DNA from: a virus
Lineage: Duplodnaviria > Heunggongvirae > Uroviricota > Caudoviricetes
Virus record (IMG/VR): IMGVR_UViG_2734482597_000010
Direction: 5' to 3' (one strand)
DNA length: 64,000 nt
Shown here: one piece after another, positions 1 to 64,000 of the stretch
Layout of the letters: the number at the start of each line of letters is the position of its first letter
Position numbering within the stretch: position 1 is the stretch's first letter
Notes under the pieces: model-generated
The model's database searches: none
The model's input: only the letters and a program-made list of their open reading frames with translations
Told to the model about the DNA's origin: nothing
Made by a program: the position numbers and the translations under genes

Positions 1-11
1 GTTCGTTTATT

Positions 12-161
12 TCATCGTTCGAGTGCTTCTTTTTCACTTCCACCATAACCGGTTCGGGATTCGCATCCGTTACACTTCGCTCGGTAATATCCTGAAATGG
101 CTTTCACCGTTACTGATGGACAACCACAAAATGGACATGGTTTAACATTGTCATATCTCAT
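12..161 (-). pseudogene. ralR: RalR/Lar restriction-alleviation DNase toxin, truncated by an in-frame TGA at codon 50 (K-12 allele is 64 codons)
   Basis: Minus-strand translation from ATG at 159-161 gives MRYDNVKPCPFCGCPSVTVKAISGYYRAKCNGCESRTGYGGSEKEALER then TGA at 12-14; the following in-frame codons read NKR, matching my recollection of K-12 RalR (..ERWNKRT..). Gene would otherwise run past the window start. Confidence 0.55.
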
Positions 162-216
162 AATTTTTCTCATAAAAATATTTCAAGTTGGCGGTGCATT
201 ACACCGCCAGGCTGAA

Positions 217-1026
217 TTATTCCTCTGAATTATCGATTACACTGTATTCCCCGGTTAATACAGAGGAATCTGCAGGATCGATTGTCAGTGGTTCCTTTTC
301 ATCCATTGATACTGCACGCTGGATCTCAATTGATACGGGCAGATATTTGAACAGGCGACGAATAGCCGTTTTCTTTGCCATTTCTTCCCAGTGAGTTACC
401 CACGGCCCGTTATTACCAGCTTTACTCTGGCTGCGCACCAGCTCAATCTGTTTGCGCGTCATAACTTCAAACTGAGTACCTCCGTCTTTCAGTCTTGCGA
501 CAGCATAGACGTGGGTAACAGGGGCATCTTCGTTTTCTCCTGGGCGGTGTATTAACTTTTCATCAAGGCCAAATTCGAAATTAAACTCGTCACCTTCACG
601 GACAACACGGGCTGACAGGCTGGCGATTTGACCTGAACGGCGAGCCAGATCAATCATGCCGCGATAGCCAATGATTAGCTGAACGTTTTTTTTACCGCTC
701 TTTTCGTTTTTATTACCAAAAGGCAGTAAATATGCATGACCGAGGGCGCTACCGGGCTCAAGTCCGAGCTGTGAACACTGTACGATTGCACTGACAAAAC
801 TCATAGTGTCACAGTTTCCTAACGCCGGAACTTTACGAATTTCTGTGGTGGCGATACGGATCATACGTTCAGCCGTCATATGGCGTGGAAGAGCTGCTGC
901 CAGTTGCTCTTTCATTGATGGCTGGTTAATAAAACTAATCACGTCGTTATTTTTAATTGCTGCTGGTGCACGGTTTCCCTGAGTTTTTTGCAGATCGGCT
1001 TTTGCGATTGGTGGTTGCTTAGTCAT
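217..1026 (-). CDS. recT: RecT single-strand annealing recombinase (269 aa)
   Basis: ORF 217..1083; from [28 protein letters not shown]... it matches K-12 RecT as I recall it; start chosen at the internal ATG giving 269 aa. Confidence 0.95.
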
Positions 1027-3619
1027 TTGCATATTCCTTAGCCCAGCGGGGCAGTGATAACGTCTTAATAGCTGGCCATTCATCGGTATTGAGGCAGTCA
1101 GCCAGGGTTCGCAGATTGCGGTGATATTCCAGCTGACCTGCCAGTTTTGCTTCTTCGCCCATCATGAAAATTTCAACCGGATAACGTCCGCATTCAATAG
1201 TTGTGCTGGCAACCAGAAAAACGAAAGTTGGCTGCACTCCAAACTGTGCTTCATAACCGTCACTGTAGAATGCATCCTGAACGTGATAGCGGTAGTCGTA
1301 ATAAGCGGTTTTGAATCGTTGAATATCCGCCGTAGTTTTCACGTCCATGATCCAGTGAAATTCAGGGATAATTTTGTCCGGACGGCACCGACACAAAATT
1401 GCTGTTTCAGGATCTTCCCAGTAAATTGATGATTCAGCGTGTCCGGCGCTTTCAACAAGCCATTGCCCCAGCGGCAAAGCCATAACGCTCTGATACATGA
1501 GTTCAATTTTCCGGCCTTCTTCGGCAGTGATAACCGTTTTTCCTGTGCTTGCGCATTCCCTCAGAAACGCTTTCTCTTCTTCTTTTCCGGAGTTTGTCCG
1601 GCGGTTAAATTCAGGTGCTACGATAAAGCGGTTACTGAATTCTTCCGGCTCAAGTACCCGGCAGTGGAAAGCGGTTCCTAAATCGAGCGTTTTTGTCTTT
1701 GTGGTGTCCACGGGGGCATTTTTACGCCACAAATACAGTGCCGGAGTATCAGCAATGTCATCGAGCTGAGACTTACTGACACCGGGACCCGCGTGGTAAT
1801 TCTCATTCGAAATTCCGTAATAAATACCTGGCTCTATGTCTTCTACGATTACGGGATCTGCGACTTCGCCAGTTTCATCACTGCAATCGCGATGCGGATC
1901 GCTGCCAGCATTCTCATTGTGCGGATGTTCAGCGCCTTCCATTTCCTCCGGATCATTTTCCTTAGCTTCAACCTGACTCTCTTCATCGAATGTTTCCTGG
2001 TATGTTGCGTCGCCCATCACCGCACCACAGTCAGGGCAGTTATCCCCGCCAGTCTGGCCGCAGGCATTGCAGGCTATTTCCGGTTCCTGTTGCACTACTG
2101 GCTCAGGTTGATTCATATCCGGGCTGGTTTTTTCCGTTTCTGGCTGGTTCTGGTACACACAATCGCGAGTCTGGATCCCCTTTACCCATTTCGGATCGTT
2201 CGGGTCGCTAATTCCGTCAACAAATTCACCACGTGATGCAGCAAGCAATTTATCGGCATCGACAGGATTTTTTGATGGAATGTTTTTCCGGGCTTCATGG
2301 AGTTCTGCCCGCAGTTCCTGATATTTCGCATCAACAGAATTTACCTGTGACTGAGCATCCAGCGGCTGCGTGTCCTGATGATGTTCAGTTGCGTCCGGTT
2401 CCATTGTTTCAGCCTCTCCCTGTTCAACTGCCGTTGTTCCAGATGGTTGCGGTTTTTCTTCATCATCCTGTTTTCCTTCTTCTGTTACTCGCTGCGGCAT
2501 CGGGGCAGAGGAGCGACCGCAGGCAATATCCACGATTTCCGGATCAGGGTTGGCATGATCGGTTTCAGTCAGTACTTTGTTCAGATATTCAGTGACGTGC
2601 GCGGGGATGACCTCGATCCCAATTGGTGCTTCTTTTACGGACGCAACCACGATGGCGCGGGAATAATCCAGCCCGCCAGGCATGGTGATGAATTTGTCGC
2701 GGAAAACAGAAAAGGGCGGTTTATTTTCAGCGATAATTTCCTCAATGCGTTTAGCGTGTGCCGGATGAAGGTTATAGATGTCCAGATCCATTGAACGGGC
2801 CAGTACGCCAGTGGCTACGTCCCGCGCCAGTGACGTCAGATCGTGTACGAAACCTTCGCCGCGATCGGTGAGGTTTCCGCCGCCAGCATTAGCACCGGAA
2901 GCCGTGCGAGTGATGTGTGAAACACGATTACCCTTCATCCACTCTTTTGTCAGCAGTCCTCGATCGGTGTAGTCAGCGTTCAGGTATGCTTCGAAAAAAG
3001 CAGTTATCAGTCCCAGGTTTGAATTACCAGGATTAGGGAAAACTTTGTCAGTGTCACGAACCAGTTTGTGGAGTTCGCGAATTTCCAGCGGGTCGAGCAG
3101 GCTGGTTTTGTGGGAAACAGCCAGGGCAGTAACAGCCGGTAGTTCTTCAGCCCGAGCAATGTGTAATGCCTGGAGTCCGTCGCGTGAAACGTGCGTTACC
3201 GGTTTTTCGCTGCCGTGTTGAGCAAGCCAACGAATGGGCAGTTCCTGGCCAGAAATTGGGAGTAGCATATTCTCCTCAATCTCAGTCATGTCTTCGCCGT
3301 TGACGTTGGTATTGCCTTGATAGTGAGCGTTGTCTGGTGCTGCTCCCGGTTTTAGTTCCCATGTCATGGAGTCTTTGCTGAGTTGATAGCGTTCACTCCA
3401 GGTAAAATCGATCTCACCTTCAGCGGGCAGGTCATTAACGACAGGAAAATTCGTGGCAACAGCTTTAAAATAGCTGCTCAGTTTTTTACCTGACTTAACG
3501 ATCAGGTAGTCCAGAGTGGCACAGGTCGATTCAAAATCGTTGCTTGCCCACAGGACGACGTCAGGTTCACCGGATGATTTTTTCGCTTTCCGTAACAGGA
3601 AGAGTGGTTTTGTGCTCAT
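1019..3619 (-). CDS. recE: RecE exonuclease VIII (866 aa)
   Basis: 866-aa [27 protein letters not shown]... matching K-12 RecE in length and sequence; 8-nt overlap with recT start as in Rac. Confidence 0.95.
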
Positions 3620-3720
3620 TGTTTTTTAACCTCAACTCAGATTAAAATTCGTTTTGTTCAGTGAATGATCTTGCCGGATACACACTGTTCATAGCCTGCG
3701 CCATACGCAGGCTATTTCTT

Positions 3721-3996
3721 TCAGATTTCACCTTTTAATTTCATTGCAATTAGAGTTGCCAGAAATTCGGCTTTTTTTTCTGCGGGCAGATTCTTTCCGA
3801 TATGCACCAGGCACATTTTTTTGACACCTTCATCAAGTGTTTTTACGTTGCCTGATGGACCATCGATATCAACCACAGTGAATGGGGTTTCTTTATTTTC
3901 TGTTTTAATTACGTAGCCAATGCGCTTTCCTTCCAGATTCACCTCGTGAACAATGTCATCGGTAGTTACAACAGTGGCTTCATAATTGGTAATCAT
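3721..3996 (-). CDS. racC: RacC (91 aa)
   Basis: ORF 3721..4044; MITNYEATVVTTDDIVHEVNLEGKR... from internal ATG; AAGGAG RBS upstream on minus strand. Confidence 0.9.
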   Translation of the reverse strand: MITNYEATVVTTDDIVHEVNLEGKRIGYVIKTENKETPFTVVDIDGPSGNVKTLDEGVKKMCLVHIGKNLPAEKKAEFLATLIAMKLKGEI

Positions 3997-4070
3997 GTTT
4001 TTCTCCTTAATTAAGGTTGAGCGAATACCTGCCATTTCTGGCATAAATTCAGTTTCGAATAGTCAATTAA

Positions 4071-4247
4071 TTAAAGTTCATGTGCCATCTGGTCTTTTTC
4101 GGCACAAGCTTCACTGCAATATTTTCTCGGTTCGTCTTTTGATAAAATCCCGTGCATGAAGTGAAGCATTCTTTCAATAGCTTTGCTTTCTTCAACGTCT
4201 TTTTTGCAAAGGTGGTAAGCACATTTTATTTTCTTAGTCATCACCAT
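4071..4247 (-). CDS. ydaE: YdaE small Cys-rich (zinc-binding type) protein
   Basis: Hand-translated minus-strand ORF below the 60-aa track threshold: [58 protein letters not shown]; overlaps kilR stop as in Rac. Confidence 0.8.
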
Positions 4248-4462
4248 GACTCCGCCTTTACAGGTAAACCATCACGACCGAGGAAGACTTTAATCATGCG
4301 GTCAGTAATGCATGTTTTTGTGGTCAGGTTACGAATATATAGTTTTCGCTTTTTAATATTGTTTGCCGAGGCAATATATGTCCGGCCTTCATGAAGAACA
4401 TAATCGCCAGGAGTCACACACTGACGTGGTATTTCATCAGTTCCGAAGTGATGTGCAATCAT
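4241..4462 (-). CDS. kilR: KilR cell-division (FtsZ) inhibitor (73 aa)
   Basis: ORF 4241..4474; [32 protein letters not shown]... from internal ATG. Confidence 0.9.
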
Positions 4463-4903
4463 AATTATCTCCATTTTTACAAATGAACTTTGTTGATGCG
4501 GTGCCTGGTGCCTCCAGGTGACTGCAACCAGTTAACAATTACAGTCGGCTTTCCCACCCAAACCAATAAGGACTAACATGACTTTTAACTGTGCCACGTG
4601 CGCTTAGCCGCATTCACCGCATCACAAAATTCACTTTAAAAAGGGCGGACATCAGCCGAACTTCAAGAAAAAAACTGATGCCGCCAGGACTACACACAGC
4701 AATGTCGTTATTTACAACCGGAGGCGCACTCCCACCATTTAAATTTAACAGACAAGACCGACTCTTTATGGATATCGGAAATGCGCCTTCGTGTTGTGCC
4801 CGGTTTTATTTCACCACCTCCGGGCTTCGGTGGTCTCGGCTATACCCCTACAGCGAGAGCTTGTGTTAACATTTCAATACCCTTACAGTTGAGAGTTATT
4901 GAT

Positions 4904-5392
4904 ATGTTGGATGTATTTACTCCATTGTTGAAACTTTTTGCTAACGAGCCACTCGAAATACTTATGTATACGATTATCATTTTTGGTCTCACTCTCTGGC
5001 TGATACCGAAAGAGTTTACTGTCGCATTCAATGCTTATACTGAAATACCTTGGCTCTTTCAGATTATCGTTTTTGCCTTTTCTTTCGTGGTCGCCATTTC
5101 CTTCTCAAGATTGCGAGCACATATTCAAAAGCATTATTCATTACTACCAGAGCAACGAGTATTGCTTCGTTTATCTGAGAAAGAAATCGCTGTATTTAAA
5201 GATTTCCTTAAAACAGGAAATCTTATTATCACTTCTCCTTGCCGTAACCCGGTTATGAAAAAATTAGAACGGAAGGGCATCATTCAACATCAGAGTGATA
5301 GCGCAAACTGTTCTTATTATCTCGTCACCGAAAAATACTCCCATTTTATGAAGTTATTCTGGAACAGCAGGAGTAGACGTTTTAATCGTTAG
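4904..5392 (+). CDS. sieB: SieB superinfection exclusion protein (162 aa)
   Basis: ORF 4781..5392; start taken at MLDVFTPLLKLFANEPLE...; two hydrophobic segments. Confidence 0.9.
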   Translation: MLDVFTPLLKLFANEPLEILMYTIIIFGLTLWLIPKEFTVAFNAYTEIPWLFQIIVFAFSFVVAISFSRLRAHIQKHYSLLPEQRVLLRLSEKEIAVFKDFLKTGNLIITSPCRNPVMKKLERKGIIQHQSDSANCSYYLVTEKYSHFMKLFWNSRSRRFNR

Positions 5393-5554
5393 CTTACTGT
5401 GTGCTTCTCCAACCATCGGCGCGCACCAGTTTCGGTTTTAAATGTTTTGCTTTTGGTATACGTCATGGCAGTGAACGTTCCATCCTGGTTGGGGAACACG
5501 CCGCACACCAGGGATTCGTTGTTGCCGAGGTCGATTTTTTGCATTTTGCGAATC

Positions 5555-5689
5555 TCACATCTTGTTGCTGTGTATAGCGACTTCTGCCTGCCAGAGATCC
5601 CAGTCGTTGCTGCGTAAAGCCTGCACAGCCTGGTTGTAAGTGATACCGCAACAATCCATCAAATACTGAACTACTTCGTAATGCACCAT
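5555..5689 (-). CDS. ydaG: YdaG small protein (44 aa)
   Basis: ORF 5555..5737; MVHYEVVQYLMDCCGITYNQAVQALRSNDWDLWQAEVAIHSNKM from internal ATG. Confidence 0.75.
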   Translation of the reverse strand: MVHYEVVQYLMDCCGITYNQAVQALRSNDWDLWQAEVAIHSNKM

Positions 5690-5880
5690 CTTATCTCTCC
5701 CCTTAACGCCGGGTGGCGGAACTGAAACCTGCTGCACTGCAAAATCTGAACCCTGCCGTCATGTTCATACGCCTCGGGCTGGCTACTTAACCCCTGACCA
5801 CTGCCTGGTAACTCGAAGTATTGCCCTGCGTTCTGTGGGGCGGGGTGGGTTGGTAGGTATATAATGTACTTTGTGTTCAT
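5671..5880 (-). CDS. ydaF: YdaF-like small protein (ORF is 69 aa; K-12 annotation is shorter)
   Basis: ORF MNTKYIIYLPTHPAPQNAGQYFELPGSG...; position between ydaG and racR; exact start uncertain. Confidence 0.5.
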   Translation of the reverse strand: MNTKYIIYLPTHPAPQNAGQYFELPGSGQGLSSQPEAYEHDGRVQILQCSRFQFRHPALRGEIRWCITK

Positions 5881-5979
5881 TGATGTAAAGTACTATAAGT
5901 ACATTTTGTGTGTAAAAAAATGAGATGGGATAAAGTGAAGCACAAACCCGGAGGGGGACGCTACCGGATTTATGCTGGT

Positions 5980-6417
5980 TTAAGAGGCTTTTTGTTTTTT
6001 CTTTCGTGCTAGCTCTTCGTAAATTGCATTGTACTTCTGTTTTTTCTCCTCAAGAGTTTTTAAAAGTTCATCTGTCTCACTGTCAGGGAGCTCGTCCAGA
6101 AGGTCAATGATGATTTTTTGTCTTGGATTTAACTCCTGATAGAAACGTACCTGTCCACTTTCTTCTGTATCCTCTCCCAAAAGATAGGTTGGTGTTGTTC
6201 CAATGAGTGTTGCTAATTCCCTTAATTTCTCTCGGCGAGGAATTGTTTCGCCATTAAACCATTTGCTAACCGCTTTTGGTGTTAATTTCATTCGACGGGC
6301 AATTTCTGCCTGCCTTCCATGTTGTTCATAACCAGCGTTTTCACAGGCTAGCGCAAGCCTACTGGCGAACTCTTTACGCGCTTTATCTTCATGAACCATA
6401 AGTTCAATGATATTCAC
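5980..6417 (-). CDS. racR: RacR-like cI-type HTH repressor
   Basis: 145-aa ORF (GTG start; ATG at 6397-6399 is an alternative) with HTH segment RQAEIARRMKLTPKAVSKWFNGETIP; divergent from ydaS as in Rac immunity region. Confidence 0.65.
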   Translation of the reverse strand: MNIIELMVHEDKARKEFASRLALACENAGYEQHGRQAEIARRMKLTPKAVSKWFNGETIPRREKLRELATLIGTTPTYLLGEDTEESGQVRFYQELNPRQKIIIDLLDELPDSETDELLKTLEEKKQKYNAIYEELARKKKQKAS

Positions 6418-6478
6418 TCTTGAATGTACTGTCAGTTCTGTTATAGCATGTACTCAAAGTTCACATTGTGAGGGTGAT

Positions 6479-6733
6479 ATGAACCAGAAAACACTTGAAG
6501 ATGTAATCAAAACTGTTCGCGTTTCTGTTGTGGCCGACGTTTGTGGTGTCAGCCAAAGAGCAATCTACAAATGGATGGATAACGGAAAATTGCCTCGCAC
6601 AGAATATACCGGCGAAACAAATTACGCTGAAAAAATCGCTCATGCATCAAACGGATTATTTTCTGCTGATGTAATTTTAACTATTGGCAGAAATAAAACT
6701 ACTACGAAAAAGCTGATGGGAGTTGATTCATGA
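6479..6733 (+). CDS. ydaS: YdaS Cro-like HTH protein
   Basis: MNQKTLEDVIKTVRVSVVADVCGVSQRAIYKWMDNGKL...; GAGGGTGA RBS 4-8 nt upstream; the longer track ORF (6407) would overlap the racR start. Confidence 0.8.
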   Translation: MNQKTLEDVIKTVRVSVVADVCGVSQRAIYKWMDNGKLPRTEYTGETNYAEKIAHASNGLFSADVILTIGRNKTTTKKLMGVDS

Positions 6734-7152
6734 AAATCAAGCATGAGCACATCGAGTCAGTGTTGTTAGCCCTGGCAGCCGAAAAAGGGCAGGCATGGGT
6801 AGCCAATGCCATTACTGAAGAATATCTGCGCCAGGGGGGCGGCGAATTGCCCCTGGTACCAGGCAAGGACTGGAATAATCAGCAGAATATCTATCACCGT
6901 TGGTTGAAAGGTGAAACGAAAACGCAAAGAGAAAAAATTCAGAAGCTGATCCCAGCAATTCTGGCAATCCTTCCGCGCGAGCTGCGTCACCGACTCTGCA
7001 TCTTCGATACCCTGGAACGCCGTGCATTACTGGCGGCGCAGGAAGCGTTAAGTACGGCAATTGATGCGCATGATGATGCAGTCCAAGCCGTTTACCGGAA
7101 AGCGCATTTCAGCGGCGGCGGGTCTTCCGACGATTCTGTCATTGTTCATTAA
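6730..7152 (+). CDS. ydaT: YdaT (140 aa)
   Basis: 140-aa ORF MKIKHEHIESVLLALAAEKGQAWV...; ATGA overlap with ydaS stop. Confidence 0.85.
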   Translation: MKIKHEHIESVLLALAAEKGQAWVANAITEEYLRQGGGELPLVPGKDWNNQQNIYHRWLKGETKTQREKIQKLIPAILAILPRELRHRLCIFDTLERRALLAAQEALSTAIDAHDDAVQAVYRKAHFSGGGSSDDSVIVH

Positions 7153-7164
7153 GCAAAAGTTTCC

Positions 7165-8022
7165 ATGCTGTTTGTGCTTATTCTAAGCCACCGGGCAGCA
7201 TCATACGGGGCAATTATGGCCGCATTACCATACATGCAACTGTACATAGCTGATTACCTGGCTGACACCATGCATTTGTCAGCAGAGGAGCATGGTGCGT
7301 ATTTGTTGCTGATGTTCAATTACTGGCAAACAGGAAAGCCAATACCTAAAAACAGGCTGGCAAAAATTGCCCGTCTGACTAACGAGCGATGGGCTGATGT
7401 TGAACCATCCTTGCAGGAGTTTTTTTGCGATAACGGCGAGGAATGGGTGCATCTTCGGATTGAGGAAGATCTGGCATCAGTCAGGGAAAAATTAACCAAA
7501 AAATCAGCCGCAGGAAAAGCATCTGTTCAGGCCAGAAGAAGCAGAAAGGAAGCAGATGTTCAAACAAAACAAGAGAGAAATTTAACAGGTGTTCAAACAG
7601 ATGTTGAAGTGGTGTTTGAACATGATGTCAACACAAAGGCAACTAATAAAGATACAGATAAAGATCTAAAAACAGATCCCCCCCTAAATCCCCCCCGGGG
7701 GAATCGAGGTGTCAAAAAGTTTGACCCTCTGGATATTGCTTTGCCGAACTGGATTTCTGTCTCGCTTTGGCGTGAGTGGGTTGAATTTCGCCAGGCATTG
7801 CGAAAACCGATTCGAACGGAGCAGGGCGCTAACGGGGCGATACGGGAGCTGGAAAAATTCCGCCAGCAGGGTTTTTCACCTGAGCAGGTGATTCGACACA
7901 GCATCGCCAATGAATACCAGGGCTTGTTCGCGCCGAAAGGTGTTCGACCTGAGACGTTACTCCGACAGGTTAACACCGTCTCGTTACCGGATAGTGCGAT
8001 CCCGCCAGGCTTCAGGGGGTAA
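7165..8022 (+). CDS. ydaU: YdaU replication-initiation-like protein (285 aa)
   Basis: 285-aa ORF in the O-gene position of the replication module; length matches K-12 YdaU. Confidence 0.8.
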   Translation: MLFVLILSHRAASYGAIMAALPYMQLYIADYLADTMHLSAEEHGAYLLLMFNYWQTGKPIPKNRLAKIARLTNERWADVEPSLQEFFCDNGEEWVHLRIEEDLASVREKLTKKSAAGKASVQARRSRKEADVQTKQERNLTGVQTDVEVVFEHDVNTKATNKDTDKDLKTDPPLNPPRGNRGVKKFDPLDIALPNWISVSLWREWVEFRQALRKPIRTEQGANGAIRELEKFRQQGFSPEQVIRHSIANEYQGLFAPKGVRPETLLRQVNTVSLPDSAIPPGFRG

Positions 8023-8028
8023 CTGACC

Positions 8029-8775
8029 ATGAAAAATATTGCGACAGGCGACGTTCTTGAACGTATCCGCAGACTGGCCCCGTCACATGTAACCGCGCCA
8101 TTCAAGACGGTAGCGGAGTGGCGCGAGTGGCAACTTTCCGAAGGCCAGAAACGTTGTGAGGAGATCAACCGTCAGAATCGTCAGTTGCGGGTGGAAAAAA
8201 TTCTGAATCGCTCTGGCATCCAGCCATTGCACCGCAAATGCTCGTTTTCGAATTACCAGGTGCAGAACGAAGCGCAGCGATACGCGTTGAGTCAGGCGAA
8301 ATCCATCGCTGATGAACTGATGANNNNNNNNNNNNNNNNNNNNNNNNNNNNNNNNNNNNNNNNNNNNNNNNNNNNNNNNNNNNNNNNNNNNNNNNNNNNN
8401 NNNNNNNNNNNNNNNNNNNNNNNNNNNNNNNNNNNNNNNNNNNNNNNNNNNNNNNNNNNNNNNNNNNNNNNNNNNNNNNNNNNNNNNNNNNNNNNNNNNN
8501 NNNNNNNNNNNNNNNNNNNNNNNNNNNNNNNNNNNNNNNNNNNNNNNNNNNNNNNNNNNNNNNNNNNNNNNNNGGTGGTGCTGCACCAGATTGTTGATCG
8601 CCGGACAGCGTCGATGCGCAGCGTGGGGATGCTGACAAACCTGAACTATGAGGCCATGAAAACATTGCTCGGCGAGCGGATTATGGATCGCATGACCATG
8701 AACGGCGGGCGATGGGTGAATTTTAACTGGGAGAGCTGGCGTCCGAATGTCGTCCAGCCAGGAATTGAGAAGTAA
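8029..8775 (+). CDS. ydaV: YdaV DnaC-like helicase loader (interrupted by N run 8324-8573)
   Basis: 248-codon [37 protein letters not shown]...; P-gene position; central 250 nt are N. Confidence 0.8.
8324..8573. other. assembly gap (250 N) inside ydaV
   Basis: Run of N. Confidence 1.
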
Positions 8776-8797
8776 TTTTTACCGGGAGGAAATTTTT

Positions 8798-9559
8798 ATG
8801 GAGACTGTTTTTGACGCACTGAAAGCAATGGGAAAAGCCACATCCATAGAACTTGCTGCGCGACTTGATATCAGTCGTGAAGAAGTGCTGAACGAACTAT
8901 GGGAACTGAAAAAAGCTGGTTTCGTTGATAAAAGCGCGTACACCTGGCGTGTGGCTGATAACAACGTTCAGCAGGAACAGCCAATGCAGGCAGAACTGCC
9001 GGAAGAAACCACCACGGCAACTGTAGTGAAAATCTCAGAGTGCGATTTAACCGCGACGATTGAACAACGCGGACCACAAACGGCGGATGAACTGGCTACG
9101 CTGTTCGGTACAACATCCCGCAAAGTTGCTTCAACGCTGGCAATGGCAATCAGCAAAGGACGCCTGATTCGCGTAAACCAGAACAGTAAATTTCGTTACT
9201 GCATGCCGGGCGATAATTTACCAGCAGAGCCGAAAGCTGCATCGGTAGCGGAAACTGATGGTAAAGCCTTTCCTCAGCCAGCCGGTGTTGCGTTACCAGT
9301 ACAGGAAGCGGCAACACAGGAAGATATTAAAACAGAAACTGTGGCGGACATTGTGCAGTCGCTGCCATCGTTTACTGAAACGCAAGCGGATGACCTAGTT
9401 TTACCATCGCTGCATATGGCAAACCGCGAACTGCGTCGGGCGAAAAATCATGTCCAGAAGTGGGAGCGAGTCTGCGCCGCGCTGCGGGAGCTGAACAAGC
9501 ACCGGGATATTGTCCGACAGATTGTCGATTCCTCCAGTCGTATTGTGTCGGAAAAGTGA
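8798..9559 (+). CDS. ydaW: YdaW-like protein, apparently full length (K-12 copy is a truncated pseudogene)
   Basis: Start at [13 protein letters not shown]... preceded by GGGAGG RBS; 253 aa. Confidence 0.6.
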
Positions 9560-9574
9560 TTGCCGGAGGCGCTT

Positions 9575-9991
9575 ATGGCAAAAGTTTTTACACAGGAAGA
9601 GCGTGAAAAAATTAAGGAGCAGGTTGTTGAGTTGGTACGCCAGAGTGGGCGCGAGACGTTAAGGCAACTGGAGGCCAAGACAGGTGCGACAAGATATCTG
9701 ATGAGCATTCTTGCCAGAGAGTTGGTTGCCAGTGGCGATGTATACAACTCTGGCTATGGGTTATTCCCGTCTGAACAGGCTCGTAAGGATTGGAAAAACG
9801 CCCGCAAAAAACTATCCAGGGCAAAGGTGAAAAAAACGGTTGTGGTTGATCCTGACCTTATCTGGTCATTACCAGACGGAGAAATACGCCGCTATGACAG
9901 GCGTCAGAACATAATCTGTCGCGAGTGCCGGAAGAGTGAAGTTATGAAACGTGTACTGGCATTTTATCAAGGAAATCTTCGGTATTTATAG
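9575..9991 (+). CDS. hypothetical protein (138 aa, single CxxC near C-terminus)
   Basis: ORF with GGAGG RBS 5 nt upstream of ATG at 9575; no family recognised. Confidence 0.45.
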   Translation: MAKVFTQEEREKIKEQVVELVRQSGRETLRQLEAKTGATRYLMSILARELVASGDVYNSGYGLFPSEQARKDWKNARKKLSRAKVKKTVVVDPDLIWSLPDGEIRRYDRRQNIICRECRKSEVMKRVLAFYQGNLRYL

Positions 9992-10129
9992 ACGTTACTA
10001 GATCAAAGAGCATTAGTTCATATGTAAATTGACATTTTTCTGGCACAGGGGAGAGCTAGCGTGGTTGTCCGCTTTGTGCCAATAGCGGACATTGCTGGCT
10101 CATGGTATGTTAGTTTAAGGAGGCAGGTT

Positions 10130-11152
10130 ATGCCCTGTATTTCGCTGTGGTATAATAGTTGCGCAATTGATACAAGGGAGCGTTACATCGTGAAAATTGT
10201 TTTCGAGGTTAATGGAAAGAAAGTTCCACTAAAATCTTTAAAATACATAAGCAAAAAAGATCAACTCGAAGTAATGAAAAACTGGTTCTTTGAAAACTTT
10301 GAAGATCCGGCAAATGCTTGTCCGTATGAAAGTAGAGAAGGTGGCTATGCTTACATATATGGCGGGCCGTATGATGCGAGCGAAGAACTACAATCCATCT
10401 TCGGTCAATATGTTAAATCTGAGTATATTGAGGAATTAGTAGATGAATTACAAACACAATGTTTTGACTGGTCTGGAAACTCAAATAATATAGATGATTG
10501 GTACGATGATGATATCTACGACGCTGTAACGTCTTCCGGTAATCCGTATTTAAAATTCATTGATAATATCGATAAAATAAAAAAACTTGCAAAAGATAAA
10601 ACTGAACAACAGCAAAAAAACCACTTGCTTAGTTTGCTCTACACGAATGTTATTACAGCTTTGGAAACGCTTTATGTTGAGCTATTCATTAATTCTATAG
10701 AGAAAGATGATGTCTACATAGCCAATTGTATAGAAAAAGGTAAGACTGAATTTAAAGTAAGCAAAGATATTGCTGCGTTGCCTTTCAAGGGTGAACCCAT
10801 CGAGAAAATTAGGGGAGAGCTAATCAGGTCAATCAAGGAACACTTGATCAGTGCAAGCTGGCATAGCACTAAAAAGGTAATCGACCGCTATGAAGCTACA
10901 TTCGATATAAAAGTACAAAAAGACTGTCCGATAGAAGCTATTGAATTGGCAACCCTCAATCGAAATCACTTAGTGCATCGTGGTGGAAAGGATAAAGAAG
11001 GGAACCTCGTAGTGATTACAGACCAGGATCTTGAAACGCTGATTGAAAATGCATCGAACCTGGCAATTATGCTCTACAACAGTTTAAATGTAGCAACGAA
11101 TAAAACCACCATTTTGCAACCAGATGACAAACCGTTCATTCATGAATTTTAA
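10130..11152 (+). CDS. hypothetical protein with C-terminal R-N-x-x-x-H (HEPN-like) motif; AT-rich cargo gene A
   Basis: ATG at 10130 preceded by AAGGAGG (7-nt spacer); alternative start GTG 10190. Motif RNHLVH is encoded at 10961-10978, in frame. Visibly AT-rich codon usage. No family confidently recognised. Confidence 0.6.
   Translation: MPCISLWYNSCAIDTRERYIVKIVFEVNGKKVPLKSLKYISKKDQLEVMKNWFFENFEDPANACPYESREGGYAYIYGGPYDASEELQSIFGQYVKSEYIEELVDELQTQCFDWSGNSNNIDDWYDDDIYDAVTSSGNPYLKFIDNIDKIKKLAKDKTEQQQKNHLLSLLYTNVITALETLYVELFINSIEKDDVYIANCIEKGKTEFKVSKDIAALPFKGEPIEKIRGELIRSIKEHLISASWHSTKKVIDRYEATFDIKVQKDCPIEAIELATLNRNHLVHRGGKDKEGNLVVITDQDLETLIENASNLAIMLYNSLNVATNKTTILQPDDKPFIHEF
10148..10156 (+). 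promoter_or_regulatory. candidate extended -10 promoter element TGgTATAAT
   Basis: Sequence ctgTGgTATAATag at 10148-10156; lies upstream of GTG 10190 (AAGGGAG RBS) but inside the ORF if the start is ATG 10130. Confidence 0.35.
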
Positions 11153-11167
11153 TAGCGCAGGTCATAC

Positions 11168-12169
11168 ATGGATATTCGCACACGAAAGACAAAATTTTTA
11201 GAGTCGTTAGATTCAACTGAAGTGATACGCAAAGCAGTAAGTCTCGCTATAGATTGCATTATTGATAATCATAATAGTAATGAAGATACCCCCTTAGTTA
11301 TTACCAGCTATGATGATCTCTGTAGAATCCAGGTGCTAAATTATGTACAGGAGTTTTGCGAAGCTGCATTCCCTGATATGGATGAATATTACTTTAGTCC
11401 TAACATACTTCGCATCAACGGCAAGACTAGTGAAGAAGCTTGTATTAACTTAATTAAACTCTTAAGAAGTACAAAAGGCATGCTATTCTGGTCCGATGCC
11501 CCATCGTGGTTCGCTAGCCTCCCCGACGGATTATTCCATGTTGTTAACATTGATCAAAAAATCGTTACTCGCGGCCTTAATAAGAAAAACTCTAAGCCGA
11601 CAATAATCAATAAAGATTACAGTGTAGATACACTACTATCAGAGCTATTTTTGAATGGCGCACACATGGAGCAACCCAACGTACACAACGTTTCTGAGGG
11701 AAACATGAAGTTCTATGATGAATGCCATGCTGGATTAATCAGACCAATACCCGCTCCAATAGGCGCGTCATACGATGAAGAGATCACAATTAATTCTCCA
11801 GATTGGCAAAAGCTCGCGTGTGTAGCTTTACGCCGCTATCAGTCGAAGGAATGTCATGACGGAATGCAATGGGATACAACCGATCATGGTTGGACTGATG
11901 TAATCGCGTATCCATTCGTCGAAGAAATACAATCAATGGATAATAGTGGTTATCGACAATGTTTAGTTGGGCTGGTCACAATAAACAATTCAAATGCAAA
12001 TTCTCCGTACCTATCTACCGTTTGGATACATCCATTTTATCGCAGGAGAGGGTTATTAAGTAAGTTATGGCCAAAATTACAAGAGTTATATGGAAGTAAC
12101 TTCGAAATTGAGCGACCTAATGAAAATATGAAAGCATTTCTGAAAAGTGCGAAACACGCAGATTACTAA
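11168..12169 (+). CDS. hypothetical protein, cargo gene B (333 aa; C-terminal region weakly GNAT-like)
   Basis: ORF 16 nt downstream of gene A, same strand, AT-rich; C-terminal ..VWIHPFYRRRGLLSKLWPKLQELYG.. loosely resembles acetyltransferase motif A; not a confident call. Confidence 0.55.
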   Translation: MDIRTRKTKFLESLDSTEVIRKAVSLAIDCIIDNHNSNEDTPLVITSYDDLCRIQVLNYVQEFCEAAFPDMDEYYFSPNILRINGKTSEEACINLIKLLRSTKGMLFWSDAPSWFASLPDGLFHVVNIDQKIVTRGLNKKNSKPTIINKDYSVDTLLSELFLNGAHMEQPNVHNVSEGNMKFYDECHAGLIRPIPAPIGASYDEEITINSPDWQKLACVALRRYQSKECHDGMQWDTTDHGWTDVIAYPFVEEIQSMDNSGYRQCLVGLVTINNSNANSPYLSTVWIHPFYRRRGLLSKLWPKLQELYGSNFEIERPNENMKAFLKSAKHADY

Positions 12170-12722
12170 TTTATGAATCAGTCTGTGGAGTTAGGGTTGG
12201 TGTGAACAAGTAGGGTAAGAGCCTCAACGTGATGCTATGCCGACCTGCTCCCTGAGAATTCACACAGAAGGCTGCTAGCAATGTCTGCAGATCGCTCAAA
12301 GCGGACTAAAATGTTGGCTTGTTTCTGACTTAGAGCATTTAAGGAAGTGCTGGTGGTGACTGGTTGTTGTGTTCCATTTCTACAGAATAAAATCACAGAA
12401 ACTATACCCAATAGTTGTATTGAATCACTGACGAGACAGCCTCATATTTATCAGGACTGGTGTGCGTCTAATACAGGGGGTTGTCGTGCTGGTTCTCAAA
12501 TGTGCGCTGGCTATTGCGGCTGTAATGGCAATTTATTGTCTTGCTGTTGTTCTTATGGAGCGGCTTTCTGATTGATTACATACTGGCTAGAAAAAAGGTG
12601 TTACCTTGGTTTATCTTTGTCCGGCAAGGTGCGCTCATTAATCTTAAGTAAATTTATTGCTCAAGTATTCAGATTACTTCTTATGGTTGAAGTCTCCTGT
12701 CAATGTAGAACCAATATATTTA

Positions 12723-12760
12723 CAAAAATGAGACCCGTCGGGGATAGCCCTGCCGGGTCT
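12723..12760 (-). terminator. intrinsic terminator downstream of the yeaR-like gene
   Basis: Stem AGACCCG (12731-12737) / CGGGTCT (12754-12760); on the minus strand it is followed by CATTTTTGTA. Confidence 0.5.
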
Positions 12761-12789
12761 GACTGTTAAAGCATTTTTAATATGATCAT

Positions 12790-13128
12790 CTATTTTTTGG
12801 TGCTATAGACTTTTTCGCCCGAAAAGTCTGGAGCGACCCAAAAGTTAATATTAAACTGAGCATCATCGCTTAGTTCAACACGGTGCCAGTATTGTGGTGG
12901 GCTTGTTGCAAAAGCGCCAGCATTAATGACTACTTTTATCTCCGGTTCAGTAGCATTCTCATCAGTAAAACCATAATATGTTACAGTGCCTTCCATTACG
13001 CACAACTGCCCAAAAACACCTGCTGCTGTATTATGATGTGTTAATAACGCTGAAGGTACGTTCTCTTTTGTGAAGAACGGAGTTGAGCGTTTGATTACCC
13101 AATCTTTAGGAATTCTCTTGTGTGTCAT
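12790..13128 (-). CDS. YeaR-like DUF1971 protein (112 aa)
   Basis: MTHKRIPKDWVIKRSTPFFTKENVP...VMEGTVTYYGFTDENATEPE...AGAFATSPPQYWHRVE...FNINFWVAP aligns by eye with E. coli YeaR as I recall it; GAGGAGG RBS 5 nt upstream of ATG at 13126-13128. Confidence 0.7.
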   Translation of the reverse strand: MTHKRIPKDWVIKRSTPFFTKENVPSALLTHHNTAAGVFGQLCVMEGTVTYYGFTDENATEPEIKVVINAGAFATSPPQYWHRVELSDDAQFNINFWVAPDFSGEKVYSTKK

Positions 13129-13941
13129 AACCACCTCCTCCAAAACATGCATTAAAAATGCATCTTTTGGAGGGTTATGTCAAGCTGTTATGAAACACAT
13201 AATTGATATGTTGATTAGAGGAGAAGATAGAATAAATATGGTTGTTTTTCGTATAACTATTTGTTTTACTTTTAGTTTATGCATTCTGTGTGTTAGGAAT
13301 AAGTTATTAAAGTTTAATCAAAAAATCTCGATGTAGTCCACATAGATTACTGTTACTGAACCTTATTGTGTGTATTAGTTGTGTTCTGAAATTTCAGCTT
13401 AATTATTTATGATGTATTTTTTAACGATAAATATTTTCCCAGGATACCTTTACTGTGTATATAAATAAATTATATACGCATAAATAATGTAAAGGCGTCC
13501 TTTTAGATATATCTTATCAAATGTTAATGACTTGAGTGGGAAATATGATTCCAGCAACTTATCATGTGGCTACTTTATAAAAATAATGCCCATATAAAAC
13601 AACAAGCGAAAAGGATTACGGATAAAAAAGGAGCGAGATGTGCGAACTTGTTATTTTCCATGTTTAACCACCTTAAATAATTGATGATGACGGGATGATT
13701 GCATCTGTAATGCTTTTATTGAAATGTTATGATAAAAAAGAACTTTTGCATAACATTAAAATGTAATTTATCTAATCGTTTTTAATAATAAGTGTCGTAT
13801 TTCTATCCTTGTACCAGCTATTTGATATGTAGTGTTTGTTCATGCTATGTGGGGCTTTACACCATAGCCAGTTTATTTATACTTTATTCGTCAGCCTGAA
13901 CAACTGGCATCTGCTGCGCTGCGCCATCGAGAGATTGAGAA

Positions 13942-14541
13942 ATGGCGCATATACAACTGGTCAAACAAACCTCTTCTGGTTTACTTCTCCCGGCGACGCC
14001 GGAGAGTTGCGATTTTCTGCATCAAATCAAAATAGGTGAGTGGATACACGCAGACTTTAAGCGTGTGCGTAACTACGCATTCCACAAGCGTTTTTTCAAA
14101 CTCCTGCAACTGGGATTCGATTACTGGACTCCGGTCGGTGGGGCGATCACGCCTCGCGAACGAGAACTGCTGTCTGGTTTCGTTGATTACCTGTGCGAAT
14201 CAGTTGGTCGGGAACACACGCCAGCCCTGAGTGATGCCGCAGAGCAATACCTTAACACCGTTGCGACTCGTAGAACCCGGGATACGGCGTTGCTAAAGTC
14301 GTTTGAGGCTTTCCGCGAGTGGGTAACCATTCAGGCCGGATTTTACACCGAGCATATTTATCCGGACGGTAGCCGTGGGCGTCGGGCAAAATCCATCGCT
14401 TTTGCGAATATGGACGAAGTCGAGTTTCAGCAGGTTTATAAATCTGTACTGAATGTGCTGTGGAACTGGATTCTGTTCCGTAAATTCTCCTCTCAGGAGG
14501 AAGTTGAAAATGTGGCCGCACAACTACTGGAGTTTGCGTAA
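13942..14541 (+). CDS. nin-region phage protein (199 aa), family uncertain
   Basis: ORF MAHIQLVKQTSSGLLLPATPESCDFLHQIKIGEW...; sits where lambdoid phages carry nin genes. Confidence 0.5.
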   Translation: MAHIQLVKQTSSGLLLPATPESCDFLHQIKIGEWIHADFKRVRNYAFHKRFFKLLQLGFDYWTPVGGAITPRERELLSGFVDYLCESVGREHTPALSDAAEQYLNTVATRRTRDTALLKSFEAFREWVTIQAGFYTEHIYPDGSRGRRAKSIAFANMDEVEFQQVYKSVLNVLWNWILFRKFSSQEEVENVAAQLLEFA

Positions 14542-14831
14542 TGGTGAATTTACGTAAAGCGGCTAAAGGCCAGATGTGCCAGATCAGAATCCCTGGCTAC
14601 TGCAATCACAATCCCGAAACCTCTGTGCTGGCGCATTACAGGCTGGCGGGGACGTGCGGAACAGCGACAAAACCACATGATATGCAGGCGGCGATAGCCT
14701 GTAGCTCATGCCACGATCTAATCGACGGGCGGGTAAAAACCAGCGATTACACCAAAGAAGAATTGCGCCTGATGCATGCTGAAGGGGTTTTTCGCACACA
14801 AGAAATCTGGAGAAAGAAAGGTCATTTATGA
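14541..14831 (+). CDS. YbcO-like small putative nuclease (DUF1364), 96 aa
   Basis: 96-aa ORF with four Cys (MCQIRIPGYC...CSSCHDL); length and motif recall DLP12 YbcO; ATGA overlap with upstream gene. Confidence 0.6.
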   Translation: MVNLRKAAKGQMCQIRIPGYCNHNPETSVLAHYRLAGTCGTATKPHDMQAAIACSSCHDLIDGRVKTSDYTKEELRLMHAEGVFRTQEIWRKKGHL

Positions 14832-15370
14832 TTTACCCAACGAATACAGGAAAAAGCGGAGAACACCTTCGCCTCACCACGCTGGAAAGTGTCTGGATTC
14901 AGGGAAAACTACGTATGTGGGGGCGCTGGTCGTATATTGGCGGTGGCAGGTCAGGGAATATGTTCAATCAGTTGTTGGCATCCAAAAAACTGACGAAAAC
15001 AGCCATTAATGAAGCCCTGCGCAGAATGAAAAAAGCGGGAATAGAGAAAGCTGAGCTGGAAGCGTTTTTGCGAGAGATGATCAACGGCAAGCAAAAGAGC
15101 TGGCTGGCGCATTGTACTGATGCAGAGGCGTTATGTATTGATCGAGTCATAAGTGAGGTGCTGGCAGAGCATCCAGGATTGATTTGCATTCTCCGGCAAC
15201 GCTATGAAGGGCGGGGGATGACTAAGCGCAAAATGGCTGAATTGCTAAATGATGCACACCCAGAGTGGTGTTTTAGCACATGCGAAAAACGGATTGCTAA
15301 TTGGTTAGCTGTTGCTGAGTATGCCCTATATATTCCCATGCGTGAATCATTTGCTGAGAAAATGGCTTGA
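14828..15370 (+). CDS. putative late-gene antiterminator Q-like protein (180 aa)
   Basis: Last gene of the nin region, immediately upstream of terminators and the lysis cassette; family assignment from position and overall resemblance only. Confidence 0.5.
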   Translation: MIYPTNTGKSGEHLRLTTLESVWIQGKLRMWGRWSYIGGGRSGNMFNQLLASKKLTKTAINEALRRMKKAGIEKAELEAFLREMINGKQKSWLAHCTDAEALCIDRVISEVLAEHPGLICILRQRYEGRGMTKRKMAELLNDAHPEWCFSTCEKRIANWLAVAEYALYIPMRESFAEKMA

Positions 15371-15450
15371 TTTCTTACGTATAAACTGCTTCAATTTTGC
15401 TATGCTTCGCAAAGCTGTATCGCGAGGCGGATTGCAGACATGGACATCGT

Positions 15451-15477
15451 AAAAAAACCGCTTAATGCGGTTTTTTT
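15451..15477. terminator. intrinsic terminator, possibly bidirectional
   Basis: AAAAAAA-ACCGC-TTAAT-GCGGT-TTTTTTT, 81 nt after the Q-like stop. Confidence 0.7.
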
Positions 15478-15797
15478 ACGTCAGGAAAGCAGGGGAGAAT
15501 GCTGCTAGTTGGGCAACTGGTCTTTCTGCTCCAAATTATAACAGAGACCAGTTATAGTTTCGGTGCTGTGTTTTTTTTACAATATTGTGATAACACATTG
15601 CTGGCGGGAGTTTTGATATTTCTTGGCAGGGGCTGATGATGCGTTATCCTGATGTCGTCAACTCATATAAAATGAGATGAGAGATCATTGCAGGGTGGTT
15701 TGTAATTCGCTGTTTAGCGGGACAATATGTTGTCTGATACAAGACACCCGACGCCTCAGATTACTATAATAAAGACGAAGCATCCTTTGTATTGACC

Positions 15798-15823
15798 AAC
15801 CGCCTGTTTAGGCGGTTCTTTTT
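15798..15823 (+). terminator. intrinsic terminator (tR'-like candidate)
   Basis: AACCGCC-TGTTTA-GGCGGTT followed by CTTTTT; a TATAAT hexamer lies at 15765-15770. Confidence 0.55.
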
Positions 15824-16355
15824 GGGCTGGTTTATTGTATGCCAAATGATTATTAAAAAGGTTGTGTTAATAACAAGATCCGAAATAATATGCCTGCATA
15901 TTTTTATCTTGCTTATATTCTGCATATTGTGCATAGCAGGCTCATCCCTGCAATCAAAACTGTATGATGAGTATTTTTTGTTTTCCTTTTTTCCAGTCAT
16001 CTGATGATGACCTGCTTCTTTTTAATCCGGATCGACATCAGTTTTTTAAGATAATTCCTGCGAGTTATATGCATAAATGCCACAAACTCCGCATTTTATG
16101 TGGTTGGGAGTTGCCGGGCGCGCAGTGAGTTTGCTAAGAAAACTCCTGCATGGTGAATCCCCCTGTGCGGTGGGGTGATACCATTAACCTTTTCTGTCGC
16201 CGACAGGTATCACGAACATTTTGTTCACCGGGAGGCACCCGGCACCATGCACTTCAATAGATTCTCTCCACATTATGGATATTCTTTCAGAATATCCCAC
16301 GCAGACTTTGTGTAAATGTTAACAAATGTGCGTTTTATTTGATCTGATTCGCTGT

Positions 16356-16385
16356 TTGAGCGTCCAAAACAACGGTATATATAAT
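16356..16385 (+). promoter_or_regulatory. candidate sigma70 promoter of the lipoprotein moron
   Basis: TTGAGC (16356-16361), 18-nt spacer, TATAAT (16380-16385); about 30 nt upstream of GAGGAAAA RBS and ATG 16415. Confidence 0.35.
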
Positions 16386-16414
16386 CCTTTACTATATGAC
16401 ATATGTGAGGAAAA

Positions 16415-16843
16415 ATGGGTTTTCGTAGCGCATCAATTCTTACGTTGATTATTAGTGGGATTATTATCGGGTGCACTGATGCTGTATCGACAAATTATCA
16501 TGACCGTACATCATATTACTCCGATAAAGCAATAGAGACACAGTATGTGAGTTCATCTGAACGTACTTCTGATGTTAGTGAGGATATCCGTCTGTATGCC
16601 CATCAAATCAAGAGCGCCATCGAAAAACAGTTCGGGGATGCGAGTAAGTATTCAGGAAAAGAGTGTACACTGAGAATGCATATGGCCCCGAATGGCCTTC
16701 TACTGGAGGTTAAAAGAGAAAGTGGAGACCTCGATTTATGTCGTGAAGCGATGAATGCGATAAAGAATGCTGATATACCTGCCCCCCCTTCGCCGGAAGT
16801 ATATAAAGTATTTCAAAATGGGGTGCTGGATTTTAAACCCTGA
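16415..16843 (+). CDS. outer-membrane lipoprotein with TolA C-terminal (domain III)-like domain (142 aa)
   Basis: Signal peptide with lipobox IIGC and Thr at +2; C-terminal ~90 aa (...HQIKSAIEKQFGDASKYSGKECTLRMHMAPNGLLLEVKRESGDLDLCREAMNAIKNADIPAPPSPEVYKVFQNGVLDFKP) aligns with my recollection of the E. coli TolA C-terminus (...IKSAIESKF...GKTCTLRIKLAPDGMLLDIKPEGGDPALC...IPKPPSQAVYEVFKNAPLDFKP). Confidence 0.7.
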   Translation: MGFRSASILTLIISGIIIGCTDAVSTNYHDRTSYYSDKAIETQYVSSSERTSDVSEDIRLYAHQIKSAIEKQFGDASKYSGKECTLRMHMAPNGLLLEVKRESGDLDLCREAMNAIKNADIPAPPSPEVYKVFQNGVLDFKP

Positions 16844-16993
16844 TATTTATTGTTTTGTAATAAACGGTTTCGGCTTAGGTTTGTTCTGACACAGCTACGG
16901 CACTGAGCTAAATTTAGCGGATAGTCAGCTCTGAGCCAGTGGCGGACGTAACAACTACTATTGCTGAGATTTTAATGGATTGAGGAGCAAGAA

Positions 16994-17389
16994 GTGGGAT
17001 TAAAGAAAATCGTTATGTTGACTTTTTGGGTCGGTTTTGTTGCGGGATGCACACCTTTACACCCTTCAGATTGCCACAAAACTACTGCTACAGGTAGTTG
17101 CAGTTCAGGACGCTGGGATGATCAGGATGAATGGGGGGCGCAAGCGCGGGGAATCAGAGCTGCAATTAATGCCAAACTTGATGAGCCGCATAACTGGAAA
17201 GGGAAAAAATGCAGGTTGCATATGGAATTCTCTCAGGATGGCACGGCGTTAAAAATATCTACCAGTAACGGTGATAAAGCCTATTGCGAAGCGATAAAGT
17301 CCGCAGCTCATAAAGCCAAATTTCCGGCCTTCAACAATCCGGAAGTCTACAGAGATTTTCAGAAATCTGGCTTTGACATGCGAGGTTAG
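16994..17389 (+). CDS. second lipoprotein, divergent paralogue of the TolA-domain-III-like protein (131 aa)
   Basis: GTG start with GAGGAG RBS; lipobox VAGC, Thr at +2; shares KxCxLxM...G..L.......GD...C.A...A...A..PA...PEVY..FQ..G.D pattern with the upstream gene. Confidence 0.6.
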   Translation: MGLKKIVMLTFWVGFVAGCTPLHPSDCHKTTATGSCSSGRWDDQDEWGAQARGIRAAINAKLDEPHNWKGKKCRLHMEFSQDGTALKISTSNGDKAYCEAIKSAAHKAKFPAFNNPEVYRDFQKSGFDMRG

Positions 17390-17514
17390 CTCTTCAATTA
17401 CTATATCTCATTCATAGCAAACTGACAGATTTGATGATGTTCTATATACGAAACCTGTGATGTCAAGTCTGAGCTAATACAAATAAACATAATATCAGAG
17501 AAATACATTTTATT

Positions 17515-17537
17515 AGCTCGCTACGGCGAGCTTTTTA
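17515..17537 (+). terminator. intrinsic terminator closing the lipoprotein moron
   Basis: AGCTCGC-TACG-GCGAGCT followed by TTTTTAT. Confidence 0.6.
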
Positions 17538-17640
17538 TATTGCATCGTCTCCAGCATATATATCAATTAAGGCTCTGATTGATGTGTCTGAAAGCCTACA
17601 CATAATAACTATGCCATCCGTTCCGTGCGGAGGTGAGGCT

Positions 17641-17860
17641 ATGAAATCCATGGACAAAATTTCAACAGGCATTGCCTACGGCACCTCCGCAGGCAGTGCT
17701 GGCTACTGGTTTTTACAGTTGCNNNNNNNNNNNNNNNNNNNNNNNNNNNNNNNCTGCAATCGGTGTGCTGGGTAGTCTGGTATTTGGCCTGCTGACGTAC
17801 CTGACAAACCTTTATTTCAAGATTAAAGAAGATAAGCGCAAGGCTGCGAGAGGTGAATAA
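17641..17860 (+). CDS. phage-21-type class II holin (S21/pinholin-like), interrupted by N run 17723-17753
   Basis: [26 protein letters not shown]...[gap]...[34 protein letters not shown]; GGAGGTGA RBS; the frame break is caused by the N run. Confidence 0.8.
17723..17753. other. assembly gap (31 N) inside the holin gene
   Basis: Run of N. Confidence 1.
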
Positions 17861-18357
17861 TGTCGCCATCATTACGCAAGGCTGTTGCAGCTGCTATTGG
17901 TGGTGGGGCTGTTGCTATAGCATCTGTGTTAATCACTGGCCCAGGTGGTAACGATGGTCTGGAAGGTGTCAGCTACATACCATACAAAGATATTGTTGGT
18001 GTATGGACTGTATGTCACGGGCATACAGGAAAAGACATCATGCTCGGTAAAACGTATACCAAAGCAGAATGCAAAACACTCTTGAATAAAGACCTTGCCA
18101 CTGTCGCCAGACAAATTAACCCGTACATCAAAGTCGATATACCGGAAACAACGCGCGGCGCTCTTTACTCATTCGTTTACAACGTGGGTGCTGGCAATTT
18201 CAGAACATCGACGCTTCTTCGCAAAATAAACCAGGGCGATATCAAAGGCGCATGTGATCAGCTACGTCGCTGGACATATGCTGGCGGTAAGCAATGGAAA
18301 GGTCTCATGACTCGTCGTGAGATTGAGCGTGAAATCTGTTTGTGGGGTCAGCAATGA
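17860..18357 (+). CDS. SAR endolysin (lysozyme, R21-like), 165 aa
   Basis: N-terminal signal-anchor-release segment [23 protein letters not shown] followed by a lysozyme-like domain; directly downstream of the holin. Confidence 0.85.
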
Positions 18358-18818
18358 ACAGAGTAACCGCGATTATCTCCGCTCTGGTTATCTGCATCAT
18401 CGTCTGCCTGTCATGGGCTGTTAATCATTACCGTGATAACGCCATTACCTACAAAGCCCAGCGCGACAAAAATGCCAGAGAACTGAAGCTGGCGAACGCG
18501 GCAATTACTGACATGCAGATGCGTCAGCGTGATGTTGCTGCGCTCGATGCAAAATACACGAAGGAGTTAGCTGATGCGAAAGCTGAAAATGATGCTCTGC
18601 GTGATGATGTTGCCGCTGGTCGTCGTCGGTTGCACATCAAAGCAGTCTGTCAGTCAGTGCGTGAAGCCACCACCGCCTCCGGCGTGGATAATGCAGCCTC
18701 CCCCCGACTGGCAGACACCGCTGAACGGGATTATTTCACCCTCCGGGAACGACTGGTAATGATGCAGGCCCAACTTGAAGGTGCTCAGCAATACATAACC
18801 GAGCAGTGTTTAAAGTAA
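18354..18818 (+). CDS. Rz i-spanin
   Basis: N-terminal TM segment, coiled-coil body, standard position after the endolysin; Rz1 embedded in +1 frame. Confidence 0.8.
18574..18759 (+). CDS. Rz1 o-spanin lipoprotein embedded in Rz
   Basis: 61-aa ORF with lipobox VVGC and proline-rich body ([15 protein letters not shown]). Confidence 0.7.
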
Positions 18819-18955
18819 AATCTTAACTACAATATGATTCATTTTGATGATTGTTTCATAAGGAACAGTGAAGTAAGATCTAAGAGGAGTTAAATTTTAT
18901 ACAGTATAATCATAATATTGCAGCAAGGTGGTTATAATTGAAAGAATATTTAGAT

Positions 18956-20413
18956 ATGAATACATCTCATGTAAGAGTTGTTACTCATATGTGTGGGTTC
19001 CTGGTTTGGCTCTATAGTCTTTCAATGTTGCCACCAATGGTTGTAGCATTGTTTTATAAAGAAAAAAGCCTGTTCGTTTTCTTTATAACTTTCGTTATAT
19101 TTTTTTGCATTGGTGGCGGAGCGTGGTATACAACTAAGAAATCTGGCATTCAATTACGTACCCGTGATGGGTTTATTATAATTGTAATGTTTTGGATTTT
19201 GTTTTCTGTTATTAGTGCATTCCCTTTATGGATTGACTCAGAACTTAATTTAACGTTCATTGATGCTCTGTTTGAAGGGGTTTCTGGAATAACAACAACA
19301 GGAGCAACTGTAATTGATGATGTTAGTTCATTACCTCGGGCATATTTGTACTATCGGTCACAGTTAAATTTTATAGGTGGTTTAGGAGTTATTGTTCTGG
19401 CGGTTGCAGTATTGCCATTATTGGGTATTGGTGGTGCAAAGCTTTATCAGTCAGAAATGCCGGGGCCATTTAAGGATGACAAACTCACTCCCCGCCTGGC
19501 CGATACGTCACGGACACTGTGGATAACTTATTCTTTATTAGGTATTGCTTGTATTGTCTGTTATAGACTTGCAGGAATGCCTTTGTTTGATGCTATTTGT
19601 CACGGGATTTCCACAGTTTCGCTTGGTGGTTTCTCAACTCATAGCGAGAGTATCGGATATTTTAATAACTATTTGGTTGAGCTGGTGGCTGGTTCTTTTT
19701 CCCTGCTATCGGCTTTCAACTTCACTCTTTGGTATATTGTTATTAGCAGAAAAACGATAAAACCTTTAATCAGAGATATTGAACTTCGTTTCTTTCTGTT
19801 AATAGCCTTAGGGGTGATCATTGTTACCTCTTTCCAGGTCTGGCATATAGGTATGTATGACTTGCATGGAAGTTTTATTCATTCGTTTTTTCTTGCCAGC
19901 TCCATGCTCACTGATAATGGTTTAGCTACGCAGGATTATGCAAACTGGCCCACGCACACGATAGTGTTTTTGCTGTTGTCAAGTTTCTTTGGGGGATGTA
20001 TAGGTTCAACCTGTGGTGGAATTAAGTCACTTCGATTTCTTATACTTTTCAAACAAAGCAAACACGAGATAAATCAGCTTTCTCATCCCAGAGCGTTGTT
20101 GAGTGTAAATGTAGGAGGGAAGATAGTTACAGATCGTGTAATGAGGTCTGTATGGAGTTTCTTTTTTCTTTATACTCTCTTCACGGTGTTTTTTATACTG
20201 GTGTTAAATGGTATGGGATATGATTTTCTTACATCATTTGCAACAGTGGCTGCATGTATTAATAATATGGGATTAGGTTTTGGGGCTACTGCATCGTCAT
20301 TCGGAGTGCTTAATGACATTGCAAAATATTTAATGTGCATAGCTATGATTCTTGGTCGCCTTGAAATTTATCCTGTTATTATATTGTTTTCAGGTTTTTT
20401 TTGGCGCTCCTAA
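18956..20413 (+). CDS. trkG: TrkG potassium uptake protein (485 aa), prophage cargo
   Basis: MNTSHVRVVTHMCGFLVWLYSLSMLPPMVVALFYKEK... multi-pass membrane protein matching K-12 TrkG; AT-rich. Confidence 0.9.
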   Translation: MNTSHVRVVTHMCGFLVWLYSLSMLPPMVVALFYKEKSLFVFFITFVIFFCIGGGAWYTTKKSGIQLRTRDGFIIIVMFWILFSVISAFPLWIDSELNLTFIDALFEGVSGITTTGATVIDDVSSLPRAYLYYRSQLNFIGGLGVIVLAVAVLPLLGIGGAKLYQSEMPGPFKDDKLTPRLADTSRTLWITYSLLGIACIVCYRLAGMPLFDAICHGISTVSLGGFSTHSESIGYFNNYLVELVAGSFSLLSAFNFTLWYIVISRKTIKPLIRDIELRFFLLIALGVIIVTSFQVWHIGMYDLHGSFIHSFFLASSMLTDNGLATQDYANWPTHTIVFLLLSSFFGGCIGSTCGGIKSLRFLILFKQSKHEINQLSHPRALLSVNVGGKIVTDRVMRSVWSFFFLYTLFTVFFILVLNGMGYDFLTSFATVAACINNMGLGFGATASSFGVLNDIAKYLMCIAMILGRLEIYPVIILFSGFFWRS

Positions 20414-20550
20414 TATATGGCTGATTTATAATTGTGAGTTTAATATTATGTTGACTCACTCATTGATCCAATACCTAACTTTACCAGCAACACCTCCGCC
20501 CCCAGTAGCACTGGCTGCTGGGGTGCGTTTTATTCATAAAGCAAGGCTGT

Positions 20551-21339
20551 ATGAGCGAGAAATTAAAGATAGTCTATCGCCCATTACAAGAATTGTCACC
20601 GTATGCGCACAACGCCAGGACGCACAGTACTGAGCAGGTGGCACAACTGGTAGAAAGTATTAAGCAATTCGGCTGGACTAATCCGGTGCTGATTGACGAA
20701 AAGGGCGAAATTATTGCGGGTCACGGTCGTGTTATGGCGGCTGAAATGCTCAAAATGGATTCTGTTCCGGTCATTGTTCTGTCTGGCCTGACGGATGAGC
20801 AGAAAAAGGCGTACCGCCTGGCAGATAATCGCCTGCCGATGAATGCTGGCTGGGATGAAGATCTGTTGCGGATGGAGCTGTCGGACCTAATCAATGCTGA
20901 TTTTGATGTCTCCCTGACAGGCTTCATCCCGGCAGAAATTGATGAACTGTTGACGGATGTTTTGCCCGGTACAGGAAATGAGGAGGAGCCGTATACGACG
21001 AAAATTGATACGCCTGTTTATGAGCCGTCAGGCGGTAAACCGGATATCAGTGAACTGTACGACGATACGAAAACTCAGGAGCTGATCAGCCGGATACGTT
21101 CGGCGTCCCTTGATCCTGATATTGAGAAATTCCTCCTGTGTGCAGCAGAACGTCACACGGTGTTTAATTTCAGCAGAATTGCGGACTATTACGCTCATGC
21201 CCCCGCTGAAATTCAGTGCCTTTTCGAGGAGTCGGCGCTGGTGATCATTGATTATCAGCAGGCTATTGAAAATGGATTTGTCCGAATGACGCAGCGCATG
21301 GTGGAGATCATGCATGGCGGGGAGGAGGAATATGCGTGA
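20551..21339 (+). CDS. ParB-like nuclease domain protein (262 aa; intact form of the K-12 ynaK/ydaY remnants)
   Basis: N-terminal ParB/Srx-type segment ..NPVLIDEKGEIIAGHGRVMAAEML..; upstream of the packaging genes. Confidence 0.7.
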   Translation: MSEKLKIVYRPLQELSPYAHNARTHSTEQVAQLVESIKQFGWTNPVLIDEKGEIIAGHGRVMAAEMLKMDSVPVIVLSGLTDEQKKAYRLADNRLPMNAGWDEDLLRMELSDLINADFDVSLTGFIPAEIDELLTDVLPGTGNEEEPYTTKIDTPVYEPSGGKPDISELYDDTKTQELISRIRSASLDPDIEKFLLCAAERHTVFNFSRIADYYAHAPAEIQCLFEESALVIIDYQQAIENGFVRMTQRMVEIMHGGEEEYA

Positions 21340-22264
21340 TGATTTTTGCGCCTTTATTCTGACTCACGGGCGACCGGACAAAGTTCTGACTTACCGGACG
21401 TTGCGTCGTGCTGGCTATACCGGGAAAATTTTTATCGTTGTTGATGATGAAGATAAGACACGGCATCAGTACATGGCTGAATTTGGTGAACAGGTGCTGG
21501 TATTTTCCAAAGCCGATATTGCTAGTCGTTTTGACGAAGCCGATAATTTTAGTGACCGCCGCTCAATTTTTTACGCCCGTAATGCCTGTTTCGACCAGGC
21601 AAAACTGGTCGGGTGTAAATACTTCATTCAGCTCGATGATGATTATCACGAGTTCCAGTTTCGGGTGGATCGCAACTATGACCAGGCCTATTTCCCGATA
21701 AGGAAACTGGATGAGATCCTTTCTGAAATGCTTGCGTACTACGAATCAATACCTGCTCTTTCCATCGCTATGTCGCAGGGCGGGGATTTTCTTGGTGACA
21801 ATGGCGGCCATGCTTCGTGGGTGAAACGCAAGGCAATGAACAGCTTTATCTGTTCGGTTGATCGACCGTTCTCATTCATGGGGCGCATTAACGAGGATGT
21901 GAATACGTACACGAATCTCGGTCGCTGTGGTGAATTGTTTATGACGATCGGTGCTGTCCAGTTAGGGCAGAAACAGACGCAGAAAAACAGCGGCGGAATG
22001 ACCGAGCTGTATCTGGATTCCGGAACCTACGTTAAAAGTTTTTACTCCGTCATGTATGCGCCGTCGTGCGTAAAAATCTCACTTATGGGTGCCAGTCATA
22101 AACGCATTCACCATCAGGTCACCTGGAACAACGCTGCAGTAAAAATCCTTCACGAAAAATACAGGAAGAAGACACCCTGCATATCAATGGGGGTGACAAA
22201 TGATTCCGTATTCGAAAGTCGAGTCTCTGGCAGCGTGCCGGATGACTGCACAACAAATCGCTGA
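21332..22264 (+). CDS. hypothetical protein with DxD-type signatures (possible nucleotide-sugar transferase fold)
   Basis: GGAGGAGG RBS before ATG 21332; contains FIVVDDED and IQLDDDYH; fold assignment is a guess. Confidence 0.4.
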   Translation: MRDDFCAFILTHGRPDKVLTYRTLRRAGYTGKIFIVVDDEDKTRHQYMAEFGEQVLVFSKADIASRFDEADNFSDRRSIFYARNACFDQAKLVGCKYFIQLDDDYHEFQFRVDRNYDQAYFPIRKLDEILSEMLAYYESIPALSIAMSQGGDFLGDNGGHASWVKRKAMNSFICSVDRPFSFMGRINEDVNTYTNLGRCGELFMTIGAVQLGQKQTQKNSGGMTELYLDSGTYVKSFYSVMYAPSCVKISLMGASHKRIHHQVTWNNAAVKILHEKYRKKTPCISMGVTNDSVFESRVSGSVPDDCTTNR

Positions 22265-22451
22265 CGTTCTGGATGTTGATCTGAACCGACTGAAAGAAAA
22301 TCGGGAAGCAATGACAGATTTTTATGCGGCCATCCGTAAGGGCAGAGCGAAAGGTGAAGCCGAGTTACGAGCGGCATTGTTTAAGCTTGCCAGAAAAGGG
22401 GATGCCTTTGCTCTGCGCGAACTACTCAGGGTGGATAAAAATCAGGACTAA
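22200..22451 (+). CDS. small putative DNA-binding protein (83 aa)
   Basis: ORF immediately upstream of and in frame with the terminase small subunit, separated by a TAA; real start may be internal. Confidence 0.3.
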   Translation: MIPYSKVESLAACRMTAQQIADVLDVDLNRLKENREAMTDFYAAIRKGRAKGEAELRAALFKLARKGDAFALRELLRVDKNQD

Positions 22452-22454
22452 CTG

Positions 22455-23549
22455 ATGAGCAGACCGGACTGGGGGGCGTTGCAGCAGGAGTATATTGCTG
22501 AATACACCCGCTCCGGTATATCTCCGGTGGCATGGTGTGAAGCAAGGGGACTGAATTACGCAACAGCCCGTCGTTACATCAAAAAAACTCCGAAAAATGC
22601 GCAGACAGAAATGTGCAAAACTGCGCAAAAAAGTGCGCAGAAAAAATCTGCGCAGACTGCACAAAAGCGGAACGAAAAATCTCAGGAAAAAAAGCCAGTA
22701 TTCGATGCGGGCCTGAATGAGGGCGACGCGGAGGAATTTTCGTTCTGTCCCGATGAATTCGGCATTTCTGACCAGCAGGCTAAGTTTGCGATGCTTGTTG
22801 CTCAGGGTAAAAAGCCGACAGAGGCGTACCGACTAGCCGGTTATGAGGGGCAAGGTGCGACAGCTAACAGCAACGCCAGTCGTATGCTTAGAAATGCCAG
22901 GGTTTTTCGCGCTATCAGCTACTTCCGCAATCAGTACCAGAAACGCTATACCGCAGACCTGGATTTACTAGTGAGTCAGTTGATGGCTATTGTCCTGGCC
23001 GACCCCAATCAGCTTGCACAATTTCGCCGTGTTAACTGCCGTTATTGCTGGGGCGAGAATCATCTCTACCAGTGGCGCGATATAGCAGAATTCGACAAGG
23101 CAGCGGCGCAGGCTTCCAGAGATGGCAAACCCGAACCGGAATATGGAGGCCTCGGCTTTGTTGATAACGCCATACCCAATCCGGACTGCCCGAAGTGCTG
23201 CGGTGAGGGAACGGGACAGCTTTATATGGCTGATACCACTCTGCTTGATGGGGATGCGCGGCAATTATATGCAGGGGCAAAATTCGGAAAATTCGGCGTT
23301 GAGATCCTGCTGGAGGATAAGGCTGCCGCCCGGCGTGAATTGTTGCGTTTGTTTTCTGCTGGCGGGGCTTTATGTGCAGATAAGCGGCTACGGGAACTGG
23401 AAATTGAACGGCGCAGAATGGAAAACCAGAAGCTGCGCAAAGAGATCGAAACGGTGGAAGATAATGAACATCCCCAGCCTGTGGCGATCAATATTAATGT
23501 GGTTGATGCCAGAGTAAGGAGTGATGAAGATGATCTCTCCGACGCTTAA
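22455..23549 (+). CDS. terminase small subunit (HTH N-terminus, Cys-pair C-terminus)
   Basis: Position directly upstream of the large terminase; N-terminal HTH-like segment; CxxC...CxxC cluster. Confidence 0.55.
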   Translation: MSRPDWGALQQEYIAEYTRSGISPVAWCEARGLNYATARRYIKKTPKNAQTEMCKTAQKSAQKKSAQTAQKRNEKSQEKKPVFDAGLNEGDAEEFSFCPDEFGISDQQAKFAMLVAQGKKPTEAYRLAGYEGQGATANSNASRMLRNARVFRAISYFRNQYQKRYTADLDLLVSQLMAIVLADPNQLAQFRRVNCRYCWGENHLYQWRDIAEFDKAAAQASRDGKPEPEYGGLGFVDNAIPNPDCPKCCGEGTGQLYMADTTLLDGDARQLYAGAKFGKFGVEILLEDKAAARRELLRLFSAGGALCADKRLRELEIERRRMENQKLRKEIETVEDNEHPQPVAININVVDARVRSDEDDLSDA

Positions 23550-24831
23550 TGTGCCTCAGGCGCGATTTCTTTCAATGCCCCATAAATTTAAAGCCTATAT
23601 TGCTGGTTTTGGCTCGGGCAAAACATGGGTTGGGTGTGGCGGCATATGCAAGGGGATTTGGGAGCATCCAGGTATAAATCAGGGATATTTTGCGCCAACG
23701 TATCCCCAAATTCGCGATATTTTTTACCCTACAGTGGAAGAAGTTGCTGCTGACTGGGGATTGAACGTAAAAATTAATGAGGGAAATAAAGAGGTTCACT
23801 TTTATTACGGACGCCAGTATCGGGGAACCACTATCTGCAGATCGATGGAGAAGCCACAAACGATCGTCGGTTTCAAAATTGGTAATGCGTTGGTGGATGA
23901 ACTGGACATTTTGCCGAAGGAAAAAGCCAGAACGGCGTGGCGCAAGATAATTGCACGTATGCGTTATAAGATTGATGGACTTCGCAACGGTATTGACGTT
24001 ACAACCACGCCGGAAGGATTCAAATTTGTCTACGAGCAGTTTGTTAAAGCCGTGCGTGAAAAAACAGAGCTGGCCTCACTGTATGGTCTGGTGCAGGCAT
24101 CTACTTTCGATAATGAAAAGAACCTGCCAGCAGATTACATTCCTTCGCTTCTTGAATCATACCCTCCAGAGCTGATTAAAGCCTATCTTCGAGGACAGTT
24201 TACTAACCTGACAAGTGGTACTGTTTACCATCAGTTTGACCGGAAACTGAATAATTGCGAAGAAGTGGAGCAGCCAGGGGAGCCGATTTATATTGGGATG
24301 GATTTTAACGTTGGAAAGATGGCGGGAATCGTCCATGTGCTGCGTTTGGGGCTTCCATGTGCGGTAACTGAAATCATCAATGCCTACGATACGCCGGATA
24401 TGATCCGCATCATTAAAGAACGCTTCTGGCTGTATGATGGGAATGATTACCGGAAAGTGAGGGAAATTTATATTTATCCAGATGCTTCCGGGGATTCCAG
24501 AAAATCAAGTAACGCAAGTACGACGGATATAGCCCAGCTTAAGCAGGCTGGTTTTAACGTTGTGGTGAACAGCTCGAACCCGCCAGTAAAAGATCGCGTT
24601 AACTCAATGAATGCAATGTTCTGCAATGCCAATGGTGAGCGTCGCTATAAAGTTAATGTGAAGCGTTGCCCGTTATATGCCGAATCTCTGGAGCAACAGG
24701 TCTGGGATGAGAAGGGGGAGCCTGATAAAAAATCTGGCAATGATCACCCGAATGATGCCGGAGGTTATTTCATCGTTAAGCAATTCCCTATTGTCAAACC
24801 GACCGGAAGAGTCACATCACTTCGGATTTAA
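23521..24831 (+). CDS. terminase large subunit (ATPase/nuclease)
   Basis: Walker A-like AGFGSGKT near the N-terminus; position and size. Confidence 0.7.
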   Translation: MMKMISPTLNVPQARFLSMPHKFKAYIAGFGSGKTWVGCGGICKGIWEHPGINQGYFAPTYPQIRDIFYPTVEEVAADWGLNVKINEGNKEVHFYYGRQYRGTTICRSMEKPQTIVGFKIGNALVDELDILPKEKARTAWRKIIARMRYKIDGLRNGIDVTTTPEGFKFVYEQFVKAVREKTELASLYGLVQASTFDNEKNLPADYIPSLLESYPPELIKAYLRGQFTNLTSGTVYHQFDRKLNNCEEVEQPGEPIYIGMDFNVGKMAGIVHVLRLGLPCAVTEIINAYDTPDMIRIIKERFWLYDGNDYRKVREIYIYPDASGDSRKSSNASTTDIAQLKQAGFNVVVNSSNPPVKDRVNSMNAMFCNANGERRYKVNVKRCPLYAESLEQQVWDEKGEPDKKSGNDHPNDAGGYFIVKQFPIVKPTGRVTSLRI

Positions 24832-24833
24832 TT

Positions 24834-26240
24834 ATGGCTGATATATCAACACCCAACCTCGACTATAACGATATGCTGGAGGCGTGGGATATTAACGACG
24901 CACTGATGGGCGGTACGCTTGAAATGCGCAGGCAGGGGGAAAATTATCTCCCAAAATGGCCTAACGAAGATGAAGACGCTTATAAAAAACGCCTGTCTGT
25001 GGCTACGCTACTTCCTGTGTATGAAGAAAGCATCAAGCAAAATATTGGGCGCATATTTGCAGAGCCGACAGTATTGAGTGAGGAAACGCCGGCAAAAATC
25101 AGGGAATATGCAGAAAATATCGACATGGAGGGGAGCCGACTGGATGTGTGGGCGCAGCAATTTTTCAGCCTCGCATTTCAGTATGGTGTGGCACATGCGC
25201 TGGTGGACTATCCACGAACGGATATGAAAGAGATTCGGACAAAAGCCGATGAAAACGCGACCGGTGGTCGTCCGTACGTTACGATGCTGAATCCACGCCA
25301 GGTTATTGGATGGAAATCGAAAGTTGAAAAAGGGAAAGTTGTTCTCACTGATTTGCGTATAAAAGAGGTCATCATTATTGATGGTGATGATTTCGGGCAG
25401 AAGAAGGTGGAGCAGATCCGCCATATTATGCCCCGTCGAGTTGAAATTTATCGACGTAGCGAAGGCACTAATGGCGAATCTGTCTGGACGCTTCATGAGT
25501 CATGGAATACCAGCCGTGATGATATTCCTCTGGTAACACTGTACACGAAGAAAACAGGATTTATGCGTGGTACACCGCCATTGCTTAATCTTGGCTTGCT
25601 GAATATCAAGCACTGGCAAAGCCAGAGCGAGCAGGACAATATTCTTCATGTTGCCCGCGTTCCATTGCTGGTGGCCTACGGGCTGGACAGGAATGAAGAA
25701 CTGACGGTTGGTGCATCCACCGCTACGATTTTTGAGGACAGAACAAAAAATGGCCTCGAATATGTTGAACATAGTGGCGCAGCGATAGAATCTGGCGAAA
25801 CATCACTTGAGAAGCTGGAAAATCAGATGCGTCATGCCGGCGCTAAACTTCTGCGTGCTGAAAATACATCCACCAAATCTGTTGATCAGACTAATGAAGA
25901 GCGAATGCAGGAAAACTCGCCGCTTTATACAATGGCGAACTCCCTCGAAGATGCCCTCGATAATATTCTCCAGATAATGGCGGAATGGATCGGAGAGAGT
26001 TGCGGTGGCAATGTGGATGTGCGCACTGAACTGGATGTATCTGCCCAGGTGTTTGACTCATCCTCCGCGCTGGCTGTTCAGTCATTGCGTCAGGGCGGTG
26101 ATATACGTCAGATTGATGCGGTTCGGGTGTTGCAGGCGTTGAAATTTATCGATCAGGATTCCCGTCCAGAGGAAGTGATCGATGAATTAAAAAATCAGAG
26201 TGTAATGCTGATGGAAATCAATGATGCAAACCGTGAATGA
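24834..26240 (+). CDS. portal protein (putative)
   Basis: 468-aa ORF immediately after the large terminase; called from synteny. Confidence 0.5.
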   Translation: MADISTPNLDYNDMLEAWDINDALMGGTLEMRRQGENYLPKWPNEDEDAYKKRLSVATLLPVYEESIKQNIGRIFAEPTVLSEETPAKIREYAENIDMEGSRLDVWAQQFFSLAFQYGVAHALVDYPRTDMKEIRTKADENATGGRPYVTMLNPRQVIGWKSKVEKGKVVLTDLRIKEVIIIDGDDFGQKKVEQIRHIMPRRVEIYRRSEGTNGESVWTLHESWNTSRDDIPLVTLYTKKTGFMRGTPPLLNLGLLNIKHWQSQSEQDNILHVARVPLLVAYGLDRNEELTVGASTATIFEDRTKNGLEYVEHSGAAIESGETSLEKLENQMRHAGAKLLRAENTSTKSVDQTNEERMQENSPLYTMANSLEDALDNILQIMAEWIGESCGGNVDVRTELDVSAQVFDSSSALAVQSLRQGGDIRQIDAVRVLQALKFIDQDSRPEEVIDELKNQSVMLMEINDANRE

Positions 26241-27336
26241 ACGGCTGCGTGATGAATCAATTGCTCATGCAGTCTGGATATCCCGCTATAGCACTGGCGT
26301 GGCTGCCAGAATGGTGAAAATACTGAATGACAGCGATGCGGAACTTACTGCTCGCCTGCTGATAGCACTGGACAGCCTCGATCCAGGTAGTTTTACCGTT
26401 AAGCGCCTGGAGTCACTTCTGGCGAGCGTCAGAGAGGTTAACCGCACTGCTATTAACAGCATGTTTACCAGTCTCTCCGGAGAGCTGAACGAGCTGGCAA
26501 TTTATGAGGCTGGTTATCAGTTAAGTCTGTTTGATTCTATGCTACCTGATTTTGTTGCTGATGTTCACCCTCTGGTTGGTATCTCTCCTGATGCACTTTA
26601 TGCCGCTGCAATGGCGCGACCATTCCAGGGACGACTGCTCAGTGAGTGGGCCTCAGATCTTGAGGCGGATCGGCTCAGACGCATAACAAATACAGTGCGT
26701 CAGGGTTTTTTGCTGGGGGATACCAATGAGCAGATCGCAAGAAAAATTCGGGGACATGTCAGTAAGGGATTTCAGGATGGTGCATTGCAGATGAGCCGGG
26801 CTAATGCGGCCAGCATTGCAAAAACAGCGGTTGGACATCTTGCTGCTACTGCCCGTGAGAGTTTTGCCAGCGCGAATAATGATTTGATTAAGGGTAAGCA
26901 ATGGTTATCAACGCTTGATAATCGTACTACGCCACAATGTCGAATCAGGGATCGCCTCAAATATACGCTGAATAATAAACCTGTAGGTCACAGCGTGCCT
27001 TATTTGCAGGGGCCGGGAAAAATTCATTTCTGCTGCCGCTCAACGGAAACGTTCATTCTGAAATCAGCGAAGGAACTGGGTATTGATGTTCGCGATATTT
27101 CCCCGGCTGAGCGGGCCAGCATGGATGGCGTGGTGGCCGGAGATACAACCTACAGGGAATGGTTTTTGCGTCAGCCTTACACCAGACAAAAACAGATTGT
27201 GGGGGAAAGCCGAGCAAAGCTGATTCGGGATGGTGGTATGTCGCCAGATGAATTTTACACCGATAAAGGCGAATGGCTGACGCTGAAGCAGCTCCGTGAG
27301 CGTGATGCACAGGTATTCAGAAAAGCAGGGATTTAA
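26221..27336 (+). CDS. head morphogenesis / minor head protein (putative)
   Basis: Synteny after the portal; 371 aa. Confidence 0.45.
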   Translation: MMQTVNERLRDESIAHAVWISRYSTGVAARMVKILNDSDAELTARLLIALDSLDPGSFTVKRLESLLASVREVNRTAINSMFTSLSGELNELAIYEAGYQLSLFDSMLPDFVADVHPLVGISPDALYAAAMARPFQGRLLSEWASDLEADRLRRITNTVRQGFLLGDTNEQIARKIRGHVSKGFQDGALQMSRANAASIAKTAVGHLAATARESFASANNDLIKGKQWLSTLDNRTTPQCRIRDRLKYTLNNKPVGHSVPYLQGPGKIHFCCRSTETFILKSAKELGIDVRDISPAERASMDGVVAGDTTYREWFLRQPYTRQKQIVGESRAKLIRDGGMSPDEFYTDKGEWLTLKQLRERDAQVFRKAGI

Positions 27337-27440
27337 ATAAATCATTTATTACAACAGGCTACCTTCGGGTGGCCTTTTTTATTGCTGCGATCCGGATGGT
27401 GAGCAGCGTAACTGTCGGAAGACTTAAACCAGGTACTAAT

Positions 27441-28205
27441 ATGAAACTGAAAACGGTCGAGATTAACGGAAAACAATACGCAGAAATTGATACTGCTGGC
27501 CTGCCAGTTTATGTGCACGACGATGGTAAAGAAATTGGCTTCGATGCACCGCTGGCGACAAAAAAAATTACAGAGCTTAATGGCGAGGCAAAAAATCATC
27601 GCCTGGCTAAAGAAGCTGCAGAGGAAAAACTGGCTAAGTTTGCCGCTATCGAAGACCCGAAGAAGGCGATCGAGGCACTGGAAATGCTGTCAAAAATCGA
27701 CCAGAAAAAGCTGCTCGATGCGGGACAGGTTGACCAGGTTAAGGCAGAAATTACGAAAAATTTTCAGCAGCAATTAGATGAAGAAAAGCAACGCTCTCAG
27801 ATGCTGGAGAAGCAGCTTTACGATTCTATGATTGGCGGTAGTTTTGCGGGTTCAAAATATATTGCCGATAAAATTGCGATCCCGGCAGATTTATTACAAG
27901 CCCGCTTCGGGCAGGCATTCAAAGTGGAAGAAGGGAGGATCGTTGCTTATGACGCTTCCGGCAACAAAATTTATTCCCGCGCGAAGCCTGGCGAACTGGC
28001 GCAGTTTGATGAGGCGCTGGAGTTCCTTGTCGAAAATTACCCTCAGAAAGACTACATCCTGAAAGCCAGTGGCAACAATGGCGGCGGCTCCCGTCCGACA
28101 CAGCATGATATTGGTCAGAAAACGATGAAACGCTCTGCTTTTGATGCACTGGATGTTGCAGGTAAGCAAAACGCATTGAAAGACGGTATCACAATCGTTG
28201 ATTAA
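27441..28205 (+). CDS. scaffolding protein (putative)
   Basis: Charged, helix-prone protein immediately upstream of the major capsid gene; start uncertain. Confidence 0.4.
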   Translation: MKLKTVEINGKQYAEIDTAGLPVYVHDDGKEIGFDAPLATKKITELNGEAKNHRLAKEAAEEKLAKFAAIEDPKKAIEALEMLSKIDQKKLLDAGQVDQVKAEITKNFQQQLDEEKQRSQMLEKQLYDSMIGGSFAGSKYIADKIAIPADLLQARFGQAFKVEEGRIVAYDASGNKIYSRAKPGELAQFDEALEFLVENYPQKDYILKASGNNGGGSRPTQHDIGQKTMKRSAFDALDVAGKQNALKDGITIVD

Positions 28206-28303
28206 CACATTTGTCAGCTTCCGGATGGGAGCTGGTGTCAGGGCTGGATAGCTCATTACTCCATCTATTCACAATTACGCAAATTTTTAAGGAATATTTA
28301 ATT

Positions 28304-29443
28304 ATGGCTGGAAATACCCTGACCGGGTTGATCCCGACTATTTATACCGCCCTGGATGTTGTATCCCGTGAGCAGGTAGGTTTTATCCCTGCGGTAGCAA
28401 AAAACGCAAAAGCTGACGCCGCAGCAAAAGATCAGACGGTAACCGCGCCAGTTGCGCCTGAGGCGAAAACCGAAGATATCGTACCGGGGCCGTCAGCTCC
28501 GAATACCGGTGATCAAAATATTGGCACTGTTGATGTAAAAATTACTAAATCCAAAATGGCACCGGTTAAATGGAATGGTGAAGAACAACTGGCTCTTGGC
28601 CCTTCAGGGACTTACAACACCATTCTGGCTGATCAGTTCAAGCAGGCTTTTCGCGCCCTTGCAAACGAGGTTGAGGCTGATCTTGGTGCGTTGTATTTCG
28701 GTGCTTCCCGCGCCGTGGGAACCGCAGGGACAACGCCGTTTGGTGTTAAAGATGATCTTTCTGATGCTGCTCTGGCTCGTCAGGTTCTGGAGGATAACGG
28801 CGCACCGACAACCGATCTGCAGATGGTGCTTGGCTCCACTGCCATTGCTAATTTGCGCGGAAAACAGTCTGTATTGTTTAAAGTGAATGAATCCGGCACT
28901 GAACAGCTACTGCGTGAGGGCGTGTTGGGGCGTCTGGAGGGATTCAATATTCACAGTTCGGCAGGTGTGAAACGAGCGCCAAAGGTTGCTGCAACTGGTT
29001 ATCTCGTGAATGGAGAGAAAAAAGAAGGCGATGTTCTTATTTCCATTGATACTGGTTCGGGGAGTATTTCTGCAGGTCAGATTGTTACGTTCGCTGGTGA
29101 TCCGAATCAGTATGTTGTGGCAGCAGCGACCAGCAATCTGATTACTCTTGCAGCGCCCGGACTGCGTCAGGATCTGGCCGATGATACTGCCATCACAGTT
29201 GTTGGGGCCTTTACTGCAAATATGGCGTTTGATCGCAACGCGTTTCTGCTGGCATCCCGTACTCCGGCAATGCCGGAAGGTGGCGATAATGCTGATGATG
29301 TAATGAATGTTACGGACCCGATTTCAGGGATTACGTTCCAGATTGCACTGTATCGTCAGTATCGCCAGGTGCGCTATGAAGTTGGACTGGCATGGGGTGT
29401 TTCATCAGTGAAGCCGGCACATGGTTGTCTGATTCTTGGTTAA
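28304..29443 (+). CDS. major capsid protein (putative)
   Basis: AAGGAA RBS; 379 aa; followed by a strong terminator; synteny. Confidence 0.55.
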   Translation: MAGNTLTGLIPTIYTALDVVSREQVGFIPAVAKNAKADAAAKDQTVTAPVAPEAKTEDIVPGPSAPNTGDQNIGTVDVKITKSKMAPVKWNGEEQLALGPSGTYNTILADQFKQAFRALANEVEADLGALYFGASRAVGTAGTTPFGVKDDLSDAALARQVLEDNGAPTTDLQMVLGSTAIANLRGKQSVLFKVNESGTEQLLREGVLGRLEGFNIHSSAGVKRAPKVAATGYLVNGEKKEGDVLISIDTGSGSISAGQIVTFAGDPNQYVVAAATSNLITLAAPGLRQDLADDTAITVVGAFTANMAFDRNAFLLASRTPAMPEGGDNADDVMNVTDPISGITFQIALYRQYRQVRYEVGLAWGVSSVKPAHGCLILG

Positions 29444-29453
29444 ACATTCAAAC

Positions 29454-29473
29454 GGGGCTTCGGCCCCATTTTT
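29454..29473 (+). terminator. intrinsic terminator after the capsid gene
   Basis: GGGGC-TTCG-GCCCC followed by ATTTTTA. Confidence 0.7.
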
Positions 29474-29485
29474 AATGGGGGGCAT

Positions 29486-29662
29486 ATGGCCGGATTAACT
29501 AAAGAGCAAAGAGCACAGCGTGAAGCCGCACAAAAAACGCAAATTGAGTTAGTGGTTATGGTGACCGATTATCAGATGTTTCCCGGCGCACCAACTATCG
29601 CTAATGTTCATCCTGATGAAGTTGACAACTGGAAGGCTATGGGCTGGAAAACTCAGGAGTAA
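29486..29662 (+). CDS. small hypothetical protein (58 aa)
   Basis: Hand-translated ORF MAGLTKEQRAQREAAQKTQIELVVMVTDYQ... below the track threshold, filling the capsid-to-connector gap. Confidence 0.3.
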   Translation: MAGLTKEQRAQREAAQKTQIELVVMVTDYQMFPGAPTIANVHPDEVDNWKAMGWKTQE

Positions 29663-29665
29663 CAC

Positions 29666-30061
29666 ATGATCACTTACGTGACCTGTGATGACGTTGATAA
29701 TGCGTTTGGGAACGCCTGGACGAGTGAGAACGCTAAAAATAAAGCTGTTTTAATGGCTAATGCCTGGCTTAATGGCTTCAACCTGAAAATTAACCCATCC
29801 CGTATTCCGGAAGAGGTAAAACTTGCGGGAGCATATGCAGCCAGAATTGCCTCATTCGGTAAGTTGTTTCAGCAGAAAAATGATTCTGGCGTTGTTATCA
29901 GTAAAGCCGTGTCGGCTGACGGGGTCAGTGTATCGAAATCATTTTCTGAGTTGCCAGCAAACAGCACTGCATTGCTTGAACCCGATTTACAGCTTGCGAT
30001 AGCACTGCTGAAACCGTACGGACTTAGTCGCTCACAAGTCAGGGTTGTGAGGGGGGGATAA
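29666..30061 (+). CDS. head-tail connector / head completion protein (putative)
   Basis: Synteny; 131 aa; tightly coupled to the next genes. Confidence 0.4.
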   Translation: MITYVTCDDVDNAFGNAWTSENAKNKAVLMANAWLNGFNLKINPSRIPEEVKLAGAYAARIASFGKLFQQKNDSGVVISKAVSADGVSVSKSFSELPANSTALLEPDLQLAIALLKPYGLSRSQVRVVRGG

Positions 30062-30444
30062 TGGGGCTTCGTGAAGAGATTCAGTCAGAGGTTGCCGCTG
30101 CTTTTGATGAGGATTTAGCGGACGCCGTGAGTGATTTTTCTGGTTCTTACGTTACGCACCGGCACTGGGATCCTGTGACGGAAACTGGCGGCGAATCCAC
30201 CGCAATCTATACCGGGCGAGGCGTGTTGACACGTTATAAGCTGGGCAGAATTGATGGGATTAATATTTTGCATGGTGACCTTAAATTAACCGCTCTGGTA
30301 TGCGAGGTTACGGATAAACCAGCTGTCGACCATATTATTGAGATTTATGATCCTGTATCAAGGCAGTTACAACGATACGAGGTAATTACAGCAAGTGTAG
30401 ATCCTTCCGCATCAGTTTACTCTATCCAGTTAAGGAGAGCGTAA
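30061..30444 (+). CDS. head-tail joining protein (putative)
   Basis: Synteny; 127 aa; overlapping stop/start. Confidence 0.4.
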   Translation: MGLREEIQSEVAAAFDEDLADAVSDFSGSYVTHRHWDPVTETGGESTAIYTGRGVLTRYKLGRIDGINILHGDLKLTALVCEVTDKPAVDHIIEIYDPVSRQLQRYEVITASVDPSASVYSIQLRRA

Positions 30445-30825
30445 ATGGCAAAGGCATGGGATATAGAACCGTCAATATTTGCCGGGATGATTGAGGAAGA
30501 TGTAGGGCTGAAGATTCGCTACATCGCTATGCAGATTCTTACTGCTATTGATATTGCTGCTCCGGTTGATACCGGACGTTTCAGAAATAACAACCTGGTG
30601 TCGTTACAGCATCCCGATTTTGGTATATCTGATAACGTGGATCCGAACGGTACGATTGCTGTTCAGCGTGGGATCGGGGTTATTTCGAAAGCTGCAAATT
30701 ACGGGGTTATTTATATCCAGAATAACCTTCCTTATGCAGAGGCTCTTGAAAACGGTCATTCACAACAAGCGCCAACTGGCGTGTATGCCAACGCTTTTCA
30801 TGGTGTTTTACAGGCTTACAAATGA
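30445..30825 (+). CDS. tail completion / neck protein (putative)
   Basis: Synteny; 126 aa. Confidence 0.4.
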   Translation: MAKAWDIEPSIFAGMIEEDVGLKIRYIAMQILTAIDIAAPVDTGRFRNNNLVSLQHPDFGISDNVDPNGTIAVQRGIGVISKAANYGVIYIQNNLPYAEALENGHSQQAPTGVYANAFHGVLQAYK

Positions 30826-31214
30826 AGTTTACTGAAATCAGAAATACGGTTATTTCCAGAATGACGGCACAGACGATTATTGATGGAAAAGACGTATTGT
30901 ATCCGAACGGGCCAACGTTCGATCCTTCCGGTAAGTTAATCTGGGCGCGGTTAAGTAATATTCCCGGGCAGGCTGGAGTTAATGAAATTGGCGCGGGGCC
31001 GGTTGTTTATCGCACGGGGATAATCATTATTCAGTTATTTGTCCCCGCAGGTTCTGGTTCAAAACTCATTACTGAGACAGCCGATAAATTGCGGGAACTG
31101 TTTGAGTTTCAGGATGACGATCGTCTCAGTTACCAGGCTGTTTCCTCAATAGCCGTTGGCGAAAAGAATGGCTGGTTCCAGCTTAATCTTCAAATTCCAT
31201 ATCGCGCGCTCTAG
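30822..31214 (+). CDS. tail terminator-like protein (putative)
   Basis: Synteny; 130 aa. Confidence 0.4.
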   Translation: MKFTEIRNTVISRMTAQTIIDGKDVLYPNGPTFDPSGKLIWARLSNIPGQAGVNEIGAGPVVYRTGIIIIQLFVPAGSGSKLITETADKLRELFEFQDDDRLSYQAVSSIAVGEKNGWFQLNLQIPYRAL

Positions 31215-31240
31215 CGCAATTAATGACATAGGAGGCTCCT

Positions 31241-32203
31241 GTGAGTTCAGGTGCAAAGGTTATCTCGGCATTTATCCGGGAGACGGTTGCAGGCACTACG
31301 CCAGCAAGTGGTGACTGGAGTTTATTAAAACGCACAAGCTGGGGAGTAAAACCCACCCAGAATAAAGGCGAAAATAATGAGATTGGTGGCTCCCGGATGG
31401 CTCAGGGGGCGACGCCTGGCACTGTGGATGTCGGCGGTGATGTTGGTACCAAATTTCGCTGGGGTCAACATGATGATTTTCTTGCATCCTGTTTCGGCGC
31501 GGAATGGTCAGGCGATTCTCTGACAATGGGGAATGAGCGAATAACATTTTCTCTGGCGACCTATGCGTCCGATGTCGGAATTGCCTCTGTCGTCAGAGGA
31601 GCGCAGGTTGGCTCATGGAAAATGCAGATCCCTAACGACGGCGATATTACAGCGACCGTAACCTTTGCCGGACTGGACTGGGAATCAAAGGCCGATGATA
31701 CGAATTTTATCAAAGGCGAACCTGTGGATAGTGCAGGAAAGCTACGTTATTCGTTTAAGGAGGTTTCAGCAGTAAGCCTGAATGGTGTTGCCGGAGGTAA
31801 CGGTTTTTGTATCGACAGTTTTGATATTCAGTTCGATAACAAACTCCAGACACAGCGTTGTATCGGGACTGGCTCGCCTTATGCAGGAGCAAATATTCCG
31901 ACTACTTTTACACCGTCCGGTACGGTGACGCTTTCATGGTCTAAAGCCGCGTGGGAAATCTGGAGTAAAACACTGACTGGAGAAACAGTTCCGTTCAGCT
32001 TCACGCTTTCGAATGGAGAGGGGGCATACACTTTCAGTTTCCCGAAGGTTCAGGTGTCAGGTGAATGGCCTGATGGGGGTAATAGCGACATTATCCAGGT
32101 TCAATTGAGCATTACCGCAGCAGATGAAGCACCTACGATAACCAGAAAAAAAAATTCCCCGGCTGCCGTGATCGCAAAAGCCAGTGCTGAGGCGATTAGT
32201 TGA
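31241..32203 (+). CDS. major tail (tube) protein (putative)
   Basis: 320 aa, upstream of the chaperone pair and tape measure. Confidence 0.5.
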   Translation: MSSGAKVISAFIRETVAGTTPASGDWSLLKRTSWGVKPTQNKGENNEIGGSRMAQGATPGTVDVGGDVGTKFRWGQHDDFLASCFGAEWSGDSLTMGNERITFSLATYASDVGIASVVRGAQVGSWKMQIPNDGDITATVTFAGLDWESKADDTNFIKGEPVDSAGKLRYSFKEVSAVSLNGVAGGNGFCIDSFDIQFDNKLQTQRCIGTGSPYAGANIPTTFTPSGTVTLSWSKAAWEIWSKTLTGETVPFSFTLSNGEGAYTFSFPKVQVSGEWPDGGNSDIIQVQLSITAADEAPTITRKKNSPAAVIAKASAEAIS

Positions 32204-32251
32204 TTTTCCGTTATTCCTCCTGTGGTACTGCCCTACAGGGGGACGCATTGA

Positions 32252-32713
32252 ATGAGGTTATGGATGTTTATTCTTAATCAGAAAATTATCATTGGTGGAG
32301 AACGCTGGTTTACGCCAATGAAGGACTTAAAACCTGTAGACGGGTTAAAACTGTTGGTGGCAAGCAGCGATAACGATCAGTATCGCTCCCGTAATGCATT
32401 AATCCGTCGCCACATTGAGAAAATGGATGCCAGTTTGCACGTCGGAACGAAGGAGTTTGATATTTCAAAGGTTTCCGAGGTGGATTCTGTTGATGATTTA
32501 CTCATTGATAATGCCGCTCGTTATCTGCTGAAAGACTGGAAAGGGGTTGGTGAACTGGTTAATGGTGTTGAGGTTGCACTGGAATATACGGCAGAACGAG
32601 GGATCGCGCTGCTTAAGCAGAATCCAGAGTTGTACTGGCAGATCCTTGCAGAAGCAGCCAGCATCGCCCAGGGTAAAGAGCAGCAGAAGCAGGATACGAT
32701 AAAAAAGCCATAG
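32252..32713 (+). CDS. tail assembly chaperone (G-like)
   Basis: 153-aa ORF ending KQDTIKKP* with slippery AAAAAAG at its 3' end; directly upstream of the tape measure. Confidence 0.5.
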   Translation: MRLWMFILNQKIIIGGERWFTPMKDLKPVDGLKLLVASSDNDQYRSRNALIRRHIEKMDASLHVGTKEFDISKVSEVDSVDDLLIDNAARYLLKDWKGVGELVNGVEVALEYTAERGIALLKQNPELYWQILAEAASIAQGKEQQKQDTIKKP

Positions 32714-33021
32714 CTGCCCAGCGGTGGTTATCGGAGTTCGGGGGAGAAAGGGGGGAAAAGGCAAGATGGAAGCGAGAAAAACTCAGGTTGCCACCGATAC
32801 CGGAACCAGAAATAGACCCGGTGCTTAAGGAGTTGTTGTACGCCTATTCGGTAATATCCCGTGCCCGACGTTATGCTGGAATGGCTGGGGTGCCTTTGCC
32901 TTTATCTCTGACAGAGATAAATGAATATTTAGCCACTCATCCGGTATTGATTGAGCGCGATGAATTTGAAGCAGTGATCTTTGCACTGGATGACCAGTAT
33001 TTTCAGGAGCAGTGTGTGTAG
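32701..33021 (+). other. candidate -1 programmed frameshift site (A AAA AAG, 32701-32707) and the -1 frame extension to 33021 (T-like)
   Basis: The -1 frame is open from the heptamer through ORF 32788..33021. Confidence 0.45.
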
Positions 33022-33142
33022 TTGTTAATTACGTACACTCTGTTACAGAGATGTGATGGTGTCTTTAATTAAATCGATGATGCTCCTGGAGAAAAGCATT
33101 GCGTGGCCTCGTAATCGCTATATCTACTATTATGTCGCCTGA

Positions 33143-33166
33143 AACCCACTTCGCGGTGGGTTTTTT
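33143..33166 (+). terminator. terminator-like hairpin upstream of the tape measure gene
   Basis: AACCCAC-TTCGCG-GTGGGTT followed by TTTTTT. Confidence 0.45.
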
Positions 33167-33186
33167 GTTGTCAGGAGTTTTAATAA

Positions 33187-36100
33187 ATGGCAGAGCAAAC
33201 CTCGCGTCTCGCAATAATTATTGATAGCACTGGAGCGAAAAATAATGCTGACAATCTGACCTCCTCATTAGTCAAAATGACGCAGGCTGGGGAAACTGCT
33301 GCAAATAGCGCAGGGAAAGTGACTAAGGCAACAGAAGATGAGAAGAACGCGCTCGCAAAATTAAAAGCAGCTATTGATCCAGTTGGTGCCGCAATTGATA
33401 CTGTCGGTCGACGCTATTCTGAATTAAAGAAATTTTTCGATAAAGGGCTTATTGATAAAGAAGAATATGAATTTCTTGTCCGTAAACTTAATGAAACCAC
33501 AGAGGAATTGAGCGGGGTTGCGCAAGCGCAGAGAGAAGCCGAGAAGGCCGGAAAACTTGCTGCCGCCCAGCAGGAAGCGCAGGCTCAGGCCTTTCAAAGA
33601 ATGCTGGACAAGATCGACCCTCTGGCTGCGGCGCTAAGAAATCTTGAACAACAGCATGATGAACTTAATGCTGCGTTTGCATCCGGGAAAATAAATGGTT
33701 CTCAGTTTGAGAATTATAGCCGAAAAATACAGGAAACACGGCGAGAGCTTACCGGAGAGGCTCAGGCAGAGCGAGAAGCAGCAAAAGCGCATGATGAACA
33801 GGTTGTTGCTTTGCAACGTCTGATTGCTCAACTTGATCCTGTCGGAACTGCTTTTAATCGTCTGGTAGAACAACAGAAACAGCTCAATGAAGCAAAAGCT
33901 AAGGGGATGCTTTCTCCTGAAATGTATGAGGAGCTTTCTGGAAAACTTCGTGCTATGCGGAGTGAGCTTGAGGTTACTCAATCACAATTAAGCAAAACCG
34001 GAATGTCGGCAAAACAAACGGCTTTTGCTATGCGCATGTTGCCTGTACAAATGACGGATATTGTTGTTGGGTTGTCCACTGGTCAGTCGCCATTTATGGT
34101 GTTAATGCAGCAGGGCGGCCAGCTAAAAGATATGTTCGGTGGGATTGGCCCGGCGATCAAAGGTGTAGGTTCTTATGTGCTGGGATTAATTAATCCTTTT
34201 ACCCTGGCCGCAGCAGCCGTTGGGGTCTTAGGACTGGCTTACTATAAAGGCTCTCAGGAGCAGGACGAATTTAATAAATCTCTTATTCTTACCGGAAATC
34301 AGTTGGGGACAACCAGCGGGCAATTGGGCGATATAGCTCAACGTGCCGGGAATGCGGCTGATTCGACAACTGGTGCTGCGGCGGCAGTATTAAATCAGCT
34401 TGTGCGTTCGGGAAAGGTAGCGAGCAGTTCGCTGGAGCAAGTGACGACAGCGATAGTAAAAACGAGCGAAGTAACAGGAATATCAACCGAACAACTGGTT
34501 AATGACTTCAATGAAATTGCAAAGGATCCTGTCAGTGCCATATCAAAACTTAATGATCAGTACCATTTTCTGACACTTGCGACTTATAACCAGATTAAGG
34601 CGCTACAGGATGAAGGGAACCAGCAGGAGGCCGCCCGCATTGCGACAGAAGAATACTCATCCTCAATGATCCAGCGCACCAACCAGATTAAAGAAAATCT
34701 TGGTTATCTTGAGACTGCATGGAAAGCTGTCGCAGACTCCGCAAAATGGGCATGGGATTCCATGCTGGATATTGGCCGTGAGGCCTCCCTTGATCAAAAA
34801 ATCTCAGATGTTCTCCGTCAAATTGATGAAATAGAAAAAAATACCCGACCCGGAGTTTTCGGGTTAGGTGGCATTGGAGATGGCGGAGCTCAAAATAAAA
34901 GGCTGGCACGATTAAAGCAGCAATTGGGCGTACTTCAAGCAGAAAAAATTGCTCAGGACGTACTAAATTCATCAATAAACGATTACAACAAGCGACAACA
35001 GGAAGGAATTGAACTCAGACAGAGAGCAGATGCCTTTTCAAAACAATATCAGACCCGGGAGCAGCAGAGAGCTAGTGAACTTGCAAAACTGGAAAAGCTA
35101 AAGAATCAGTATTCAAAGGAAGAATATAATAATCTTATCGCTCAAATAAATGAGCGTTATAAAGATCCAAAGCAACCAAAGGCGAAAGGTTATTCTGATG
35201 ATGCAGCCCAACGAATGATTGATCATCTGAATCAACAGAATGCGTTACTAAGTTCACAAGCTGAGTTGACCGTTAAATTAAGTTCCTCTGAACAGGAACT
35301 GGTTAAGTGGCGTCAGCGGATTGCCGACCTAGAGTCACGACCATCATCGAAATTAACCCAGGATCAGAAATCGCTTCTCTTACACCGGGAAGAAATAACC
35401 ACGTTGATGGAGAAAAATGTTGCGATTGAAAAAAATAACAGGCTAATCAAGGAATCCGCCGAAATAACAGCATGGCGTGATTCATTGCAGGCTTCGATTG
35501 ATAATCGTCAGCAGGGGTATGATATTCAGATTGCTGGTTATGGGGTTGGCGATAAAAATCAGCAACGCCAGCAGGAATTACTGCGGATTGAACATGGATA
35601 TAACAATCAGCGTCTGCAACTTGAACGTGACTATGCAGATAAATCCCGTGGAATGTCAGATCATGTTTTTCAAGAGAAAATGCAGGCTCTGAATGATGCT
35701 CTGGAACGGGAAAAAGAAATTGTCAGACAGAAAAACGAGCAGCTCGATATTCAGGCAGGAGACTGGGTTAGTGGTGCCTCCCAGGGATTCAATAACTGGC
35801 TGGATGACACTAAGGATATCAGTGAGCAGATAAAATCAACCACGACTCAGATGTTTGATGGGATGACCGATGCGCTGGGTGATTTTGTCACGACAGGCAA
35901 GGCAAATTTTCGTTCTTTCGCTACTTCCGTGATTTCGGATCTTAGTCGAATAGCATTAAAGGCTTCAATTACTGGGATTTTCGACAGCATTAGTAACAGT
36001 TCTTCTGGGGGGATTTTAGGAACTATCGGGAGTGCTATTAGTAAATTTATTCCGAATGCAAAGGGCGGTGTTTATGAGTCTCCGTCATTGAGCACGTATT

Positions 36101-36420
36101 CGAACGGTATTTATGATTCCCCGCAATTTTTTGCTTTTGCAAAAGGGGCTGGTGTTTTTGGTGAGGCTGGACCGGAAGCCATTATGCCATTAACACGAAC
36201 TTCCGATGGTTCTCTTGGTGTCAGAGCTATTAATAGTAAAAGTGGTAATGGAGGCGGAGATATTACCTATGCCCCTGTATACCAAATCACTATTCAAAAT
36301 GACGGCCAGAATGGAGAGATTGGCCCTCAGGCAATAAAAGCACTTATGGGGATGGTTGATCAGCGGGTGCAGGGCAATCTGTTAAATATGCGACGTGATG
36401 GGGGAATGTTAAGTGGCTAA
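33187..36420 (+). CDS. tail tape measure protein (1077 aa)
   Basis: Very long coiled-coil-rich ORF upstream of M-L-K-I-J. Confidence 0.8.
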
Positions 36421-36751
36421 TACGGAAGAATTTCACTGGTTACCAGAGGATGGAATGAAAACAGAAAATAAACCATCGATAAAAACTGTAAGATTTGGTG
36501 ATGGTTATGAGCAACGAAGTCCAAATGGACTTAATCATTCTCTGCGCGTTTTCACCTGTGATTTCAAAGTTGAGGCGAATGAACGTGATTCATTTGAAAA
36601 ATTTTTAGCCCGGCATGAAGGCTATAAATCTTTTTTTTGGCGCCCGCCGGGTATTAACAGAAAAATCAGAGTGGTGTGTCGAACGTGGTCAGCGACAGAA
36701 CATATCACCTATACCGATTTTTCGTGTCAGTTTGACGAAGTGGTGATCTGA
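36413..36751 (+). CDS. M: minor tail protein M (first copy)
   Basis: 112-aa ORF related to the M copy at 53501..53830; position before L. Confidence 0.8.
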
Positions 36752-37449
36752 TGCAGGACATACAACAGGAAACGCTGAATGAATGCATTCGTGCGGAGCA
36801 GTCGGCCAGCGTGGTGCTCTGGGAAATCGACCTGACCGAGGTAGGCGGGGATCGCTACTTTTTCTGCAATGAGCAGAACGAGAAAGGAGAGTCTGTCACC
36901 TGGCAGAGTCGGCAGTATCAGGCCTATCCCATTCAGGGGAGTGGATTTGAGATGAACGGCAAAGGTGCCAGTGCAAGGCCAACGCTGAAAGTCTCTAATC
37001 TGCACGGCATGGTCACCGGGATGGCGGAAGACCTGCAGAGTCTGGTCGGCGGAACGGTGGTCAGGCGTAAGGTTTACGCCCGTTTTCTGGATGCGGTGAA
37101 CTTCGTCAACGGAAACAGTGACGCCGATCCGGAGCAGGAGGTGATCAGCCGCTGGCGTATTGAGCAGTGCAGCGAACTGAGCGCGGTCAGTGCCTCCTTT
37201 GTACTGTCCACGCCGACGGAAACGGACGGCGCTGTTTTTCCGGGGCGCATCATGCTTGCTAATACCTGCACCTGGACCTATCGCGGTGATGAGTGCGGTT
37301 ATCACGGTCCGGCTGTCGCGGATGAATATGACCAGCCAACGTCCGATATCACGAAGGATAAATGCAGCAAATGCCTGAGCGGTTGTAAGTTCCGCAATAA
37401 CGTCGGCAACTTTGGCGGCTTCCTTTCCATTAACAAACTTTCGCAGTAA
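36751..37449 (+). CDS. L: minor tail protein L (first copy)
   Basis: 232 aa, near-identical to the second copy at 53830..54528. Confidence 0.9.
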   Translation: MQDIQQETLNECIRAEQSASVVLWEIDLTEVGGDRYFFCNEQNEKGESVTWQSRQYQAYPIQGSGFEMNGKGASARPTLKVSNLHGMVTGMAEDLQSLVGGTVVRRKVYARFLDAVNFVNGNSDADPEQEVISRWRIEQCSELSAVSASFVLSTPTETDGAVFPGRIMLANTCTWTYRGDECGYHGPAVADEYDQPTSDITKDKCSKCLSGCKFRNNVGNFGGFLSINKLSQ

Positions 37450-37454
37450 ATCCC

Positions 37455-37909
37455 ATGACACAGACAGAATCAGCGATTCTGGCGCACGCCCGGCGATGTG
37501 CGCCAGCGGAGTCGTGCGGCTTCGTGGTGAGAACACCGGAGGGGGAAAGATATTTTCCCTGCGTGAATATTTCCGGTGAGCCGGAGGAGTATTTCCGGAT
37601 GGCTCCGGAGGACTGGCTGCAGGCAGAGATGCAGGGTGAGATTGTGGCGCTGGTCCACAGCCACCCCGGTGGTCTGCCCTGGCTGAGTGAGGCCGACCGG
37701 CGGCTGCAGGTGCAGAGTGATTTGTCGTGGTGGCTGGTCTGCCGCGGGGCGATTCACAAGTTCCGCTGTGTGCCGCATCTCACCGGGCGGCGCTTTGAGC
37801 ACGGGGTGACGGACTGTTACACGCTGTTCCGGGACGCTTACCATCTGGCGGGAATTGAGATGCCAGATTTTCATCGTGAGGACGACTGGTGGCGTAATGG
37901 TCAGAATCT
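37455..37909 (+). CDS. K: tail assembly protein K, 5' part (first copy), truncated by N run 37910-38236
   Basis: MTQTESAILAHARRCAPAESCGFVVRTPEGERYF... near-identical to the second K copy. Confidence 0.8.
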
Positions 37910-38236
37910 NNNNNNNNNNNNNNNNNNNNNNNNNNNNNNNNNNNNNNNNNNNNNNNNNNNNNNNNNNNNNNNNNNNNNNNNNNNNNNNNNNNNNNNNNNN
38001 NNNNNNNNNNNNNNNNNNNNNNNNNNNNNNNNNNNNNNNNNNNNNNNNNNNNNNNNNNNNNNNNNNNNNNNNNNNNNNNNNNNNNNNNNNNNNNNNNNNN
38101 NNNNNNNNNNNNNNNNNNNNNNNNNNNNNNNNNNNNNNNNNNNNNNNNNNNNNNNNNNNNNNNNNNNNNNNNNNNNNNNNNNNNNNNNNNNNNNNNNNNN
38201 NNNNNNNNNNNNNNNNNNNNNNNNNNNNNNNNNNNN
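37910..38236. other. assembly gap (327 N) across the K/I junction, first copy
   Basis: Run of N. Confidence 1.
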
Positions 38237-38693
38237 TGCCGGGCGTGATGCAGGCGAAAATGAATTATCTGCCCGTCTTAATGAACCGCTGGCAAATGGT
38301 GCCGTGATCCACATCGTTCCGCGTCTGGCGGGTGCCAAAAGTGGCGGTGTGTTTCAGGCGGTGCTGGGTGCGGCGCTGATTGCGGTGGCATGGTGGAACC
38401 CTGTGGGCTGGCTGGGGGCCGCGGCTGTATCGGGTATGTATGCAGCAGGGGCCAGTATGATCCTGGGTGGTGTGGCGCAGATGCTGGCACCGAAAGCCAG
38501 GACGCCCACGGCAGCCAGTACAGATAACGGCAAACAGAACACGTATTTCTCGTCACTGGATAACATGGTTGCCCAGGGTAATGTTCTGCCTGTTCTGTAC
38601 GGGGAAATGCGCGTGGGGTCACGTGTGGTTTCTCAGGAGATCAGCACGGCAGACGAAGGGGATGGTGGTCAGGTTGTGGTGATTGGTCGCTGA
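38237..38693 (+). CDS. I: tail assembly protein I, 3' part (first copy), after the N run
   Basis: ...HIVPRLAGAKSGGVFQAVLGAA...VVVIGR* matches the C-terminus of the second I copy. Confidence 0.8.
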
Positions 38694-38753
38694 TGCAAAA
38701 TGTTTTATGAGAAACCGCCTGCGGGCGGTTTTGTCGTTTATGGAGCGTGAGGA

Positions 38754-38868
38754 ATGGGTAAAGGCAGCAGTAAGGGGCATACCCCGCGCGAAGCGAAGGA
38801 CAACCTGAAGTCCACGCAGCTGCTGAGTGTGATCGATGCCATCAGTGAAGGGCCGGTTGAAGGTCCGN
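38754..38868 (+). CDS. J: host specificity protein J, first 38 codons only (first copy), ending at the single N at 38869
   Basis: MGKGSSKGHTPREAKDNLKSTQLLSVIDAISEGPVEGP identical to the start of the second J copy; sequence then switches to IS2. Confidence 0.7.
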
Positions 38869-38869
38869 C

Positions 38870-39333
38870 TGCTGTGATCGTGAGGCACTGCACTGGGCGG
38901 TGACTACCGGCGGCTTCAACAGTGAAACAGTACAGGACGTCATGCTGGGAGCGGTGGAACGCCGCTTCGGCAACGATCTTCCGTCGTCTCCAGTGGAGTG
39001 GCTGACGGATAATGGTTCATGCTACCGGGCTAATGAAACACGCCAGTTCGCCCGGATGTTGGGACTTGAACCGAAGAACACGGCGGTGCGGAGTCCGGAG
39101 AGTAACGGAATAGCAGAGAGCTTCGTGAAAACGATAAAGCGTGACTACATCAGTATCATGCCCAAACCAGACGGGTTAACGGCAGCAAAGAACCTTGCAG
39201 AGGCGTTCGAGCATTATAACGAATGGCATCCGCATAGTGCGCTGGGTTATCGCTCGCCACGGGAATATCTGCGGCAGCGGGCTTGTAATGGGTTAAGTGA
39301 TAACAGATGTCTGGAAATATAGGGGCAAATCCA
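38870..39333 (+). mobile_element. insD: IS2 right-end fragment (3' part of transposase InsD plus terminal inverted repeat)
   Basis: Encodes ...[37 protein letters not shown] (stop 39320-39322) followed by ..GGGGCAAATCCA, as I recall the IS2 right end; the 5' ~870 bp of IS2 is absent. Confidence 0.7.
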
Positions 39334-39501
39334 ATCGTCGCCGTATTCCCGTATTAACAGAGACCGTAGCCCGACGGGGAACTCCTTCTGCGCGAGTGTG
39401 CGGGAATAATCAAAAACGATGCACACCGGGGTTACCGGGTACACATATTTCATCATGCCAGCGAGTCCGGTTCTGGCACGGAAGAAACCGGACGTTATGA
39501 T

Positions 39502-39912
39502 TTAGTGCGGAAATATTTGTGTAGTGTTCTGTATGTTCTCAGTAAAGAGTAATGAATTATCAAAGGTATAGTAATACCTTTTGTTTTCGTGGATATTTGT
39601 AATCCATCTGAAAACCCCTGCTGTAGCAAGATTTTTCCTGTATTCGTAAAATGATAACTCTCCTGATTTGAATCCTTTTAAGGTGGCTTCTATAAGGCAT
39701 TTATTTTTTGAAAATCTTACATTTACAACCTTACCCTGTCCTTTTATTAAAACCGTATTATCGTTTTCAAGAACAAGATGAATATTCTCTGTGGCTAAAT
39801 AGTAAATGTAATGTGAGACATTGTGACGTTTTAGTTCAGAATAAAACCAGTGATAGTTTAAATTATTTCGCACTTTATCGAATATTTGTTTAAAAATGGC
39901 AACCTGAGCCAT
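39502..39912 (-). CDS. YdfO-like DUF1398 protein (136 aa)
   Basis: [45 protein letters not shown]... resembles Qin prophage YdfO as I recall it. Confidence 0.55.
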
Positions 39913-39969
39913 TGTAGTACCTTCCATGTGATATGAGGGGGCGTAGTCTGCACGATTATCTAAATTGCT

Positions 39970-40203
39970 TCAATCTGGTCTAACCTGTTTTCTGAGCAAT
40001 TCAGTAATGTCACTCTTTTCTTTGTTTGCTTCAGGCGAAACTCTTTTTTCTGAGCACAGTCTCCGGCGGCAGGCTTCAATGACCCAGGCTGAGAAATTCC
40101 CGGACCCTTTTTGAACAAGAGCGATGTTAATTTGTTCAATCATTTGGTTAGGAAAGCGGATGTTGCGGGTTGTTGTTCTGCGGGTTCTGTTCTTCGTTGA
40201 CAT
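39970..40203 (-). CDS. YdfK/YnaE-like small prophage protein (77 aa)
   Basis: MSTKNRTRRTTTRNIRFPNQMIEQINIALVQKGSGNFSAWVIEACRRRL...; length and sequence recall ynaE/ydfK. Confidence 0.6.
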   Translation of the reverse strand: MSTKNRTRRTTTRNIRFPNQMIEQINIALVQKGSGNFSAWVIEACRRRLCSEKRVSPEANKEKSDITELLRKQVRPD

Positions 40204-40402
40204 GAGGTTGCCCTGTATTCAGTGTCGCTGATTTGTATTGTCTGAAGTTGTTTTTACGTTAAGTTGATGCAGATCAATTAATACGATACCTGCGTCATAA
40301 TTGATTATTTGACGTGGTTTGATGGCGTAGATGCACGTTGTGACATGTAGATGATAATTATTATCATTTTGCGGGTCCTTTCCGGCGATCCGACAGGTTA
40401 CG

Positions 40403-40414
40403 GGGCGGAAGGCG
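40403..40414. other. cohesive-end site (cosN position) of the lambda-like prophage, variant sequence GGGCGGAAGGCG
   Basis: Flanks ..CGACAGGTTACG and CGCGGGTTTTCGCTATTTATG.. match the lambda genome ends as I recall them. Confidence 0.55.
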
Positions 40415-40591
40415 CGCGGGTTTTCGCTATTTATGACAATTTTCCGGTTTAAGGCGTTTCCGTTCTTCTTCGCCGTAACCTAATGTTTTTATTTAAAACA
40501 CCCCCTGAAAAGAAAGGAAACGACAGGTGCTGAAAACGGGCTTTTTGGCCTCTGTCGTTTCCTTTCTCTGTTTTTGTCCGTGGAATGAACA

Positions 40592-41111
40592 ATGGAAGTC
40601 AACAAAAAGCAGCTGGCTGACATTTTCGGTGCGAGTATCCGTACCATTCAGAACTGGCAGGAACAGGGAATGCCCGTTCTGCGAGGCGGTGGCAAGGGTA
40701 ATGAGGTGCTTTATGACTCTGCCGCCGTTATAAGATGGTATGCCGAAAGGGATGCTGAAATTGAGAACGAAAAGCTGCGCCGGGAAGTTGAAGAACTGCG
40801 GCAGGCCAGCGAGACAGATCTCCAGCCAGGGACTATTGAGTACGAACGCCATCGACTTACGCGTGCGCAGGCCGACGCACAGGAGCTGAAAAATGCCAGA
40901 GACTCCGCTGAAGTGGTGGAAACCGCATTCTGTACTTTCGTGCTGTCGCGGATCGCAGGTGAAATTGCCAGTATTCTCGACGGGATCCCCCTGTCGGTGC
41001 AGCGGCGTTTTCCGGAACTGGAAAACCGACATGTTGATTTCCTGAAACGGGATATCATCAAAGCCATGAACAAAGCAGCCGCGCTGGATGAACTGATACC
41101 GGGGTTGCTGA

Positions 41112-41137
<26 letters not shown>
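40592..41137 (+). CDS. Nu1: terminase small subunit Nu1 (181 aa)
   Basis: MEVNKKQLADIFGASIRTIQNWQEQGMPVLRGGGKGNEVLYDSAAV... matches lambda Nu1. Confidence 0.95.
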
Positions 41138-44818
<3,681 letters not shown>

Positions 44819-44838
<20 letters not shown>

Positions 44839-46138
44839 TCTCCCGCATATTGCCAGCATGGCTTTTAATGAGCCGCTGATGCTTGAACCCGCCTATGCGC
44901 GGGTTTTCTTTTGTGCGCTTGCAGGCCAGCTTGGGATCAGCTGCCTGACGGATGCAGTATCCGGCGACAGCCTGACTGCCGGAGAGGCACCCGCGGCGCT
45001 GGCGTTATCCGGTGATGATGACGGACCACGACAGGCCCGCAGTTATCAGGTAATGAACGGCATCGCCGTGCTGCCGGTGTCCGGCACGCTGGTCAGCCGG
45101 ACGCGGGCGCTGCAGCCGTACTCGGGGATGACCGGTTACAACGGCATTATCGCCCGTCTGCAACAGGCTGCCAGCGACCCGATGGTGGACGGCATTCTGC
45201 TCGATATGGACACACCGGGCGGAATGGTGGCGGGAGCATTTGACTGCGCTGACATCATCGCCCGTGTGCGTGACATAAAGCCGGTATGGGCGCTGGCCAA
45301 TGACATGAACTGCAGCGCAGGTCAGCTGCTTGCCAGTGCCGCCTCCCGGCGTCTGGTCACGCAGACCGCCCGGACAGGCTCCATCGGCGTCATGATGGCT
45401 CACAGTAATTACGGCGCTGCACTGGAGAAACAGGGCGTGGAAATCACGCTGATTTACAGCGGCAGCCATAAGGTGGATGGCAACCCCTACAGCCATCTAC
45501 CGGATGATGTCCGGGAAACATTGCAGTCCCGGATGGATGCAACCCGCCGGATGTTTGCACAGAAGGTGTCGGCATATACCGGCCTGTCCGTGCAGGCTGT
45601 GCTGGATACCGAGGCTGCAGTGTACAGCGGTCAGGAGGCCATTGATGCCGGACTGGCTGATGAACTTGTTAACAGTACCGATGCGATCACCGTCATGCGT
45701 GATGCACTGGATGCACGTAAATCCCGTCTCTCAGGAGGGCGAATGACCAAAGAGACTCAATCAACAACTGTTTCAGCCACTGCTTCGCAGGCTGACGTTA
45801 CTGGCGTGGTGCAAGCGACGGAGGGCGAGAACGCCAGCGCGGCGCAGCCGGACGTGAACGCGCAGATCACCGCAGCGGTTGCGGCAGAAAACAGTCGCAT
45901 TATGGGGATCCTCAACTGTGAGGAGGCTCACGGACGCGAAGAACAGGCACGCGTGCTGGCCGAAACCCCCGGTATGACCGTGGAAACGGCCCGCCGTATT
46001 CTGGCCGCAGCACCACAGAGTGCACAGACGCGCAGTGACACTGCGCTGGATCGTCTGATGCAGGGGGCACCGGCACCGCTGGCTGCAGGTAACCCGGCAT
46101 CTGATGCCGTTAACGATTTGCTGAACACACCAGTGTAA
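44819..46138 (+). CDS. C: head protease/scaffold C (439 aa, GTG start)
   Basis: GTG at 44819 then TAELRNLPHIASMAFNEPLMLEP...; length as lambda gpC. Confidence 0.9.
45533..46138 (+). CDS. Nu3: scaffold protein Nu3 (in-frame internal start within C)
   Basis: ATG at 45533 (MDATRRMFAQK...), 714 nt into C in the same frame. Confidence 0.7.
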   Translation: MDATRRMFAQKVSAYTGLSVQAVLDTEAAVYSGQEAIDAGLADELVNSTDAITVMRDALDARKSRLSGGRMTKETQSTTVSATASQADVTGVVQATEGENASAAQPDVNAQITAAVAAENSRIMGILNCEEAHGREEQARVLAETPGMTVETARRILAAAPQSAQTRSDTALDRLMQGAPAPLAAGNPASDAVNDLLNTPV

Positions 46139-46147
46139 GGGATGTTT

Positions 46148-46480
46148 ATGACGAGCAAAGAAACCTTTACCCATTACCAGCCGCTGGGCAATAGTGACCC
46201 GGCTCATACCGCAACCGCGCCCGGCGGATTGAGTGCGAAAGCGCCTGCAATGACCCCGCTGATGCTGGACACCTCCACCCGTAAGCTGGTTGCGTGGGAT
46301 GGCACCACCGACGGTGCTGCCGTTGGCATTCTTGCGGTTGCTGCTGACCAGACCAGCACCACACTGACGTTCTACAAGTCCGGCACGTTCCGTTATGAGG
46401 ATGTGCTCTGGCCGGAGGCTGCCAGCGACGAGACGAAAAAACGGACCGTGTTTGCCGGAACGGCAATCAGCATCGTTTAA
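46148..46480 (+). CDS. D: head decoration protein D (110 aa)
   Basis: [33 protein letters not shown]... Confidence 0.9.
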
Positions 46481-46535
46481 CTTTACCCTTCATCACTAAA
46501 GGCCGCCTGTGTGGCTTTTTTTACGGGATTTTTTT

Positions 46536-47561
46536 ATGTCGATGTACACAACCGCCCAGCTGCTGGCGGCAAATGAGCAGAAATTTAAGTTTGATCCGCT
46601 GTTTCTGCGTCTCTTTTTCCGTGAGAGCTATCCCTTCACTACGGAGAAAGTCTATCTCTCACAAATTCCGGGACTGGTAAACATGGCGCTGTACGTTTCG
46701 CCGATTGTTTCCGGTGAGGTTATCCGTTCCCGTGGCGGCTCCACCTCTGAATTTACGCCGGGATATGTCAAACCCAAGCATGAGGTGAATCCGCAGATGA
46801 CCCTGCGTCGCCTGCCGGATGAAGATCCGCAGAATCTGGCGGACCCGGCTTACCGCCGCCGTCGCATCATCATGCAGAACATGCGTGACGAAGAGCTGGC
46901 CATTGCTCAGGTCGAAGAGATGCAGGCAGTTTCTGCCGTGCTCAAGGGCAAATACACCATGACCGGTGAAGCCTTCGATCCGGTTGAGGTGGATATGGGC
47001 CGCAGTGCGGCGAACAACATCACACAGTCCGGCGTCACGGAGTGGAGCAAGCGTGACAAGTCCACGTATGACCCGACCGACGATATCGAAGCCTACGCGC
47101 TGAACGCCAGCGGTGTGGTGAATATCATCGTGTTTGACCCGAAAGGCTGGGCGCTGTTCCGTTCCTTCAAAGCCGTCAAGGAGAAGCTGGATACCCGTCG
47201 CGGCTCTCATTCCGAGCTGGAGACAGCGGTAAAAGACCTGGGCAAAGCGGTGTCCTATAAGGGAATGTATGGCGATGTGGCCATCGTCGTGTATTCCGGA
47301 CAGTACGTGGAAAACGGCGTCAAAAAGAACTTCCTGCCGGACAACACGATGGTGCTGGGGAACACTCAGGCTCGCGGTCTGCGCACCTATGGCTGCATTC
47401 AGGATGCGGACGCACAGCGCGAAGGCATTAACGCTTCTGCCCGTTACCCGAAAAACTGGGTGACCACCGGCGATCCGGCGCGTGAGTTCACCATGATTCA
47501 GTCAGCACCGCTGATGCTGCTGGCTGATCCTGATGAGTTCGTGTCCGTTCAACTGGCGTAA
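46536..47561 (+). CDS. E: major capsid protein E (341 aa)
   Basis: MSMYTTAQLLAANEQKFKFDPLFLRLFFRESYPF...; a few residues differ from the lambda E I recall. Confidence 0.95.
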   Translation: MSMYTTAQLLAANEQKFKFDPLFLRLFFRESYPFTTEKVYLSQIPGLVNMALYVSPIVSGEVIRSRGGSTSEFTPGYVKPKHEVNPQMTLRRLPDEDPQNLADPAYRRRRIIMQNMRDEELAIAQVEEMQAVSAVLKGKYTMTGEAFDPVEVDMGRSAANNITQSGVTEWSKRDKSTYDPTDDIEAYALNASGVVNIIVFDPKGWALFRSFKAVKEKLDTRRGSHSELETAVKDLGKAVSYKGMYGDVAIVVYSGQYVENGVKKNFLPDNTMVLGNTQARGLRTYGCIQDADAQREGINASARYPKNWVTTGDPAREFTMIQSAPLMLLADPDEFVSVQLA

Positions 47562-47602
47562 TCATGGCCCTTCGGGGCCATTTTCTCTCTGTGGAGGAGT
47601 TC

Positions 47603-48001
47603 ATGACGAAAGATGAACTGATTGCCCGTCTTCAGGAGCTGGGTGAGCAATTGAACCGCGATGTCAGTTTGACGGGAACGAAAGAAGAACTGGCGCTTCG
47701 TGTGGCAGAGCTGGAAGAAGAGCTTGATGACACGGATGAAACTGCCGGTCAGGACACCCCTCTCAGCCGGGAAAATGTGCTGACCGGGCATGAAAATGAG
47801 GTGGTATCAGCGCAGCCGGATACCGTGATTCAGGATACGGCTGAACTGGTCACGGTCGTGGCACTGGTGACGCTGCATACTGATGCACTTCACGCCACGC
47901 GGGATAAACCTGTGGCATTTGTGCTGCCGGGAACGGCGTTTCGTGTCTCTGCCGGTGTGGCAGCCGAAATGACAGAGCGCGGCCTGGCCAGAATGCAATA
48001 A
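47603..48001 (+). CDS. FI: DNA packaging protein FI (132 aa)
   Basis: MTKDELIARLQELGEQLNRDVSLTGTKEELALRV...; GGAGGAG RBS. Confidence 0.85.
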   Translation: MTKDELIARLQELGEQLNRDVSLTGTKEELALRVAELEEELDDTDETAGQDTPLSRENVLTGHENEVVSAQPDTVIQDTAELVTVVALVTLHTDALHATRDKPVAFVLPGTAFRVSAGVAAEMTERGLARMQ

Positions 48002-48012
48002 CGGGAGGCGCT

Positions 48013-48366
48013 GTGGCTGATTTCGATAACCTGTTCGATGCTGCCATTGCCCGCGCCGATGAAACGATACGCGGGTACATGGGAACGTCAGCCACCATGA
48101 CATCCGGTGAGCAGTCAGGTGCGGTGATACGTGGTGTTTTTGATGACCCTGAAAATATCAGCTATGCCGGACAGGGCGTGCGCGTTGAAGGCTCCAGCCC
48201 GTCCCTGTTTGTCCGGACTGATGAGGTGCGGCAGCTGCGGCGTGGAGACACGCTGACCATCGGTGAGGAAAATTTCTGGGTAGATCGGGTTTCGCCGGAT
48301 GATGGCGGAAGTTGTCATCTCTGGCTTGGACGGGGCGTACCGCCTGCCGTTAACCGTCGCCGCTGA
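48013..48366 (+). CDS. FII: head-tail joining protein FII (117 aa)
   Basis: Length and position as in lambda. Confidence 0.9.
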   Translation: MADFDNLFDAAIARADETIRGYMGTSATMTSGEQSGAVIRGVFDDPENISYAGQGVRVEGSSPSLFVRTDEVRQLRRGDTLTIGEENFWVDRVSPDDGGSCHLWLGRGVPPAVNRRR

Positions 48367-48377
48367 AAGGGGGATGT

Positions 48378-48956
48378 ATGGCCATAAAAGGTCTTGAGCA
48401 GGCCGTTGAAAACCTCAGCCGTATCAGCAAAACGGCGGTGCCCGGTGCCGCCGCAATGGCCATTAACCGCGTTGCTTCATCCGCGATATCGCAGTCTGCG
48501 TCACAGGTTGCCCGTGAGACAAAGGTACGCCGGAAACTGGTAAAGGAAAGGGCCAGGCTGAAAAGGGCCACGGTCAAAAATCCGCAGGCCAGAATCAAAG
48601 TTAACCGGGGGGATTTGCCCGTAATCAAGCTGGGTAATGCGCGGGTTGTCCTGTCCCGCCGCAGGCGTCATAAAAAGGGGCAGCGTTCATCCCTGAAAGG
48701 TGGCGGCAGCGTGCTTGTGGTGGGTAACCGTCGTATTCCCGGCGCGTTTATTCAGCAACTGAAAAACGGCCGGTGGCATGTTATGCAGCGTGTGGCCGGG
48801 AAAAACCGTTACCCCATTGATGTGGTGAAAATCCCGATGGCGGTGCCGCTGACCACGGCGTTTAAACAGAATATTGAACGGATACGGCGTGAACGTCTTC
48901 CGAAAGAGCTGGGCTATGCGCTGCAGCATCAACTGAGAATGGTAATAAAGCGATGA
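48378..48956 (+). CDS. Z: tail completion protein Z (192 aa)
   Basis: Length and position as in lambda. Confidence 0.9.
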   Translation: MAIKGLEQAVENLSRISKTAVPGAAAMAINRVASSAISQSASQVARETKVRRKLVKERARLKRATVKNPQARIKVNRGDLPVIKLGNARVVLSRRRRHKKGQRSSLKGGGSVLVVGNRRIPGAFIQQLKNGRWHVMQRVAGKNRYPIDVVKIPMAVPLTTAFKQNIERIRRERLPKELGYALQHQLRMVIKR

Positions 48957-49348
48957 AACATACTGAACTCCGTGCAGCCGTACTGGATGCACTGGAGAAG
49001 CATGACACCGGGGCGACGCTTTTTGATGGTCGCCCCGCTGTTTTTGATGAGGAAGATTTTCCGGCAATTGCCGTTTATCTCACCGGCGCTGAATACACGG
49101 GCGAAGAGCTGGACAGCGATACCTGGCAGGCGGAGCTGCATATTGAAGTTTTCCTGCCTGCTCAGGTGCCGGATTCAGAGCTGGATTCGTGGATGGAGTC
49201 CCGGATTTATCCTGTGATGAGCGATATCCCGGCACTGTCAGATTTGATCACCAGTATGGTGGCCAGCGGCTATGACTACCGGCGCGACGATGATGCGGGC
49301 CTGTGGAGTTCAGCCGATCTGACTTATGTCATTATCTATGAAATGTGA
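48953..49348 (+). CDS. U: tail terminator protein U (131 aa)
   Basis: Length and position as in lambda. Confidence 0.9.
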
Positions 49349-49355
49349 GGACGCT

Positions 49356-50096
49356 ATGCCTGTACCAAATCCTACAATGCCGGTGAAAGGTGCCGGGACC
49401 ACCCTGTGGGTTTATAAGGGGAGCGGTGACCCTTATGCGAACCCGCTTTCAGACGTTGACTGGTCGCGTCTGGCAAAAGTTAAAGACCTGACGCCCGGCG
49501 AACTGACCGCTGAGTCCTATGACGACAGCTATCTCGATGATGAAGATGCAGACTGGACTGCGACCGGGCAGGGGCAGAAATCTGCCGGAGATACCAGCTT
49601 CACGCTGGCGTGGATGCCCGGAGAGCAGGGGCAGCAGGCGCTGCTGGCGTGGTTTAATGAAGGTGATACCCGTGCCTATAAAATCCGCTTCCCGAACGGC
49701 ACGGTCGATGTGTTCCGTGGCTGGGTCAGCAGTATCGGTAAGGCGGTGACGGCGAAGGAGGTGATTACCCGCACGGTGAAGGTCACCAATGTGGGACGTC
49801 CGTCGATGGCAGAAGATCGCAGCACGGTGACGGCGACGACCGGCATGACGGTGACACCCGCCAGTGCTTCCGTAGTGAAAGGGCAGAGCACCACGCTGAC
49901 CGTGGCATTCCAGCCGGATGGCGCAACCGACAAGAGCTTCCGTGCGGTGTCTGCGGATAAAACAAAAGCCACCGTGTCGGTCAGTGGTATGACCATCACC
50001 GTGAAAGGTGTTGCTGCAGGCAAGGTCAACATTCCGGTCGTATCTGGTAATGGTGAGTTTGCTGCGGTTGCAGAAATCAACGTCACCGCCAGTTAA
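49356..50096 (+). CDS. V: major tail protein V (246 aa)
   Basis: [36 protein letters not shown]... Confidence 0.9.
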
Positions 50097-50111
50097 TCCG
50101 GAGAGTCAGCG

Positions 50112-50534
50112 ATGTTCCTGAAAACCGAATCATTTGAACATAACGGTGTGACCGTCACGCTTTCTGAACTGTCAGCCCTGCAGCGTATTGAGCATCTCGA
50201 CCTGATGAAACGGCAGGCAGAACAGGCGGAGTCAGACAGCAACCGGAAGTTTACTGTGGAAGACGCCATCAGAACCGGCGCTTTTGTGGTTGCGATGTCC
50301 CTGTGGCATAACCATCCGAAGAAGACGCAGATGCCGTCCATGAATGAAGCCGTTAAACAGATTGAGCAGGAAGTGCTTACCACCTGGCCCACAGAGGCAA
50401 TTTCTCATGCTGAAAACGTGGTGTACCGGCTGTCCGGTATGTATGAGTTTGTGGTGAATGATGCTCCTGAACAGGCAGAGGACGCCGGGCCTGCAGAGCC
50501 TGTTTCTGCGGGAAAGTGTTCGACGGTGAGCTGA
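50112..50534 (+). CDS. G: tail assembly chaperone G (140 aa)
   Basis: Length and position; slippery GGGAAAG at 50510-50516 near its 3' end. Confidence 0.9.
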   Translation: MFLKTESFEHNGVTVTLSELSALQRIEHLDLMKRQAEQAESDSNRKFTVEDAIRTGAFVVAMSLWHNHPKKTQMPSMNEAVKQIEQEVLTTWPTEAISHAENVVYRLSGMYEFVVNDAPEQAEDAGPAEPVSAGKCSTVS

Positions 50535-50950
50535 GTTTTGCCCTGAAACTGGCGCGTGAGATGGGGCGACCCGACTGGCGCGCCATGCTTGCCGGGATGT
50601 CATCCACGGAGTATGCCGACTGGCACCGCTTTTACAGTACCCATTATTTTCATGATGTTCTGCTGGATATGCACTTTTCCGGGCTGACGTACACCGTGCT
50701 CAGCCTGTTTTTCAGCGATCCGGAGATGCATCCGCTGGATTTCAGTCTGCTGAACCGGCGCGAGGCTGACGAAGAGCCTGAAGATGATGTGCTGATGCAG
50801 AAAGCGGCAGGGCTTGCCGGAGGTGTCCGCTTTGGCCCGGACGGGAATGAAGTTATCCCCGCTTCCCCGGATGTGGCGGACATGACGGAGGATGACGTAA
50901 TGCTGATGACAGTATCAGAAGGGATCGCAGGAGGAGTCCGGTATGGCTGA
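50510..50950 (+). CDS. T: T portion of the G-T fusion, reached by -1 programmed frameshift at GGGAAAG
   Basis: The -1 frame is open from the slippery site through ORF 50516..50950; established lambda mechanism. Confidence 0.8.
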   Translation, partial: GKVFDGELSFALKLAREMGRPDWRAMLAGMSSTEYADWHRFYSTHYFHDVLLDMHFSGLTYTVLSLFFSDPEMHPLDFSLLNRREADEEPEDDVLMQKAAGLAGGVRFGPDGNEVIPASPDVADMTEDDVMLMTVSEGIAGGVRYG

Positions 50951-53504
50951 ACCGGTAGGCGATCTGGTCGTTGATTTGAGTCTGGATGCGGCCAGATTTG
51001 ACGAGCAGATGGCCAGAGTCAGGCGTCATTTTTCCGGTACGGAAAGTGATGCGAAAAAAACAGCGGCAGTCGTTGAACAGTCGCTGAGCCGACAGGCGCT
51101 GGCTGCACAGAAAGCGGGGATTTCCGTCGGGCAGTATAAAGCCGCCATGCGTATGCTGCCTGCACAGTTCACCGACGTGGCCACGCAGCTTGCAGGGGGG
51201 CAGAATCCCTGGCTGATCCTGCTGCAACAGGGTGGTCAGGTTAAGGACTCCTTCGGCGGGATGATCCCCATGTTCAGGGGGCTTGCCGGCGCGATCACCC
51301 TGCCGATGGTGGGGGCCACCTCGCTGGCGGTGGCGACCGGTGCGCTGGCGTATGCCTGGTATCAGGGCAACTCAACCCTGTCCGATTTCAACAAAACGCT
51401 GGTCCTTTCCGGTAATCAGGCGGGACTGACGGCAGATCGTATGCTGGTCCTGTCCAGAGCCGGGCAGGCGGCAGGGCTGACGTTTAACCAGACCAGCGAG
51501 TCACTCAGCGCACTGGTTAAGGCGGGGGTAAGCGGTGAGGCTCAGATTGCGTCCATCAGCCAGAGTGTGGCGCGTTTCTCCTATGCATCCGGCGTGGAGG
51601 TGGACAAGGTCGCTGAAGCCTTCGGGAAGCTGACCACAGACCCGACGTCGGGGCTGACGGCGATGGCACGCCAGTTCCATAACGTGACGGCGGAGCAGAT
51701 TGCGTATGTTGCTCAGTTGCAGCGTTCCGGCGATGAAGCCGGGGCATTGCAGGCGGCGAACGAGGCCGCAACGAAAGGGTTTGATGACCAGACCCGCCGC
51801 CTGAAAGAGAACATGGGCACGCTGGAGACCTGGGCAGACAGGACTGCACGTGCATTCAAATCCATGTGGGATGCGGTGCTGGATATTGGTCGTCCTGATA
51901 CCGCGCAGGAGATGCTGATTAAGGCAGAGGCTGCGTTTAAGAAAGCAGACGACATCTGGAATCTGCGCAAGGATGATTATTTCGTTAACGATGAAGCACG
52001 GGCGCGTTACTGGGATGATCGTGAAAAAAAACGCCTGGAGCGGGATGCAGCCCAAAAGAGGGTAGATCAACAGCGTCAACAGGACAAAAATGCGCAGCAG
52101 CAGAGCGATACCGAAGCGTCACGGCTGAAATATACCGAAGAGGCGCAGAAGGCTTACGAACGGCTGCAGACGCCGCTGGAGAAATATACCGCCCGTCAGG
52201 AAGAACTGAACAAGGCACTGAAAGACGGAAAAATCCTGCAGGCAGATTACAACACGCTGATGGCGGCGGCGAAAAAGGATTATGAAGCGACGCTGAAAAA
52301 GCCGAAACAGTCCGGCGTGAAGGTGTATGCGGGCGATCGTCAGGAAGACAGTGCTCATGCGGCCCTGCTGACGCTTCAGGCAGAACTCCGGACGCTGGAG
52401 AAGCATGCCGGAGCGAATGAGAAAATCAGCCAGCAGCGCCGGGATTTGTGGAAGGCAGAAAGTCAGTTCGCGGTACTGGAGGAGGCGGCACAACGTCGCC
52501 AGCTGTCCGCACAGGAGAAATCCCTGCTGGCGCATAAAGACGAGACGCTGGAGTACAAACGCCAGCTGGCTGCACTTGGTGACAAGGTTACGTATCAGGA
52601 GCACCTGAATGCGCTGGCGCAGCAGGCGGATAAATTCGCACAGCAGCAACGGGCAAAACGGGCAGCCATTGATGCGAAAAACCGGGGGCTGACTGACCGG
52701 CAGGCAGCGCGGGAAGCCACGGAACAGCGCCTGAAGGAACAGTATGGCGATAATCCTCTGGCGCTGAATAACGTCATGTCAGAGCAGAAAAAGACCTGGG
52801 CGGCTGAAGACCAGCTTCGCGGGAGCTGGATGGCAGGCCTGAAGTCCGGCTGGAGTGAGTGGGAAGAGAGCGCCACGGACAGTATGTCACAGGTTAAAAG
52901 TGCAGCCACGCAGACCTTTGATGGTATTGCACAGAATATGGCGGCGATGCTGACCGGCAGTGAACAGAACTGGCGCAGCTTCACCCGCTCCGTGCTGTCC
53001 ATGATGACAGAAATTCTGCTTAAGCAGGCAATGGTGGGGATTGTCGGGAGTATCGGCAGCGCCATTGGCGGGGCTGTTGGTGGCGGCGCATCCGCGTCAG
53101 GTGGTACAGCCATTCAGGCCGCTGCGGTGAAATTCCATTTTGCAACCGGGGGATTTACGGGAACCGGCGGCAAATATGAGCCAGCGGGGATTGTTCACCG
53201 TGGTGAATTTGTCTTCACGAAGGAGGCAACCAGCCGGATTGGCGTGGGGAATCTCTACCGGCTGATGCGCGGCTATGCGGAAGGTGGTTATGTGGGCGGT
53301 GCCGGAAGTCCGGCGCAGATGCGGCGGGCTGAAGGCATTAATTTTAATCAGAACAATCACGTGGTGATTCAGAACGACGGTACGAATGGTCTGCCAGGTC
53401 CACAGATGATGAAGGCCGTGTATGACATGGCCCGCAAGGGTGCCCGTGATGAAATTCAGACACAGATGCGTGATGGTGGCCTGTTCTCCGGAGGTGGACG
53501 ATGA
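50943..53504 (+). CDS. H: tail tape measure protein H (853 aa)
   Basis: 853 aa, as lambda gpH. Confidence 0.95.
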   Translation: MAEPVGDLVVDLSLDAARFDEQMARVRRHFSGTESDAKKTAAVVEQSLSRQALAAQKAGISVGQYKAAMRMLPAQFTDVATQLAGGQNPWLILLQQGGQVKDSFGGMIPMFRGLAGAITLPMVGATSLAVATGALAYAWYQGNSTLSDFNKTLVLSGNQAGLTADRMLVLSRAGQAAGLTFNQTSESLSALVKAGVSGEAQIASISQSVARFSYASGVEVDKVAEAFGKLTTDPTSGLTAMARQFHNVTAEQIAYVAQLQRSGDEAGALQAANEAATKGFDDQTRRLKENMGTLETWADRTARAFKSMWDAVLDIGRPDTAQEMLIKAEAAFKKADDIWNLRKDDYFVNDEARARYWDDREKKRLERDAAQKRVDQQRQQDKNAQQQSDTEASRLKYTEEAQKAYERLQTPLEKYTARQEELNKALKDGKILQADYNTLMAAAKKDYEATLKKPKQSGVKVYAGDRQEDSAHAALLTLQAELRTLEKHAGANEKISQQRRDLWKAESQFAVLEEAAQRRQLSAQEKSLLAHKDETLEYKRQLAALGDKVTYQEHLNALAQQADKFAQQQRAKRAAIDAKNRGLTDRQAAREATEQRLKEQYGDNPLALNNVMSEQKKTWAAEDQLRGSWMAGLKSGWSEWEESATDSMSQVKSAATQTFDGIAQNMAAMLTGSEQNWRSFTRSVLSMMTEILLKQAMVGIVGSIGSAIGGAVGGGASASGGTAIQAAAVKFHFATGGFTGTGGKYEPAGIVHRGEFVFTKEATSRIGVGNLYRLMRGYAEGGYVGGAGSPAQMRRAEGINFNQNNHVVIQNDGTNGLPGPQMMKAVYDMARKGARDEIQTQMRDGGLFSGGGR

Positions 53505-53830
53505 AAACCTTCCGCTGGAAAGTGAAACCCGGTATGGATGTGGCTTCGGCCCCTTCTGTAAGAAAGGTGCGCTTTGGTGATGGCTATTCCCAGCGAGCGC
53601 CTGCCGGGCTGAATGCCAACCTGAAAACGTACAGCGTGACGCTTTCTGTCCCCCGTGAGGAGGCCATGGTACTGGAGTCGTTTCTGGAAGAGCACGGGGG
53701 CTGGAAAGCCTTTCTGTGGACGCCGCCTTATGAGTGGCGGCAGATAAAGGTGACCTGCGCAAAATGGTCGTCGCGGGTCAGTATGCTGCGTGTTGAGTTC
53801 AGCGCAGAGTTTGAACAGGTGGTGAACTGA
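53501..53830 (+). CDS. M: minor tail protein M (109 aa)
   Basis: Length and position as in lambda. Confidence 0.9.
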   Translation: MKTFRWKVKPGMDVASAPSVRKVRFGDGYSQRAPAGLNANLKTYSVTLSVPREEAMVLESFLEEHGGWKAFLWTPPYEWRQIKVTCAKWSSRVSMLRVEFSAEFEQVVN

Positions 53831-54528
53831 TGCAGGATATCCGGCAGGAAACACTGAATGAATGCACCCGTGCGGAGCAGTCGGCCAGCGTGGTGCTCTG
53901 GGAAATCGATCTGACAGAGGTCGGTGGAGAACGTTATTTTTTCTGTAATGAGCAGAACGAAAAAGGTGAGCCGGTCACCTGGCAGGGGCGACAGTATCAG
54001 CCGTATCCCATTCAGGGGAGTGGTTTTGAACTGAATGGCAAAGGCACCAGTACGCGCCCCACGCTGATGGTTTCTAACCTGTACGGTATGGTCACCGGGA
54101 TGGCGGAAGATCTACAGAGTCTGGTCGGCGGAACGGTGGTCCGGCGTAAGGTTTACGCCCGTTTTCTGGATGCGGTGAACTTCGTCAACGGAAACAGTGA
54201 CGCCGATCCGGAGCAGGAGGTGATCAGCCGCTGGCGCATTGAGCAGTGCAGCGAACTGAGCGCGGTGAGTGCCTCTTTTGTACTGTCCACGCCGACGGAA
54301 ACAGATGGCGCTGTTTTTCCGGGACGTATCATGCTGGCCAACACCTGCACCTGGACCTATCGCGGCGATGAGTGCGGTTATCACGGTCCGGCGGTCGCGG
54401 ATGAATATGACCAGCCAACGTCCGACATCACGAAGGATAAATGCAGCAAATGCCTGAGTGGCTGTAAGTTTCGCAATAACGTCGGCAACTTTGGCGGCTT
54501 CCTTTCCATTAACAAACTTTCGCAGTAA
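53830..54528 (+). CDS. L: minor tail protein L (232 aa)
   Basis: MQDIRQETLNECTRAEQSASVVLWEIDLTEVGGERYFF... Confidence 0.95.
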   Translation: MQDIRQETLNECTRAEQSASVVLWEIDLTEVGGERYFFCNEQNEKGEPVTWQGRQYQPYPIQGSGFELNGKGTSTRPTLMVSNLYGMVTGMAEDLQSLVGGTVVRRKVYARFLDAVNFVNGNSDADPEQEVISRWRIEQCSELSAVSASFVLSTPTETDGAVFPGRIMLANTCTWTYRGDECGYHGPAVADEYDQPTSDITKDKCSKCLSGCKFRNNVGNFGGFLSINKLSQ

Positions 54529-54533
54529 ATCCC

Positions 54534-55277
54534 ATGACAGAGACAGAATCAGCGATTCTGGCGCACGCCCGGCGATGTGCTCCAGCGGAGTCGTGCGGCT
54601 TCGTGGTAAGAACGCCGGAGGGGGAAAGATATTTCCCCTGCGTGAATATCTCCGGTGAGCCGGAGGCGTATTTCCGTATGTCGCCGGAAGACTGGCTGCA
54701 GGCAGAGATGCAGGGTGAGATTGTGGCACTGGTCCACAGCCACCCCGGTGGTCTGCCCTGGCTGAGTGAGGCCGACCGGCGGCTGCAGGTGCAGAGTGAT
54801 TTGCCGTGGTGGCTGGTCTGCCGGGGGGCGATTCACAAGTTCCGCTGTGTGCCACATCTTACCGGGCGGCGCTTTGAGCACGGGGTGACGGACTGTTACA
54901 CGCTGTTCCGGGATGCTTACCATCTGGCGGGGATTGAGATGCCGGATTTTCATCGTGAGGATGACTGGTGGCGTCACGGTCAGAATCTCTATCTGGATAA
55001 TCTGGAGGCCACAGGGCTGTATCAGGTGCCGTTGTCAGCGGCGCAGCCGGGCGATGTGCTGCTGTGCTGTTTTGGTTCATCGGTGCCGAATCATGCCGCC
55101 ATTTACTGTGGTGACGGCGAGCTGCTGCACCATATTCCTGAACAACTGAGCAAACGAGAGAGGTATACCGACAAATGGCAGCGACGCACACACTCCCTCT
55201 GGCGTCACCGGGCATGGCACGCATCTGCCTTTACGGGGATTTGCAACGATTTGGCCGCCGCATCGACCTTCGTGTGA
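54534..55277 (+). CDS. K: tail assembly protein K (NlpC/P60 + JAB-type)
   Basis: ORF as in the track; its 3' end overlaps I in another frame, so the true stop may be earlier. Confidence 0.8.
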   Translation: MTETESAILAHARRCAPAESCGFVVRTPEGERYFPCVNISGEPEAYFRMSPEDWLQAEMQGEIVALVHSHPGGLPWLSEADRRLQVQSDLPWWLVCRGAIHKFRCVPHLTGRRFEHGVTDCYTLFRDAYHLAGIEMPDFHREDDWWRHGQNLYLDNLEATGLYQVPLSAAQPGDVLLCCFGSSVPNHAAIYCGDGELLHHIPEQLSKRERYTDKWQRRTHSLWRHRAWHASAFTGICNDLAAASTFV

Positions 55278-55846
55278 AAACGGGTGCCGAAGCCATCCGG
55301 GCGATGGCCACACAGCTCCCTGCGTTTCGTCAGAAGCTGAGCGACGGCTGGTATCAGGTGCGTATTGCCGGGCAGGATGTTAGCACGTCCGGATTAACGG
55401 CACAGTTACATGAGGCTCTGCCTGACGGCGCTGTGATTCATATTGTTCCCAGAGTCGCCGGGGCCAAGTCAGGTGGTGTATTCCAGATTGTCCTGGGAGC
55501 AGCCGCCATTGCCGGATCATTCTTTACCGCCGGAGCCACCCTTGCAGCATGGGGGGCTGCCATTGGTGCCGGTGGTATGACCGGCATTCTGTTTTCTCTC
55601 GGTGCCAGTATGGTGCTCGGCGGTGTGGCTCAGATGCTGGCACCGAAAGCCAGAACTCCCCGCACACAGACAACGGATAACGGTAAGCAGAACACCTATT
55701 TCTCCTCACTGGATAACATGGTTGCCCAGGGCAATGTTATGCCTGTTCTGTATGGTGAAATGCGCGTGGGGTCACGTGTGGTATCTCAGGAGATCAGCAC
55801 GGCAGACGAAGGGGACGGTGGTCAGGTTGTGGTGATTGGTCGCTGA
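55175..55846 (+). CDS. I: tail assembly protein I (223 aa)
   Basis: Length and sequence as lambda gpI. Confidence 0.9.
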   Translation: MAATHTLPLASPGMARICLYGDLQRFGRRIDLRVKTGAEAIRAMATQLPAFRQKLSDGWYQVRIAGQDVSTSGLTAQLHEALPDGAVIHIVPRVAGAKSGGVFQIVLGAAAIAGSFFTAGATLAAWGAAIGAGGMTGILFSLGASMVLGGVAQMLAPKARTPRTQTTDNGKQNTYFSSLDNMVAQGNVMPVLYGEMRVGSRVVSQEISTADEGDGGQVVVIGR

Positions 55847-55906
55847 TGCAAAATGTTTTATGTGAAATCGCCTCCGGGCGGTTTTATCGTTTATGGAGCA
55901 TGACGA

Positions 55907-58900
55907 ATGGGTAAAGGCAGCAGTAAGGGGCATACCCCGCGCGAAGCGAAGGACAACCTGAAGTCCACGCAGCTGCTGAGTGTGATCGATGCCATCAGCG
56001 AAGGGCCGGTTGAAGGTCCGGTGGATGGATTAAAAAGCGTGCTGCTGAACAGTACGCCGGTGCTGGACAGTGAGGGGAATACCAACATCTCCGGCGTCAC
56101 GGTGGTGTTCCGGGCAGGTGAGCAGGAGCAGTCACCGCCGGAGGGATTTGAATCCTCCGGCTCCGAGACGGTGCTGGGTACGGAAGTGAAATATGACACG
56201 CCGATCACCCGGACCATCACGTCGGCAAACATTGACCGACTGCGTTTTACCTTCGGTGTACAGGCACTGGTGGAAACCACCTCAAAGGGAGACAGGAATC
56301 CGTCTGAAGTTCGCCTGCTGGTTCAGATACAGCGTAACGGTGGCTGGGTGACGGAAAAAGACATCACCATTAAGGGCAAAACCACCTCGCAGTATCTGGC
56401 CTCGGTGGTGGTGGATAACCTGCCGCCGCGCCCGTTTAATATCCGGATGCGCAGAATGACGCCGGACAGCACCACAGACCAGCTGCAGAACAAAACGCTC
56501 TGGTCGTCATACACCGAAATCATCGATGTGAAACAGTGCTACCCGAACACGGCACTGGTCGGCGTACAGGTGGATTCGGAGCAGTTCGGCAGCCAGCAGG
56601 TGAGCCGTAATTATCATCTTCGCGGGCGCATTCTGCAGGTGCCGTCGAACTATAATCCGCAGACGCGGCAATACAGCGGTATCTGGGACGGAACGTTAAA
56701 ACCGGCATACAGCAACAACATGGCCTGGTGTCTGTGGGATATGCTGACCCATCCGCGCTATGGCATGGGGAAACGTCTTGGTGCGGCAGATGTGGATAAA
56801 TGGGCGCTGTATGTCATCGGCCAGTACTGTGACCAGTCGGTGCCGGACGGCTTTGGCAGCACGGAGCCGCGCATCACCTGTAATGCCTGGCTGACCACAC
56901 AGCGCAAGGCGTGGGATGTGCTCAGTGATTTCTGCTCGGCGATGCGCTGTATGCCGGTATGGAACGGGCAGACGCTGACGTTCGTGCAGGACCGACAGTC
57001 GGATAAGGTGTGGGCCTATAACCGCAGTAATGTGGTGATGCCGGATGATGGCGCGCCGTTCCGCTACAGTTTCAGCGCCCTGAAAGACCGCCATAATGCC
57101 GTTGAGGTGAACTGGATTGACCCGGATAACGGCTGGGAGACGGCGACAGAGCTTGTGGAGGATACGCAGGCCATTGTCCGTTACGGTCGTAACGTCACGA
57201 AGATGGATGCCTTTGGCTGTACCAGCCGGGGGCAGGCACACCGCGCCGGGCTGTGGCTGATTAAAACGGAACTGCTGGAGACGCAGACCGTGGATTTCAG
57301 CGTGGGTGCTGAAGGGCTTCGTCATGTACCGGGCGATGTCATTGAAATCTGCGATGATGACTATGCCGGTATCCGCACCGGCGGGCGCGTGCTGGCGGTG
57401 AACAGCCAGACCCGGACGCTGACGCTCGACCGTGAAATCACGCTGCCATCCTCCGGCACCACGCTGATAAGCCTGGTTGACGGGCAGGGGAATCCGGTCA
57501 GCGTGGAGGTCCAGTCCGTCACCGACGGCGTGAAGGTAAAAGTGAGCCGTGTTCCTGACGGTGTTGCTGAATACAGCGTGTGGGGGCTGAAGCTGCCGAC
57601 GCTGCACCAGCGATTGTTCCGCTGCGTGAGTANNNNNNNNNNNNNNNNNNNNNNNNNNNNNNNNNNNNNNNNNNNNNNNNNNNNNNNNNNNNNNNNNNNN
57701 NNNNNNNNNNNNNNNNNNNNNNNNNNNNNNNNNNNNNNNNNNNNNNNNNNNNNNNNNNNNNNNNNNNNNNNNNNNNNNNNNNNNNNNNNNNNNNNNNNNN
57801 NNNNNNNNNNNNNNNNNNNNNNNNNNNNNNNNNNNNNNNNNNNNNNNNNNNNNNNNNNNNNNNNNNNNNNNNNNNNNNNNNNNNNNNNNNNNNNNNNNNN
57901 NNNNNNNNNNNNNNNNNNNNNNNNNNNNNNNNNNNNNNNNNNNNNNNNNNNNGCTGACAGTCCGGGCAGTAAATGCGTGGGGGCAGCAGGNNNNNNNNNN
58001 NNNNNNNNNNNNNNNNNNNNNNNNNNNNNNNNNNNNNNNNNNNNNNNNNNNNNNNNNNNNNNNNNNNNNNNNNNNNNNNNNNNNNNNNNNNNNNNNNNNN
58101 NNNNNNNNNNNNNNNNNNNNNNNNNNNNNNNNNNNNNNNNNNNNNNNNNNNNNNNNNNNNNNNNNNNNNNNNNNNNNNNNNNNNNNNNNNNNNNNNNNNN
58201 NNNNNNNNNNNNNNNNNNNNNNNNNNNNNNNNNNNNNNNNTGATTATTACTTTTATATCCGCAGTGTGAACACCGTTGGCAAATCGGCATTCGTGGAGGC
58301 TGTTGGTCAGCCGAGTGATGATGCATCCGGTTATCTGGATTTTTTCAAAGGCGAGATAGGGAAAACCCATCTGGCTCAGGAGCTGTGGACGCAGATTGAT
58401 AACGGTCAGCTTGCGCCTGACCTGGCTGAAATCAGGACGTCCATTACGGATGTCAGCAATGAAATCACGCAGACCGTCAATAAGAAACTGGAAGACCAGA
58501 GTGCGGCAATTCAGCAGATACAGAAGGTTCAGGTTGATACAAATAATAACCTGAACAGCATGTGGGCTGTGAAGCTGCAGCAGATGCAGGACGGACGCCT
58601 TTATATCGCGGGTATTGGTGCCGGTATTGAGAACACCCCTGACGGCATGCAGAGTCAGGTGCTGCTGGCGGCGGACAGGATTGCGATGGTTAATCCTGCG
58701 AATGGCAACACAAAACCGATGTTTGTTGGTCAGGGCGATCAGATATTCATGAACGACGTGTTCCTGAAACGCCTGACGGCCCCCACCATTACCAGCGGTG
58801 GAAATCCATCGGCATTTTCCCTGACTCCGGACGGAAAGCTGACCGCTAAAAATGCGGATATCAGTGGCAGTGTGAATGCGAACGCCGGGACGCTCAACAA

Positions 58901-59390
58901 TGTCACGGTAAATGAAAACTGTACGATTAAGGGCATGCTGGAGGCGACTCAGGTCAGAGGTGACTTCGTTAAAGCTGTATCCAAATCATTTCCGAAACAG
59001 GCTGGTACGTGGGGTAACACGGAAACACCAAACGGGACGGTTACAGTCACCATAAGCGATGATCATAACTTTGACCGCCAGATTATTATTCCGCCCATTA
59101 TTTTTAACGGTATAGCGTATGACGATCCGGGGAGCGGAAATAACCCAGGAGGCACGCGATACACGGGTTATGGTTTTGAAGTTCGCAAAAACGGCGTATT
59201 AATCGCATCCAGAGAAACTAAAGGTGCCATTCCCGGTAGTTACAGTGCAGTTATTGATATGCCTAGTGGTGGTGGTAGCGTCACTCTGGAGTTTAAGATT
59301 TTCCAGAAAGGCAATCAGGGGGCAGGCAATATCACCGACTGTACGGTGATTGTGACCAAAAAAGCGGCTTCCGGCATCAGTATTCGTTGA
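55907..59390 (+). CDS. J: host specificity / tip attachment protein J, interrupted by N runs 57633-57952 and 57991-58240
   Basis: N-terminal ORF 55907.. and C-terminal ORF ..59390 are both J-like; the frame discontinuity is attributable to the N runs. Confidence 0.85.
57633..57952. other. assembly gap (320 N) inside J
   Basis: Run of N. Confidence 1.
57991..58240. other. assembly gap (250 N) inside J
   Basis: Run of N. Confidence 1.
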
Positions 59391-59412
59391 AATATTTATA
59401 ACCCCAATAAAT

Positions 59413-59436
59413 GGCGTCAGGAATGACGCCTTTTTT
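59413..59436 (+). terminator. intrinsic terminator after J
   Basis: GGCGTCA-GGAA-TGACGCC followed by TTTTTT. Confidence 0.6.
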
Positions 59437-59460
59437 ATTGCAGAAAAGCGAGAGGTAATT

Positions 59461-60264
59461 ATGCGTAAAGTTTGTGCAGCCATTTTGTCCGCAGCCATTT
59501 GCCTGGCCGTATCCGGTGCGCCTGCATGGGCGTCTGAACATCAGTCCACGCTGAGCGCGGGGTATCTTCATGCCCGGACCAACGTTCCCGGCAGTGATGA
59601 TCTGAACGGGATTAACGTGAAATACCGTTATGAGTTTACGGATACGCTGGGGCTGGTGACGTCATTCAGCTATGCAGGAGACAAGAATCGCCAGCTGACC
59701 CGTTACAGCGATACCCGCTGGCATGAAGATTCCGTGCGTAACCGCTGGTTCAGCGTGATGGCGGGGCCGTCTGTGCGCGTGAATGAATGGTTCAGCGCGT
59801 ATGCGATGGCGGGTGTGGCTTACAGCCGTGTGTCGACTTTCTCCGGGGATTATCTCCGCGTAACTGACAACAAGGGGAAAACGCACGACGTGCTGACCGG
59901 AAGTGATGACGGTCGCCACAGCAACACGTCTCTGGCGTGGGGAGCTGGCGTGCAGTTTAACCCGACCGAATCCGTGGCCATTGATATTGCTTATGAAGGC
60001 TCCGNNNNNNNNNNNNNNNNNNNNNNNNNNNNNNNNNNNNNNNNNNNNNNNNNNNNNNNNNNNNNNNNNNNNNNNNNNNNNNNNNNNNNNNNNNNNNNNN
60101 NNNNNNNNNNNNNNNNNNNNNNNNNNNNNNNNNNNNNNNNNNNNNNNNNNNNNNNNNNNNNNNNNNNNNNNNNNNNNNNNNNNNNNNNNNNNNNNNNNNN
60201 NNNNNNNNNNNNNNNNNNNNNNNNNNNNNNNNNNNNNNNNNNNNNNNNNNNNNNTCGGTTATAA
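59461..60264 (+). CDS. lom: outer membrane protein Lom (Ail/Lom family); 3' end lies in N run 60005-60254
   Basis: MRKVCAAILSAAICLAVSGAPAWASEHQSTLSAGYLHARTN...; signal peptide; the true stop is probably inside the gap. Confidence 0.8.
   Translation: MRKVCAAILSAAICLAVSGAPAWASEHQSTLSAGYLHARTNVPGSDDLNGINVKYRYEFTDTLGLVTSFSYAGDKNRQLTRYSDTRWHEDSVRNRWFSVMAGPSVRVNEWFSAYAMAGVAYSRVSTFSGDYLRVTDNKGKTHDVLTGSDDGRHSNTSLAWGAGVQFNPTESVAIDIAYEGSXXXXXXXXXXXXXXXXXXXXXXXXXXXXXXXXXXXXXXXXXXXXXXXXXXXXXXXXXXXXXXXXXXXXXXXXXXXXXXXXXXXXRL
60005..60254. other. assembly gap (250 N) at the 3' end of lom
   Basis: Run of N. Confidence 1.
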
Positions 60265-60298
60265 ATTCTGATTAGCCAGGTAACACAGTGTTATGACA

Positions 60299-60324
60299 GC
60301 CCGCCGGTTCAGGCGGGCTTTTTT
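60299..60324 (+). terminator. intrinsic terminator after lom
   Basis: GCCCGCC-GGTTCA-GGCGGGC followed by TTTTTTG. Confidence 0.6.
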
Positions 60325-60335
60325 GTGGGGTGAAT

Positions 60336-63300
60336 ATGGCAGTAAAGATTTCAGGTGTACTGAAAGACGGCACAGGAAAACCGGTACAGAACTGCACAAT
60401 CCAGCTGAAAGCAAAACGTAACAGCACCACGGTGGTGGTGAACACGCTGGCCTCAGAAAATCCGGATGAAGCCGGGCGTTACAGCATGGACGTTGAGTAC
60501 GGTCAGTACAGCGTTATTCTGTTGGTGGAAGGATTCCCGCCGTCACATGCCGGGACCATCACCGTGTATGAAGATTCCCGACCCGGTACGCTGAATGATT
60601 TTCTCGGTGCCATGACGGAGGATGATGCCCGTCCGGAGGCACTGCGCCGTTTTGAGCTGATGGTGGAAGAGGTGGCGCGTAACGCGTCCGCGGTGGCACA
60701 GAACACGGCAGCCGCGAAGAAATCAGCCAGCGATGCCAGCACATCAGCCCGTGAGGCGGCAACCCATGCGACTGATGCTGCAGATTCAGCACGTGCAGCC
60801 AGCACGTCAGCCGGACAGGCCGCTTCGTCGGCTCAGTCAGCGTCTTCCAGCGCAGGAACGGCATCAACAAAGGCCACTGAAGCCTCAAAAAGTGCTGCCG
60901 CTGCAGAGTCCTCAAAAAGCGCGGCGGCTACCAGTGCCGGTGCGGCGAAAACGTTAGAAACGAATGCGGCAGCGTCACAACAATCAGCAGCCACTTCTGC
61001 ATCCACCGCGACCACGAAAGCGTCAGAAGCTGCCACCTCAGCCCGGGATGCGTCGGCTTCAAAAGAGGCGGCAAAATCATCAGAAACGAACGCATCATCA
61101 AGCGCCAGTAGCGCAGCTTCCTCGGCGACGGCGGCTGCAAATTCTGCGAAGGCGGCCAAAACGTCCGAGACGAACGCCAGGTCTTCTGAAACGGCAGCGG
61201 GACAGAGTGCCTCAGCTGCGGCAGGCTCAAAAACAGCGGCTGCGTCGTCTGCCAGCGCCGCGTCAACAAGTGCCGGGCAGGCCTCAGCCAGTGCCACCGC
61301 CGCCGGAAAATCGGCAGAAAGCGCCGCATCATCCGCTTCAACAGCCACAACGAAGGCTGGCGAAGCCACTGAGCAGGCCACGGCAGCAGCGAGGTCAGCT
61401 TCCGCAGCGAAGACATCCGAAACGAACGCGAAAGCGTCGGAAACCCGTGCAGAATCCTCAAAAACGGCTGCCGCATCGTCCGCCAGTTCGGCGGCGTCAT
61501 CGGCATCATCGGCGTCTGCTTCAAAAGATGAGGCGACCAGACAGGCGTCAGCAGCGAAGGGCAGCGCCACGACGGCATCCACGAAGGCGACAGAGGCTGC
61601 TGGTAGTGCGACGGCAGCAGCTCAGAGCAAAAGTACGGCGGAATCTGCAGCAACGCGCGCTGAGACAGCGGCAAAACGGGCAGAGGATATTGCATCCGCC
61701 GTGGCGCTTGAGGATGCGAGCACGACGAAAAAGGGGATAGTACAGCTCAGTAGTGCGACTAACAGCACTTCCGAGTCACTGGCGGCAACACCAAAAGCCG
61801 TTAAGGCCGCGTATGACCTGGCTAACGGGAAATACACCGCACAGGATGCAACGACAGCACAGAAAGGGATAATCCAGCTAAGCAGCGCGACCAACAGCAC
61901 GTCTGAAACGCTGGCGGCAACGCCAAAGGCAGTAAAAGCAGCCAATGACAATGCTGAGAAACGTCTGCAGAAAGATCAGAACGGTGCGGATATCCCTGGC
62001 AAAGACACCTTTACGAAAAATATTGGTGCCTGCCGTGCCTTCGGTGGGTCAGTAAGCACAACAACAGGAAACTGGACGACTGCACAGTTTATCGAGTGGC
62101 TGGATTCTCAGGGAGCATTTAACCATCCATACTGGATGTGCAAGGGTTCCTGGTCTTATGGCAATAATAAAATCATTACTGATACTGGCTGCGGTAATAT
62201 TCATCTCGCCGGAGCTGTCATTGAAGTAATGGGGATAAAGTCAGCGATGACGATCCGCATTACCACTCCGACCACATCCAGCGGTGGCGGAACAACCAAC
62301 GCCCAGTTTACCTATATTAATCACGGAACAGATTATTCACCTGGCTGGCGAAGGGACTATAACTCCAGAAATAAGCCAACGGCATCAGAGATCGGGGCGC
62401 TACCGTCAGGTGGAACAGCAGTATCATCAGTTAATCTGGCTTCAAAAGGTCGGGTAGCCGCGCTGACAGACAATACGCAGGGGGCAGCAGGTCTTGAGTT
62501 ATACGAGGTGTATAACAACGGATATCCAACAGCGTATGGAAATATCATTCACCTGAAAGGGATGACAGCCGTTGGCGAAGGTGAGTTACTCATCGGCTGG
62601 AGTGGTACAAGCGGTGCTCATGCTCCGGCATTTATTCGTTCACGACGGGATACGACCGACGCAAACTGGTCGCCGTGGGCGCAGCTTTACACCTCGGCTC
62701 ATCCTCCTGCAGAGTTTTATCCAGTCGGTGCACCAATCCCGTGGCCATCAGATACCGTTCCGTCTGGTTATGCCCTGATGCAGGGGCAGACTTTTGACAA
62801 ATCTGCTTACCCGAAACTTGCAGCCGCTTATCCGTCAGGCGTGATCCCTGATATGCGTGGCTGGACGATTAAGGGCAAGCCCGCCAGTGGTCGTGCCGTA
62901 TTGTCTCAGGAACAGGATGGCATTAAATCGCACACCCACAGCGCCAGCGCATCCAGTACGGATTTGGGGACGAAAACCACATCGTCGTTTGATTACGGCA
63001 CTAAATCCACGAATAACACCGGGGCGCATACGCACAGTCTGAGCGGCTCTACAAGTTCAGCTGGGGCCCACCAACATAGTCAGACTGGGCCCAGAACGAA
63101 TAGCGGGAGTCAACCTACTGGAATGTTTCCGGCAGGGAGTACTCAAGTTAGCGGGACTAATCAGGTTGGTATCAGTGGCTCATTAACCAGTGGCACCTCC
63201 CAATGGGTAGGTAAATCATCTTCAGAAGGAAACCATACACACTCACTGTCCGGCACAGCAGCATCTGCGGGTGCACACGCGCATACTGTCGGTATTGGTG

Positions 63301-63419
63301 CTCATACGCACTCTGTTGCGATTGGTTCACATGGACACACCATCACCGTTAACGCTGCTGGTAACGCGGAAAACACCGTCAAAAACATCGCATTTAACTA
63401 TATTGTGAGGCTCGCATAA
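60336..63419 (+). CDS. stf: side tail fibre protein Stf, intact (about 1027 aa)
   Basis: [34 protein letters not shown]...; long Ala/Ser/Thr-rich repeat region and HxH-rich C-terminal domain. Confidence 0.85.
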
Positions 63420-64000
63420 TGGCATTCAGAATGAGTGAACAAGCACGGACCATAAAAATTTATAACCTGCTGGCCGGAACTAATGAATTTATTGGTGAAG
63501 GTGACGCATATATTCCGCCTCATACAGGTCTGCCTGCAAACAGTACCGATATTGCACCGCCAGATATTCCGGCTGGTTTCGTGGCTGTTTTCAACAGTGA
63601 TGAGTCATCGTGGCATCTCGTTGAAGATCATCGGGGTAAAACGGTTTATGACGTGGCTTCCGGCGACGCGTTATTTATTTCTGAACTCGGCTCATTACCG
63701 GAAAATGTCACCTGGTTATCCCCGGAAGGGGAGTTTCAGAAGTGGAACGGCACAGCCTGGGTGAAGGATACGGAAGCAGAAAAACTGTTCCGGATCCGGG
63801 AGGCGGAAGAAACAAAAAACAGCCTGATGCAGGTAGCCAGTGAGCATATAGCGCCGCTTCAGGATGCTGTGGATCTGGAGATCGCAACGGAGAAAGAAAC
63901 CTTGTTGCTGGAAGCTTGGAAAAAGTATCGGGTGTTGCTGAACCGTGTTGATACATCAACTGCACCGGATATTGAATGGCCAGTAGCACCTATAGGGTAA
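63419..64000 (+). CDS. tfa: tail fibre assembly protein Tfa (193 aa)
   Basis: [31 protein letters not shown]...; stop TAA is the last codon of the window. Confidence 0.85.

Follow-up and report, generated by a model that had tools for sequence, protein, structure and literature searches.

Genes and features of the locus

The window analysed here is a 64,000-nucleotide stretch of Caudoviricetes DNA (IMG/VR record IMGVR_UViG_2734482597_000010). It carries two co-oriented, tightly spaced genes, here denoted A and B, and the original prediction of such a pair holds: the genes exist and lie 15 nt apart. The features of the locus are:

10067..10189, + strand: leader and promoter region, conserved and moving with the cassette (14 aligned copies with unrelated upstream flanks)
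10067-10090: inverted repeat GTCCGCT-N10-AGCGGAC, inside the leader
10095..12280, + strand: moron, a variable insert occupying the slot that follows the DUF977 gene in Rac-type and other lambdoid prophages
10148..10156, + strand: predicted TG-extended -10 element, TGgTATAAT (sequence reading and conservation)
10174..10180, + strand: Shine-Dalgarno sequence AAGGGAG, followed after 9 nt by GTG 10190
10190..11152, + strand: gene A, DS-33A (WP_014639476.1), HEPN defence effector; 320 aa from the GTG, 100% identical to the tested DS-33A
10265..10465, + strand: HEPN/RES-NTD1 domain of A, residues about 26-92 (PF18870 matches of homologues)
10607..11113, + strand: all-helical bundle forming the HEPN domain of A (residues ~140-308)
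10961..10978, + strand: Rx4H motif R258-N-H-L-V-H263 of A, predicted catalytic (invariance and loss of defence in R258A)
11168..12169, + strand: gene B, DS-33B-type (WP_000354966.1), 333 aa, with a family-specific N-terminal domain and a C-terminal GNAT fold
11735..12166, + strand: GNAT-fold domain of B, approximately residues 190-333
12032..12034, + strand: codon for P289 of B (CCA); leucine in the experimentally tested allele

The cassette is a mobile insert in a variable prophage slot

Both genes are markedly AT-rich, as had been noted by eye. The GC content of A is 0.361 and that of B 0.391, compared with 0.47-0.50 in the flanking genes and 0.496 in the whole window, GC3 is 0.35 in the cassette versus 0.47-0.54 in the flanks, and only 1.1% of 2-kb windows are equally AT-rich. 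The dN/dS ratios (A, 0.12-0.21; B, 0.20-0.43) indicate that both genes are under purifying selection.

Comparison with other prophages placed the bounds of this mobile insert of ~2.2 kb at about 10095-12280. Two cassette-less prophages have the flanks in common with the window up to ~10094 and again from ~12280-12288. The segment common to the window and Serratia grimesii covers 10067-12240 only, at 97% identity, and the flanks differ. Genome comparison with the K-12 Rac prophage demonstrated that ydaW there directly abuts rzpR/rzoR and trkG, hence K-12 lacks the stretch that holds the cassette, in agreement with the deletion proposed earlier. A search of the INPHARED phage collection detected no copies of the cassette, only a 75-nt flank.

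To characterize the slot itself, we took eight slots from cassette-less genomes and assigned their cargo by PADLOC and Pfam. Between the same flanks lie other cargoes, known defence systems among them: PD-T7-1 (E 7e-157), PD-T7-3 (E 3e-168), AbiH together with an IS element, and, in two slots, PDC-S15/FRG; the other occupants are an unknown 834-aa protein and, in one locus, non-prophage cargo. The moron-type position suggested for the cassette is thus upheld, and the cargo marks the lambdoid slot that follows DUF977 as a defence hotspot. In Serratia the cassette adjoins McrBC. No homologue of A standing alone was found in the DUF977 slot; such solo copies occur in other hotspots instead, in one case the P2 gpA-portal hotspot, where A adjoins an ApeA_NTD1 protein; at another site its neighbour is an AbiJ_NTD3 protein.

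The leader carries a conserved putative promoter

The cassette had been credited with its own expression signals, and alignment of its copies separated those that are conserved from those that are not. The -10 element is kept as TG-n-TA(T/C)AAT in most of the diverged copies, and the Shine-Dalgarno sequence reads AAGGGAG or AAGGAGG in diverged copies. A generic promoter and terminator scan did no better than a shuffled control (12 sites versus 13.4 expected), hence the case for the promoter is built on conservation and not on the scan. The window also contains AAGGAGG (10117-10123) followed by ATG 10130, yet this pair is not conserved: some copies have ATA or TTG in place of the ATG, and one further copy carries a frame-breaking indel. 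ATG 10130 was therefore ruled out as the start codon. Since the N-termini of the homologues line up with GTG 10190, which is also the start in the PGAP annotation (identical coordinates for the whole gene), we assign the start of A to the GTG. Thus TGgTATAAT, AAGGGAG and GTG 10190 stand as signals conserved despite unrelated flanks, whereas AAGGAGG with ATG 10130 does not. On this comparison of copies, the cassette travels as a unit of 2.2 kb that brings along a conserved putative promoter of its own.

The inverted repeat at the start of the leader was weighed as a possible RNA hairpin or terminator but discarded: a T-run is absent, and mismatches in diverged copies are uncompensated. An Rfam search of positions 9500-14200 detected no RNA families.

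Gene A encodes a HEPN protein with an N-terminal HEPN/RES-NTD1 domain

The HEPN/RES-NTD1 domain is the most conserved region of A and contains 12 invariant residues, among others W32, F33, G51, G52, G58, G59 and P60. The window protein scores 22.2 bits against PF18870, under the gathering score of 27.4, whereas all 46 homologues of A match the family at E <= 0.01 (best 1e-6). The matched region lies N-terminal to the HEPN domain, agreeing with the 2013 definition of HEPN/RES-NTD1.

The second domain has the all-alpha up-down helical bundle fold of HEPN proteins, and HEPN toxins of the HEPN-MNT class (8xdj, 5yep and 7ae2) ranked among the top matches of a structure search. All 46 homologues, down to 26% identity, keep R258 and H263, and E159 is likewise invariant. 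The Rx4-6H signature that had been read from R-N-H-L-V-H is therefore genuine, as the loss of defence in the R258A mutant confirms; its position needs correcting, for residues 258-263 lie about 60 residues before the C-terminus and not at the end of the protein. PF18735 (RiboL-PSP-HEPN) gave no match to the window protein at E <= 1, although 19 of the 46 homologues match it (best E 1e-9). The authors who described DS-33 reported an HHblits match of A to PD-T4-2_B, a RiboL-PSP-HEPN protein, at 96.1% probability (PMC13092281); the PADLOC v2 models, including PD-T4-2, gave no match to A at E <= 1. For A and B alike, PADLOC v2 and NCBIfam returned nothing useful, PHROGs only the 'unknown function' families 17908 and 16994, and profile searches against PDB sequences no relatives.

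Gene B encodes a GNAT-fold protein

The AF2 model of B (pLDDT 90.1) shows the alpha/beta fold of GNAT proteins, so that the weak acetyltransferase-like motif seen previously belongs to a genuine GNAT domain. This domain holds a motif-A-like H288-P-F-Y-R-R-R-G295; compared with the motif A consensus Q/R-x-x-G-x-G/A, R292-x-x-G295-x-L297 deviates at the last position. The window protein scores 19.9 bits against PF00583, for which the cut-off is 20.7, and 16 of 42 homologues match the family (best E 6e-6). The N-terminal domain is confined to B-like proteins, with 20 matches among 1.84 billion representatives. A degenerate P-loop, 'NGKTS', at residues about 83-87 was rejected, as the motif is not kept among homologues.

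P289, within the motif-A-like stretch, is invariant in 42/42 homologues and in 90/90 copies of the locus. Allele counts gave P289 on at least 1000 contigs and L289 on 31.

The cassette is the published defence system DS-33

Sequence comparison demonstrated that A is identical to DS-33A over 320/320 residues, and that B is identical to the tested DS-33B (WP_000354965.1) at 332/333 residues, the sole difference being P289L. Gene order and the 15-nt gap agree with the cloned DS-33 unit. DS-33, working name 'GNAT', was cloned and validated in the DefensePredictor study (PMC13092281, April 2026), and Table S6 of that study lists the A-B pair as DS-33, defensive = TRUE (DeWeirdt et al., Science 2026, PMC13092281). 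The cassette is thus an anti-phage defence system already published. The guess of a defence function was correct, as the cassette protects by 2-6 logs against T7, T3, Bas67 and Bas26 (PMC13092281). The module was not undescribed: apart from the 2026 report, its HEPN/RES-NTD1 + HEPN architecture was catalogued in 2013. The main text of the DS-33 paper contains no mechanism or discussion of the system (PMC13092281), and the cassette is mentioned neither in the domain-centric screen paper PMC13069673 nor in the P2/P4 hotspot papers.

The published assays allow the two genes to be separated. Table S7 gives -log10 EOP in two replicates (PMC13092281): wild type DS-33 scored 3.8/2.6 against T7, 3.3/2.4 against T3, 4.0/2.0 against Bas67 and 5.0/5.9 against Bas26, and the ΔGNAT construct 4.8/4.3, 3.3/3.3, 4.0/3.3 and 5.0/4.9, respectively, whereas every value for ΔHEPN and R258A fell between -0.5 and 0.8. 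With the ΔHEPN construct, in which only B is left, in its L289 allele, none of the five phages assayed was held back (PMC13092281). HEPN-dependent defence is therefore established experimentally (PMC13092281): A is necessary and sufficient for protection against T7, T3, Bas67 and Bas26, and its HEPN arginine is required. B is not required for DS-33 defence, as assayed with the L289 allele. Because the tested clone carries L289, the common P289 allele, which is that of the window, lies outside the published assay, and 'B dispensable' may describe a B already crippled at an invariant residue.

The cassette is present in 205 of 5,426 complete E. coli genomes (~4%) and so may account for a measurable share of the resistance of the species to T7-like and other phages, which is of relevance to phage therapy and to prophage-prophage competition.

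A is inherited without a conserved partner

The original prediction had taken the pair for an effector with a modulating partner, in the manner of toxin-antitoxin and abortive-infection systems. Inspection of neighbourhoods showed that A and B are strictly adjacent, with a gap of 15-18 nt, in every copy in which A is at least 85% identical, and that the two have co-diverged there with similar dS. At <=76% identity A never has B nearby (about 100 loci), and in 79 A neighbourhoods no neighbour family is common to more than 5 related loci. B, for its part, occurs alone at 86% identity in 3 loci, and at <=56% identity is never found with A. Hence the two genes do not co-occur throughout their family and are co-inherited in one shallow clade only, which argues against an effector-plus-antitoxin pair and accords with the published deletion results. 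In bacteria of many phyla A stands as a unit by itself, with no conserved partner and repeatedly in defence hotspots.

A classical toxin-antitoxin or addiction module would consist of A as a constitutively toxic HEPN RNase and B as its antitoxin, acting by type II binding or by a type VII-like modification. A two-gene operon with a HEPN gene does resemble HEPN-MNT and RnlAB. However, MG1655 pCV1-GNAT(ΔGNAT) is a viable strain, entered in Table S11 (PMC13092281), and it defends as well as wild type or slightly better, so that the supposed toxin is maintained without the supposed antitoxin; the homologues of A lack B or any other conserved neighbour; and an effector gene placed first, with a 333-aa enzyme second, is atypical for type II. 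This reading is already largely refuted, and we regard it as very improbable.

B may be an independent accessory or a modulator of A

If B is no antitoxin, it could be an independent accessory, a defence, counter-defence or host-modifying acetyltransferase that merely has the promoter and the hotspot in common with A. The solo copies of B fit this account: one (L158) follows a P4-type primase, another (L107) lies near a resolvase and the XamI restriction enzyme, and none has a conserved neighbour. So do the restriction of its N-terminal domain to B-like proteins, the persistence of DS-33 defence without B, and the DefensePredictor log-odds of 1.08 for B versus 9.45 for A (PMC13092281). In addition, hotspots often stack unrelated systems, as in the Liu-DS6 operon, where Pycsar is joined to type IV Thoeris. 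What speaks against independence is that B alone does not defend, albeit in the P289L allele, and that it forms a tight operon and co-diverges with A. We consider an independent B quite plausible, at a little under even chances.

The same operon organization would be expected if the P289 form of B were an active acetyltransferase that modulates A, acetylating A or the substrate of A and thereby damping or gating the nuclease. B would then protect the carrier prophage or cell from self-activation, as a second component that is regulatory and non-essential. Strict adjacency, co-divergence and purifying selection on B are consistent with this, and ΔGNAT outperforms wild type by 1-1.7 logs against T7 and by 0.9-1.3 logs against T3 and Bas67 in one replicate (PMC13092281). 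The HEPN-MNT systems provide a precedent for a HEPN toxin that is enzymatically modified (8xdj, 7ae2; PMC11586414). A role of B could have been missed, since the only allele assayed has P289L, a change at an invariant position in the motif predicted to bind acyl-CoA. Nevertheless, the EOP differences are ~1 log in two replicates and reversed for Bas26, diverged A is never accompanied by B, and B occurs alone in other mobile elements. We estimate the chance of such a modulator at roughly one in four; if it exists, DS-33 would be a HEPN system regulated by acetylation, or B would give its carrier prophage self-immunity.

The tight operon, the constant gap of 15-18 nt and the similar dS would be unexpected if B were without bearing on A.

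Proposed mechanism and related systems

The explanation that we favour, and consider very probable as a whole, is that the cassette is DS-33, with A as an autonomous latent HEPN effector and B as a separately mobile accessory. A would be expressed in the lysogen from the putative promoter of the cassette, as a latent HEPN ribonuclease held off until a phage-derived cue appears. The HEPN/RES-NTD1 domain, which is common to RES toxins, might serve as the sensor or regulatory module, a role we assign by inference. Once activated, A would cleave cellular or phage RNA (tRNA, rRNA or mRNA) and stop phage production, probably by abortive infection, by analogy with HepS and Tha, two prophage HEPN proteins that stand alone. 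B, presumably an acyl-CoA transferase of GNAT fold that carries an N-terminal domain of its own, appears to have joined A in one enterobacterial clade, where the two are likely co-transcribed, and would act independently or as a non-essential modulator.

To the defence already established, the present analysis adds the autonomy of A and its presence in many bacterial phyla and several distinct defence hotspots, the movement of the cassette, as a unit of 2.2 kb, together with its conserved putative promoter, and the recognition of P289 as the natural consensus of B. The uncharacterised occupants of the DUF977 slot are good candidates for new systems.

Two other HEPN defence proteins resemble A, both of them encoded by solo genes that temperate phages carry in accessory slots. 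HepS of the Salmonella Gifsy-1 prophage (PMC13043305) occupies a lambdoid prophage slot without a partner and is inactive by default; a phage structural protein activates it, upon which tRNA anticodon loops are cleaved (PMC13043305). Tha, of S. aureus prophages, is likewise partnerless (PMC11087260).

The closest characterised defence relative of the A HEPN domain, by the HHblits analysis of the DS-33 authors (coverage 0.55), is subunit B of PD-T4-2 (Vassallo et al. 2022, PMC9519451). PD-T4-2, like DS-33, is an accessory defence system of E. coli (PMC9519451), but its two genes form a separate system that was selected against T4, and the match omits the HEPN/RES-NTD1 half of A. The MAE_18760 / MAE_28990 group (Anantharaman et al. 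2013, PMC3710099) has the same HEPN/RES-NTD1 + HEPN architecture as A, for which an Abi-like function was predicted because the N-terminal domain is common to toxin effectors (PMC3710099). That description differs in being computational only and in naming a ParA/Soj ATPase as operon partner, with no GNAT neighbour reported (PMC3710099). In type VII HEPN-MNT systems, as in the cassette, a HEPN RNase gene adjoins that of an enzyme potentially modifying it covalently; the partner there is a nucleotidyltransferase, whereas here it is a GNAT protein that is unneeded for viability or defence and co-inherited in one clade only.

Published identity and defence activity of the cassette

The window is an E. 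coli lambdoid prophage of the Rac type, and the examined stretch matches, at 100% identity, the Rac prophage that strain FORC_081 carries at ttcA. The cassette consists of two genes spaced by 15 nt, both annotated in RefSeq as 'hypothetical protein'.

10190..11152, + strand: gene A, HEPN protein, 320 aa from GTG, WP_014639476.1
11168..12169, + strand, co-oriented with A: gene B, GNAT-fold protein, 333 aa, WP_000354966.1

An accession search of the supplementary tables of the 'DefensePredictor' study (DeWeirdt et al., Science 2026; PMC13092281) found the cassette itself. Table S6 lists the working ID 'GNAT' as DS-33 on contig NZ_QOWT01000046.1, 6922-8901, with WP_014639476.1 and WP_000354965.1 and defensive = TRUE (PMC13092281). 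A of the window is identical to DS-33A at 320/320 residues, and B differs from the tested DS-33B (WP_000354965.1) solely by P289L (codon P289 at 12032-12034). The cassette is therefore already known as DS-33. The original prediction had proposed an undescribed defence or addiction module; its defence function is borne out by the published assays (PMC13092281), and its novelty is not.

Table. Defence by DS-33 constructs, as -log10 EOP in two replicates (PMC13092281, Table S7)
WT: T7 3.8/2.6; T3 3.3/2.4; Bas67 4.0/2.0; Bas26 5.0/5.9; T5 0.8/0.1
ΔGNAT: T7 4.8/4.3; T3 3.3/3.3; Bas67 4.0/3.3; Bas26 5.0/4.9; T5 1.7/0.5
ΔHEPN: every value on these five phages -0.5 to 0.5
R258A: every value on these five phages -0.3 to 0.8

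The EOP values of the four constructs demonstrate that A is necessary and sufficient for defence, that R258 is essential and that B is dispensable (PMC13092281, Table S7). Compared with WT, ΔGNAT was 1-1.7 logs stronger on T7, stronger in one replicate on T3 and Bas67, and weaker in one replicate on Bas26 (PMC13092281); these differences are suggestive at most of B dampening the A-based defence. The main text of PMC13092281 does not discuss DS-33 and reports no target, trigger or abortive-infection test for it.

Position 289 of B is part of the GNAT motif-A segment, H-P-F-Y-R-R-R-G. Proline occupies it in 42/42 diverse B homologues and in 90/90 copies from the loci that were fetched. At least 1000 contigs carry the P allele, and 31 carry the L allele that was assayed. 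Judging by this conservation, B may already have been weakened in the DS-33 'wild-type' construct. The published assay firmly shows that A alone defends; as to B, it bears on the L289 allele, not on consensus B.

Gene A encodes a HEPN protein that probably acts as a latent RNase

In Pfam searches, PF18870 (HEPN/RES N-terminal domain 1) scored 22.2 bits on A of the window, below the cut-off of 27.4. We gathered 122 homologues of A and scanned 46 diverse ones against Pfam; PF18870 was matched by 46/46, and RiboL-PSP-HEPN (PF18735) by 19/46, with a best E of 1e-9.

10961-10978, + strand: R-N-H-L-V-H motif, A residues 258-263

Residues E159, W224, H225, R258, H263 and R264 show no variation down to 26% identity, and the N-terminal domain is conserved more strongly still, with 12 invariant residues. 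A had been called a HEPN effector on the strength of this motif, correctly so. The arginine of the motif is essential, as R258A loses defence (PMC13092281). A computational survey of 2013 listed the HEPN/RES-NTD1 plus HEPN architecture, exemplified by a Klebsiella protein, and predicted an Abi-like role for it (PMC3710099). Among known defence proteins, the HHblits searches of the DS-33 authors place PD-T4-2_B, a RiboL-PSP-HEPN protein, closest to A (probability 96.1, coverage 0.55; PMC13092281).

The HEPN protein with its R258 is required for defence, which works from the native promoter without the partner (PMC13092281). We consider it fairly probable that A is a latent HEPN endoribonuclease, activated by a cue and cutting RNA to halt phage production. 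A would be kept inactive, probably via the conserved HEPN/RES-NTD1 domain and its oligomeric state, until a phage-derived cue turns it on; active A would then cut tRNA, rRNA or mRNA, halting phage production. This picture is modelled on HepS, a solo HEPN protein from an accessory slot of Gifsy-1 equivalent to that of the cassette. HepS is off by default and, once a phage tail-tip protein has triggered it, cuts the anticodon loops of tRNA (PMC13043305). Tha of S. aureus prophages is similar to HepS (PMC11087260).

A and B are separable genes

We searched A-anchored loci (80 genomic, 52 viral, 3 further) for B, and B-anchored loci (46 metagenomic, 26 viral, 3 further) for A. Where A was at least 85% identical, B was always next, with a gap of 15-18 nt; where A was at most 76% identical, B was absent in all of ~100 loci, prophage contigs included. 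A was absent from all loci with B at or below 56% identity, and three loci carried B at 86% identity without A. No neighbour gene family was common to more than five (related) loci among the 79 with full-length solo A, and the same held for solo B loci. This linkage pattern across the fetched loci indicates that A and B are independently mobile genes joined in one shallow enterobacterial clade, and that A is self-contained.

An obligate toxin-antitoxin or effector-partner design is at odds with how A and B co-occur. The effector with a modulating partner originally proposed fails on the ~100 A loci lacking B and on the dispensability of B for defence; a dispensable B and a sufficient A are what the linkage analysis predicted. 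As a classical antitoxin B is essentially excluded. Against nine diverged copies, A had a dN/dS of 0.12-0.21 and B one of 0.20-0.43, and synonymous divergence of A and B was similar in each pair (e.g. 0.055/0.072, 0.116/0.105, 0.324/0.358); by these measures purifying selection acts on both genes, and within this clade they have been co-inherited.

One solo B at 86% identity directly follows a P4-type primase gene (L158:5001-5999), and another lies near a serine resolvase and a XamI restriction endonuclease (L107:1608-2606). These solo copies suggest that B does a separate job on mobile elements. B could well be an independent accessory acetyltransferase, a reading we hold tentatively; that it is a non-essential modulator of A, as the ΔGNAT differences might hint, seems unlikely. 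The N-terminal 190 residues of B are restricted to B-like proteins of ~330 aa (20 matches among 1.84 billion representatives).

A diverged B copy (L106:2634-3632) has a stop four codons short of the usual end (KSVK*ADY). In L162:4644-5606 (P0148), an in-frame deletion joins ydaV (DnaC-like) codon ~119 to gene B codon 133, taking out DUF1627, DUF977, gene A in full and the first part of B; at least nine contigs carry this decayed Rac variant.

Start codon and expression signals of gene A

We aligned the 190 nt 5' of A from 14 cassette copies with unrelated flanks. A leader of ~125 nt (10067-10189) moves together with the cassette genes and carries the following conserved signals.

10148-10156, + strand: TG-extended -10 TGgTATAAT, TACAAT in other copies
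9 nt upstream of GTG 10190, + strand: Shine-Dalgarno AAGGGAG or AAGGAGG, conserved among cassette copies
10190, + strand: start codon GTG, conserved in the 14-copy alignment

Two signal sets had been proposed; the set of GTG 10190, TGgTATAAT and AAGGGAG is conserved and the ATG 10130 set is not. ATG 10130 was rejected as the start of A: it is ATA or TTG in several copies, an indel in the Serratia copy (L010) breaks the frame between its position and the GTG, and the N-termini of A homologues line up with the GTG start. Because the GTG 10190 signals are conserved and ATG 10130 is not, the 340-aa form of A in PHROG 17908 is evidently an over-extension. A generic promoter scan performed no better than on shuffled sequence; the promoter at 10148-10156 is supported by conservation and by the published clone, which was active with the native sequence upstream of it.

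The mobile module has an inverted repeat at its left edge (GTCCGCT-N10-AGCGGAC, 10067-10090), kept in most diverged copies. Comparison of these showed mismatches without compensation and no T-run after the repeat, which may be a DNA-level site, either operator or recombination boundary.

The cassette is a mobile insert in a defence hotspot

At 0.361 (A) and 0.391 (B), the GC content of the cassette genes is below that of the replication and nin-type genes on either side (0.47-0.50) and of the window (0.496); GC3 is ~0.35 in the cassette genes versus 0.47-0.54 in the flanks, and only 1.1% of 2-kb windows are equally AT-rich. The AT-richness noted from the sequence thus holds by all three measures. 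So does the absence of this stretch from K-12 Rac, where ydaW directly precedes rzpR/rzoR and trkG. The insert spans ~10095-12280, and cassette-free prophages have both flanks in common with the window. We surveyed the slot, a variable site downstream of the DUF977 gene, in eight further lambdoid prophages of E. coli, sampled from genomes without the cassette.

Table. Other occupants of the slot
PD-T7-1, E 7e-157
PD-T7-3, E 3e-168
AbiH with an IS element
PDC-S15 / FRG-domain protein, PADLOC candidate, two prophages
834-aa protein, L219:5187-7691
314-aa protein, L216:4606-5550
285-aa protein, L090:5239-6096
187-aa protein, L090:7405-7968
BCCT transporter and DUF2254 gene, L091, one strain; the prophage seems to end here

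PD-T7-1 and PD-T7-3 are experimentally validated defence systems. With its own boundaries and alternative defence cargo, the insert occupies the moron position initially assigned to it, and this context spoke for a defence function in which A was likely to be the autonomous effector. The 834-, 314-, 285- and 187-aa proteins had no Pfam or PADLOC match; they are candidate new defence genes because the same slot elsewhere holds PD-T7-1, PD-T7-3, AbiH and PDC-S15. The remaining value of the locus lies in the consensus B allele, the trigger and target of A, and these uncharacterised occupants.

In Serratia grimesii NBRC 13537 (L010:5878-8051) the cassette lies in a chromosomal island, flanked by RadC/CbtA/DUF4942 island genes and an McrBC restriction system. 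The part in common is only 10067-12240, at 97% DNA identity, which indicates recent transfer of a 2.2-kb module between genera. In a Yersinia alsatica P2-like prophage (L012:4338-5699 (-) and L012:6001-6945), a solo A homologue (75% identity) lies between replication gene A and portal/terminase and adjoins an ApeA_NTD1-containing protein, which makes two neighbouring HEPN-type candidates in a P2 hotspot. Another solo A adjoins an AbiJ_NTD3 protein.

Within the window, a run of N (masked bases, 8300-8570) falls in the DnaC-like ydaV ORF (8029..8775). Between the cassette and the nin-type genes lies an opposite-strand DUF1971 gene (12790-13152, - strand, GC 0.41), followed by a very AT-rich 790-bp spacer (13153-13941, GC 0.305). 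No Rfam family matched in this region (12790-13941), which in other prophages is occupied by hokD. A 3.3-kb contig (JAIHTM010000277.1) binned in a 'Collinsella sp.' MAG carries a cassette 100% identical to that of E. coli and is most likely a misbinned enterobacterial contig.

Follow-up and report, generated by a model that had tools for sequence, protein, structure and literature searches.

What does a small gene that is read against the direction of all its phage neighbours encode, where does it come from, and under which signal would it be expressed in a lysogen? The gene lies in a 64,000-nt stretch of phage DNA (IMG/VR record IMGVR_UViG_2734482597_000010; referred to here as the window), and a preliminary description, made from the letters alone, had regarded it as a YeaR-like cargo gene with its own expression signals, and had called the presence of such a stress-linked gene in a prophage unusual. 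The comparisons presented here place the gene in the group of the Salmonella protein STM1808 and make it likely that the locus is an NsrR-repressed, nitric-oxide-inducible moron, a judgement that refers to the complete chain up to a benefit for the host and is drawn from sequence analysis.

Identity and origin of the prophage gene

Read from the first ATG, the ORF listing gives a minus-strand frame of 120 aa (12790..13152). The orthologues of the protein all start with M-S/T-H-x-R-I-P and the RefSeq coding sequence comprises 339 nt, and because these agree on the ATG at 13128 we take the gene to span 12790..13128 (minus strand) and to encode 112 aa, the length originally given. The Shine-Dalgarno sequence GGAGGAGG (13134..13141, minus strand), read directly in the sequence, stands 5 nt before this ATG, which bears out the strong GAGGAGG ribosome-binding site described before, and a GGAG core is found at the equivalent place in nearly all aligned orthologue promoters. 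Pfam assigned the protein to DUF1971 (PF09313) over the entire profile (positions 1-80 of 80; E 2.3e-26, 92 bits at a gathering cut-off of 23.1 bits), as had been anticipated from its residue pattern. Its AlphaFold model (pLDDT 80) is all-beta, and Foldseek with this model returned 3DL3 (TM 0.91), YeaR 3BB6 (TM 0.83) and TehB 3M70 (TM 0.72), the matches beyond DUF1971 structures being metal-dependent cupins; the predicted fold is that of a small cupin, a jelly-roll beta-barrel. Furthermore, H31, H32 and H82 are invariant in 15 members of the subgroup to which the protein belongs, with a numbering that in the alignment equals that of the Salmonella protein. STM1808 reportedly binds zinc via His32 and His82, both of which are reported to be needed for this binding and for nitric-oxide resistance, and it has a role in mouse virulence.

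This subgroup is very tightly conserved, 73-82% identical to the prophage protein, with members in Vibrionaceae, Shewanella and many Enterobacteriaceae. It includes a Salmonella orthologue that is 79% identical to the prophage protein over the full length without gaps and whose gene lies in the order fadR-nhaB-dsbB-[gene]-ycgN-ycgM-ycgL-minCDE; from the LT2 locus numbering we take this gene after dsbB to be STM1808. In a neighbour-joining tree the phage copy falls within the STM1808 group with a Kluyvera/Leclercia clade as its sister, and YeaR forms a distant outgroup. We regard the assignment of the gene to the DUF1971 family and to the STM1808 subgroup as nearly certain. PDB 3DL3, the Aliivibrio fischeri 'TehB' (structural-genomics target VfR98), is 77-83% identical to the prophage protein (Foldseek; phmmer E 3.5e-59) with an rmsd of 1.7 A to the model, and no published function for it was found in the literature. 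Unlike the prophage copy, the A. fischeri gene is chromosomal, adjoins norR-norVW and has no E. coli-type NsrR site.

The designation YeaR-like therefore holds at the level of the family, as YeaR shares the Pfam domain, the fold and a residue pattern that is real, and it fails at the level of the subgroup, as the two proteins are only 41% identical and belong to separate clades. Additionally, blastn in 5426 E. coli genomes finds prophage copies (>=90%) and never yeaR, and a duplicate of yeaR is refuted by these sequence comparisons (41% identity, no DNA similarity). That the gene is a captured or duplicated host yeaR under the same regulation as yeaR-yoaG, activated by NarL and repressed by NsrR, is barely credible to us in spite of the common family.

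Names are also the source of a second alternative, since PDB 3DL3 is called 'TehB', RefSeq uses 'TehB family protein' and a weak NCBIfam TehB match exists, all of which could point to a tellurite-resistance protein. With 49 bits this match stays below the cut-off of 303, and of the 289 model positions it spans only 11-106, i.e., the N-terminal accessory domain; likewise DUF1971 aligns over residues 11-110 with the N-terminal domain of H. influenzae TehB (3M70; E 5e-11). The activity of TehB is due to a SAM-dependent methyltransferase domain, to which DUF1971 is fused in the H. influenzae protein and which is absent from the 112-aa prophage protein, so that the label is misleading and a function in tellurite resistance very improbable.

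Regarding the origin of the gene, the dsbB locus also holds the orthologue in Klebsiella, Citrobacter, Raoultella, Yokenella and Phytobacter, and Kluyvera, Leclercia, Pseudescherichia, Silvania and Buttiauxella have it at other loci, with a deoxynucleoside-kinase-like gene adjoining it in both Kluyvera loci inspected. Between dsbB and ycgN, E. coli K-12 has umuDC-hlyE and no DUF1971 gene. The prophage copy is located away from this chromosomal position, in a Rac-type prophage at ttcA, and is thus a horizontally acquired, non-syntenic orthologue; it differs from STM1808, which is chromosomal between dsbB and ycgN, also in being nearer to the Kluyvera/Leclercia copies and in its GC3 of 0.35. The GC content of the gene is 0.41 compared with about 0.50 for the phage backbone, and its nucleotide identity to any chromosomal copy is 70-76%. 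From this identity together with the GC3 it follows that the capture is old or the donor unsampled. A recent capture from a sequenced donor was considered as well and is ruled out, the best chromosomal nucleotide identity being only 76%.

Prophage setting, distribution and flanking DNA

E. coli chromosomes such as NCTC10444 match the window at 99.9% identity, and there it is an intact Rac-type prophage located at ttcA. The order on the left is of the Rac type (intR-xisR-ralR-recTE-racC-kilR-sieB, repressor, ydaTUV, DUF1627, DUF977, cargo), and the cargo is followed by DUF1367-DUF1364(YbcO)-DUF1133(Q), lysis genes, trkG, terminase, head and tail; the 64-kb window contains no tRNAs. The DUF1971 gene is the only minus-strand gene of the right arm, which confirms that it is oriented opposite to all neighbouring phage genes. 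It is divergent from DUF1367-YbcO-Q in a genome of Shigella flexneri and in 35 of 37 IMG/VR matches, and the remaining two matches look like chromosomal flanks, beside dsbB or beside umuC and an SRAP gene. On its other side, from DUF977 to about 12290, lies a variable cargo hotspot. Phages with the gene form virions, as it is carried by three induced siphoviruses (UK), vB_EcoS-666R9 and two relatives. Sensitive blastn against 5426 complete E. coli genomes detected the gene in 458, always with at least 90% nucleotide identity, and no other DNA-level copy was found in these genomes; in all three carrier genomes inspected it is part of Rac at ttcA. A Rac-type prophage supplies an STM1808-type gene to about 8% of complete E. 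coli genomes and to at least one genome of Shigella flexneri. Our literature search on DUF1971, WP_000149055 and NsrR in combination with prophage or Rac found no paper on the prophage gene.

The core of the original reading, an independently expressed moron, is supported by a predicted promoter and operator of its own, a terminator-like hairpin, the position on the opposite strand, the GC of 0.41 within a backbone of about 0.50 and the patchy presence. Calling the gene unusual was an overstatement, because lambdoid prophages are well known to carry stress-defence morons, of which prophage sodC is an example. Such a moron is a gene of benefit to the host that has a promoter and a terminator of its own, is located between phage modules and is expressed in the lysogen. 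Compared with the sodC morons, the gene described here encodes a different protein for a different stress and is apparently wired to a host repressor via its own operator. Stress-defence morons and NsrR-regulon genes are each already known, to which a prophage STM1808-type gene with its own predicted near-consensus operator adds one.

The gene is under purifying selection. We compared 40 copies with eight nucleotide alleles, taken from the window, three E. coli/Shigella chromosomes, 35 IMG/VR contigs and one phage genome. Every copy of the gene is intact, with a pN/pS of 0-0.27 relative to the window allele and of 0.09 for the most divergent allele; ribosome-binding site, -35 element and operator are likewise intact in 40/40 copies, and even the Rac of strain LD39-1, which is badly degraded, has kept the gene. 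These data bear on the possibility that the gene serves the phage, either by nitric-oxide-induced transcription that runs head-on into the early rightward transcript to Q and tunes lysis, or in phage-phage competition. In favour of such a role, the gene is convergent with the replication-to-Q unit and always directly beside DUF1367-YbcO-Q, it adjoins the hotspot, which in relatives holds defence-like cargo such as IteAS, and its operator region varies far more than the gene itself. On the other hand, PADLOC gave no match for the DUF1971 protein or the neighbouring cargo, and the protein, which is under purifying selection, is about 80% identical to chromosomal, housekeeping-style orthologues with the same operator, which argues for the native function of the protein and not for the mere act of transcription. 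We therefore consider a role for the phage itself unlikely.

Downstream of the gene, about 30 nt past the stop codon, the fold prediction gives a terminator-like interrupted hairpin with a run of five U (12722..12760, minus strand), with the stem GACCCG...CGGGTC at 12732-12759 followed by UCAUUUUUG on the coding strand. The terminator named in the preliminary description is thus present as hairpin and U-run, but it fails a strict terminator consensus scan (0 sites on the minus strand, the hairpin being interrupted), its fold is ordinary compared with shuffles (z -1.4), and it is missing in the 666R9-type sub-lineage, in which homology stops at 12793 and different DNA follows from the stop codon onward. 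Immediately after the stop codon of the gene, the minus strand has no ORF of at least 20 aa and no yoaG-like ORF; the sole minus-strand ORF of at least 20 aa in 12572-12789 encodes 20 aa and is situated about 150 nt downstream, past the hairpin.

On the other side, the non-coding stretch that separates the start codon from the next gene (13129-13941, 813 nt) has a GC of 0.31 and wholly contains no ORF longer than 38 aa, as longer listed ORFs overlap the flanking gene. The AT-rich non-coding DNA of about 790 bp that had been reported to follow the gene is therefore real, although in the orientation of the gene it lies upstream, and the part that accompanies the gene is limited to the left half (to about 13573). 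This part (13184..13573; GC about 0.27, no ORF longer than 35 aa wholly within) was seen only in gene-carrying genomes, while about 900 further E. coli genomes that are without the gene contain 13574-13940 with an identity of 74-77%. In the two such genomes inspected, its homologue is directly upstream of a Q module, after IteAS defence genes or a hok gene, respectively. The right half of the spacer, from about 13574, belongs to the neighbouring Q module.

A predicted NsrR operator within the promoter

To score possible NsrR sites we used a weight matrix built from 26 E. coli CFT073 sites (Table 4, PMC5320621). In the AT-rich spacer this matrix identified a predicted operator, AAGATGCATTTTTAATGCATGTT (13144..13166, minus strand), an 11-1-11 inverted repeat of the type AAGATGCATTT-N-AAATGCATCTT located in the promoter, 15 nt upstream of the ATG. 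With 28.7 bits it is exceeded among the published sites only by ytfE (31.9 bits), to whose operator it is identical at 20 of 23 positions, whereas the next-best site within the 64-kb window reaches 14.5 bits. None of 500 dinucleotide shuffles of the spacer attained 28.7 bits, the best one scoring 18.8. No such site is contained in the published list for CFT073, the strain used for ChIP-seq.

Extending the scan to 80 orthologue loci from different species, we found that 49 of 50 enterobacterial loci have a site of 20.7-30.4 bits 15-27 nt before the ATG, the exception being Leclercia adecarboxylata with 12.2 bits, and elsewhere in the enterobacterial loci the matrix gave at most 14.3 bits. Most Vibrionaceae loci have no site according to this E. 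coli-derived matrix, two Photobacterium species excepted. Three publications count STM1808 among the genes of the NsrR regulon in Salmonella and give it a role in virulence, in systemic infection (PMC7527575, PMC7082413, PMC6529577). Both STM1808 and the prophage gene are single genes preceded by an 11-1-11 NsrR operator that contains the -10 element and lies shortly before the ribosome-binding site, and both proteins have His32 and His82; the distance between operator and ATG is 15 nt in the prophage gene compared with 27 nt in STM1808. NsrR control and phenotype are established for STM1808, and for the prophage copy NsrR control is predicted from its sequence, with a probability that we rate as high.

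The operator overlaps a sigma-70 promoter-like element (13155..13183, minus strand) that was read in the sequence and consists of TTGACA (13178-13183), a 17-nt spacer and CATTTT (13155-13160); in coding-strand orientation, the 75 nt that precede the ATG contain TTGACA-TAACCCTCCAAAAGATG-CATTTT-TAATGCATGTTTTGGAGGAGGTGGTT-ATG. The -10 hexamer occupies operator positions 7-12. As this hexamer appears weak and matches the consensus at only 3/6 positions, the promoter was missed by a consensus scan, which gave no minus-strand match. An alignment of 14 promoters reveals a common layout of a -35 element (TTGACA/TTTACA/TTGACG), 17 nt, a -10 element (CATTTT/TATTTT/CATATT) and a GGAG-type ribosome-binding site, in which the phage promoter corresponds to TTGACG-17-CATATT in Klebsiella and TTTACA-17-TATTTT in Kluyvera. 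Homology between the phage promoter and those of the Kluyvera group extends to about -75 and then ends, from which we conclude that the moron brought its native promoter and operator along.

A search for operators of NsrR, NarL or FNR upstream of the gene had been suggested; the NsrR-type site was found (28.7 bits), and neither NarL nor FNR sites accompany it. In the 300 nt upstream there are zero NarL heptamers and no 7-2-7 site, and consensus matches for FNR, CRP and Fur are at background level (FNR 7/10, Fur 11/19). This speaks further against regulation in the manner of yeaR-yoaG. The yeaR gene is itself a predicted or known NsrR target (site AAATGGTATTTAAAATGCAAATT, 23.9 bits in K-12), and it is transcribed together with yoaG, with NarL as activator (Lin et al. 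2007). The prophage gene, unlike yeaR, has no yoaG partner and no NarL heptamers. As a separate observation, the Kluyvera-group copies have a Fur-box-like sequence at about -84 with 13-17/19 matches, which in the phage has decayed to 11/19.

Together, these data suggest the following course of events for the NsrR-repressed moron. A horizontally acquired STM1808 orthologue would have come into a Rac-type lambdoid prophage with about 80 bp of its native promoter. In the resting lysogen, NsrR with its iron-sulfur cluster would occupy the operator, as is expected from the orthologues, and occlude the -10 element, and the gene would be off. Nitric oxide arising from host immunity or in the course of nitrate/nitrite respiration would then nitrosylate the cluster and release NsrR, and the resulting short-leader mRNA would be translated efficiently via the strong ribosome-binding site. 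By this route the host probably gains from the phage an additional protein inducible by nitric oxide, an STM1808-type cupin that may add to the nitrosative-stress response of the lysogen beside the chromosomal paralogues YeaR and TehB. As lysogens already have these two, the added benefit may be small, and we see the chances of a measurable advantage to the host, expected by analogy with the orthologues, as about evenly balanced.

The operator should tie the cargo gene directly to NsrR, the nitric-oxide sensor of the host. Confirmation would make this a clear example of lysogenic conversion by cargo that brings its own link to a host stress regulon, and the gene would be a strain-variable member of the E. 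coli NsrR regulon with relevance to gut inflammation and urinary-tract niches. Moreover, its natural operator alleles and its easy genetics make the prophage copy convenient for studies of DUF1971 biochemistry.

An extended palindrome and operator alleles

The operator is embedded in a longer palindrome of 54 nt (13126..13179, minus strand; RNA fold), CATAACC-CTCCAAAA-[operator]-TTTTGGAG-gaggt-GGTTATG, which is not present in the promoters of the chromosomal orthologues according to the alignment, including that of STM1808. In its RNA form the outer arms CATAACC and GGUUAUG pair with each other, the latter including the start codon, and CCUCCAAAA pairs with UUUUGGAGG, which includes the ribosome-binding site. 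The folding energy is -26.1 kcal/mol (z -6.3), compared with -22.9 (z -6.5) and -19.7 kcal/mol (z -3.7) for two other alleles. In the predicted fold, a transcript of the whole palindrome has both the Shine-Dalgarno sequence and the AUG paired, while a transcript beginning in the right arm is unstructured. Covariation in the hairpin among 12 distinct phage alleles is sparse, with two double changes, a value equalled by 191 of 500 shuffles. Rfam searches of the whole window at gathering thresholds, and of 12500-14000 with E up to 1, gave nothing relevant and only a spurious mir-616 match on the palindrome.

This arrangement could block translation if transcription begins further upstream, and from it a speculative function can be derived to which we assign a small probability. 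The palindrome added by the phage may be a promoter-specific translation insulator, in which only the NsrR-gated mRNA, lacking the left arm, is translated, whereas transcripts from upstream would lock the Shine-Dalgarno sequence and the AUG in a hairpin of -20 to -26 kcal/mol according to the fold predictions. Such an insulator would suit a moron whose surroundings are AT-rich phage DNA with spurious transcription. Alternatively, and within the same low estimate, convergent transcription triggered by nitric oxide may modulate read-through to Q and thus link nitric oxide to the lysis decision. The operator alleles, for their part, may set different levels of repression.

The same hairpin can be read in the opposite direction, namely that the gene is a silent passenger, with promoter and operator as relics and expression prevented by H-NS silencing or by the hairpin over the start codon. 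The flanks have a GC of 0.27-0.31, which is typical of H-NS targets, and H-NS could silence the surrounding AT-rich DNA regardless of NsrR; the potential hairpin over Shine-Dalgarno sequence and AUG is strong and the -10 hexamer weak. Yet after a probably old capture (70-76% identity) the ORF, ribosome-binding site, -35 element and operator are intact in 40/40 copies with a pN/pS of 0-0.27, and the prophage of LD39-1 has been stripped of many other genes and retained this one. A silent passenger therefore appears improbable, and the nitric-oxide-inducible moron remains our preferred reading.

Within the promoter, the differences between alleles are concentrated in the operator core. The window and the commonest allele differ at 5 positions in about 35 nt of the core, compared with 1 in the 339 nt of the gene and 0 in the 50 nt upstream. 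The other operator alleles score 27.8, 26.6 and 20.7 bits, and since the lowest of these values belongs to the commonest phage allele, which accordingly has a weaker operator, the strength of repression may vary. The variability of the operator core could result from template switching at the quasi-palindrome or from selection on the strength of repression.

Operator region and control of DUF1971 genes

The predicted NsrR operator lies within an extended palindrome (13126-13179) that is confined to the phage copies of the DUF1971 gene and that, if transcribed into RNA, would tie up the gene's Shine-Dalgarno sequence together with its AUG. Among phage copies that are otherwise near-identical, the operator core is a substitution hotspot (window 13140-13175 compared with the phage loci L012 and L092-L128), the alleles scoring 27.8, 26.6 and 20.7 bits with the NsrR weight matrix, and the commonest allele of the core creates a perfect TATAAT.

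In the group formed by Kluyvera, Leclercia, Silvania and Buttiauxella (L013-L034), the chromosomal orthologues carry a Fur-box-like sequence that agrees with GATAATGATAATCATTATC at 13-17 of 19 positions and lies just 5’ of the -35 element, some 84 nt before each orthologue; in the phage copy only 11 of the 19 positions match. This sequence suggests a dual control of these chromosomal orthologues by Fur and NsrR. In Aliivibrio fischeri, the species from which PDB 3DL3 comes, norR-norV-norW lie immediately upstream of the orthologue (L010 795-6336), providing an independent genomic link between the STM1808-type protein group and nitric-oxide detoxification.

Sequences flanking the DUF1971 gene

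In its right half (13574-13940), the AT-rich spacer consists of a conserved non-coding element without annotation, containing a promoter-like site on the plus strand (TTTACA-16-TATACT, 13856-13883). This element was found again, with 74-77% identity, in approximately 900 further E. coli genomes that do not contain the DUF1971 gene, and in both of the two such genomes inspected its homologue is located directly 5’ of a late-regulator module, which is DUF1367-DUF1364-DUF1133 in one genome and hypothetical-DUF968-Q in the other. Preceding the homologue in these two genomes are either IteAS defence genes or hokD.

On the other side of the gene, the segment 12292-12590 includes a hydrophobic ORF of 37 aa on the plus strand (12462-12575) and shares 92% identity with DNA that immediately precedes a gene annotated as hokD in E. 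coli D1 (L130 2745-3043). The 666R9-type sub-lineage has an annotated Hok/Gef gene convergent to the DUF1971 gene. The segment at 12292-12590 is possibly what is left of a type I toxin locus, or a variant of one.

Further to the left, 10090-12290 forms a variable cargo hotspot between a DUF977 gene and the DUF1971 block. Its two low-GC genes encode proteins of 363 aa (10061-11152; weak HEPN/RES-NTD1 match, E 2e-4) and 333 aa (11168-12169; weak GNAT match), neither with a PADLOC match. Other Rac-type phages differ in hotspot content: LD39-1 has three hypotheticals there, and strain 50579417 a KilA-N gene together with hok.

Other features of the window

Masked or unknown bases amount to 1429 N in the window (runs at 8324-8573, 17723-17753, 37910-38236, 57633-57952, 57991-58240 and 60005-60254), and the DUF1971 finding is free of them. 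The classic late-moron position, between Q and the lysis cassette, holds an Rfam match to the STnc100 sRNA (16118-16304, 86.6 bits) and, after it, two genes whose products have a TolA C-terminal domain (16415-16843 and 16994-17389). Close to the window's right end, Rfam additionally matched IS009 (63762-63960, 218 bits).

What the first reader, a model, noticed from the sequence alone, without database searches (positions are those of the whole stretch)
16356..17537. Moron between Q and the lysis genes encoding two tandem lipoproteins with a TolA C-terminal-domain-like fold
A self-contained unit (candidate promoter at 16356-16385, strong RBS, terminator at 17515-17537) sits between the Q-like gene and the holin, the classic moron slot that in other lambdoid phages holds stx or bor-type cargo. 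Both genes encode proteins with lipoprotein signal peptides (lipoboxes IIGC and VAGC, Thr at +2 implying outer-membrane sorting). The first protein's C-terminal ~90 residues align closely with the C-terminal domain of E. coli TolA as I remember it (IKSAIE, GKxCTLR, APxGxLL, LC, IPxPPS, VYxVFxNxxLDFKP); the second is a more divergent paralogue with the same cysteine/Tyr/Phe pattern. TolA domain III is what filamentous-phage g3p and group A colicins engage to cross the periplasm, and it contacts Tol-Pal partners. A periplasm-facing, lipid-anchored copy of that domain expressed from a prophage could act as a decoy (superinfection exclusion or colicin tolerance) or interfere with Tol-Pal. I am not aware of a characterised function for such proteins.
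Basis: partly seen in the sequence, partly recalled or inferred. Interest (0 to 1): 0.8.

Follow-up and report, generated by a model that had tools for sequence, protein, structure and literature searches.

The report
Prophage lipoproteins that copy TolA's tip
A Rac-type E. coli prophage carries, just upstream of its lysis genes, two small lipoproteins, predicted to be outer-membrane anchored, whose bodies copy the tip domain of TolA, the periplasmic protein that colicins and filamentous phages grab to enter; they are widespread on prophages and plasmids, have no tested function, and are most likely decoys.

Summary
ORF1 (16415-16843, 142 aa) and ORF2 (16994-17389, 131 aa, GTG start) both have lipoprotein signal peptides. 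Both end in a TolA C-terminal (domain III) fold. ORF1 is 59% identical, without gaps, to E. coli TolA 334-421; ORF2 is 31% identical. Predicted structures superpose on solved TolA-III at 0.6 Å and 1.2 Å.

The pair lies between a Q-like antiterminator and the holin. A promoter-like site precedes it and a good terminator hairpin follows it.

The same module sits behind different Q genes in Rac-type and Qin-type prophages. It occurs in 774 of 5,426 complete E. coli genomes.

The two genes are not a recent duplication. The ORF1 family was seen only in E. coli and Shigella, and every copy examined lay in a prophage. ORF2 relatives occur alone on about 600 plasmids (IncI-complex conjugative and pO157-like) and on chromosomes of several genera. 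Both genes are under purifying selection.

No function has been published; database names are homology labels, and "TolA" is wrong.

The best explanation, at about 0.4 confidence, is an outer-membrane-tethered decoy for ligands of TolA domain III. This would give tolerance to group A colicins and filamentous phages. Interference with Tol-Pal is the main rival. ORF2's invariant cysteine-loop "linker" is unexplained.

The parts
14828..15370 (+). Q-like late antiterminator gene (context: left neighbour)
   Evidence: PHROG 753 'anti-termination protein Q-like', E = 2e-79. PGAP names it a DUF1133 family protein.
16118..16304 (+). STnc100/PasD-family prophage sRNA; its 3' part belongs to the module shared between prophage types
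   Evidence: Rfam RF02076, 86.6 bits against a gathering score of 47. Homology with Qin-type prophages and phage mEp460 starts at about 16127 and is near-identical from 16224.
16356..16385 (+). sigma-70 promoter-like site (TTGAGC-18-TATAAT) about 30 nt upstream of ORF1; a candidate only
   Evidence: 10 of 12 consensus matches. It is identical in the Qin-type copy but absent upstream of the diverged ORF1 variant in L017.
16415..16843 (+). ORF1: 142-aa lipoprotein precursor. Signal peptide with lipobox IIGC (Cys20, codon 16472-16474), a disordered tether of about 33 aa, and a TolA-III domain (residues 55-142, 16577-16840).
   Evidence: Pfam PF06519 E = 2.4e-23. 59% identical and gapless to TolA 334-421. 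AlphaFold2 and Foldseek: rmsd 0.6 Å to 2x9a_B. dN/dS is 0.24 in the domain.
16782..16788 (+). C7 homopolymer inside ORF1 (codons for PAPP); frameshift variants exist in public assemblies
   Evidence: Read from the sequence. Variants P0129-P0137 have an alternative C-terminus.
16994..17389 (+). ORF2: 131-aa lipoprotein precursor with a GTG start and a GAGGAG ribosome-binding site at 16982-16987. Lipobox VAGC (Cys19), an invariant cysteine-loop segment (residues 19-44), and a TolA-III domain (about residues 44-131).
   Evidence: Pfam PF06519 E = 1.3e-14. 31% identical and gapless to TolA. AlphaFold2 and Foldseek: rmsd 1.2 Å to 3qdp. dN/dS is 0.04-0.13. The plasmid homologue has ATG at the same position as the GTG.
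17515..17537 (+). intrinsic terminator-like hairpin plus T-run, closing the two-gene unit
   Evidence: 7-bp stem with 5 G-C pairs, followed by TTTTTATATT. Folding energy -13 kcal/mol, z = -3.95, matched by 0 of 200 shuffles.
17641..17856 (+). holin essD (context: right neighbour and right end of the shared module); contains a masking N-run at 17723-17753
   Evidence: Annotated in the near-identical locus L001. Homology with Qin-type prophages and mEp460 ends at 17861. N-run located.

Best explanation
ORF1 and ORF2 are probably cargo genes expressed in the lysogen. [quoted passage not shown] There it would dangle a copy of TolA domain III just under the membrane.

TolA-III is the periplasmic hub that incoming group A colicins (ColN, ColA and others) and the g3p N1 domain of filamentous phages bind by adding a beta-strand to its sheet. 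A tethered copy that is not coupled to the TolQR motor would capture these ligands at the point of entry and stall import. The cell carrying the element would become tolerant to those colicins and excluded for pilus-dependent filamentous phages.

The natural ligand, the TolB N-terminus, binds TolA 10-100 times more weakly than colicins do. Moderate expression could therefore protect the cell without poisoning Tol-Pal. During induction, Q-modified polymerase reads through the unit to reach the lysis genes.

Shown here: the domain identity and predicted fold, the lipobox, conservation of the binding edges in ORF1, purifying selection, and carriage on mobile elements including conjugative plasmids. 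Inferred: outer-membrane location, expression in the lysogen, ligand binding, and the protective phenotype.
For: Fold and mimicry. Both proteins are TolA-III by sequence and predicted structure.

Binding edges in ORF1. Strand beta3 (TolA 415-420, APLDFK) is the shared site for TolB, ColN and g3p-N1. Binding there depends on backbone hydrogen bonds at D418 and K420 and is abolished by proline (PMC4339652). ORF1 has GVLDFK and ORF2 has SGFDMR; neither has a proline. The ColA site (L375-P380 plus K368, K379, K396; PMC3365938) is LLEVKR with H, K, K in ORF1.

Affinities favour invaders. ColN-TolA is about 1 µM and ColA-TolA 1.3 µM, against 40-200 µM for TolB-TolA.

Precedent. Exporting soluble TolA-III to the periplasm makes E. 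coli leak periplasmic proteins (Wan & Baneyx 1998, as used in PMC6195910). From my memory only, Levengood-Freyermuth et al. 1993 also reported colicin tolerance; only that paper's title was seen here.

Real, constrained genes. dN/dS is 0.24 for the ORF1 domain and 0.04-0.13 for ORF2, at dS 0.5-1.1.

Cargo behaviour. The same module follows different Q genes. An ORF1 variant sits alone at the position where Stx phages carry stx (my identification of that position, from memory), in an Stx-like prophage. G+C is 40-45% against 47-52% in the neighbouring phage genes.

Plasmid carriage. Lipoprotein + TolA-III genes are on 917 PLSDB plasmids, 488 of them conjugative. These include IncI-complex plasmids (gene next to the nikB relaxase) and Klebsiella IncFII(K) F-type plasmids. 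These elements make the pili that filamentous phages use; IF1 g3p with TolA-III is PDB entry 2x9a.
Against: No experiment or expression data for these proteins was found. The promoter is only a consensus match in AT-rich DNA, where such matches are frequent, and it is not conserved upstream of the diverged ORF1 variant.

ORF2 has lost all three ColA-contacting lysines and is only 31% identical to TolA. Yet it is 78-90% conserved across genera. Its most invariant part is the N-terminal cysteine-loop segment, not the TolA-like edges. That pattern fits a conserved endogenous partner better than mimicry of TolA.

ORF2 homologues also sit as single genes in ordinary chromosomal neighbourhoods in Enterobacter, Serratia, Citrobacter and Klebsiella.

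A TolA-III copy that binds TolB could harm the host. The slot just before the holin equally fits a role in lysis.
Confidence: 0.4

Rival explanations
1. Tol-Pal antagonist acting in the lytic cycle. The genes would be expressed mainly from the Q-dependent late transcript. The tethered TolA-III domains would bind the TolB N-terminus (or another TolA partner) and uncouple TolB-Pal from the TolQRA motor. This loosens the outer membrane (leakiness, vesiculation) and helps the spanins finish lysis or release progeny.
For: The unit lies directly upstream of the holin inside the late operon, in all three prophage backbones seen. The beta3 edge used by TolB is kept in both proteins. Periplasmic TolA-III overproduction makes cells leak. 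TolA beta3 mutants that cannot bind TolB show a full tol phenotype.
Against: The prophage already has holin, endolysin and Rz/Rz1-type genes. The unit has its own promoter-like site and terminator. ORF2-family genes occur on plasmids and chromosomes with no lysis genes nearby, where constitutive damage to Tol-Pal would be costly. TolB binds TolA only weakly (40-200 µM).
Confidence: 0.22
2. Envelope lipoproteins with a partner of their own. The TolA-III/TonB-C fold would serve as a general beta-strand-capturing module, directed at a ligand other than the known TolA ligands. Candidates are an outer-membrane protein, a toxin or effector from a competitor, or an entry protein of another phage. For ORF2, specificity would come largely from its invariant cysteine-loop segment.
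For: ORF2's segment 19-44 is invariant at 16 of 26 positions across genera and includes two extra cysteines. Purifying selection is very strong. The family is spread as a single gene across chromosomes, plasmids and prophages. A profile search finds many diverse short lipoproteins with this domain. One Serratia copy lies next to GmrSD and HEPN genes.
Against: No candidate partner was identified. The resemblance of SSGRWDDQDEWG to the colicin TolB box fails the core consensus DG(S/T)GWSSE. ORF1, at 59% identity to TolA with the known binding edges kept, looks like plain mimicry.
Confidence: 0.25
3. Decaying remnants of captured tolA with no function. This is the reading implied by PGAP, which annotates ORF1 as a tolA pseudogene 'missing N-terminus'.
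For: The PGAP pseudogene call in one genome. Frameshift variants at the C7 tract appear in some assemblies.
Against: Both reading frames are intact, each with its own signal peptide and lipobox. dN/dS is well below 1 at substantial dS. The exact ORF1 sequence is seen on at least 1,000 contigs. The unit is present in 774 complete genomes. In other genomes PGAP annotates ORF1 as an intact gene.
Confidence: 0.03

Closest known systems
TolA domain III of E. coli (PDB 1TOL, 1S62, 2X9A, 3QDP/3QDR; Pfam PF06519)
   Same: Same fold, same length and same C-terminal end point, with the same disulfide pair. ORF1 is 59% identical and ORF2 31% identical. The beta3 edge that binds TolB, ColN and g3p is kept.
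   Different: There is no TolA domain I (the membrane anchor that couples to TolQR) and no long helical domain II. A lipoprotein signal peptide and a short tether take their place. The genes lie on a prophage, not in the tol-pal cluster, so the domain cannot transmit force. The database name 'TolA' is a mislabel.
Recombinant periplasmic TolA-III (Levengood-Freyermuth et al. 1993; Wan & Baneyx 1998)
   Same: A free TolA-III domain in the periplasm, uncoupled from the motor. It is reported to make cells leaky and, by my recollection, colicin-tolerant. That is the laboratory equivalent of what these genes would do.
   Different: The laboratory construct is soluble, overproduced and identical to host TolA. 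The proteins here are natural, lipid-anchored, diverged and of unknown expression level.
Prophage- or plasmid-encoded outer-membrane lipoproteins that block entry (T5 Llp, phi80/N15 Cor, F TraT, lambda Bor)
   Same: Small lipoproteins carried as cargo by mobile elements and expressed in the carrier cell. They protect it against incoming phages, colicins or DNA. Bor and the stx genes occupy comparable slots in the lambdoid late region. This comparison rests on my own knowledge.
   Different: There is no sequence relationship (PADLOC gives no hit; PHROG 5772 is of unknown function). Those proteins, as I recall, act on a surface receptor such as FhuA. The proposal here is a decoy copy of a periplasmic import hub.
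Filamentous-phage g3p expressed in infected cells (superinfection exclusion and colicin tolerance through TolA)
   Same: It targets the same TolA-III interaction to shut the Tol import route. This rests on my own knowledge.
   Different: g3p occupies the host's TolA. The proteins here would instead occupy the invader's TolA-binding site.

Membership tests
TolA C-terminal domain (Pfam PF06519) | Profile score above the curated gathering score (25 bits) | tested here: met
   ORF1 scores 82.6 bits and ORF2 54.6 bits.
TolA C-terminal domain (Pfam PF06519) | Alpha/beta fold of TolA-III with three strands, and the conserved disulfide pair (C363, C388) | tested here: met
   AlphaFold2 models have pLDDT >90 over the domain. 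Foldseek top hits are E. coli TolA-III, with TM 0.94 and 0.91 and rmsd 0.6 and 1.2 Å. Both cysteines are kept.
Bona fide TolA (NCBIfam NF007065 / TIGR02794 equivalogs) | Full-length match above the curated cut-off | tested here: not met
   Against NF007065, ORF1 scores 107.8 and ORF2 53.7 bits; the cut-off is 213. Against TIGR02794, ORF1 scores 75.6 bits, above the 59.45 cut-off, but it covers only profile positions 265-362 of 362. ORF2 scores 47.2, below the cut-off.
Bona fide TolA (NCBIfam NF007065 / TIGR02794 equivalogs) | N-terminal transmembrane domain I, long helical domain II, and a gene in the tolQRA-tolB-pal cluster | tested here: not met
   The proteins are 142 and 131 aa, with a cleavable lipoprotein signal peptide and a 20-35 aa tether. 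Their neighbours are a Q-like gene and a holin.
Bacterial lipoproteins (Lgt/LspA/Lnt substrates) | Positively charged n-region, hydrophobic h-region, lipobox [LVI][ASTVI][GAS]C | tested here: met
   The signal peptides are MGFRSASILTLIISGIIIGC and MGLKKIVMLTFWVGFVAGC. The lipobox is conserved in nearly all full-length family members and in 59 of 94 short representatives of the wider superfamily.
Bacterial lipoproteins (Lgt/LspA/Lnt substrates) | Actual lipidation and outer-membrane localisation | not testable with these tools
   Residue +2 is Thr (Ala or Ser in relatives), never Asp. By the established +2 rule this predicts Lol-dependent sorting to the outer membrane. Confirmation needs globomycin or palmitate labelling and membrane fractionation.
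Phage moron (Hendrix/Juhala sense) | An extra gene unit present in some related phages and not others, lying between conserved phage genes | tested here: met
   The same unit follows different Q genes in Rac-type and Qin-type prophages and in mEp460. 446 genomes share the whole Q-to-ORF1 interval, against 774 genomes that carry the unit. An ORF1 variant sits alone in a third backbone.
Phage moron (Hendrix/Juhala sense) | Own promoter and terminator, allowing expression from the repressed prophage | tested here: inconclusive
   A consensus promoter-like site (10 of 12) and a convincing terminator hairpin are present. Promoter-like sites are frequent in this region, and no transcript data were available.
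Phage moron (Hendrix/Juhala sense) | Base composition different from the flanking phage genes | tested here: met
   G+C is 0.40-0.46 across the unit, against 0.47-0.52 in the nin/Q genes and in the lysozyme and Rz genes. The difference is modest.
Known anti-phage defence or superinfection-exclusion families | Sequence match to a catalogued defence protein family | tested here: not met
   PADLOC-DB gives 0 families for either protein. Both match PHROG 5772, 'unknown function'.
Colicin/Pal-type TolB box (considered for the ORF2 linker) | Core consensus DG(S/T)GWSSE, with the essential D, S/T, W and E residues and, in ColE9, a distal W | tested here: not met
   ORF2 has SSGRWDDQDEWG. Aligned on the first W, D35 becomes S, S37 becomes G, E42 becomes Q, and the distal W is off by one. 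The consensus is taken from PMC2821528.

The most novel reading that the evidence does not exclude
Mobile elements of Enterobacteriaceae (lambdoid prophages, IncI-complex and IncF conjugative plasmids, pO157-like plasmids) carry a so far unrecognised class of defence gene. These genes encode outer-membrane-tethered copies of the TolA import-hub domain. The copies act as periplasmic decoys and give the carrier cell immunity-like tolerance to Tol-dependent colicins and to the filamentous phages that enter through the very pili those plasmids build. In the tandem pair, ORF1 would be the plain TolA mimic. ORF2 would add a second specificity through its invariant cysteine loop.
Probability: 0.35. 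Interest if true: 0.8.

Novelty: new variant of a known kind. Interest (0 to 1): 0.62.

Why it matters
Group A colicins and filamentous phages are textbook users of the Tol system. Tolerance to them has been explained by receptor loss, tol mutations or immunity proteins.

A naturally occurring, horizontally spread TolA-III decoy would be a new route to colicin tolerance and phage exclusion. The pair studied here is in about 14% of complete E. coli genomes. Related genes are on hundreds of plasmids, including pO157-like and conjugative resistance plasmids.

It would also explain how conjugative plasmids could offset the phage liability of their own pili. It would matter for colicin-based and phage-based antimicrobials. 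It would correct a systematic mis-annotation ("TolA", or "tolA pseudogene") in thousands of genomes.

If the proteins instead modulate Tol-Pal, they would be natural tools for probing the TolA-TolB force-transduction step and outer-membrane vesiculation.

Tried and rejected
**Literature.** I ran ten full-text searches:
- TolA-like + prophage.
- TolA + lipoprotein + superinfection exclusion + prophage.
- pO157 + TolA.
- TolA + decoy + colicin + lipoprotein.
- TolA + moron.
- Five others.

None found a study of these proteins. One EHEC paper links "TolA" to EDL933_2012, but its supplement lists that gene as a tail fibre protein, so I dropped it. The key precedent papers (PMC196117, PMC1567883, PMC1847374) are not held.

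**TolB-box idea.** I considered whether the ORF2 linker is a colicin-type TolB box. I rejected membership because the core consensus is not met. phmmer of the linker against PDB sequences gave nothing meaningful.

**Q-like protein.** The 180-aa protein has no sequence match among solved structures. I confirmed it through PHROGs instead.

**Viral structure library.** BFVD has no TolA-III match. The afdb50 library was unavailable.

**Promoter conservation.** The diverged ORF1 variant has a non-homologous upstream region, so conservation could not be used as evidence.

**Pseudogene reading.** Rejected on dN/dS.

**Recent tandem duplication.** Rejected on identities (ORF1-ORF2 28%, ORF1-TolA 59%) and on the separate distributions of the two families.

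**Coordinate mapping.** My early mapping from strain ECCHD184 holds only near the finding. Window 6.7-13.5 kb, and the window beyond 35 kb, differ from that strain.
Full report
**What is there**

The interval 16356-17537 holds two plus-strand ORFs. ORF1 is 16415-16843 (142 aa, ATG). ORF2 is 16994-17389 (131 aa, GTG, preceded by GAGGAG at 16982-16987).

Both begin with a lipoprotein signal peptide: MGFRSASILTLIISGIIIGC and MGLKKIVMLTFWVGFVAGC. Residue +2 is Thr in both. By the established +2 rule this predicts Lol sorting to the outer membrane.

The GTG start of ORF2 is supported by the plasmid homologue, which has ATG at that exact position before the same MG(V/L)KKIV. PGAP's later start at 17015 would remove the charged n-region.

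**Domain identity**

- Both proteins exceed the Pfam gathering score for PF06519, TolA C-terminal (82.6 and 54.6 bits against 25).
- Against PDB sequences, ORF1 residues 55-142 align without gaps to E. coli TolA 334-421 (E = 5e-28), with 52 of 88 identical.
- ORF2 aligns without gaps with 27 of 88 identical (E = 5e-9).
- All three proteins end at the same C-terminal position. Both TolA-III cysteines are kept.
- AlphaFold2 models are confident over the domains (pLDDT >90) and disordered over residues 1-52 (ORF1) and 1-38 (ORF2).
- Foldseek places E. coli TolA-III first for both. ORF1 matches 2x9a_B at rmsd 0.6 Å and TM 0.94. ORF2 matches 3qdp at rmsd 1.2 Å and TM 0.91.

These proteins are not TolA. 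They lack domains I and II, fail the NF007065 cut-off (107.8 and 53.7 bits against 213) and lie on a prophage. PGAP nevertheless names ORF1 "tolA", in one genome as a pseudogene "missing N-terminus".

**Setting**

The window is a Rac-type lambdoid prophage: recE, kilR, sieB and so on, then Q-like, the pair, essD, rrrD, Rz and trkG.

- The left neighbour, 14828-15370, is Q-like (PHROG 753, E = 2e-79).
- About 1 kb of non-coding DNA follows. It holds a promoter/terminator pair at 15741-15817, probably pR'/tR' (my inference).
- It also holds an STnc100/PasD-family sRNA at 16118-16304 (86.6 bits). This is a known resident of the Q-to-holin interval of prophages (bioRxiv 10.64898/2026.05.13.724894).
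- The promoter-like site at 16356-16385 matches 10 of 12 consensus positions. Such sites are common here (11 found against 6.4 ± 2.6 expected).
- The terminator at 17515-17537 is convincing (-13 kcal/mol, z = -3.95).
- No terminator was found between the ORFs, so co-transcription is likely (inference).

**Mobility**

- The unit is present at 99% identity or more in 774 of 5,426 complete E. coli genomes.
- It is present in one deposited phage genome, mEp460_ev081.
- Only 446 genomes share the whole Q-to-ORF1 interval.
- In Qin-type prophages and in mEp460, a different 273-aa Q is followed by a DUF3927 gene (in the Qin-type prophage also by tRNA genes) and then by the same module. Homology runs from about 16127 to 17861, the end of the holin.
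- G+C is 0.40-0.46, against 0.47-0.52 in the neighbouring phage genes.

This fits a moron.

**Two families, not one duplication**

ORF1 and ORF2 are 28-29% identical. ORF2 is no closer to ORF1 than to TolA.

The ORF1 family has 46 clusters at 90% identity and is confined to E. coli and Shigella. A 66%-identical variant lies alone, without ORF2, in an Stx-like prophage. Its order is Q, TfpB, AraC-like, TolA-like, nanS-p, DUF1378, DUF826, holin, so it occupies what I recall as the stx position.

The ORF2 family has 370 clusters and spans Escherichia, Shigella, Citrobacter, Enterobacter, Serratia, Klebsiella and Raoultella.
- It occurs alone on about 600 E. coli and Shigella plasmids.
- On IncI1/B/O and IncK/Z conjugative plasmids it lies right after the nikB relaxase gene. 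On a pO157-like IncF plasmid it lies next to toxB.
- It also occurs as a single gene in ordinary, genus-specific chromosomal neighbourhoods.

About 300 Klebsiella IncFII(K) conjugative plasmids carry a third lineage with the same architecture: lipobox ITAC, a tether, and TolA-III ending NAALDFRL.

A profile search of 1.8 billion representatives found 593 relatives. Among the best 150, 94 are 165 aa or shorter, and at least 59 of those have a lipobox. "Lipoprotein + tether + TolA-III" is therefore a broad architecture, and one I found no study of.

**Selection**

- ORF1 against its variant: dS 0.46 and dN/dS 0.24 in the domain, and dN/dS 0.50 in the signal peptide and tether.
- Mature ORF2 against plasmid and other-genus copies: dS 0.5-1.1 and dN/dS 0.04-0.13.

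These are functional genes. Unexpectedly, the ORF2 segment between the lipid anchor and the domain (residues 19-44, CTPLHPSDCHKTTATGSCSSGRWDDQDEW) is the most invariant part of the family. 16 of 26 positions are invariant in 115 sequences, including two extra cysteines.

I checked this segment against the colicin TolB box (ColE9 32-GASDGSGWSSENNPW-46, core DG(S/T)GWSSE; PMC2821528). The core is not met.

**Mechanism**

TolA-III is a hub.
- Strand beta3 (A415-K420) binds the TolB N-terminus, ColN and g3p-N1 by strand addition. Binding depends on backbone hydrogen bonds at D418 and K420 and is abolished by prolines there (PMC4339652; PMC7391070).
- ColA binds the opposite edge: L375-P380 plus K368, K379 and K396 (PMC3365938).
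- ORF1 has GVLDFK at beta3, and LLEVKR with H, K, K at the ColA site.
- ORF2 has SGFDMR at beta3 and has lost all three lysines.
- ColN and ColA bind TolA at about 1 µM, against 40-200 µM for TolB.
- Soluble TolA-III exported to the periplasm makes cells leaky. By my recollection of Levengood-Freyermuth et al. 1993 (not readable here), it also makes them colicin-tolerant.

My best explanation is an outer-membrane-tethered decoy that intercepts Tol-dependent invaders at the point of entry (confidence about 0.4). The carriage of this architecture on I-type and F-type conjugative plasmids, whose pili are the receptors of filamentous phages, fits that idea. It does not prove it.

The main rivals:
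- Late-expressed antagonism of Tol-Pal that aids lysis or vesiculation (about 0.22).
- A different partner altogether, especially for ORF2 (about 0.25).
- Pseudogenes (about 0.03, contradicted).

**Novelty**

The domain and the annotation labels are known. No function has been published that I could find. BFVD has no TolA-III structure.

I rate the finding a new variant of a known kind: cargo lipoproteins of mobile elements that protect the envelope, here by copying a host import hub. Interest is 0.62. It is widespread, mis-annotated and directly testable, but the function remains inferred.

Noticed in passing
window 16118-16304 (+): An STnc100/PasD-family prophage sRNA (RF02076, 86.6 bits) lies directly upstream of ORF1. 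Its 3' hairpin here lacks the U-tail of the Rfam consensus, so read-through into ORF1 is conceivable. In the L017 variant locus, a hairpin resembling the STnc100 terminator lies downstream of the TolA-like gene instead (L017 6612-6631).
   Followed up: partly
window 16782-16788: A C7 homopolymer sits inside ORF1. About nine small protein clusters, mostly from short-read assemblies, carry a frameshift there that gives a 157-aa product with a different C-terminus. Sequencing error and phase variation were not distinguished.
   Followed up: partly
window 17021-17125 (ORF2 residues 19-44, within ORF2 16994-17389): The supposed linker of ORF2, with two extra cysteines (C27, C36), is the most conserved part of the family (16 of 26 positions invariant across genera). 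AlphaFold2 gives it low confidence. No known motif fits it.
   Followed up: partly
L022 4812-5246 (Klebsiella pneumoniae IncFII(K) plasmid NZ_CP033755.1): This is a third lineage of lipoprotein + TolA-III (144 aa, lipobox ITAC), found on about 300 Klebsiella plasmids. It lies next to a thioredoxin-fold periplasmic protein and is annotated 'tolA'.
   Followed up: partly
L010/L011 6001-8736 (Serratia marcescens chromosome): The ORF2-family gene lies next to a GmrSD-like gene and a HEPN-domain gene, which looks like a defence-island setting. In Enterobacter, Citrobacter and Klebsiella the neighbours are ordinary metabolic or regulatory genes.
   Followed up: no
window 15741-15817 (+): A promoter-like site (AAGACA-18-TATAAT) is followed 28 nt later by a terminator hairpin, about 370 nt downstream of the Q-like gene. 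This is probably the late promoter pR' and its terminator tR'.
   Followed up: no
window 17723-17753, and 8324-8573, 37910-38236, 57633-57952, 57991-58240, 60005-60254: These are runs of N (masking). The first lies inside the holin gene and splits it in ORF listings. The gene length is preserved (17641-17856).
   Followed up: yes
window 18938-20413 (+): trkG (potassium transporter, G+C 0.33-0.41) lies directly after the Rz gene, as in K-12 Rac. It is a second low-G+C cargo gene of the same prophage.
   Followed up: no
window 41112-64000: A second run of large phage-type ORFs lies beyond the Rac-type structural genes. Their sizes suggest terminase, portal, tape-measure and tail-fibre genes. This may be a tandem or composite prophage. 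The window also differs from strain ECCHD184 at 6.7-13.5 kb and beyond 35 kb.
   Followed up: no

Follow-up and report, generated by a model that had tools for sequence, protein, structure and literature searches.

The question raised by this locus is what a ParB-like gene (ORF A) and a glycosyltransferase gene (ORF B), lying side by side just ahead of the packaging genes of a Rac-like E. coli prophage, do for the phage that carries them. The window analysed is a 64,000-nt stretch of the virus record IMGVR_UViG_2734482597_000010 (Caudoviricetes), in which the pair occupies positions 20,551 to 22,264. The features of the pair and of its surroundings are listed in Table 1.

Table 1. Positions of the gene pair, its modules, and the adjoining features in the window.
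Feature	Position	Strand	Description
Terminator-like hairpin closing the trkG insert	20500..20523	+	10 pairs followed by a T-run; 28 nt 5' of the ParB ATG
ORF A, ParB/Srx-fold gene (putative adaptor), full-length form of K-12 ynaK	20551..21339	+	262 aa; Pfam, PHROG, Foldseek
ORF A N-terminal module, residues 1-140	20551..20970	+	ParB/Srx NTPase fold; box I NAR, box II AGHGR, box III ADN
ORF A C-terminal module, residues 145-262	20983..21336	+	Nameless glycosyltransferase-specific domain, ~110 aa
Translational-coupling junction	21321..21339	+	GGAGGAGG Shine-Dalgarno 21321-21328, ATG 21332-21334, upstream stop TGA 21337-21339
ORF B, TAGT-family GT-A glycosyltransferase	21332..22264	+	310 aa; RefSeq 'GREB1-related protein'
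Small ORF between glycosyltransferase and TerS	22242..22451 (alternative start 22200)	+	70-83 aa; PHROG 309 'terminase small subunit' 8.3e-23
Terminase small subunit (TerS)	22455..23549	+	Pfam Terminase_2 3.8e-8; PHROG 51 7e-75; packaging genes begin
Terminase large subunit (TerL)	23521..24831	+	Pfam Terminase_6N 3.7e-33, Terminase_6C 3.4e-10

The initial annotation, made from the sequence alone, had assigned a ParB/Srx-type N-terminal domain to the 262-aa product of ORF A, and profile searches bore this out. ORF A exceeded the cut-off of Pfam ParB_N (PF02195; 29.3 bits against 26.3, E = 8.7e-7) and matched PHROG 620 (1.7e-90), and its profile matches in PDB were Noc, ParB, and Spo0J (approximately 5e-5). 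Foldseek returned ParB (6sdk), Noc (7nfu), MxParB, PadC, and KorB, with 7bnr, 6ryk, and 8qa9 also among the entries. The term "nuclease domain" in the same annotation is a legacy name only; the domain has a ParB/Srx NTPase fold, and nothing points to nuclease activity. The identification of ORF A as a nuclease, for which the old domain name was the sole support, was accordingly dropped. A canonical partition ParB of a ParABS system was also rejected, because TIGR00180 scored only 38.1 bits against a cut-off of 58.45 and the protein is accompanied by neither ParA nor a helix-turn-helix. No ParA is annotated in the prophage (EC2 and NCTC10444 annotations), no DNA-binding helix-turn-helix family was detected in ORF A by a Pfam profile search, and a repeat scan found no convincing parS-like site near the gene pair.

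ORF A consists of two modules. In the N-terminal module, boxes I to III are invariant in the family alignment and align with GERR of Noc/ParB, and the phosphate-binding residues R23 (N-A-R), R60 (A-G-H-G-R), and N93 (A-D-N) are invariant as well. The hydrolysis residues Q and E of box I (Q-x-R) and box II (G-E-R-R) are replaced by N and H, box II of ORF A being AGHGR. Judging from the alignment, the module appears to keep the NTP-binding residues in part. When the N-terminal module was used as a tblastn query, 497 phage records were obtained, and about half of 45 sampled rows were annotated as DNA methyltransferases or methylases, with identities of 30-55%. The N-terminal part of the PADLOC Type II MTase model (1.5e-38) and PHROG 498 'DNA methyltransferase' (6e-51) also match this module.

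The C-terminal module has no match in Pfam. Its conserved motifs are Y-T-x-K-I-x-x-P-x-Y-E-P and AAERHTVFNF / SALVIID, and among its residues Y148, T149, K151, P155, Y157, E158, and P159 never vary. They belong to a segment with a model pLDDT below 50, and the C-domain as a whole was also modelled with a pLDDT below 50. The module matched 28 phage records in a tblastn search, and all 28 encode a TAGT (TET-associated glycosyltransferase). Among representative clusters, 1195 match the C-terminal module, which is nearly always the C-terminal part of a protein of 240-310 aa; in the Vibrio phage pv27 it is a separate 139-aa protein adjoining the TAGT. The identity of the module across phyla is 44-57%. 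Since the gene is labelled a partial ynaK in some RefSeq E. coli genomes (EC2, NCTC10444), the C-domain is unannotated there.

The product of ORF B was identified as a TAGT. It scored 118.9 bits against Pfam PF20691 (cut-off 27.5, E = 3.7e-34), the match spanning residues 8-222 of the protein and positions 4-205 of the 205-position profile, and it matched PHROG 842 (7.5e-104), which is named after the T2/T6 beta-glucosyl-HMC-alpha-glucosyltransferase. The motifs FIVVDDED and LDDDY, from which a nucleotide-sugar-transferase fold had been guessed, are present at residues 33-40 and 101-105 in invariant or near-invariant alignment columns; the length of 311 aa given with them included the stop codon, and the protein has 310 aa. 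The guess of the fold itself proved right: in addition to the DxD motif and the PF20691 match, a GT-A core was modelled with a pLDDT above 80 (residues 1-150), and Foldseek found GT-A enzymes in PDB and TAGT proteins in BFVD (E = 3e-20). The PDB matches are generic to the GT-A fold and include the self-glucosylating glycogenin and peptide S-glycosyltransferases. The C-terminal approximately 120 residues were modelled with a pLDDT below 50. The profile and structure annotation called for at the outset therefore places ORF A in the ParB/Srx fold and ORF B among the GT-A TAGTs, and neither in an unrelated fold.

R14, D38/D41, D102-D103-D104-Y105, and N187-E188-D189 are invariant in the ORF B family alignment. 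The motif R...DDD...EDY/F has been reported for phage GT-A DNA glycosyltransferases and the base-J glucosyltransferase, and the signature R14...D102-D103-D104...E188-D189 matches it, with V190 instead of Y/F after the invariant E188-D189. This match was counted in favor of a DNA-acting transferase. Phage GT-A enzymes are reported to glycosylate 5hmC, and the T2/T6 beta-glucosyl-HMC-alpha-glucosyltransferase belongs to PF20691.

The two genes are tightly joined. The 8-nt overlap and the ribosome-binding site GGAGGAGG noted initially were both read directly from the sequence at 21321-21339. Among 82 related E. coli-type loci, ORF A is intact (262-264 aa, with the same overlap with ORF B) in 78, and the TAGT is intact in all 82. 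The pN/pS values were 0.17 for ORF A and 0.11 for ORF B, equal to or below those of the terminase genes; both genes are under purifying selection. These figures speak against a pair of ORFs that arose by chance.

A single-protein query returned only near-identical E. coli prophages, and the wider set of loci was obtained with an alignment query in species-representative genomes. The hosts of the paired loci include Enterobacteria, Bacteroidota, Clostridia, Veillonella, Chlorobi, Acidobacteriota, Saccharibacteria, and an archaeal MAG; the pair is also present in the Lactobacillus phages c5 and phi jlb1, a Porphyromonas phage, and the haloarchaeal virus HHTV-2. Of 47 assessable loci, 46 have the ParB-like gene overlapping or abutting the start of the TAGT; in the remaining one, it lies 1.6 kb upstream. 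The functional pairing of the two genes, at first only surmised, thus gained very strong support from conserved adjacency. In roughly 34-36 of 37 loci, the first large gene 3' of the pair encodes a terminase subunit, from four unrelated terminase families in all, and the pair precedes the terminase in c5, phi jlb1, and the Porphyromonas phage as well. In phage c5, it is the first gene pair after cos. The carriers include cos and headful phages with differing capsid types. No third conserved partner gene was found: apart from the terminase groups (13-14 loci), no family occurs in more than 11 of 48 loci. The identity of the TAGT across phyla is 42-59%, and this level of identity in the TAGT and the C-domain, while all other neighbours differ, argues for a universal substrate such as DNA.

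Within the window, the gene order is ParB, TAGT, small ORF, TerS, and TerL. The position "immediately upstream of the terminase" given initially is nearly exact, except that the small ORF intervenes before TerS. Homologues of this ORF lie directly 3' of the TAGT in eight related loci, and RefSeq carries it as a 'hypothetical protein' CDS; it is likely a helix-turn-helix packaging-recognition protein and a member of the packaging block. On the 5' side, trkG (18938..20413) has a G+C content of 37.7% compared with 47-51% in its neighbours, and a Q-like antiterminator is encoded at 14828..15370. Because of the terminator-like hairpin in front of the ParB ATG, the pair must depend on antiterminated late transcription. 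It is part of the late operon.

The intact ORF A differs from the fragments retained in K-12, as had been pointed out: in the Rac prophage of MG1655, ynaK is a 264-nt, 87-aa stump abutting ydaY, and the glycosyltransferase gene, the terminase, and the head genes are all absent. K-12 ydaY was considered as a glycosyltransferase remnant and rejected; ydaY sits 3' of the tail-tube gene, and the transferase is simply missing from K-12. The region matched 1610 E. coli genomes and was at least 80% covered in 867 of 5426 complete genomes. Many E. coli Rac prophages are degraded.

The main difficulty concerns the acceptor. To our knowledge, the characterised TAGT-type enzymes all use a hydroxyl acceptor (hmC, hmU, or a sugar), which canonical DNA bases lack, and we know of phage DNA glycosylation solely as the final step after hydroxymethylation of cytosine or thymine. 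The prophage annotation was taken from NCTC10444, which is 99.9% identical over the first 25 kb of the window; EC2 is not collinear with the window. The annotations of the NCTC10444 prophage and of EC2 contain no TET/JBP enzyme, ThyA-like hydroxymethylase, or DNA methyltransferase, and none of these enzymes was detected among the window ORFs scanned with Pfam. A hidden dioxygenase, hydroxymethylase, or methyltransferase in the prophage was rejected on these grounds. Among 142 upstream neighbours of 48 loci, no family of the TET/JBP, hydroxymethylase, or DNA methyltransferase type recurs (two or more times). The genomic association of the TAGT family with TET/JBP enzymes, or with another source of hydroxymethyl-pyrimidine, is thus not seen at this locus.

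We consider with moderate confidence that the pair is expressed late and glycosylates phage DNA, the ParB protein acting as an adaptor or activator. The two genes would form a DNA-modification cassette within the late operon of the phage, in which ORF B would act as a metal-dependent (DxD) GT-A transferase moving a sugar from a nucleotide-sugar donor. ORF A would be its dedicated partner: the C-terminal domain of approximately 110 aa would bind or activate the transferase, and the N-terminal module would recruit the transferase to double-stranded phage DNA or keep it there, probably by forming a nucleotide-gated dimer or clamp. Expression together with the terminase would direct the action of the pair to replicated, concatemeric DNA, during packaging or shortly ahead of it. 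Virion DNA carrying sugar adducts might then blunt the nucleases of the next host; an anti-restriction role of the pair is conjecture. The confinement of the C-domain to TAGT-bearing phages and the sharing of the N-terminal module with DNA methyltransferases were counted in favor of the adaptor role. The obligate pairing, the place ahead of the terminase, and the low pN/pS values speak for the same reading. In one locus, there are two TAGT paralogues in tandem, of which one is fused to a domain with the motif VVDLGNGLG, which by eye looks methyltransferase-like; such an arrangement is as expected when a decorated glycan is built. The points that we count against DNA glycosylation by the pair are the failure to find an acceptor-generating enzyme in the prophage annotation, the scanned window ORFs, or among recurring neighbours, the hydroxyl acceptor used by characterised TAGT-type enzymes, protein glycosylation by GREB1, the replaced ParB hydrolysis residues, the failure to detect a helix-turn-helix, and the poor models of the TAGT C-terminal residues and the ParB C-domain.

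In a bolder version, which we regard as possible but rather unlikely, the two genes would be a self-sufficient DNA glycosylation system that works without a hydroxymethylase or dioxygenase in any bacterial or archaeal host, placing a sugar onto ordinary DNA by means of a nucleotide-gated ParB-fold clamp. As neither enzyme would be needed, the target would be something in ordinary DNA; candidates are a canonical base, through N- or O-glycosylation, and the 3'-OH ends produced by terminase cutting. The only free hydroxyls of normal DNA are 3'-OH ends.

The acceptor may instead be a protein, although we consider this unlikely. ORF B would then be a protein glycosyltransferase like vertebrate GREB1, modifying its partner ORF A or another packaging or virion protein, and the ParB module would merely localise it. 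GREB1, which has a TAGT-type domain, is reported to O-GlcNAcylate ER-alpha, and ORF B carries the RefSeq name 'GREB1-related'. The failure to find a hydroxymethyl-base pathway in the prophage annotation or among recurring neighbours agrees with this explanation, as do the strict co-inheritance of the partner C-domain with the enzyme, which would be expected of a substrate or primer, and the occurrence of glycogenin and peptide S-glycosyltransferases among the PDB neighbours. A candidate site is P-Y-T-x-K-I-D-T-P-V-Y-E-P-S at residues 147-160, which is invariant, rich in Tyr, Thr, and Ser, and probably disordered, its invariant residues Y148-P159 lying in the segment of low pLDDT. On the other hand, the nearest characterised relatives and the entire phage branch of the family act on DNA, the N-terminal module elsewhere accompanies DNA methyltransferases, and the PDB matches are generic to GT-A. 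The virion and packaging proteins of the carriers, with four terminase families and varied capsid types, differ completely, so the partner is the only possible conserved protein acceptor.

That the acceptor is hydroxymethyl-pyrimidine DNA from elsewhere, either hmC/hmU DNA of a superinfecting phage (in exclusion or defence) or DNA modified by a distant dioxygenase, appears very unlikely to us. It would retain the known chemistry of the family, and Pyle et al. suggest that prophage glycosyltransferases might hypermodify invading viral DNA. However, the pair lies in the late operon, behind a terminator and 3' of the Q-like antiterminator, a position in which it should be silent in the lysogen. 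Other carriers are L. delbrueckii phage c5, Vibrio phages of 191 kb, and a haloarchaeal virus; the paper on pv27 describes a lytic phage without lysogeny genes. Moreover, PADLOC gave no match for the transferase, and the annotation of the whole prophage in the near-identical genome lists no dioxygenase.

A packaging accessory, in which the ParB-like protein acts at pac/cos or organises concatemers and the transferase-fold protein is structural or regulatory, seems highly improbable. The constant position of the pair directly 5' of the terminase genes, and right after cos in phage c5, is what such a role would predict. Nevertheless, the transferase has the same catalytic residues in every phylum compared, and the occurrence of one type of pair with four unrelated terminase families in cos and headful phages argues against a specific interaction with the terminase. 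In the 191-kb Vibrio phages, the C-domain and the transferase are kept within the replication module, far from the packaging genes, and most relatives of the carrier phages package without the pair. Finally, a functionless, decaying remnant of a larger TET/JBP hypermodification cluster is scarcely credible: the family is named for a TET/JBP association that is missing here and many E. coli Rac prophages are degraded (867 of the 1610 matching genomes at 80% coverage or more), but both genes show low pN/pS values (0.11-0.17, not above those of the terminase genes) and are intact in nearly all copies (TAGT 82/82, ParB 78/82), and the same two genes, with no third partner, have been kept together in different phyla and in lytic phages in culture.

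Glycosylation of phage DNA by the pair remains our preferred reading. The cassette, a glycosyltransferase with a dedicated ParB-type partner and no hydroxymethyl-forming enzyme found, is widespread and highly conserved, with further copies on prophages and MAG contigs from many bacterial phyla. The transferase may act on DNA by an undescribed route, or the "DNA" branch of its family may include protein glycosyltransferases. If the two genes are self-sufficient, an undescribed DNA modification chemistry would be present in prophages of approximately one-sixth of complete E. coli genomes. The analysis further points to a domain of approximately 110 aa without a family name as the actual partner of the enzyme. 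"Solitary" TAGT genes and non-partition ParB proteins have both been flagged as open questions in recent papers; the former were noted in 288 of 753 glycosyltransferase-encoding phage genomes, without being characterised there. Both questions are tractable in an inducible E. coli prophage. In the literature, Iyer et al. 2013 itself aside, we found no characterised ParB-glycosyltransferase pair, no account of HHTV-2 DNA modification, and no relevant work on the Vibrio phages.

Among known systems, the T2/T6 beta-glucosyl-HMC-alpha-glucosyltransferase and the phage TAGTs share with ORF B the Pfam family, the GT-A fold, and the R...DDD...ED signature. The T-even enzymes add a second glucose to glucosyl-hmC, in a pathway with a dCMP hydroxymethylase and an alpha- or beta-glucosyltransferase, and none of those genes is present here. 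ORF B showed no detectable similarity to T-even proteins in tblastn, the nearest T4-like match being Aeromonas phage 65 (22%), and unlike the T-even enzymes it has a dedicated ParB-fused partner. Among cellular proteins, the base-J glucosyltransferase (JGT) of trypanosomatids is reported to be structurally closest to the phage GT-A DNA glycosyltransferases and to share their active-site motifs. JGT, which we liken to ORF B by description only, requires 5hmU made by JBP1/2, whereas no JBP-like gene is present here. GREB1, the source of the RefSeq name, has a TAGT-type domain; this eukaryotic protein is large, its substrate for O-GlcNAcylation is a nuclear receptor, and it has neither a ParB partner nor a link to DNA packaging.

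ParB-fold partners of DNA-modifying enzymes are known from two other settings, which we count as precedents for the preferred reading. In the 7-deazaguanine system, DpdB combines a ParB fold at its N-terminus with an alpha-helical C-domain, and its ATPase is stimulated by DpdA-DNA. DpdB resembles ORF A in being the ParB-fold partner of a DNA-modifying enzyme, but DpdA/DpdB differs from the present pair in that it is a bacterial restriction-modification system with a base-swapping transglycosylase and the motif DGQQR. The phage T-dioxygenase 5mYOX176 requires its cognate-specific ParB176 on dsDNA (O'Toole et al. 2026, PMC13229309). In that study, the short ParB consists of a nucleotide-binding domain and a C-terminal domain, has no obvious DNA-binding domain, and adjoins a post-replicative modifying enzyme. 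The ParB-dioxygenase clusters are often located near terminases and glycosyltransferases, and glycosyltransferases went with the ParB-independent subclass (PMC13229309). The two pairs may be likened by description only, since the client there is a dioxygenase and here a glycosyltransferase; no TET/JBP-family dioxygenase client, which marks the ParB-dependent 5mYOX class, is found at this locus.

A further parallel is provided by the ParB-terminase ("ParB-Tls") loci, for which a link between DNA modification and packaging has been proposed (Iyer et al. 2013, as cited in PMC4738411 and PMC8256090; Kaljevic et al. 2025). The idea of a DNA modification module next to the packaging genes, put forward in the initial annotation, matches this published concept as cited in PMC4738411 and PMC8256090. 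In the ParB-Tls loci, the ParB module is fused to a methyltransferase acting on canonical bases, whereas in ORF A it is joined to a small putative adaptor domain, and the glycosyltransferase is a separate, translationally coupled protein. The N-terminal ParB module (30-55% identity), the place ahead of the terminase, and the proposed logic are the same as here, and the locus has the ParB gene and the modifying enzyme adjoining the terminase by which the citing papers define the class. We regard the pair as a variant of the known ParB-terminase DNA-modification loci.

Both open reading frames of the pair, ORF A (the ParB-like gene, a full-length form of K-12 ynaK) and ORF B (the TAGT-family glycosyltransferase gene), were found where the initial annotation had placed them, and the FIVVDDED and LDDDY motifs of ORF B were confirmed in the sequence. 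In an alignment that includes relatives down to 59% identity, the columns of these motifs are invariant or nearly so. The start of ORF B overlaps ORF A by 8 nt and is preceded by GGAGGAGG. K-12 Rac had been noted to keep only fragments; in MG1655, ynaK is reduced to an 87-aa stump with ydaY directly after it, and ORF B and the terminase and head genes are deleted there. The pair had also been described as lying immediately upstream of the terminase; ORF B does precede TerS and TerL (the small and large subunits), with a small ORF in between. No masked N-run touches the ORF A/ORF B region, and the runs break up several window genes, e.g. a tail gene.

Features of the window and of comparison loci
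Feature	Position	Strand	Length	Remark
ORF A	20551..21339	+	262 aa	TGA at 21337-21339
ORF B	ATG 21332, end 22264	+	310 aa	
GGAGGAGG	21321-21328			ORF B ATG 3 nt beyond
Small ORF	between ORF B and TerS		70-83 aa	terminase-small-subunit-like PHROG match
TerS	22455..23549			
TerS direct repeats	22580-22656			3 copies
TerL	23521..24831			
Q-like gene	14828..15370			
trkG insert with hairpin	18938-20523			37.7% G+C
trkG hairpin	20500-20523			ends 28 nt before ParB ATG
Adjacent 'hypothetical' genes	10061-11152, 11168-12169			early or middle region
N-runs	8324-8573, 17723-17753, 37910-38236, 38868, 57633-57952, 57991-58240, 60005-60254			
Interrupted tail gene	37455-38693			
Region past Rac-type tail genes	38900-64000			
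IS3-family transposase fragment	38900-39322			
Nu1	40592-41137			lambda-like module
gpA terminase	41112-43037			lambda-like module
Stretch unannotated in EC2/NCTC10444	20809-21331		~520 bp	compare L001 20410-20932, L137 33206-33728 (comparison loci)
Hyphomonadaceae MAG (L121)	2614-6161			variant cassette
Faecousia MAG (L096)	10875-11447		190 aa	extra ParB-like ORF
Vibrio phage pv27 (L135)	6459-6878		139 aa	C-domain gene
Vibrio phage pv27 (L135)	6887-7888			TAGT homologue, 45% identity
L. delbrueckii phage c5	ORF1 + ORF2			directly after cos, ahead of TerL
L. gasseri phage phi jlb1	genes 024 + 025			ahead of TerS
Porphyromonas phage				same arrangement, only 27% identity
Haloarcula virus HHTV-2	gp21 + gp22			a few small genes before TerL

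ORF A was barely over the threshold of Pfam ParB_N and matched PHROG 620 (1.7e-90). Its profile matches in the PDB were Noc, ParB, and Spo0J, and its structural model, which like that of ORF B rests on a shallow alignment (13-15 sequences), matched ParB-CDP (6sdk), Noc, M. xanthus ParB, PadC, and KorB. The phosphate contacts of the ParB CTPase pocket (R of N-A-R, R of A-G-H-G-R, and N of A-D-N) are invariant, and the hydrolysis residues of partition ParBs (Q and E) are replaced. A partition ParB was considered and rejected: ORF A is below the TIGR00180 cut-off, has no recognisable HTH, and is not accompanied by ParA. ORF A belongs to the ParB/Srx fold and not to the partition ParBs; the 'nuclease' of the initial annotation is only a legacy domain name.

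Residues 1-140 of ORF A (the ParB module) were detected by tblastn in 497 phage records. Approximately half of 45 sampled rows (30-55% identity) carried an annotation as adenine- or cytosine-DNA methyltransferase or methylase, a PADLOC Type II methyltransferase model matched the same residues (1.5e-38), and PHROG 498 ('DNA methyltransferase') matched as well (6e-51). As an add-on, the ParB module is in wide use among phage DNA-modifying enzymes. Residues 145-262 (the C-domain), for which no Pfam family was found, were detected by tblastn in only 28 phage records, all 28 of which encode a TAGT. When 1.84 billion representative proteins were searched, the C-domain was present in 1195 clusters, where it nearly always makes up the last ~110 aa of proteins 240-310 aa long. 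Three 191-kb Vibrio phages (pv27, Va1, and phiKT1024) have it without the ParB module, as a free-standing 139-aa protein (56.7% identity) whose gene lies directly upstream of the TAGT gene within a replication module; in pv27, genes for primase, exonuclease, and helicase surround the two. It is therefore the 'C-domain plus TAGT' that forms the invariant unit. In the RefSeq records of the E. coli genomes EC2 and NCTC10444, PGAP calls ynaK a 258-nt 'partial, missing C-terminus' pseudogene and the following ~520 bp carry no annotation, so that the C-domain is invisible there. The 262-aa ORF is intact in these genomes, and EC2 is 100% identical to the window across the 2.1-kb region.

ORF B scored 118.9 bits against Pfam PF20691 (TET-Associated Glycosyltransferase, TAGT; cut-off, 27.5) and matched PHROG 842 (7.5e-104); RefSeq names its product 'GREB1-related protein' or 'hypothetical protein'. 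In the AlphaFold model, a GT-A core (residues 1-150) is confident, with pLDDT mostly above 80, and the model is poor past residue 184. Foldseek retrieved GT-A glycosyltransferases, including K4CP, SpsA, glycogenin, and SunS, from the PDB (E ~1e-4) and phage TAGT-domain proteins from BFVD (E 3e-20, TM 0.63-0.69); no sequence-related solved structure was found. The earlier guess of a nucleotide-sugar-transferase fold is borne out by the PF20691 match, the GT-A core, and these GT-A matches. R14, D102-D104, and E188-D189 are invariant and match the R...DDD...ED(Y/F) signature that Pyle et al. give for GT-A DNA glycosyltransferases of phages and for the base-J glucosyltransferase. ORF B is a Pfam TAGT member by sequence, fold, and motifs, and its locus lacks the TET association behind the family name.

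Of 5426 complete E. coli genomes, 1610 carry the 2.1-kb region, 867 of them with at least 80% coverage; ten induced-prophage records carry it too. When one genome per species was scanned, 45 loci (42-99% identity) were obtained from Enterobacteria, Bacteroidota, Clostridia, Veillonella, Chlorobi, Acidobacteriota, an alphaproteobacterium, Saccharibacteria, and an archaeal MAG. Three more came from protein look-up, and one of the 48 was cut at a contig end, leaving 47 assessable. The neighbourhood counts come from simple ORF calling with BLAST/HMMER clustering. In 46 of the 47, a ParB-like ORF on the same strand abuts or overlaps the TAGT start; in the remaining one, it lies 1.6 kb upstream. ParB and TAGT were the only families common to more than 14 of the 48 loci, and a terminase subunit was the first large downstream ORF in ~34-36 of 37. 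The pair recurs in this arrangement in four cultured phages, c5, phi jlb1, a Porphyromonas phage, and HHTV-2 (see table). Among 142 upstream proteins, replication and regulatory proteins were the commonest Pfam families; C5-methylases occurred four times and N6/N4-methylases three times. TET/JBP was absent from the upstream families seen at least twice in this survey of the 25 commonest families, which a single-locus dioxygenase could escape. The Hyphomonadaceae locus encodes a ParB-like protein (324 aa), a 564-aa TAGT fusion whose C-terminal domain, with a VVDLGNGLG motif, was read by eye as methyltransferase-like, and a second TAGT paralogue (323 aa); this variant looks like glycan elaboration. 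In the Faecousia locus, a shorter ParB-like ORF lies directly downstream of the TAGT, besides the usual upstream one.

The first 25 kb of the window are 99.9% identical to NCTC10444, where the element sits at ttcA and looks like a complete Rac-type prophage, with the order int, xis, recET, immunity region, replication genes, Q-like antiterminator, lysis genes, trkG, the pair, TerS, TerL, portal, P22-type capsid, and tail genes. The late strand carries the pair, which lies downstream of both the Q-like gene and the trkG insert; the latter ends in a strong terminator-like hairpin. Therefore, the pair is expected to be made late along with the packaging proteins. Lower in G+C than its neighbours (47-51%), the trkG insert separates the late operon's lysis genes from its packaging genes. 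Towards its 5' end, the TerS gene carries a direct repeat, AAAAA(N)TGCGCAGA, encoding a recurring K/A/Q-rich peptide (KNAQTE..KTAQKSAQKKSAQTAQK); this may serve for pac-type recognition or as a flexible linker. Elsewhere, two adjacent 'hypothetical' genes, the second of which is frameshifted in EC2 and intact in the window, gave sub-threshold Pfam hints of a HEPN/RES N-terminal domain (1.9e-4) and a GNAT acetyltransferase (9e-4), and may be an accessory or defence-related pair. Past the Rac-type tail genes, the transposase fragment is followed by a second, lambda-like late module (Nu1, gpA, lambda-type portal, S49 protease, capsid protein E, tail proteins Z and V, tape measure, and tail fibre), reflecting either two tandem prophage late regions or a chimeric prophage.

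The best-supported reading of the pair is a late-expressed DNA glycosylation cassette, and for DNA glycosylation in general we put the chances at about even. From E. coli to Bacteroides, Clostridia, and a halovirus, the pair retains 42-59% identity and all surrounding genes differ; such conservation across hosts amid changing neighbours argues for a universal substrate, as DNA is. The ParB module would hold the transferase on dsDNA, possibly as a nucleotide-gated dimer, and the C-domain would dock or activate it; sugar would be added to replicated phage DNA around packaging time and might protect the injected genome. The chemistry is the weak point: the characterised TAGT relatives all glycosylate hydroxyls (those of hmC, hmU, or a sugar, and of Ser/Thr in the case of GREB1), whereas the pair comes without an enzyme that would form one. 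Within DNA glycosylation, the novel case, in which the pair acts self-sufficiently on ordinary DNA with a base heteroatom or a terminal 3'-OH as a new acceptor, is rather doubtful. A protein acceptor is unlikely; the obvious candidate would be the strictly co-inherited ORF A, with its invariant Y/T/S-rich disordered segment. Smaller weight is given to hydroxymethyl-DNA supplied in trans; no TET/JBP dioxygenase, thymidylate-synthase-like hydroxymethylase, or DNA methyltransferase was found in the NCTC10444 prophage annotation, the EC2 annotation, or the scanned window ORFs. A non-catalytic packaging role is also given smaller weight, the downstream terminases being of four unrelated types (Terminase_6N, Terminase_3, lambda gpA, and Rac-type TerS). 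Decay is likewise of smaller weight: in E. coli-type loci, the TAGT gene is intact in 82 of 82 and the ParB gene, with the same overlap, in 78 of 82, and pN/pS is 0.11 for TAGT, 0.17 for ParB, 0.19 for TerS, and 0.16 for TerL.

The pair, read here as a putative DNA glycosylation cassette, consists of known parts in an arrangement with unexplained chemistry. Pipelines already label both proteins, and the idea goes back to 2013; the additions are the absence of an acceptor pathway, the new delimitation of the C-domain, the spread over phyla and into an archaeal virus, and an E. coli system to hand, which together allow a direct test of a question already flagged as open. The T2/T6 beta-glucosyl-HMC-alpha-glucosyltransferase belongs to the TAGT family, and 'solitary' TAGTs, which 288 of 753 GT-encoding phage genomes contain, were called uncharacterised in 2026 (PMC13216743; see also PMC13390438). 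Phage GT-A enzymes encoded beside 5mYOX (TET/JBP-type dioxygenase) glycosylate 5hmC; Pyle et al., who report this, set aside the ~65% of mined GT contigs in which neither 5mYOX nor ThyS was a neighbour. ParB genes were noted in TET clusters (PMC8256090, which credits Iyer et al. 2013 with the idea that ParB guides modification during packaging); the term 'ParB-Tls locus' appears in PMC4738411, citing the same work. ParB folds that occur as orphans or in fusions bind various NTPs, and in prophages they are often joined to methyltransferases (Kaljevic et al. 2025). Some phage thymine dioxygenases require a cognate ParB-fold protein, comprising an NBD and a CTD without a DNA-binding domain, for dsDNA activity (O'Toole et al. 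2026, PMC13229309). The literature search yielded no paper characterising either a ParB-TAGT pair or the DNA of a phage bearing one. DpdB is another ParB-fold partner of a DNA-modifying enzyme. The pair fits the published concept of a ParB-terminase modification locus and resembles the ParB-dependent 5mYOX systems in its working, but is not one of them.
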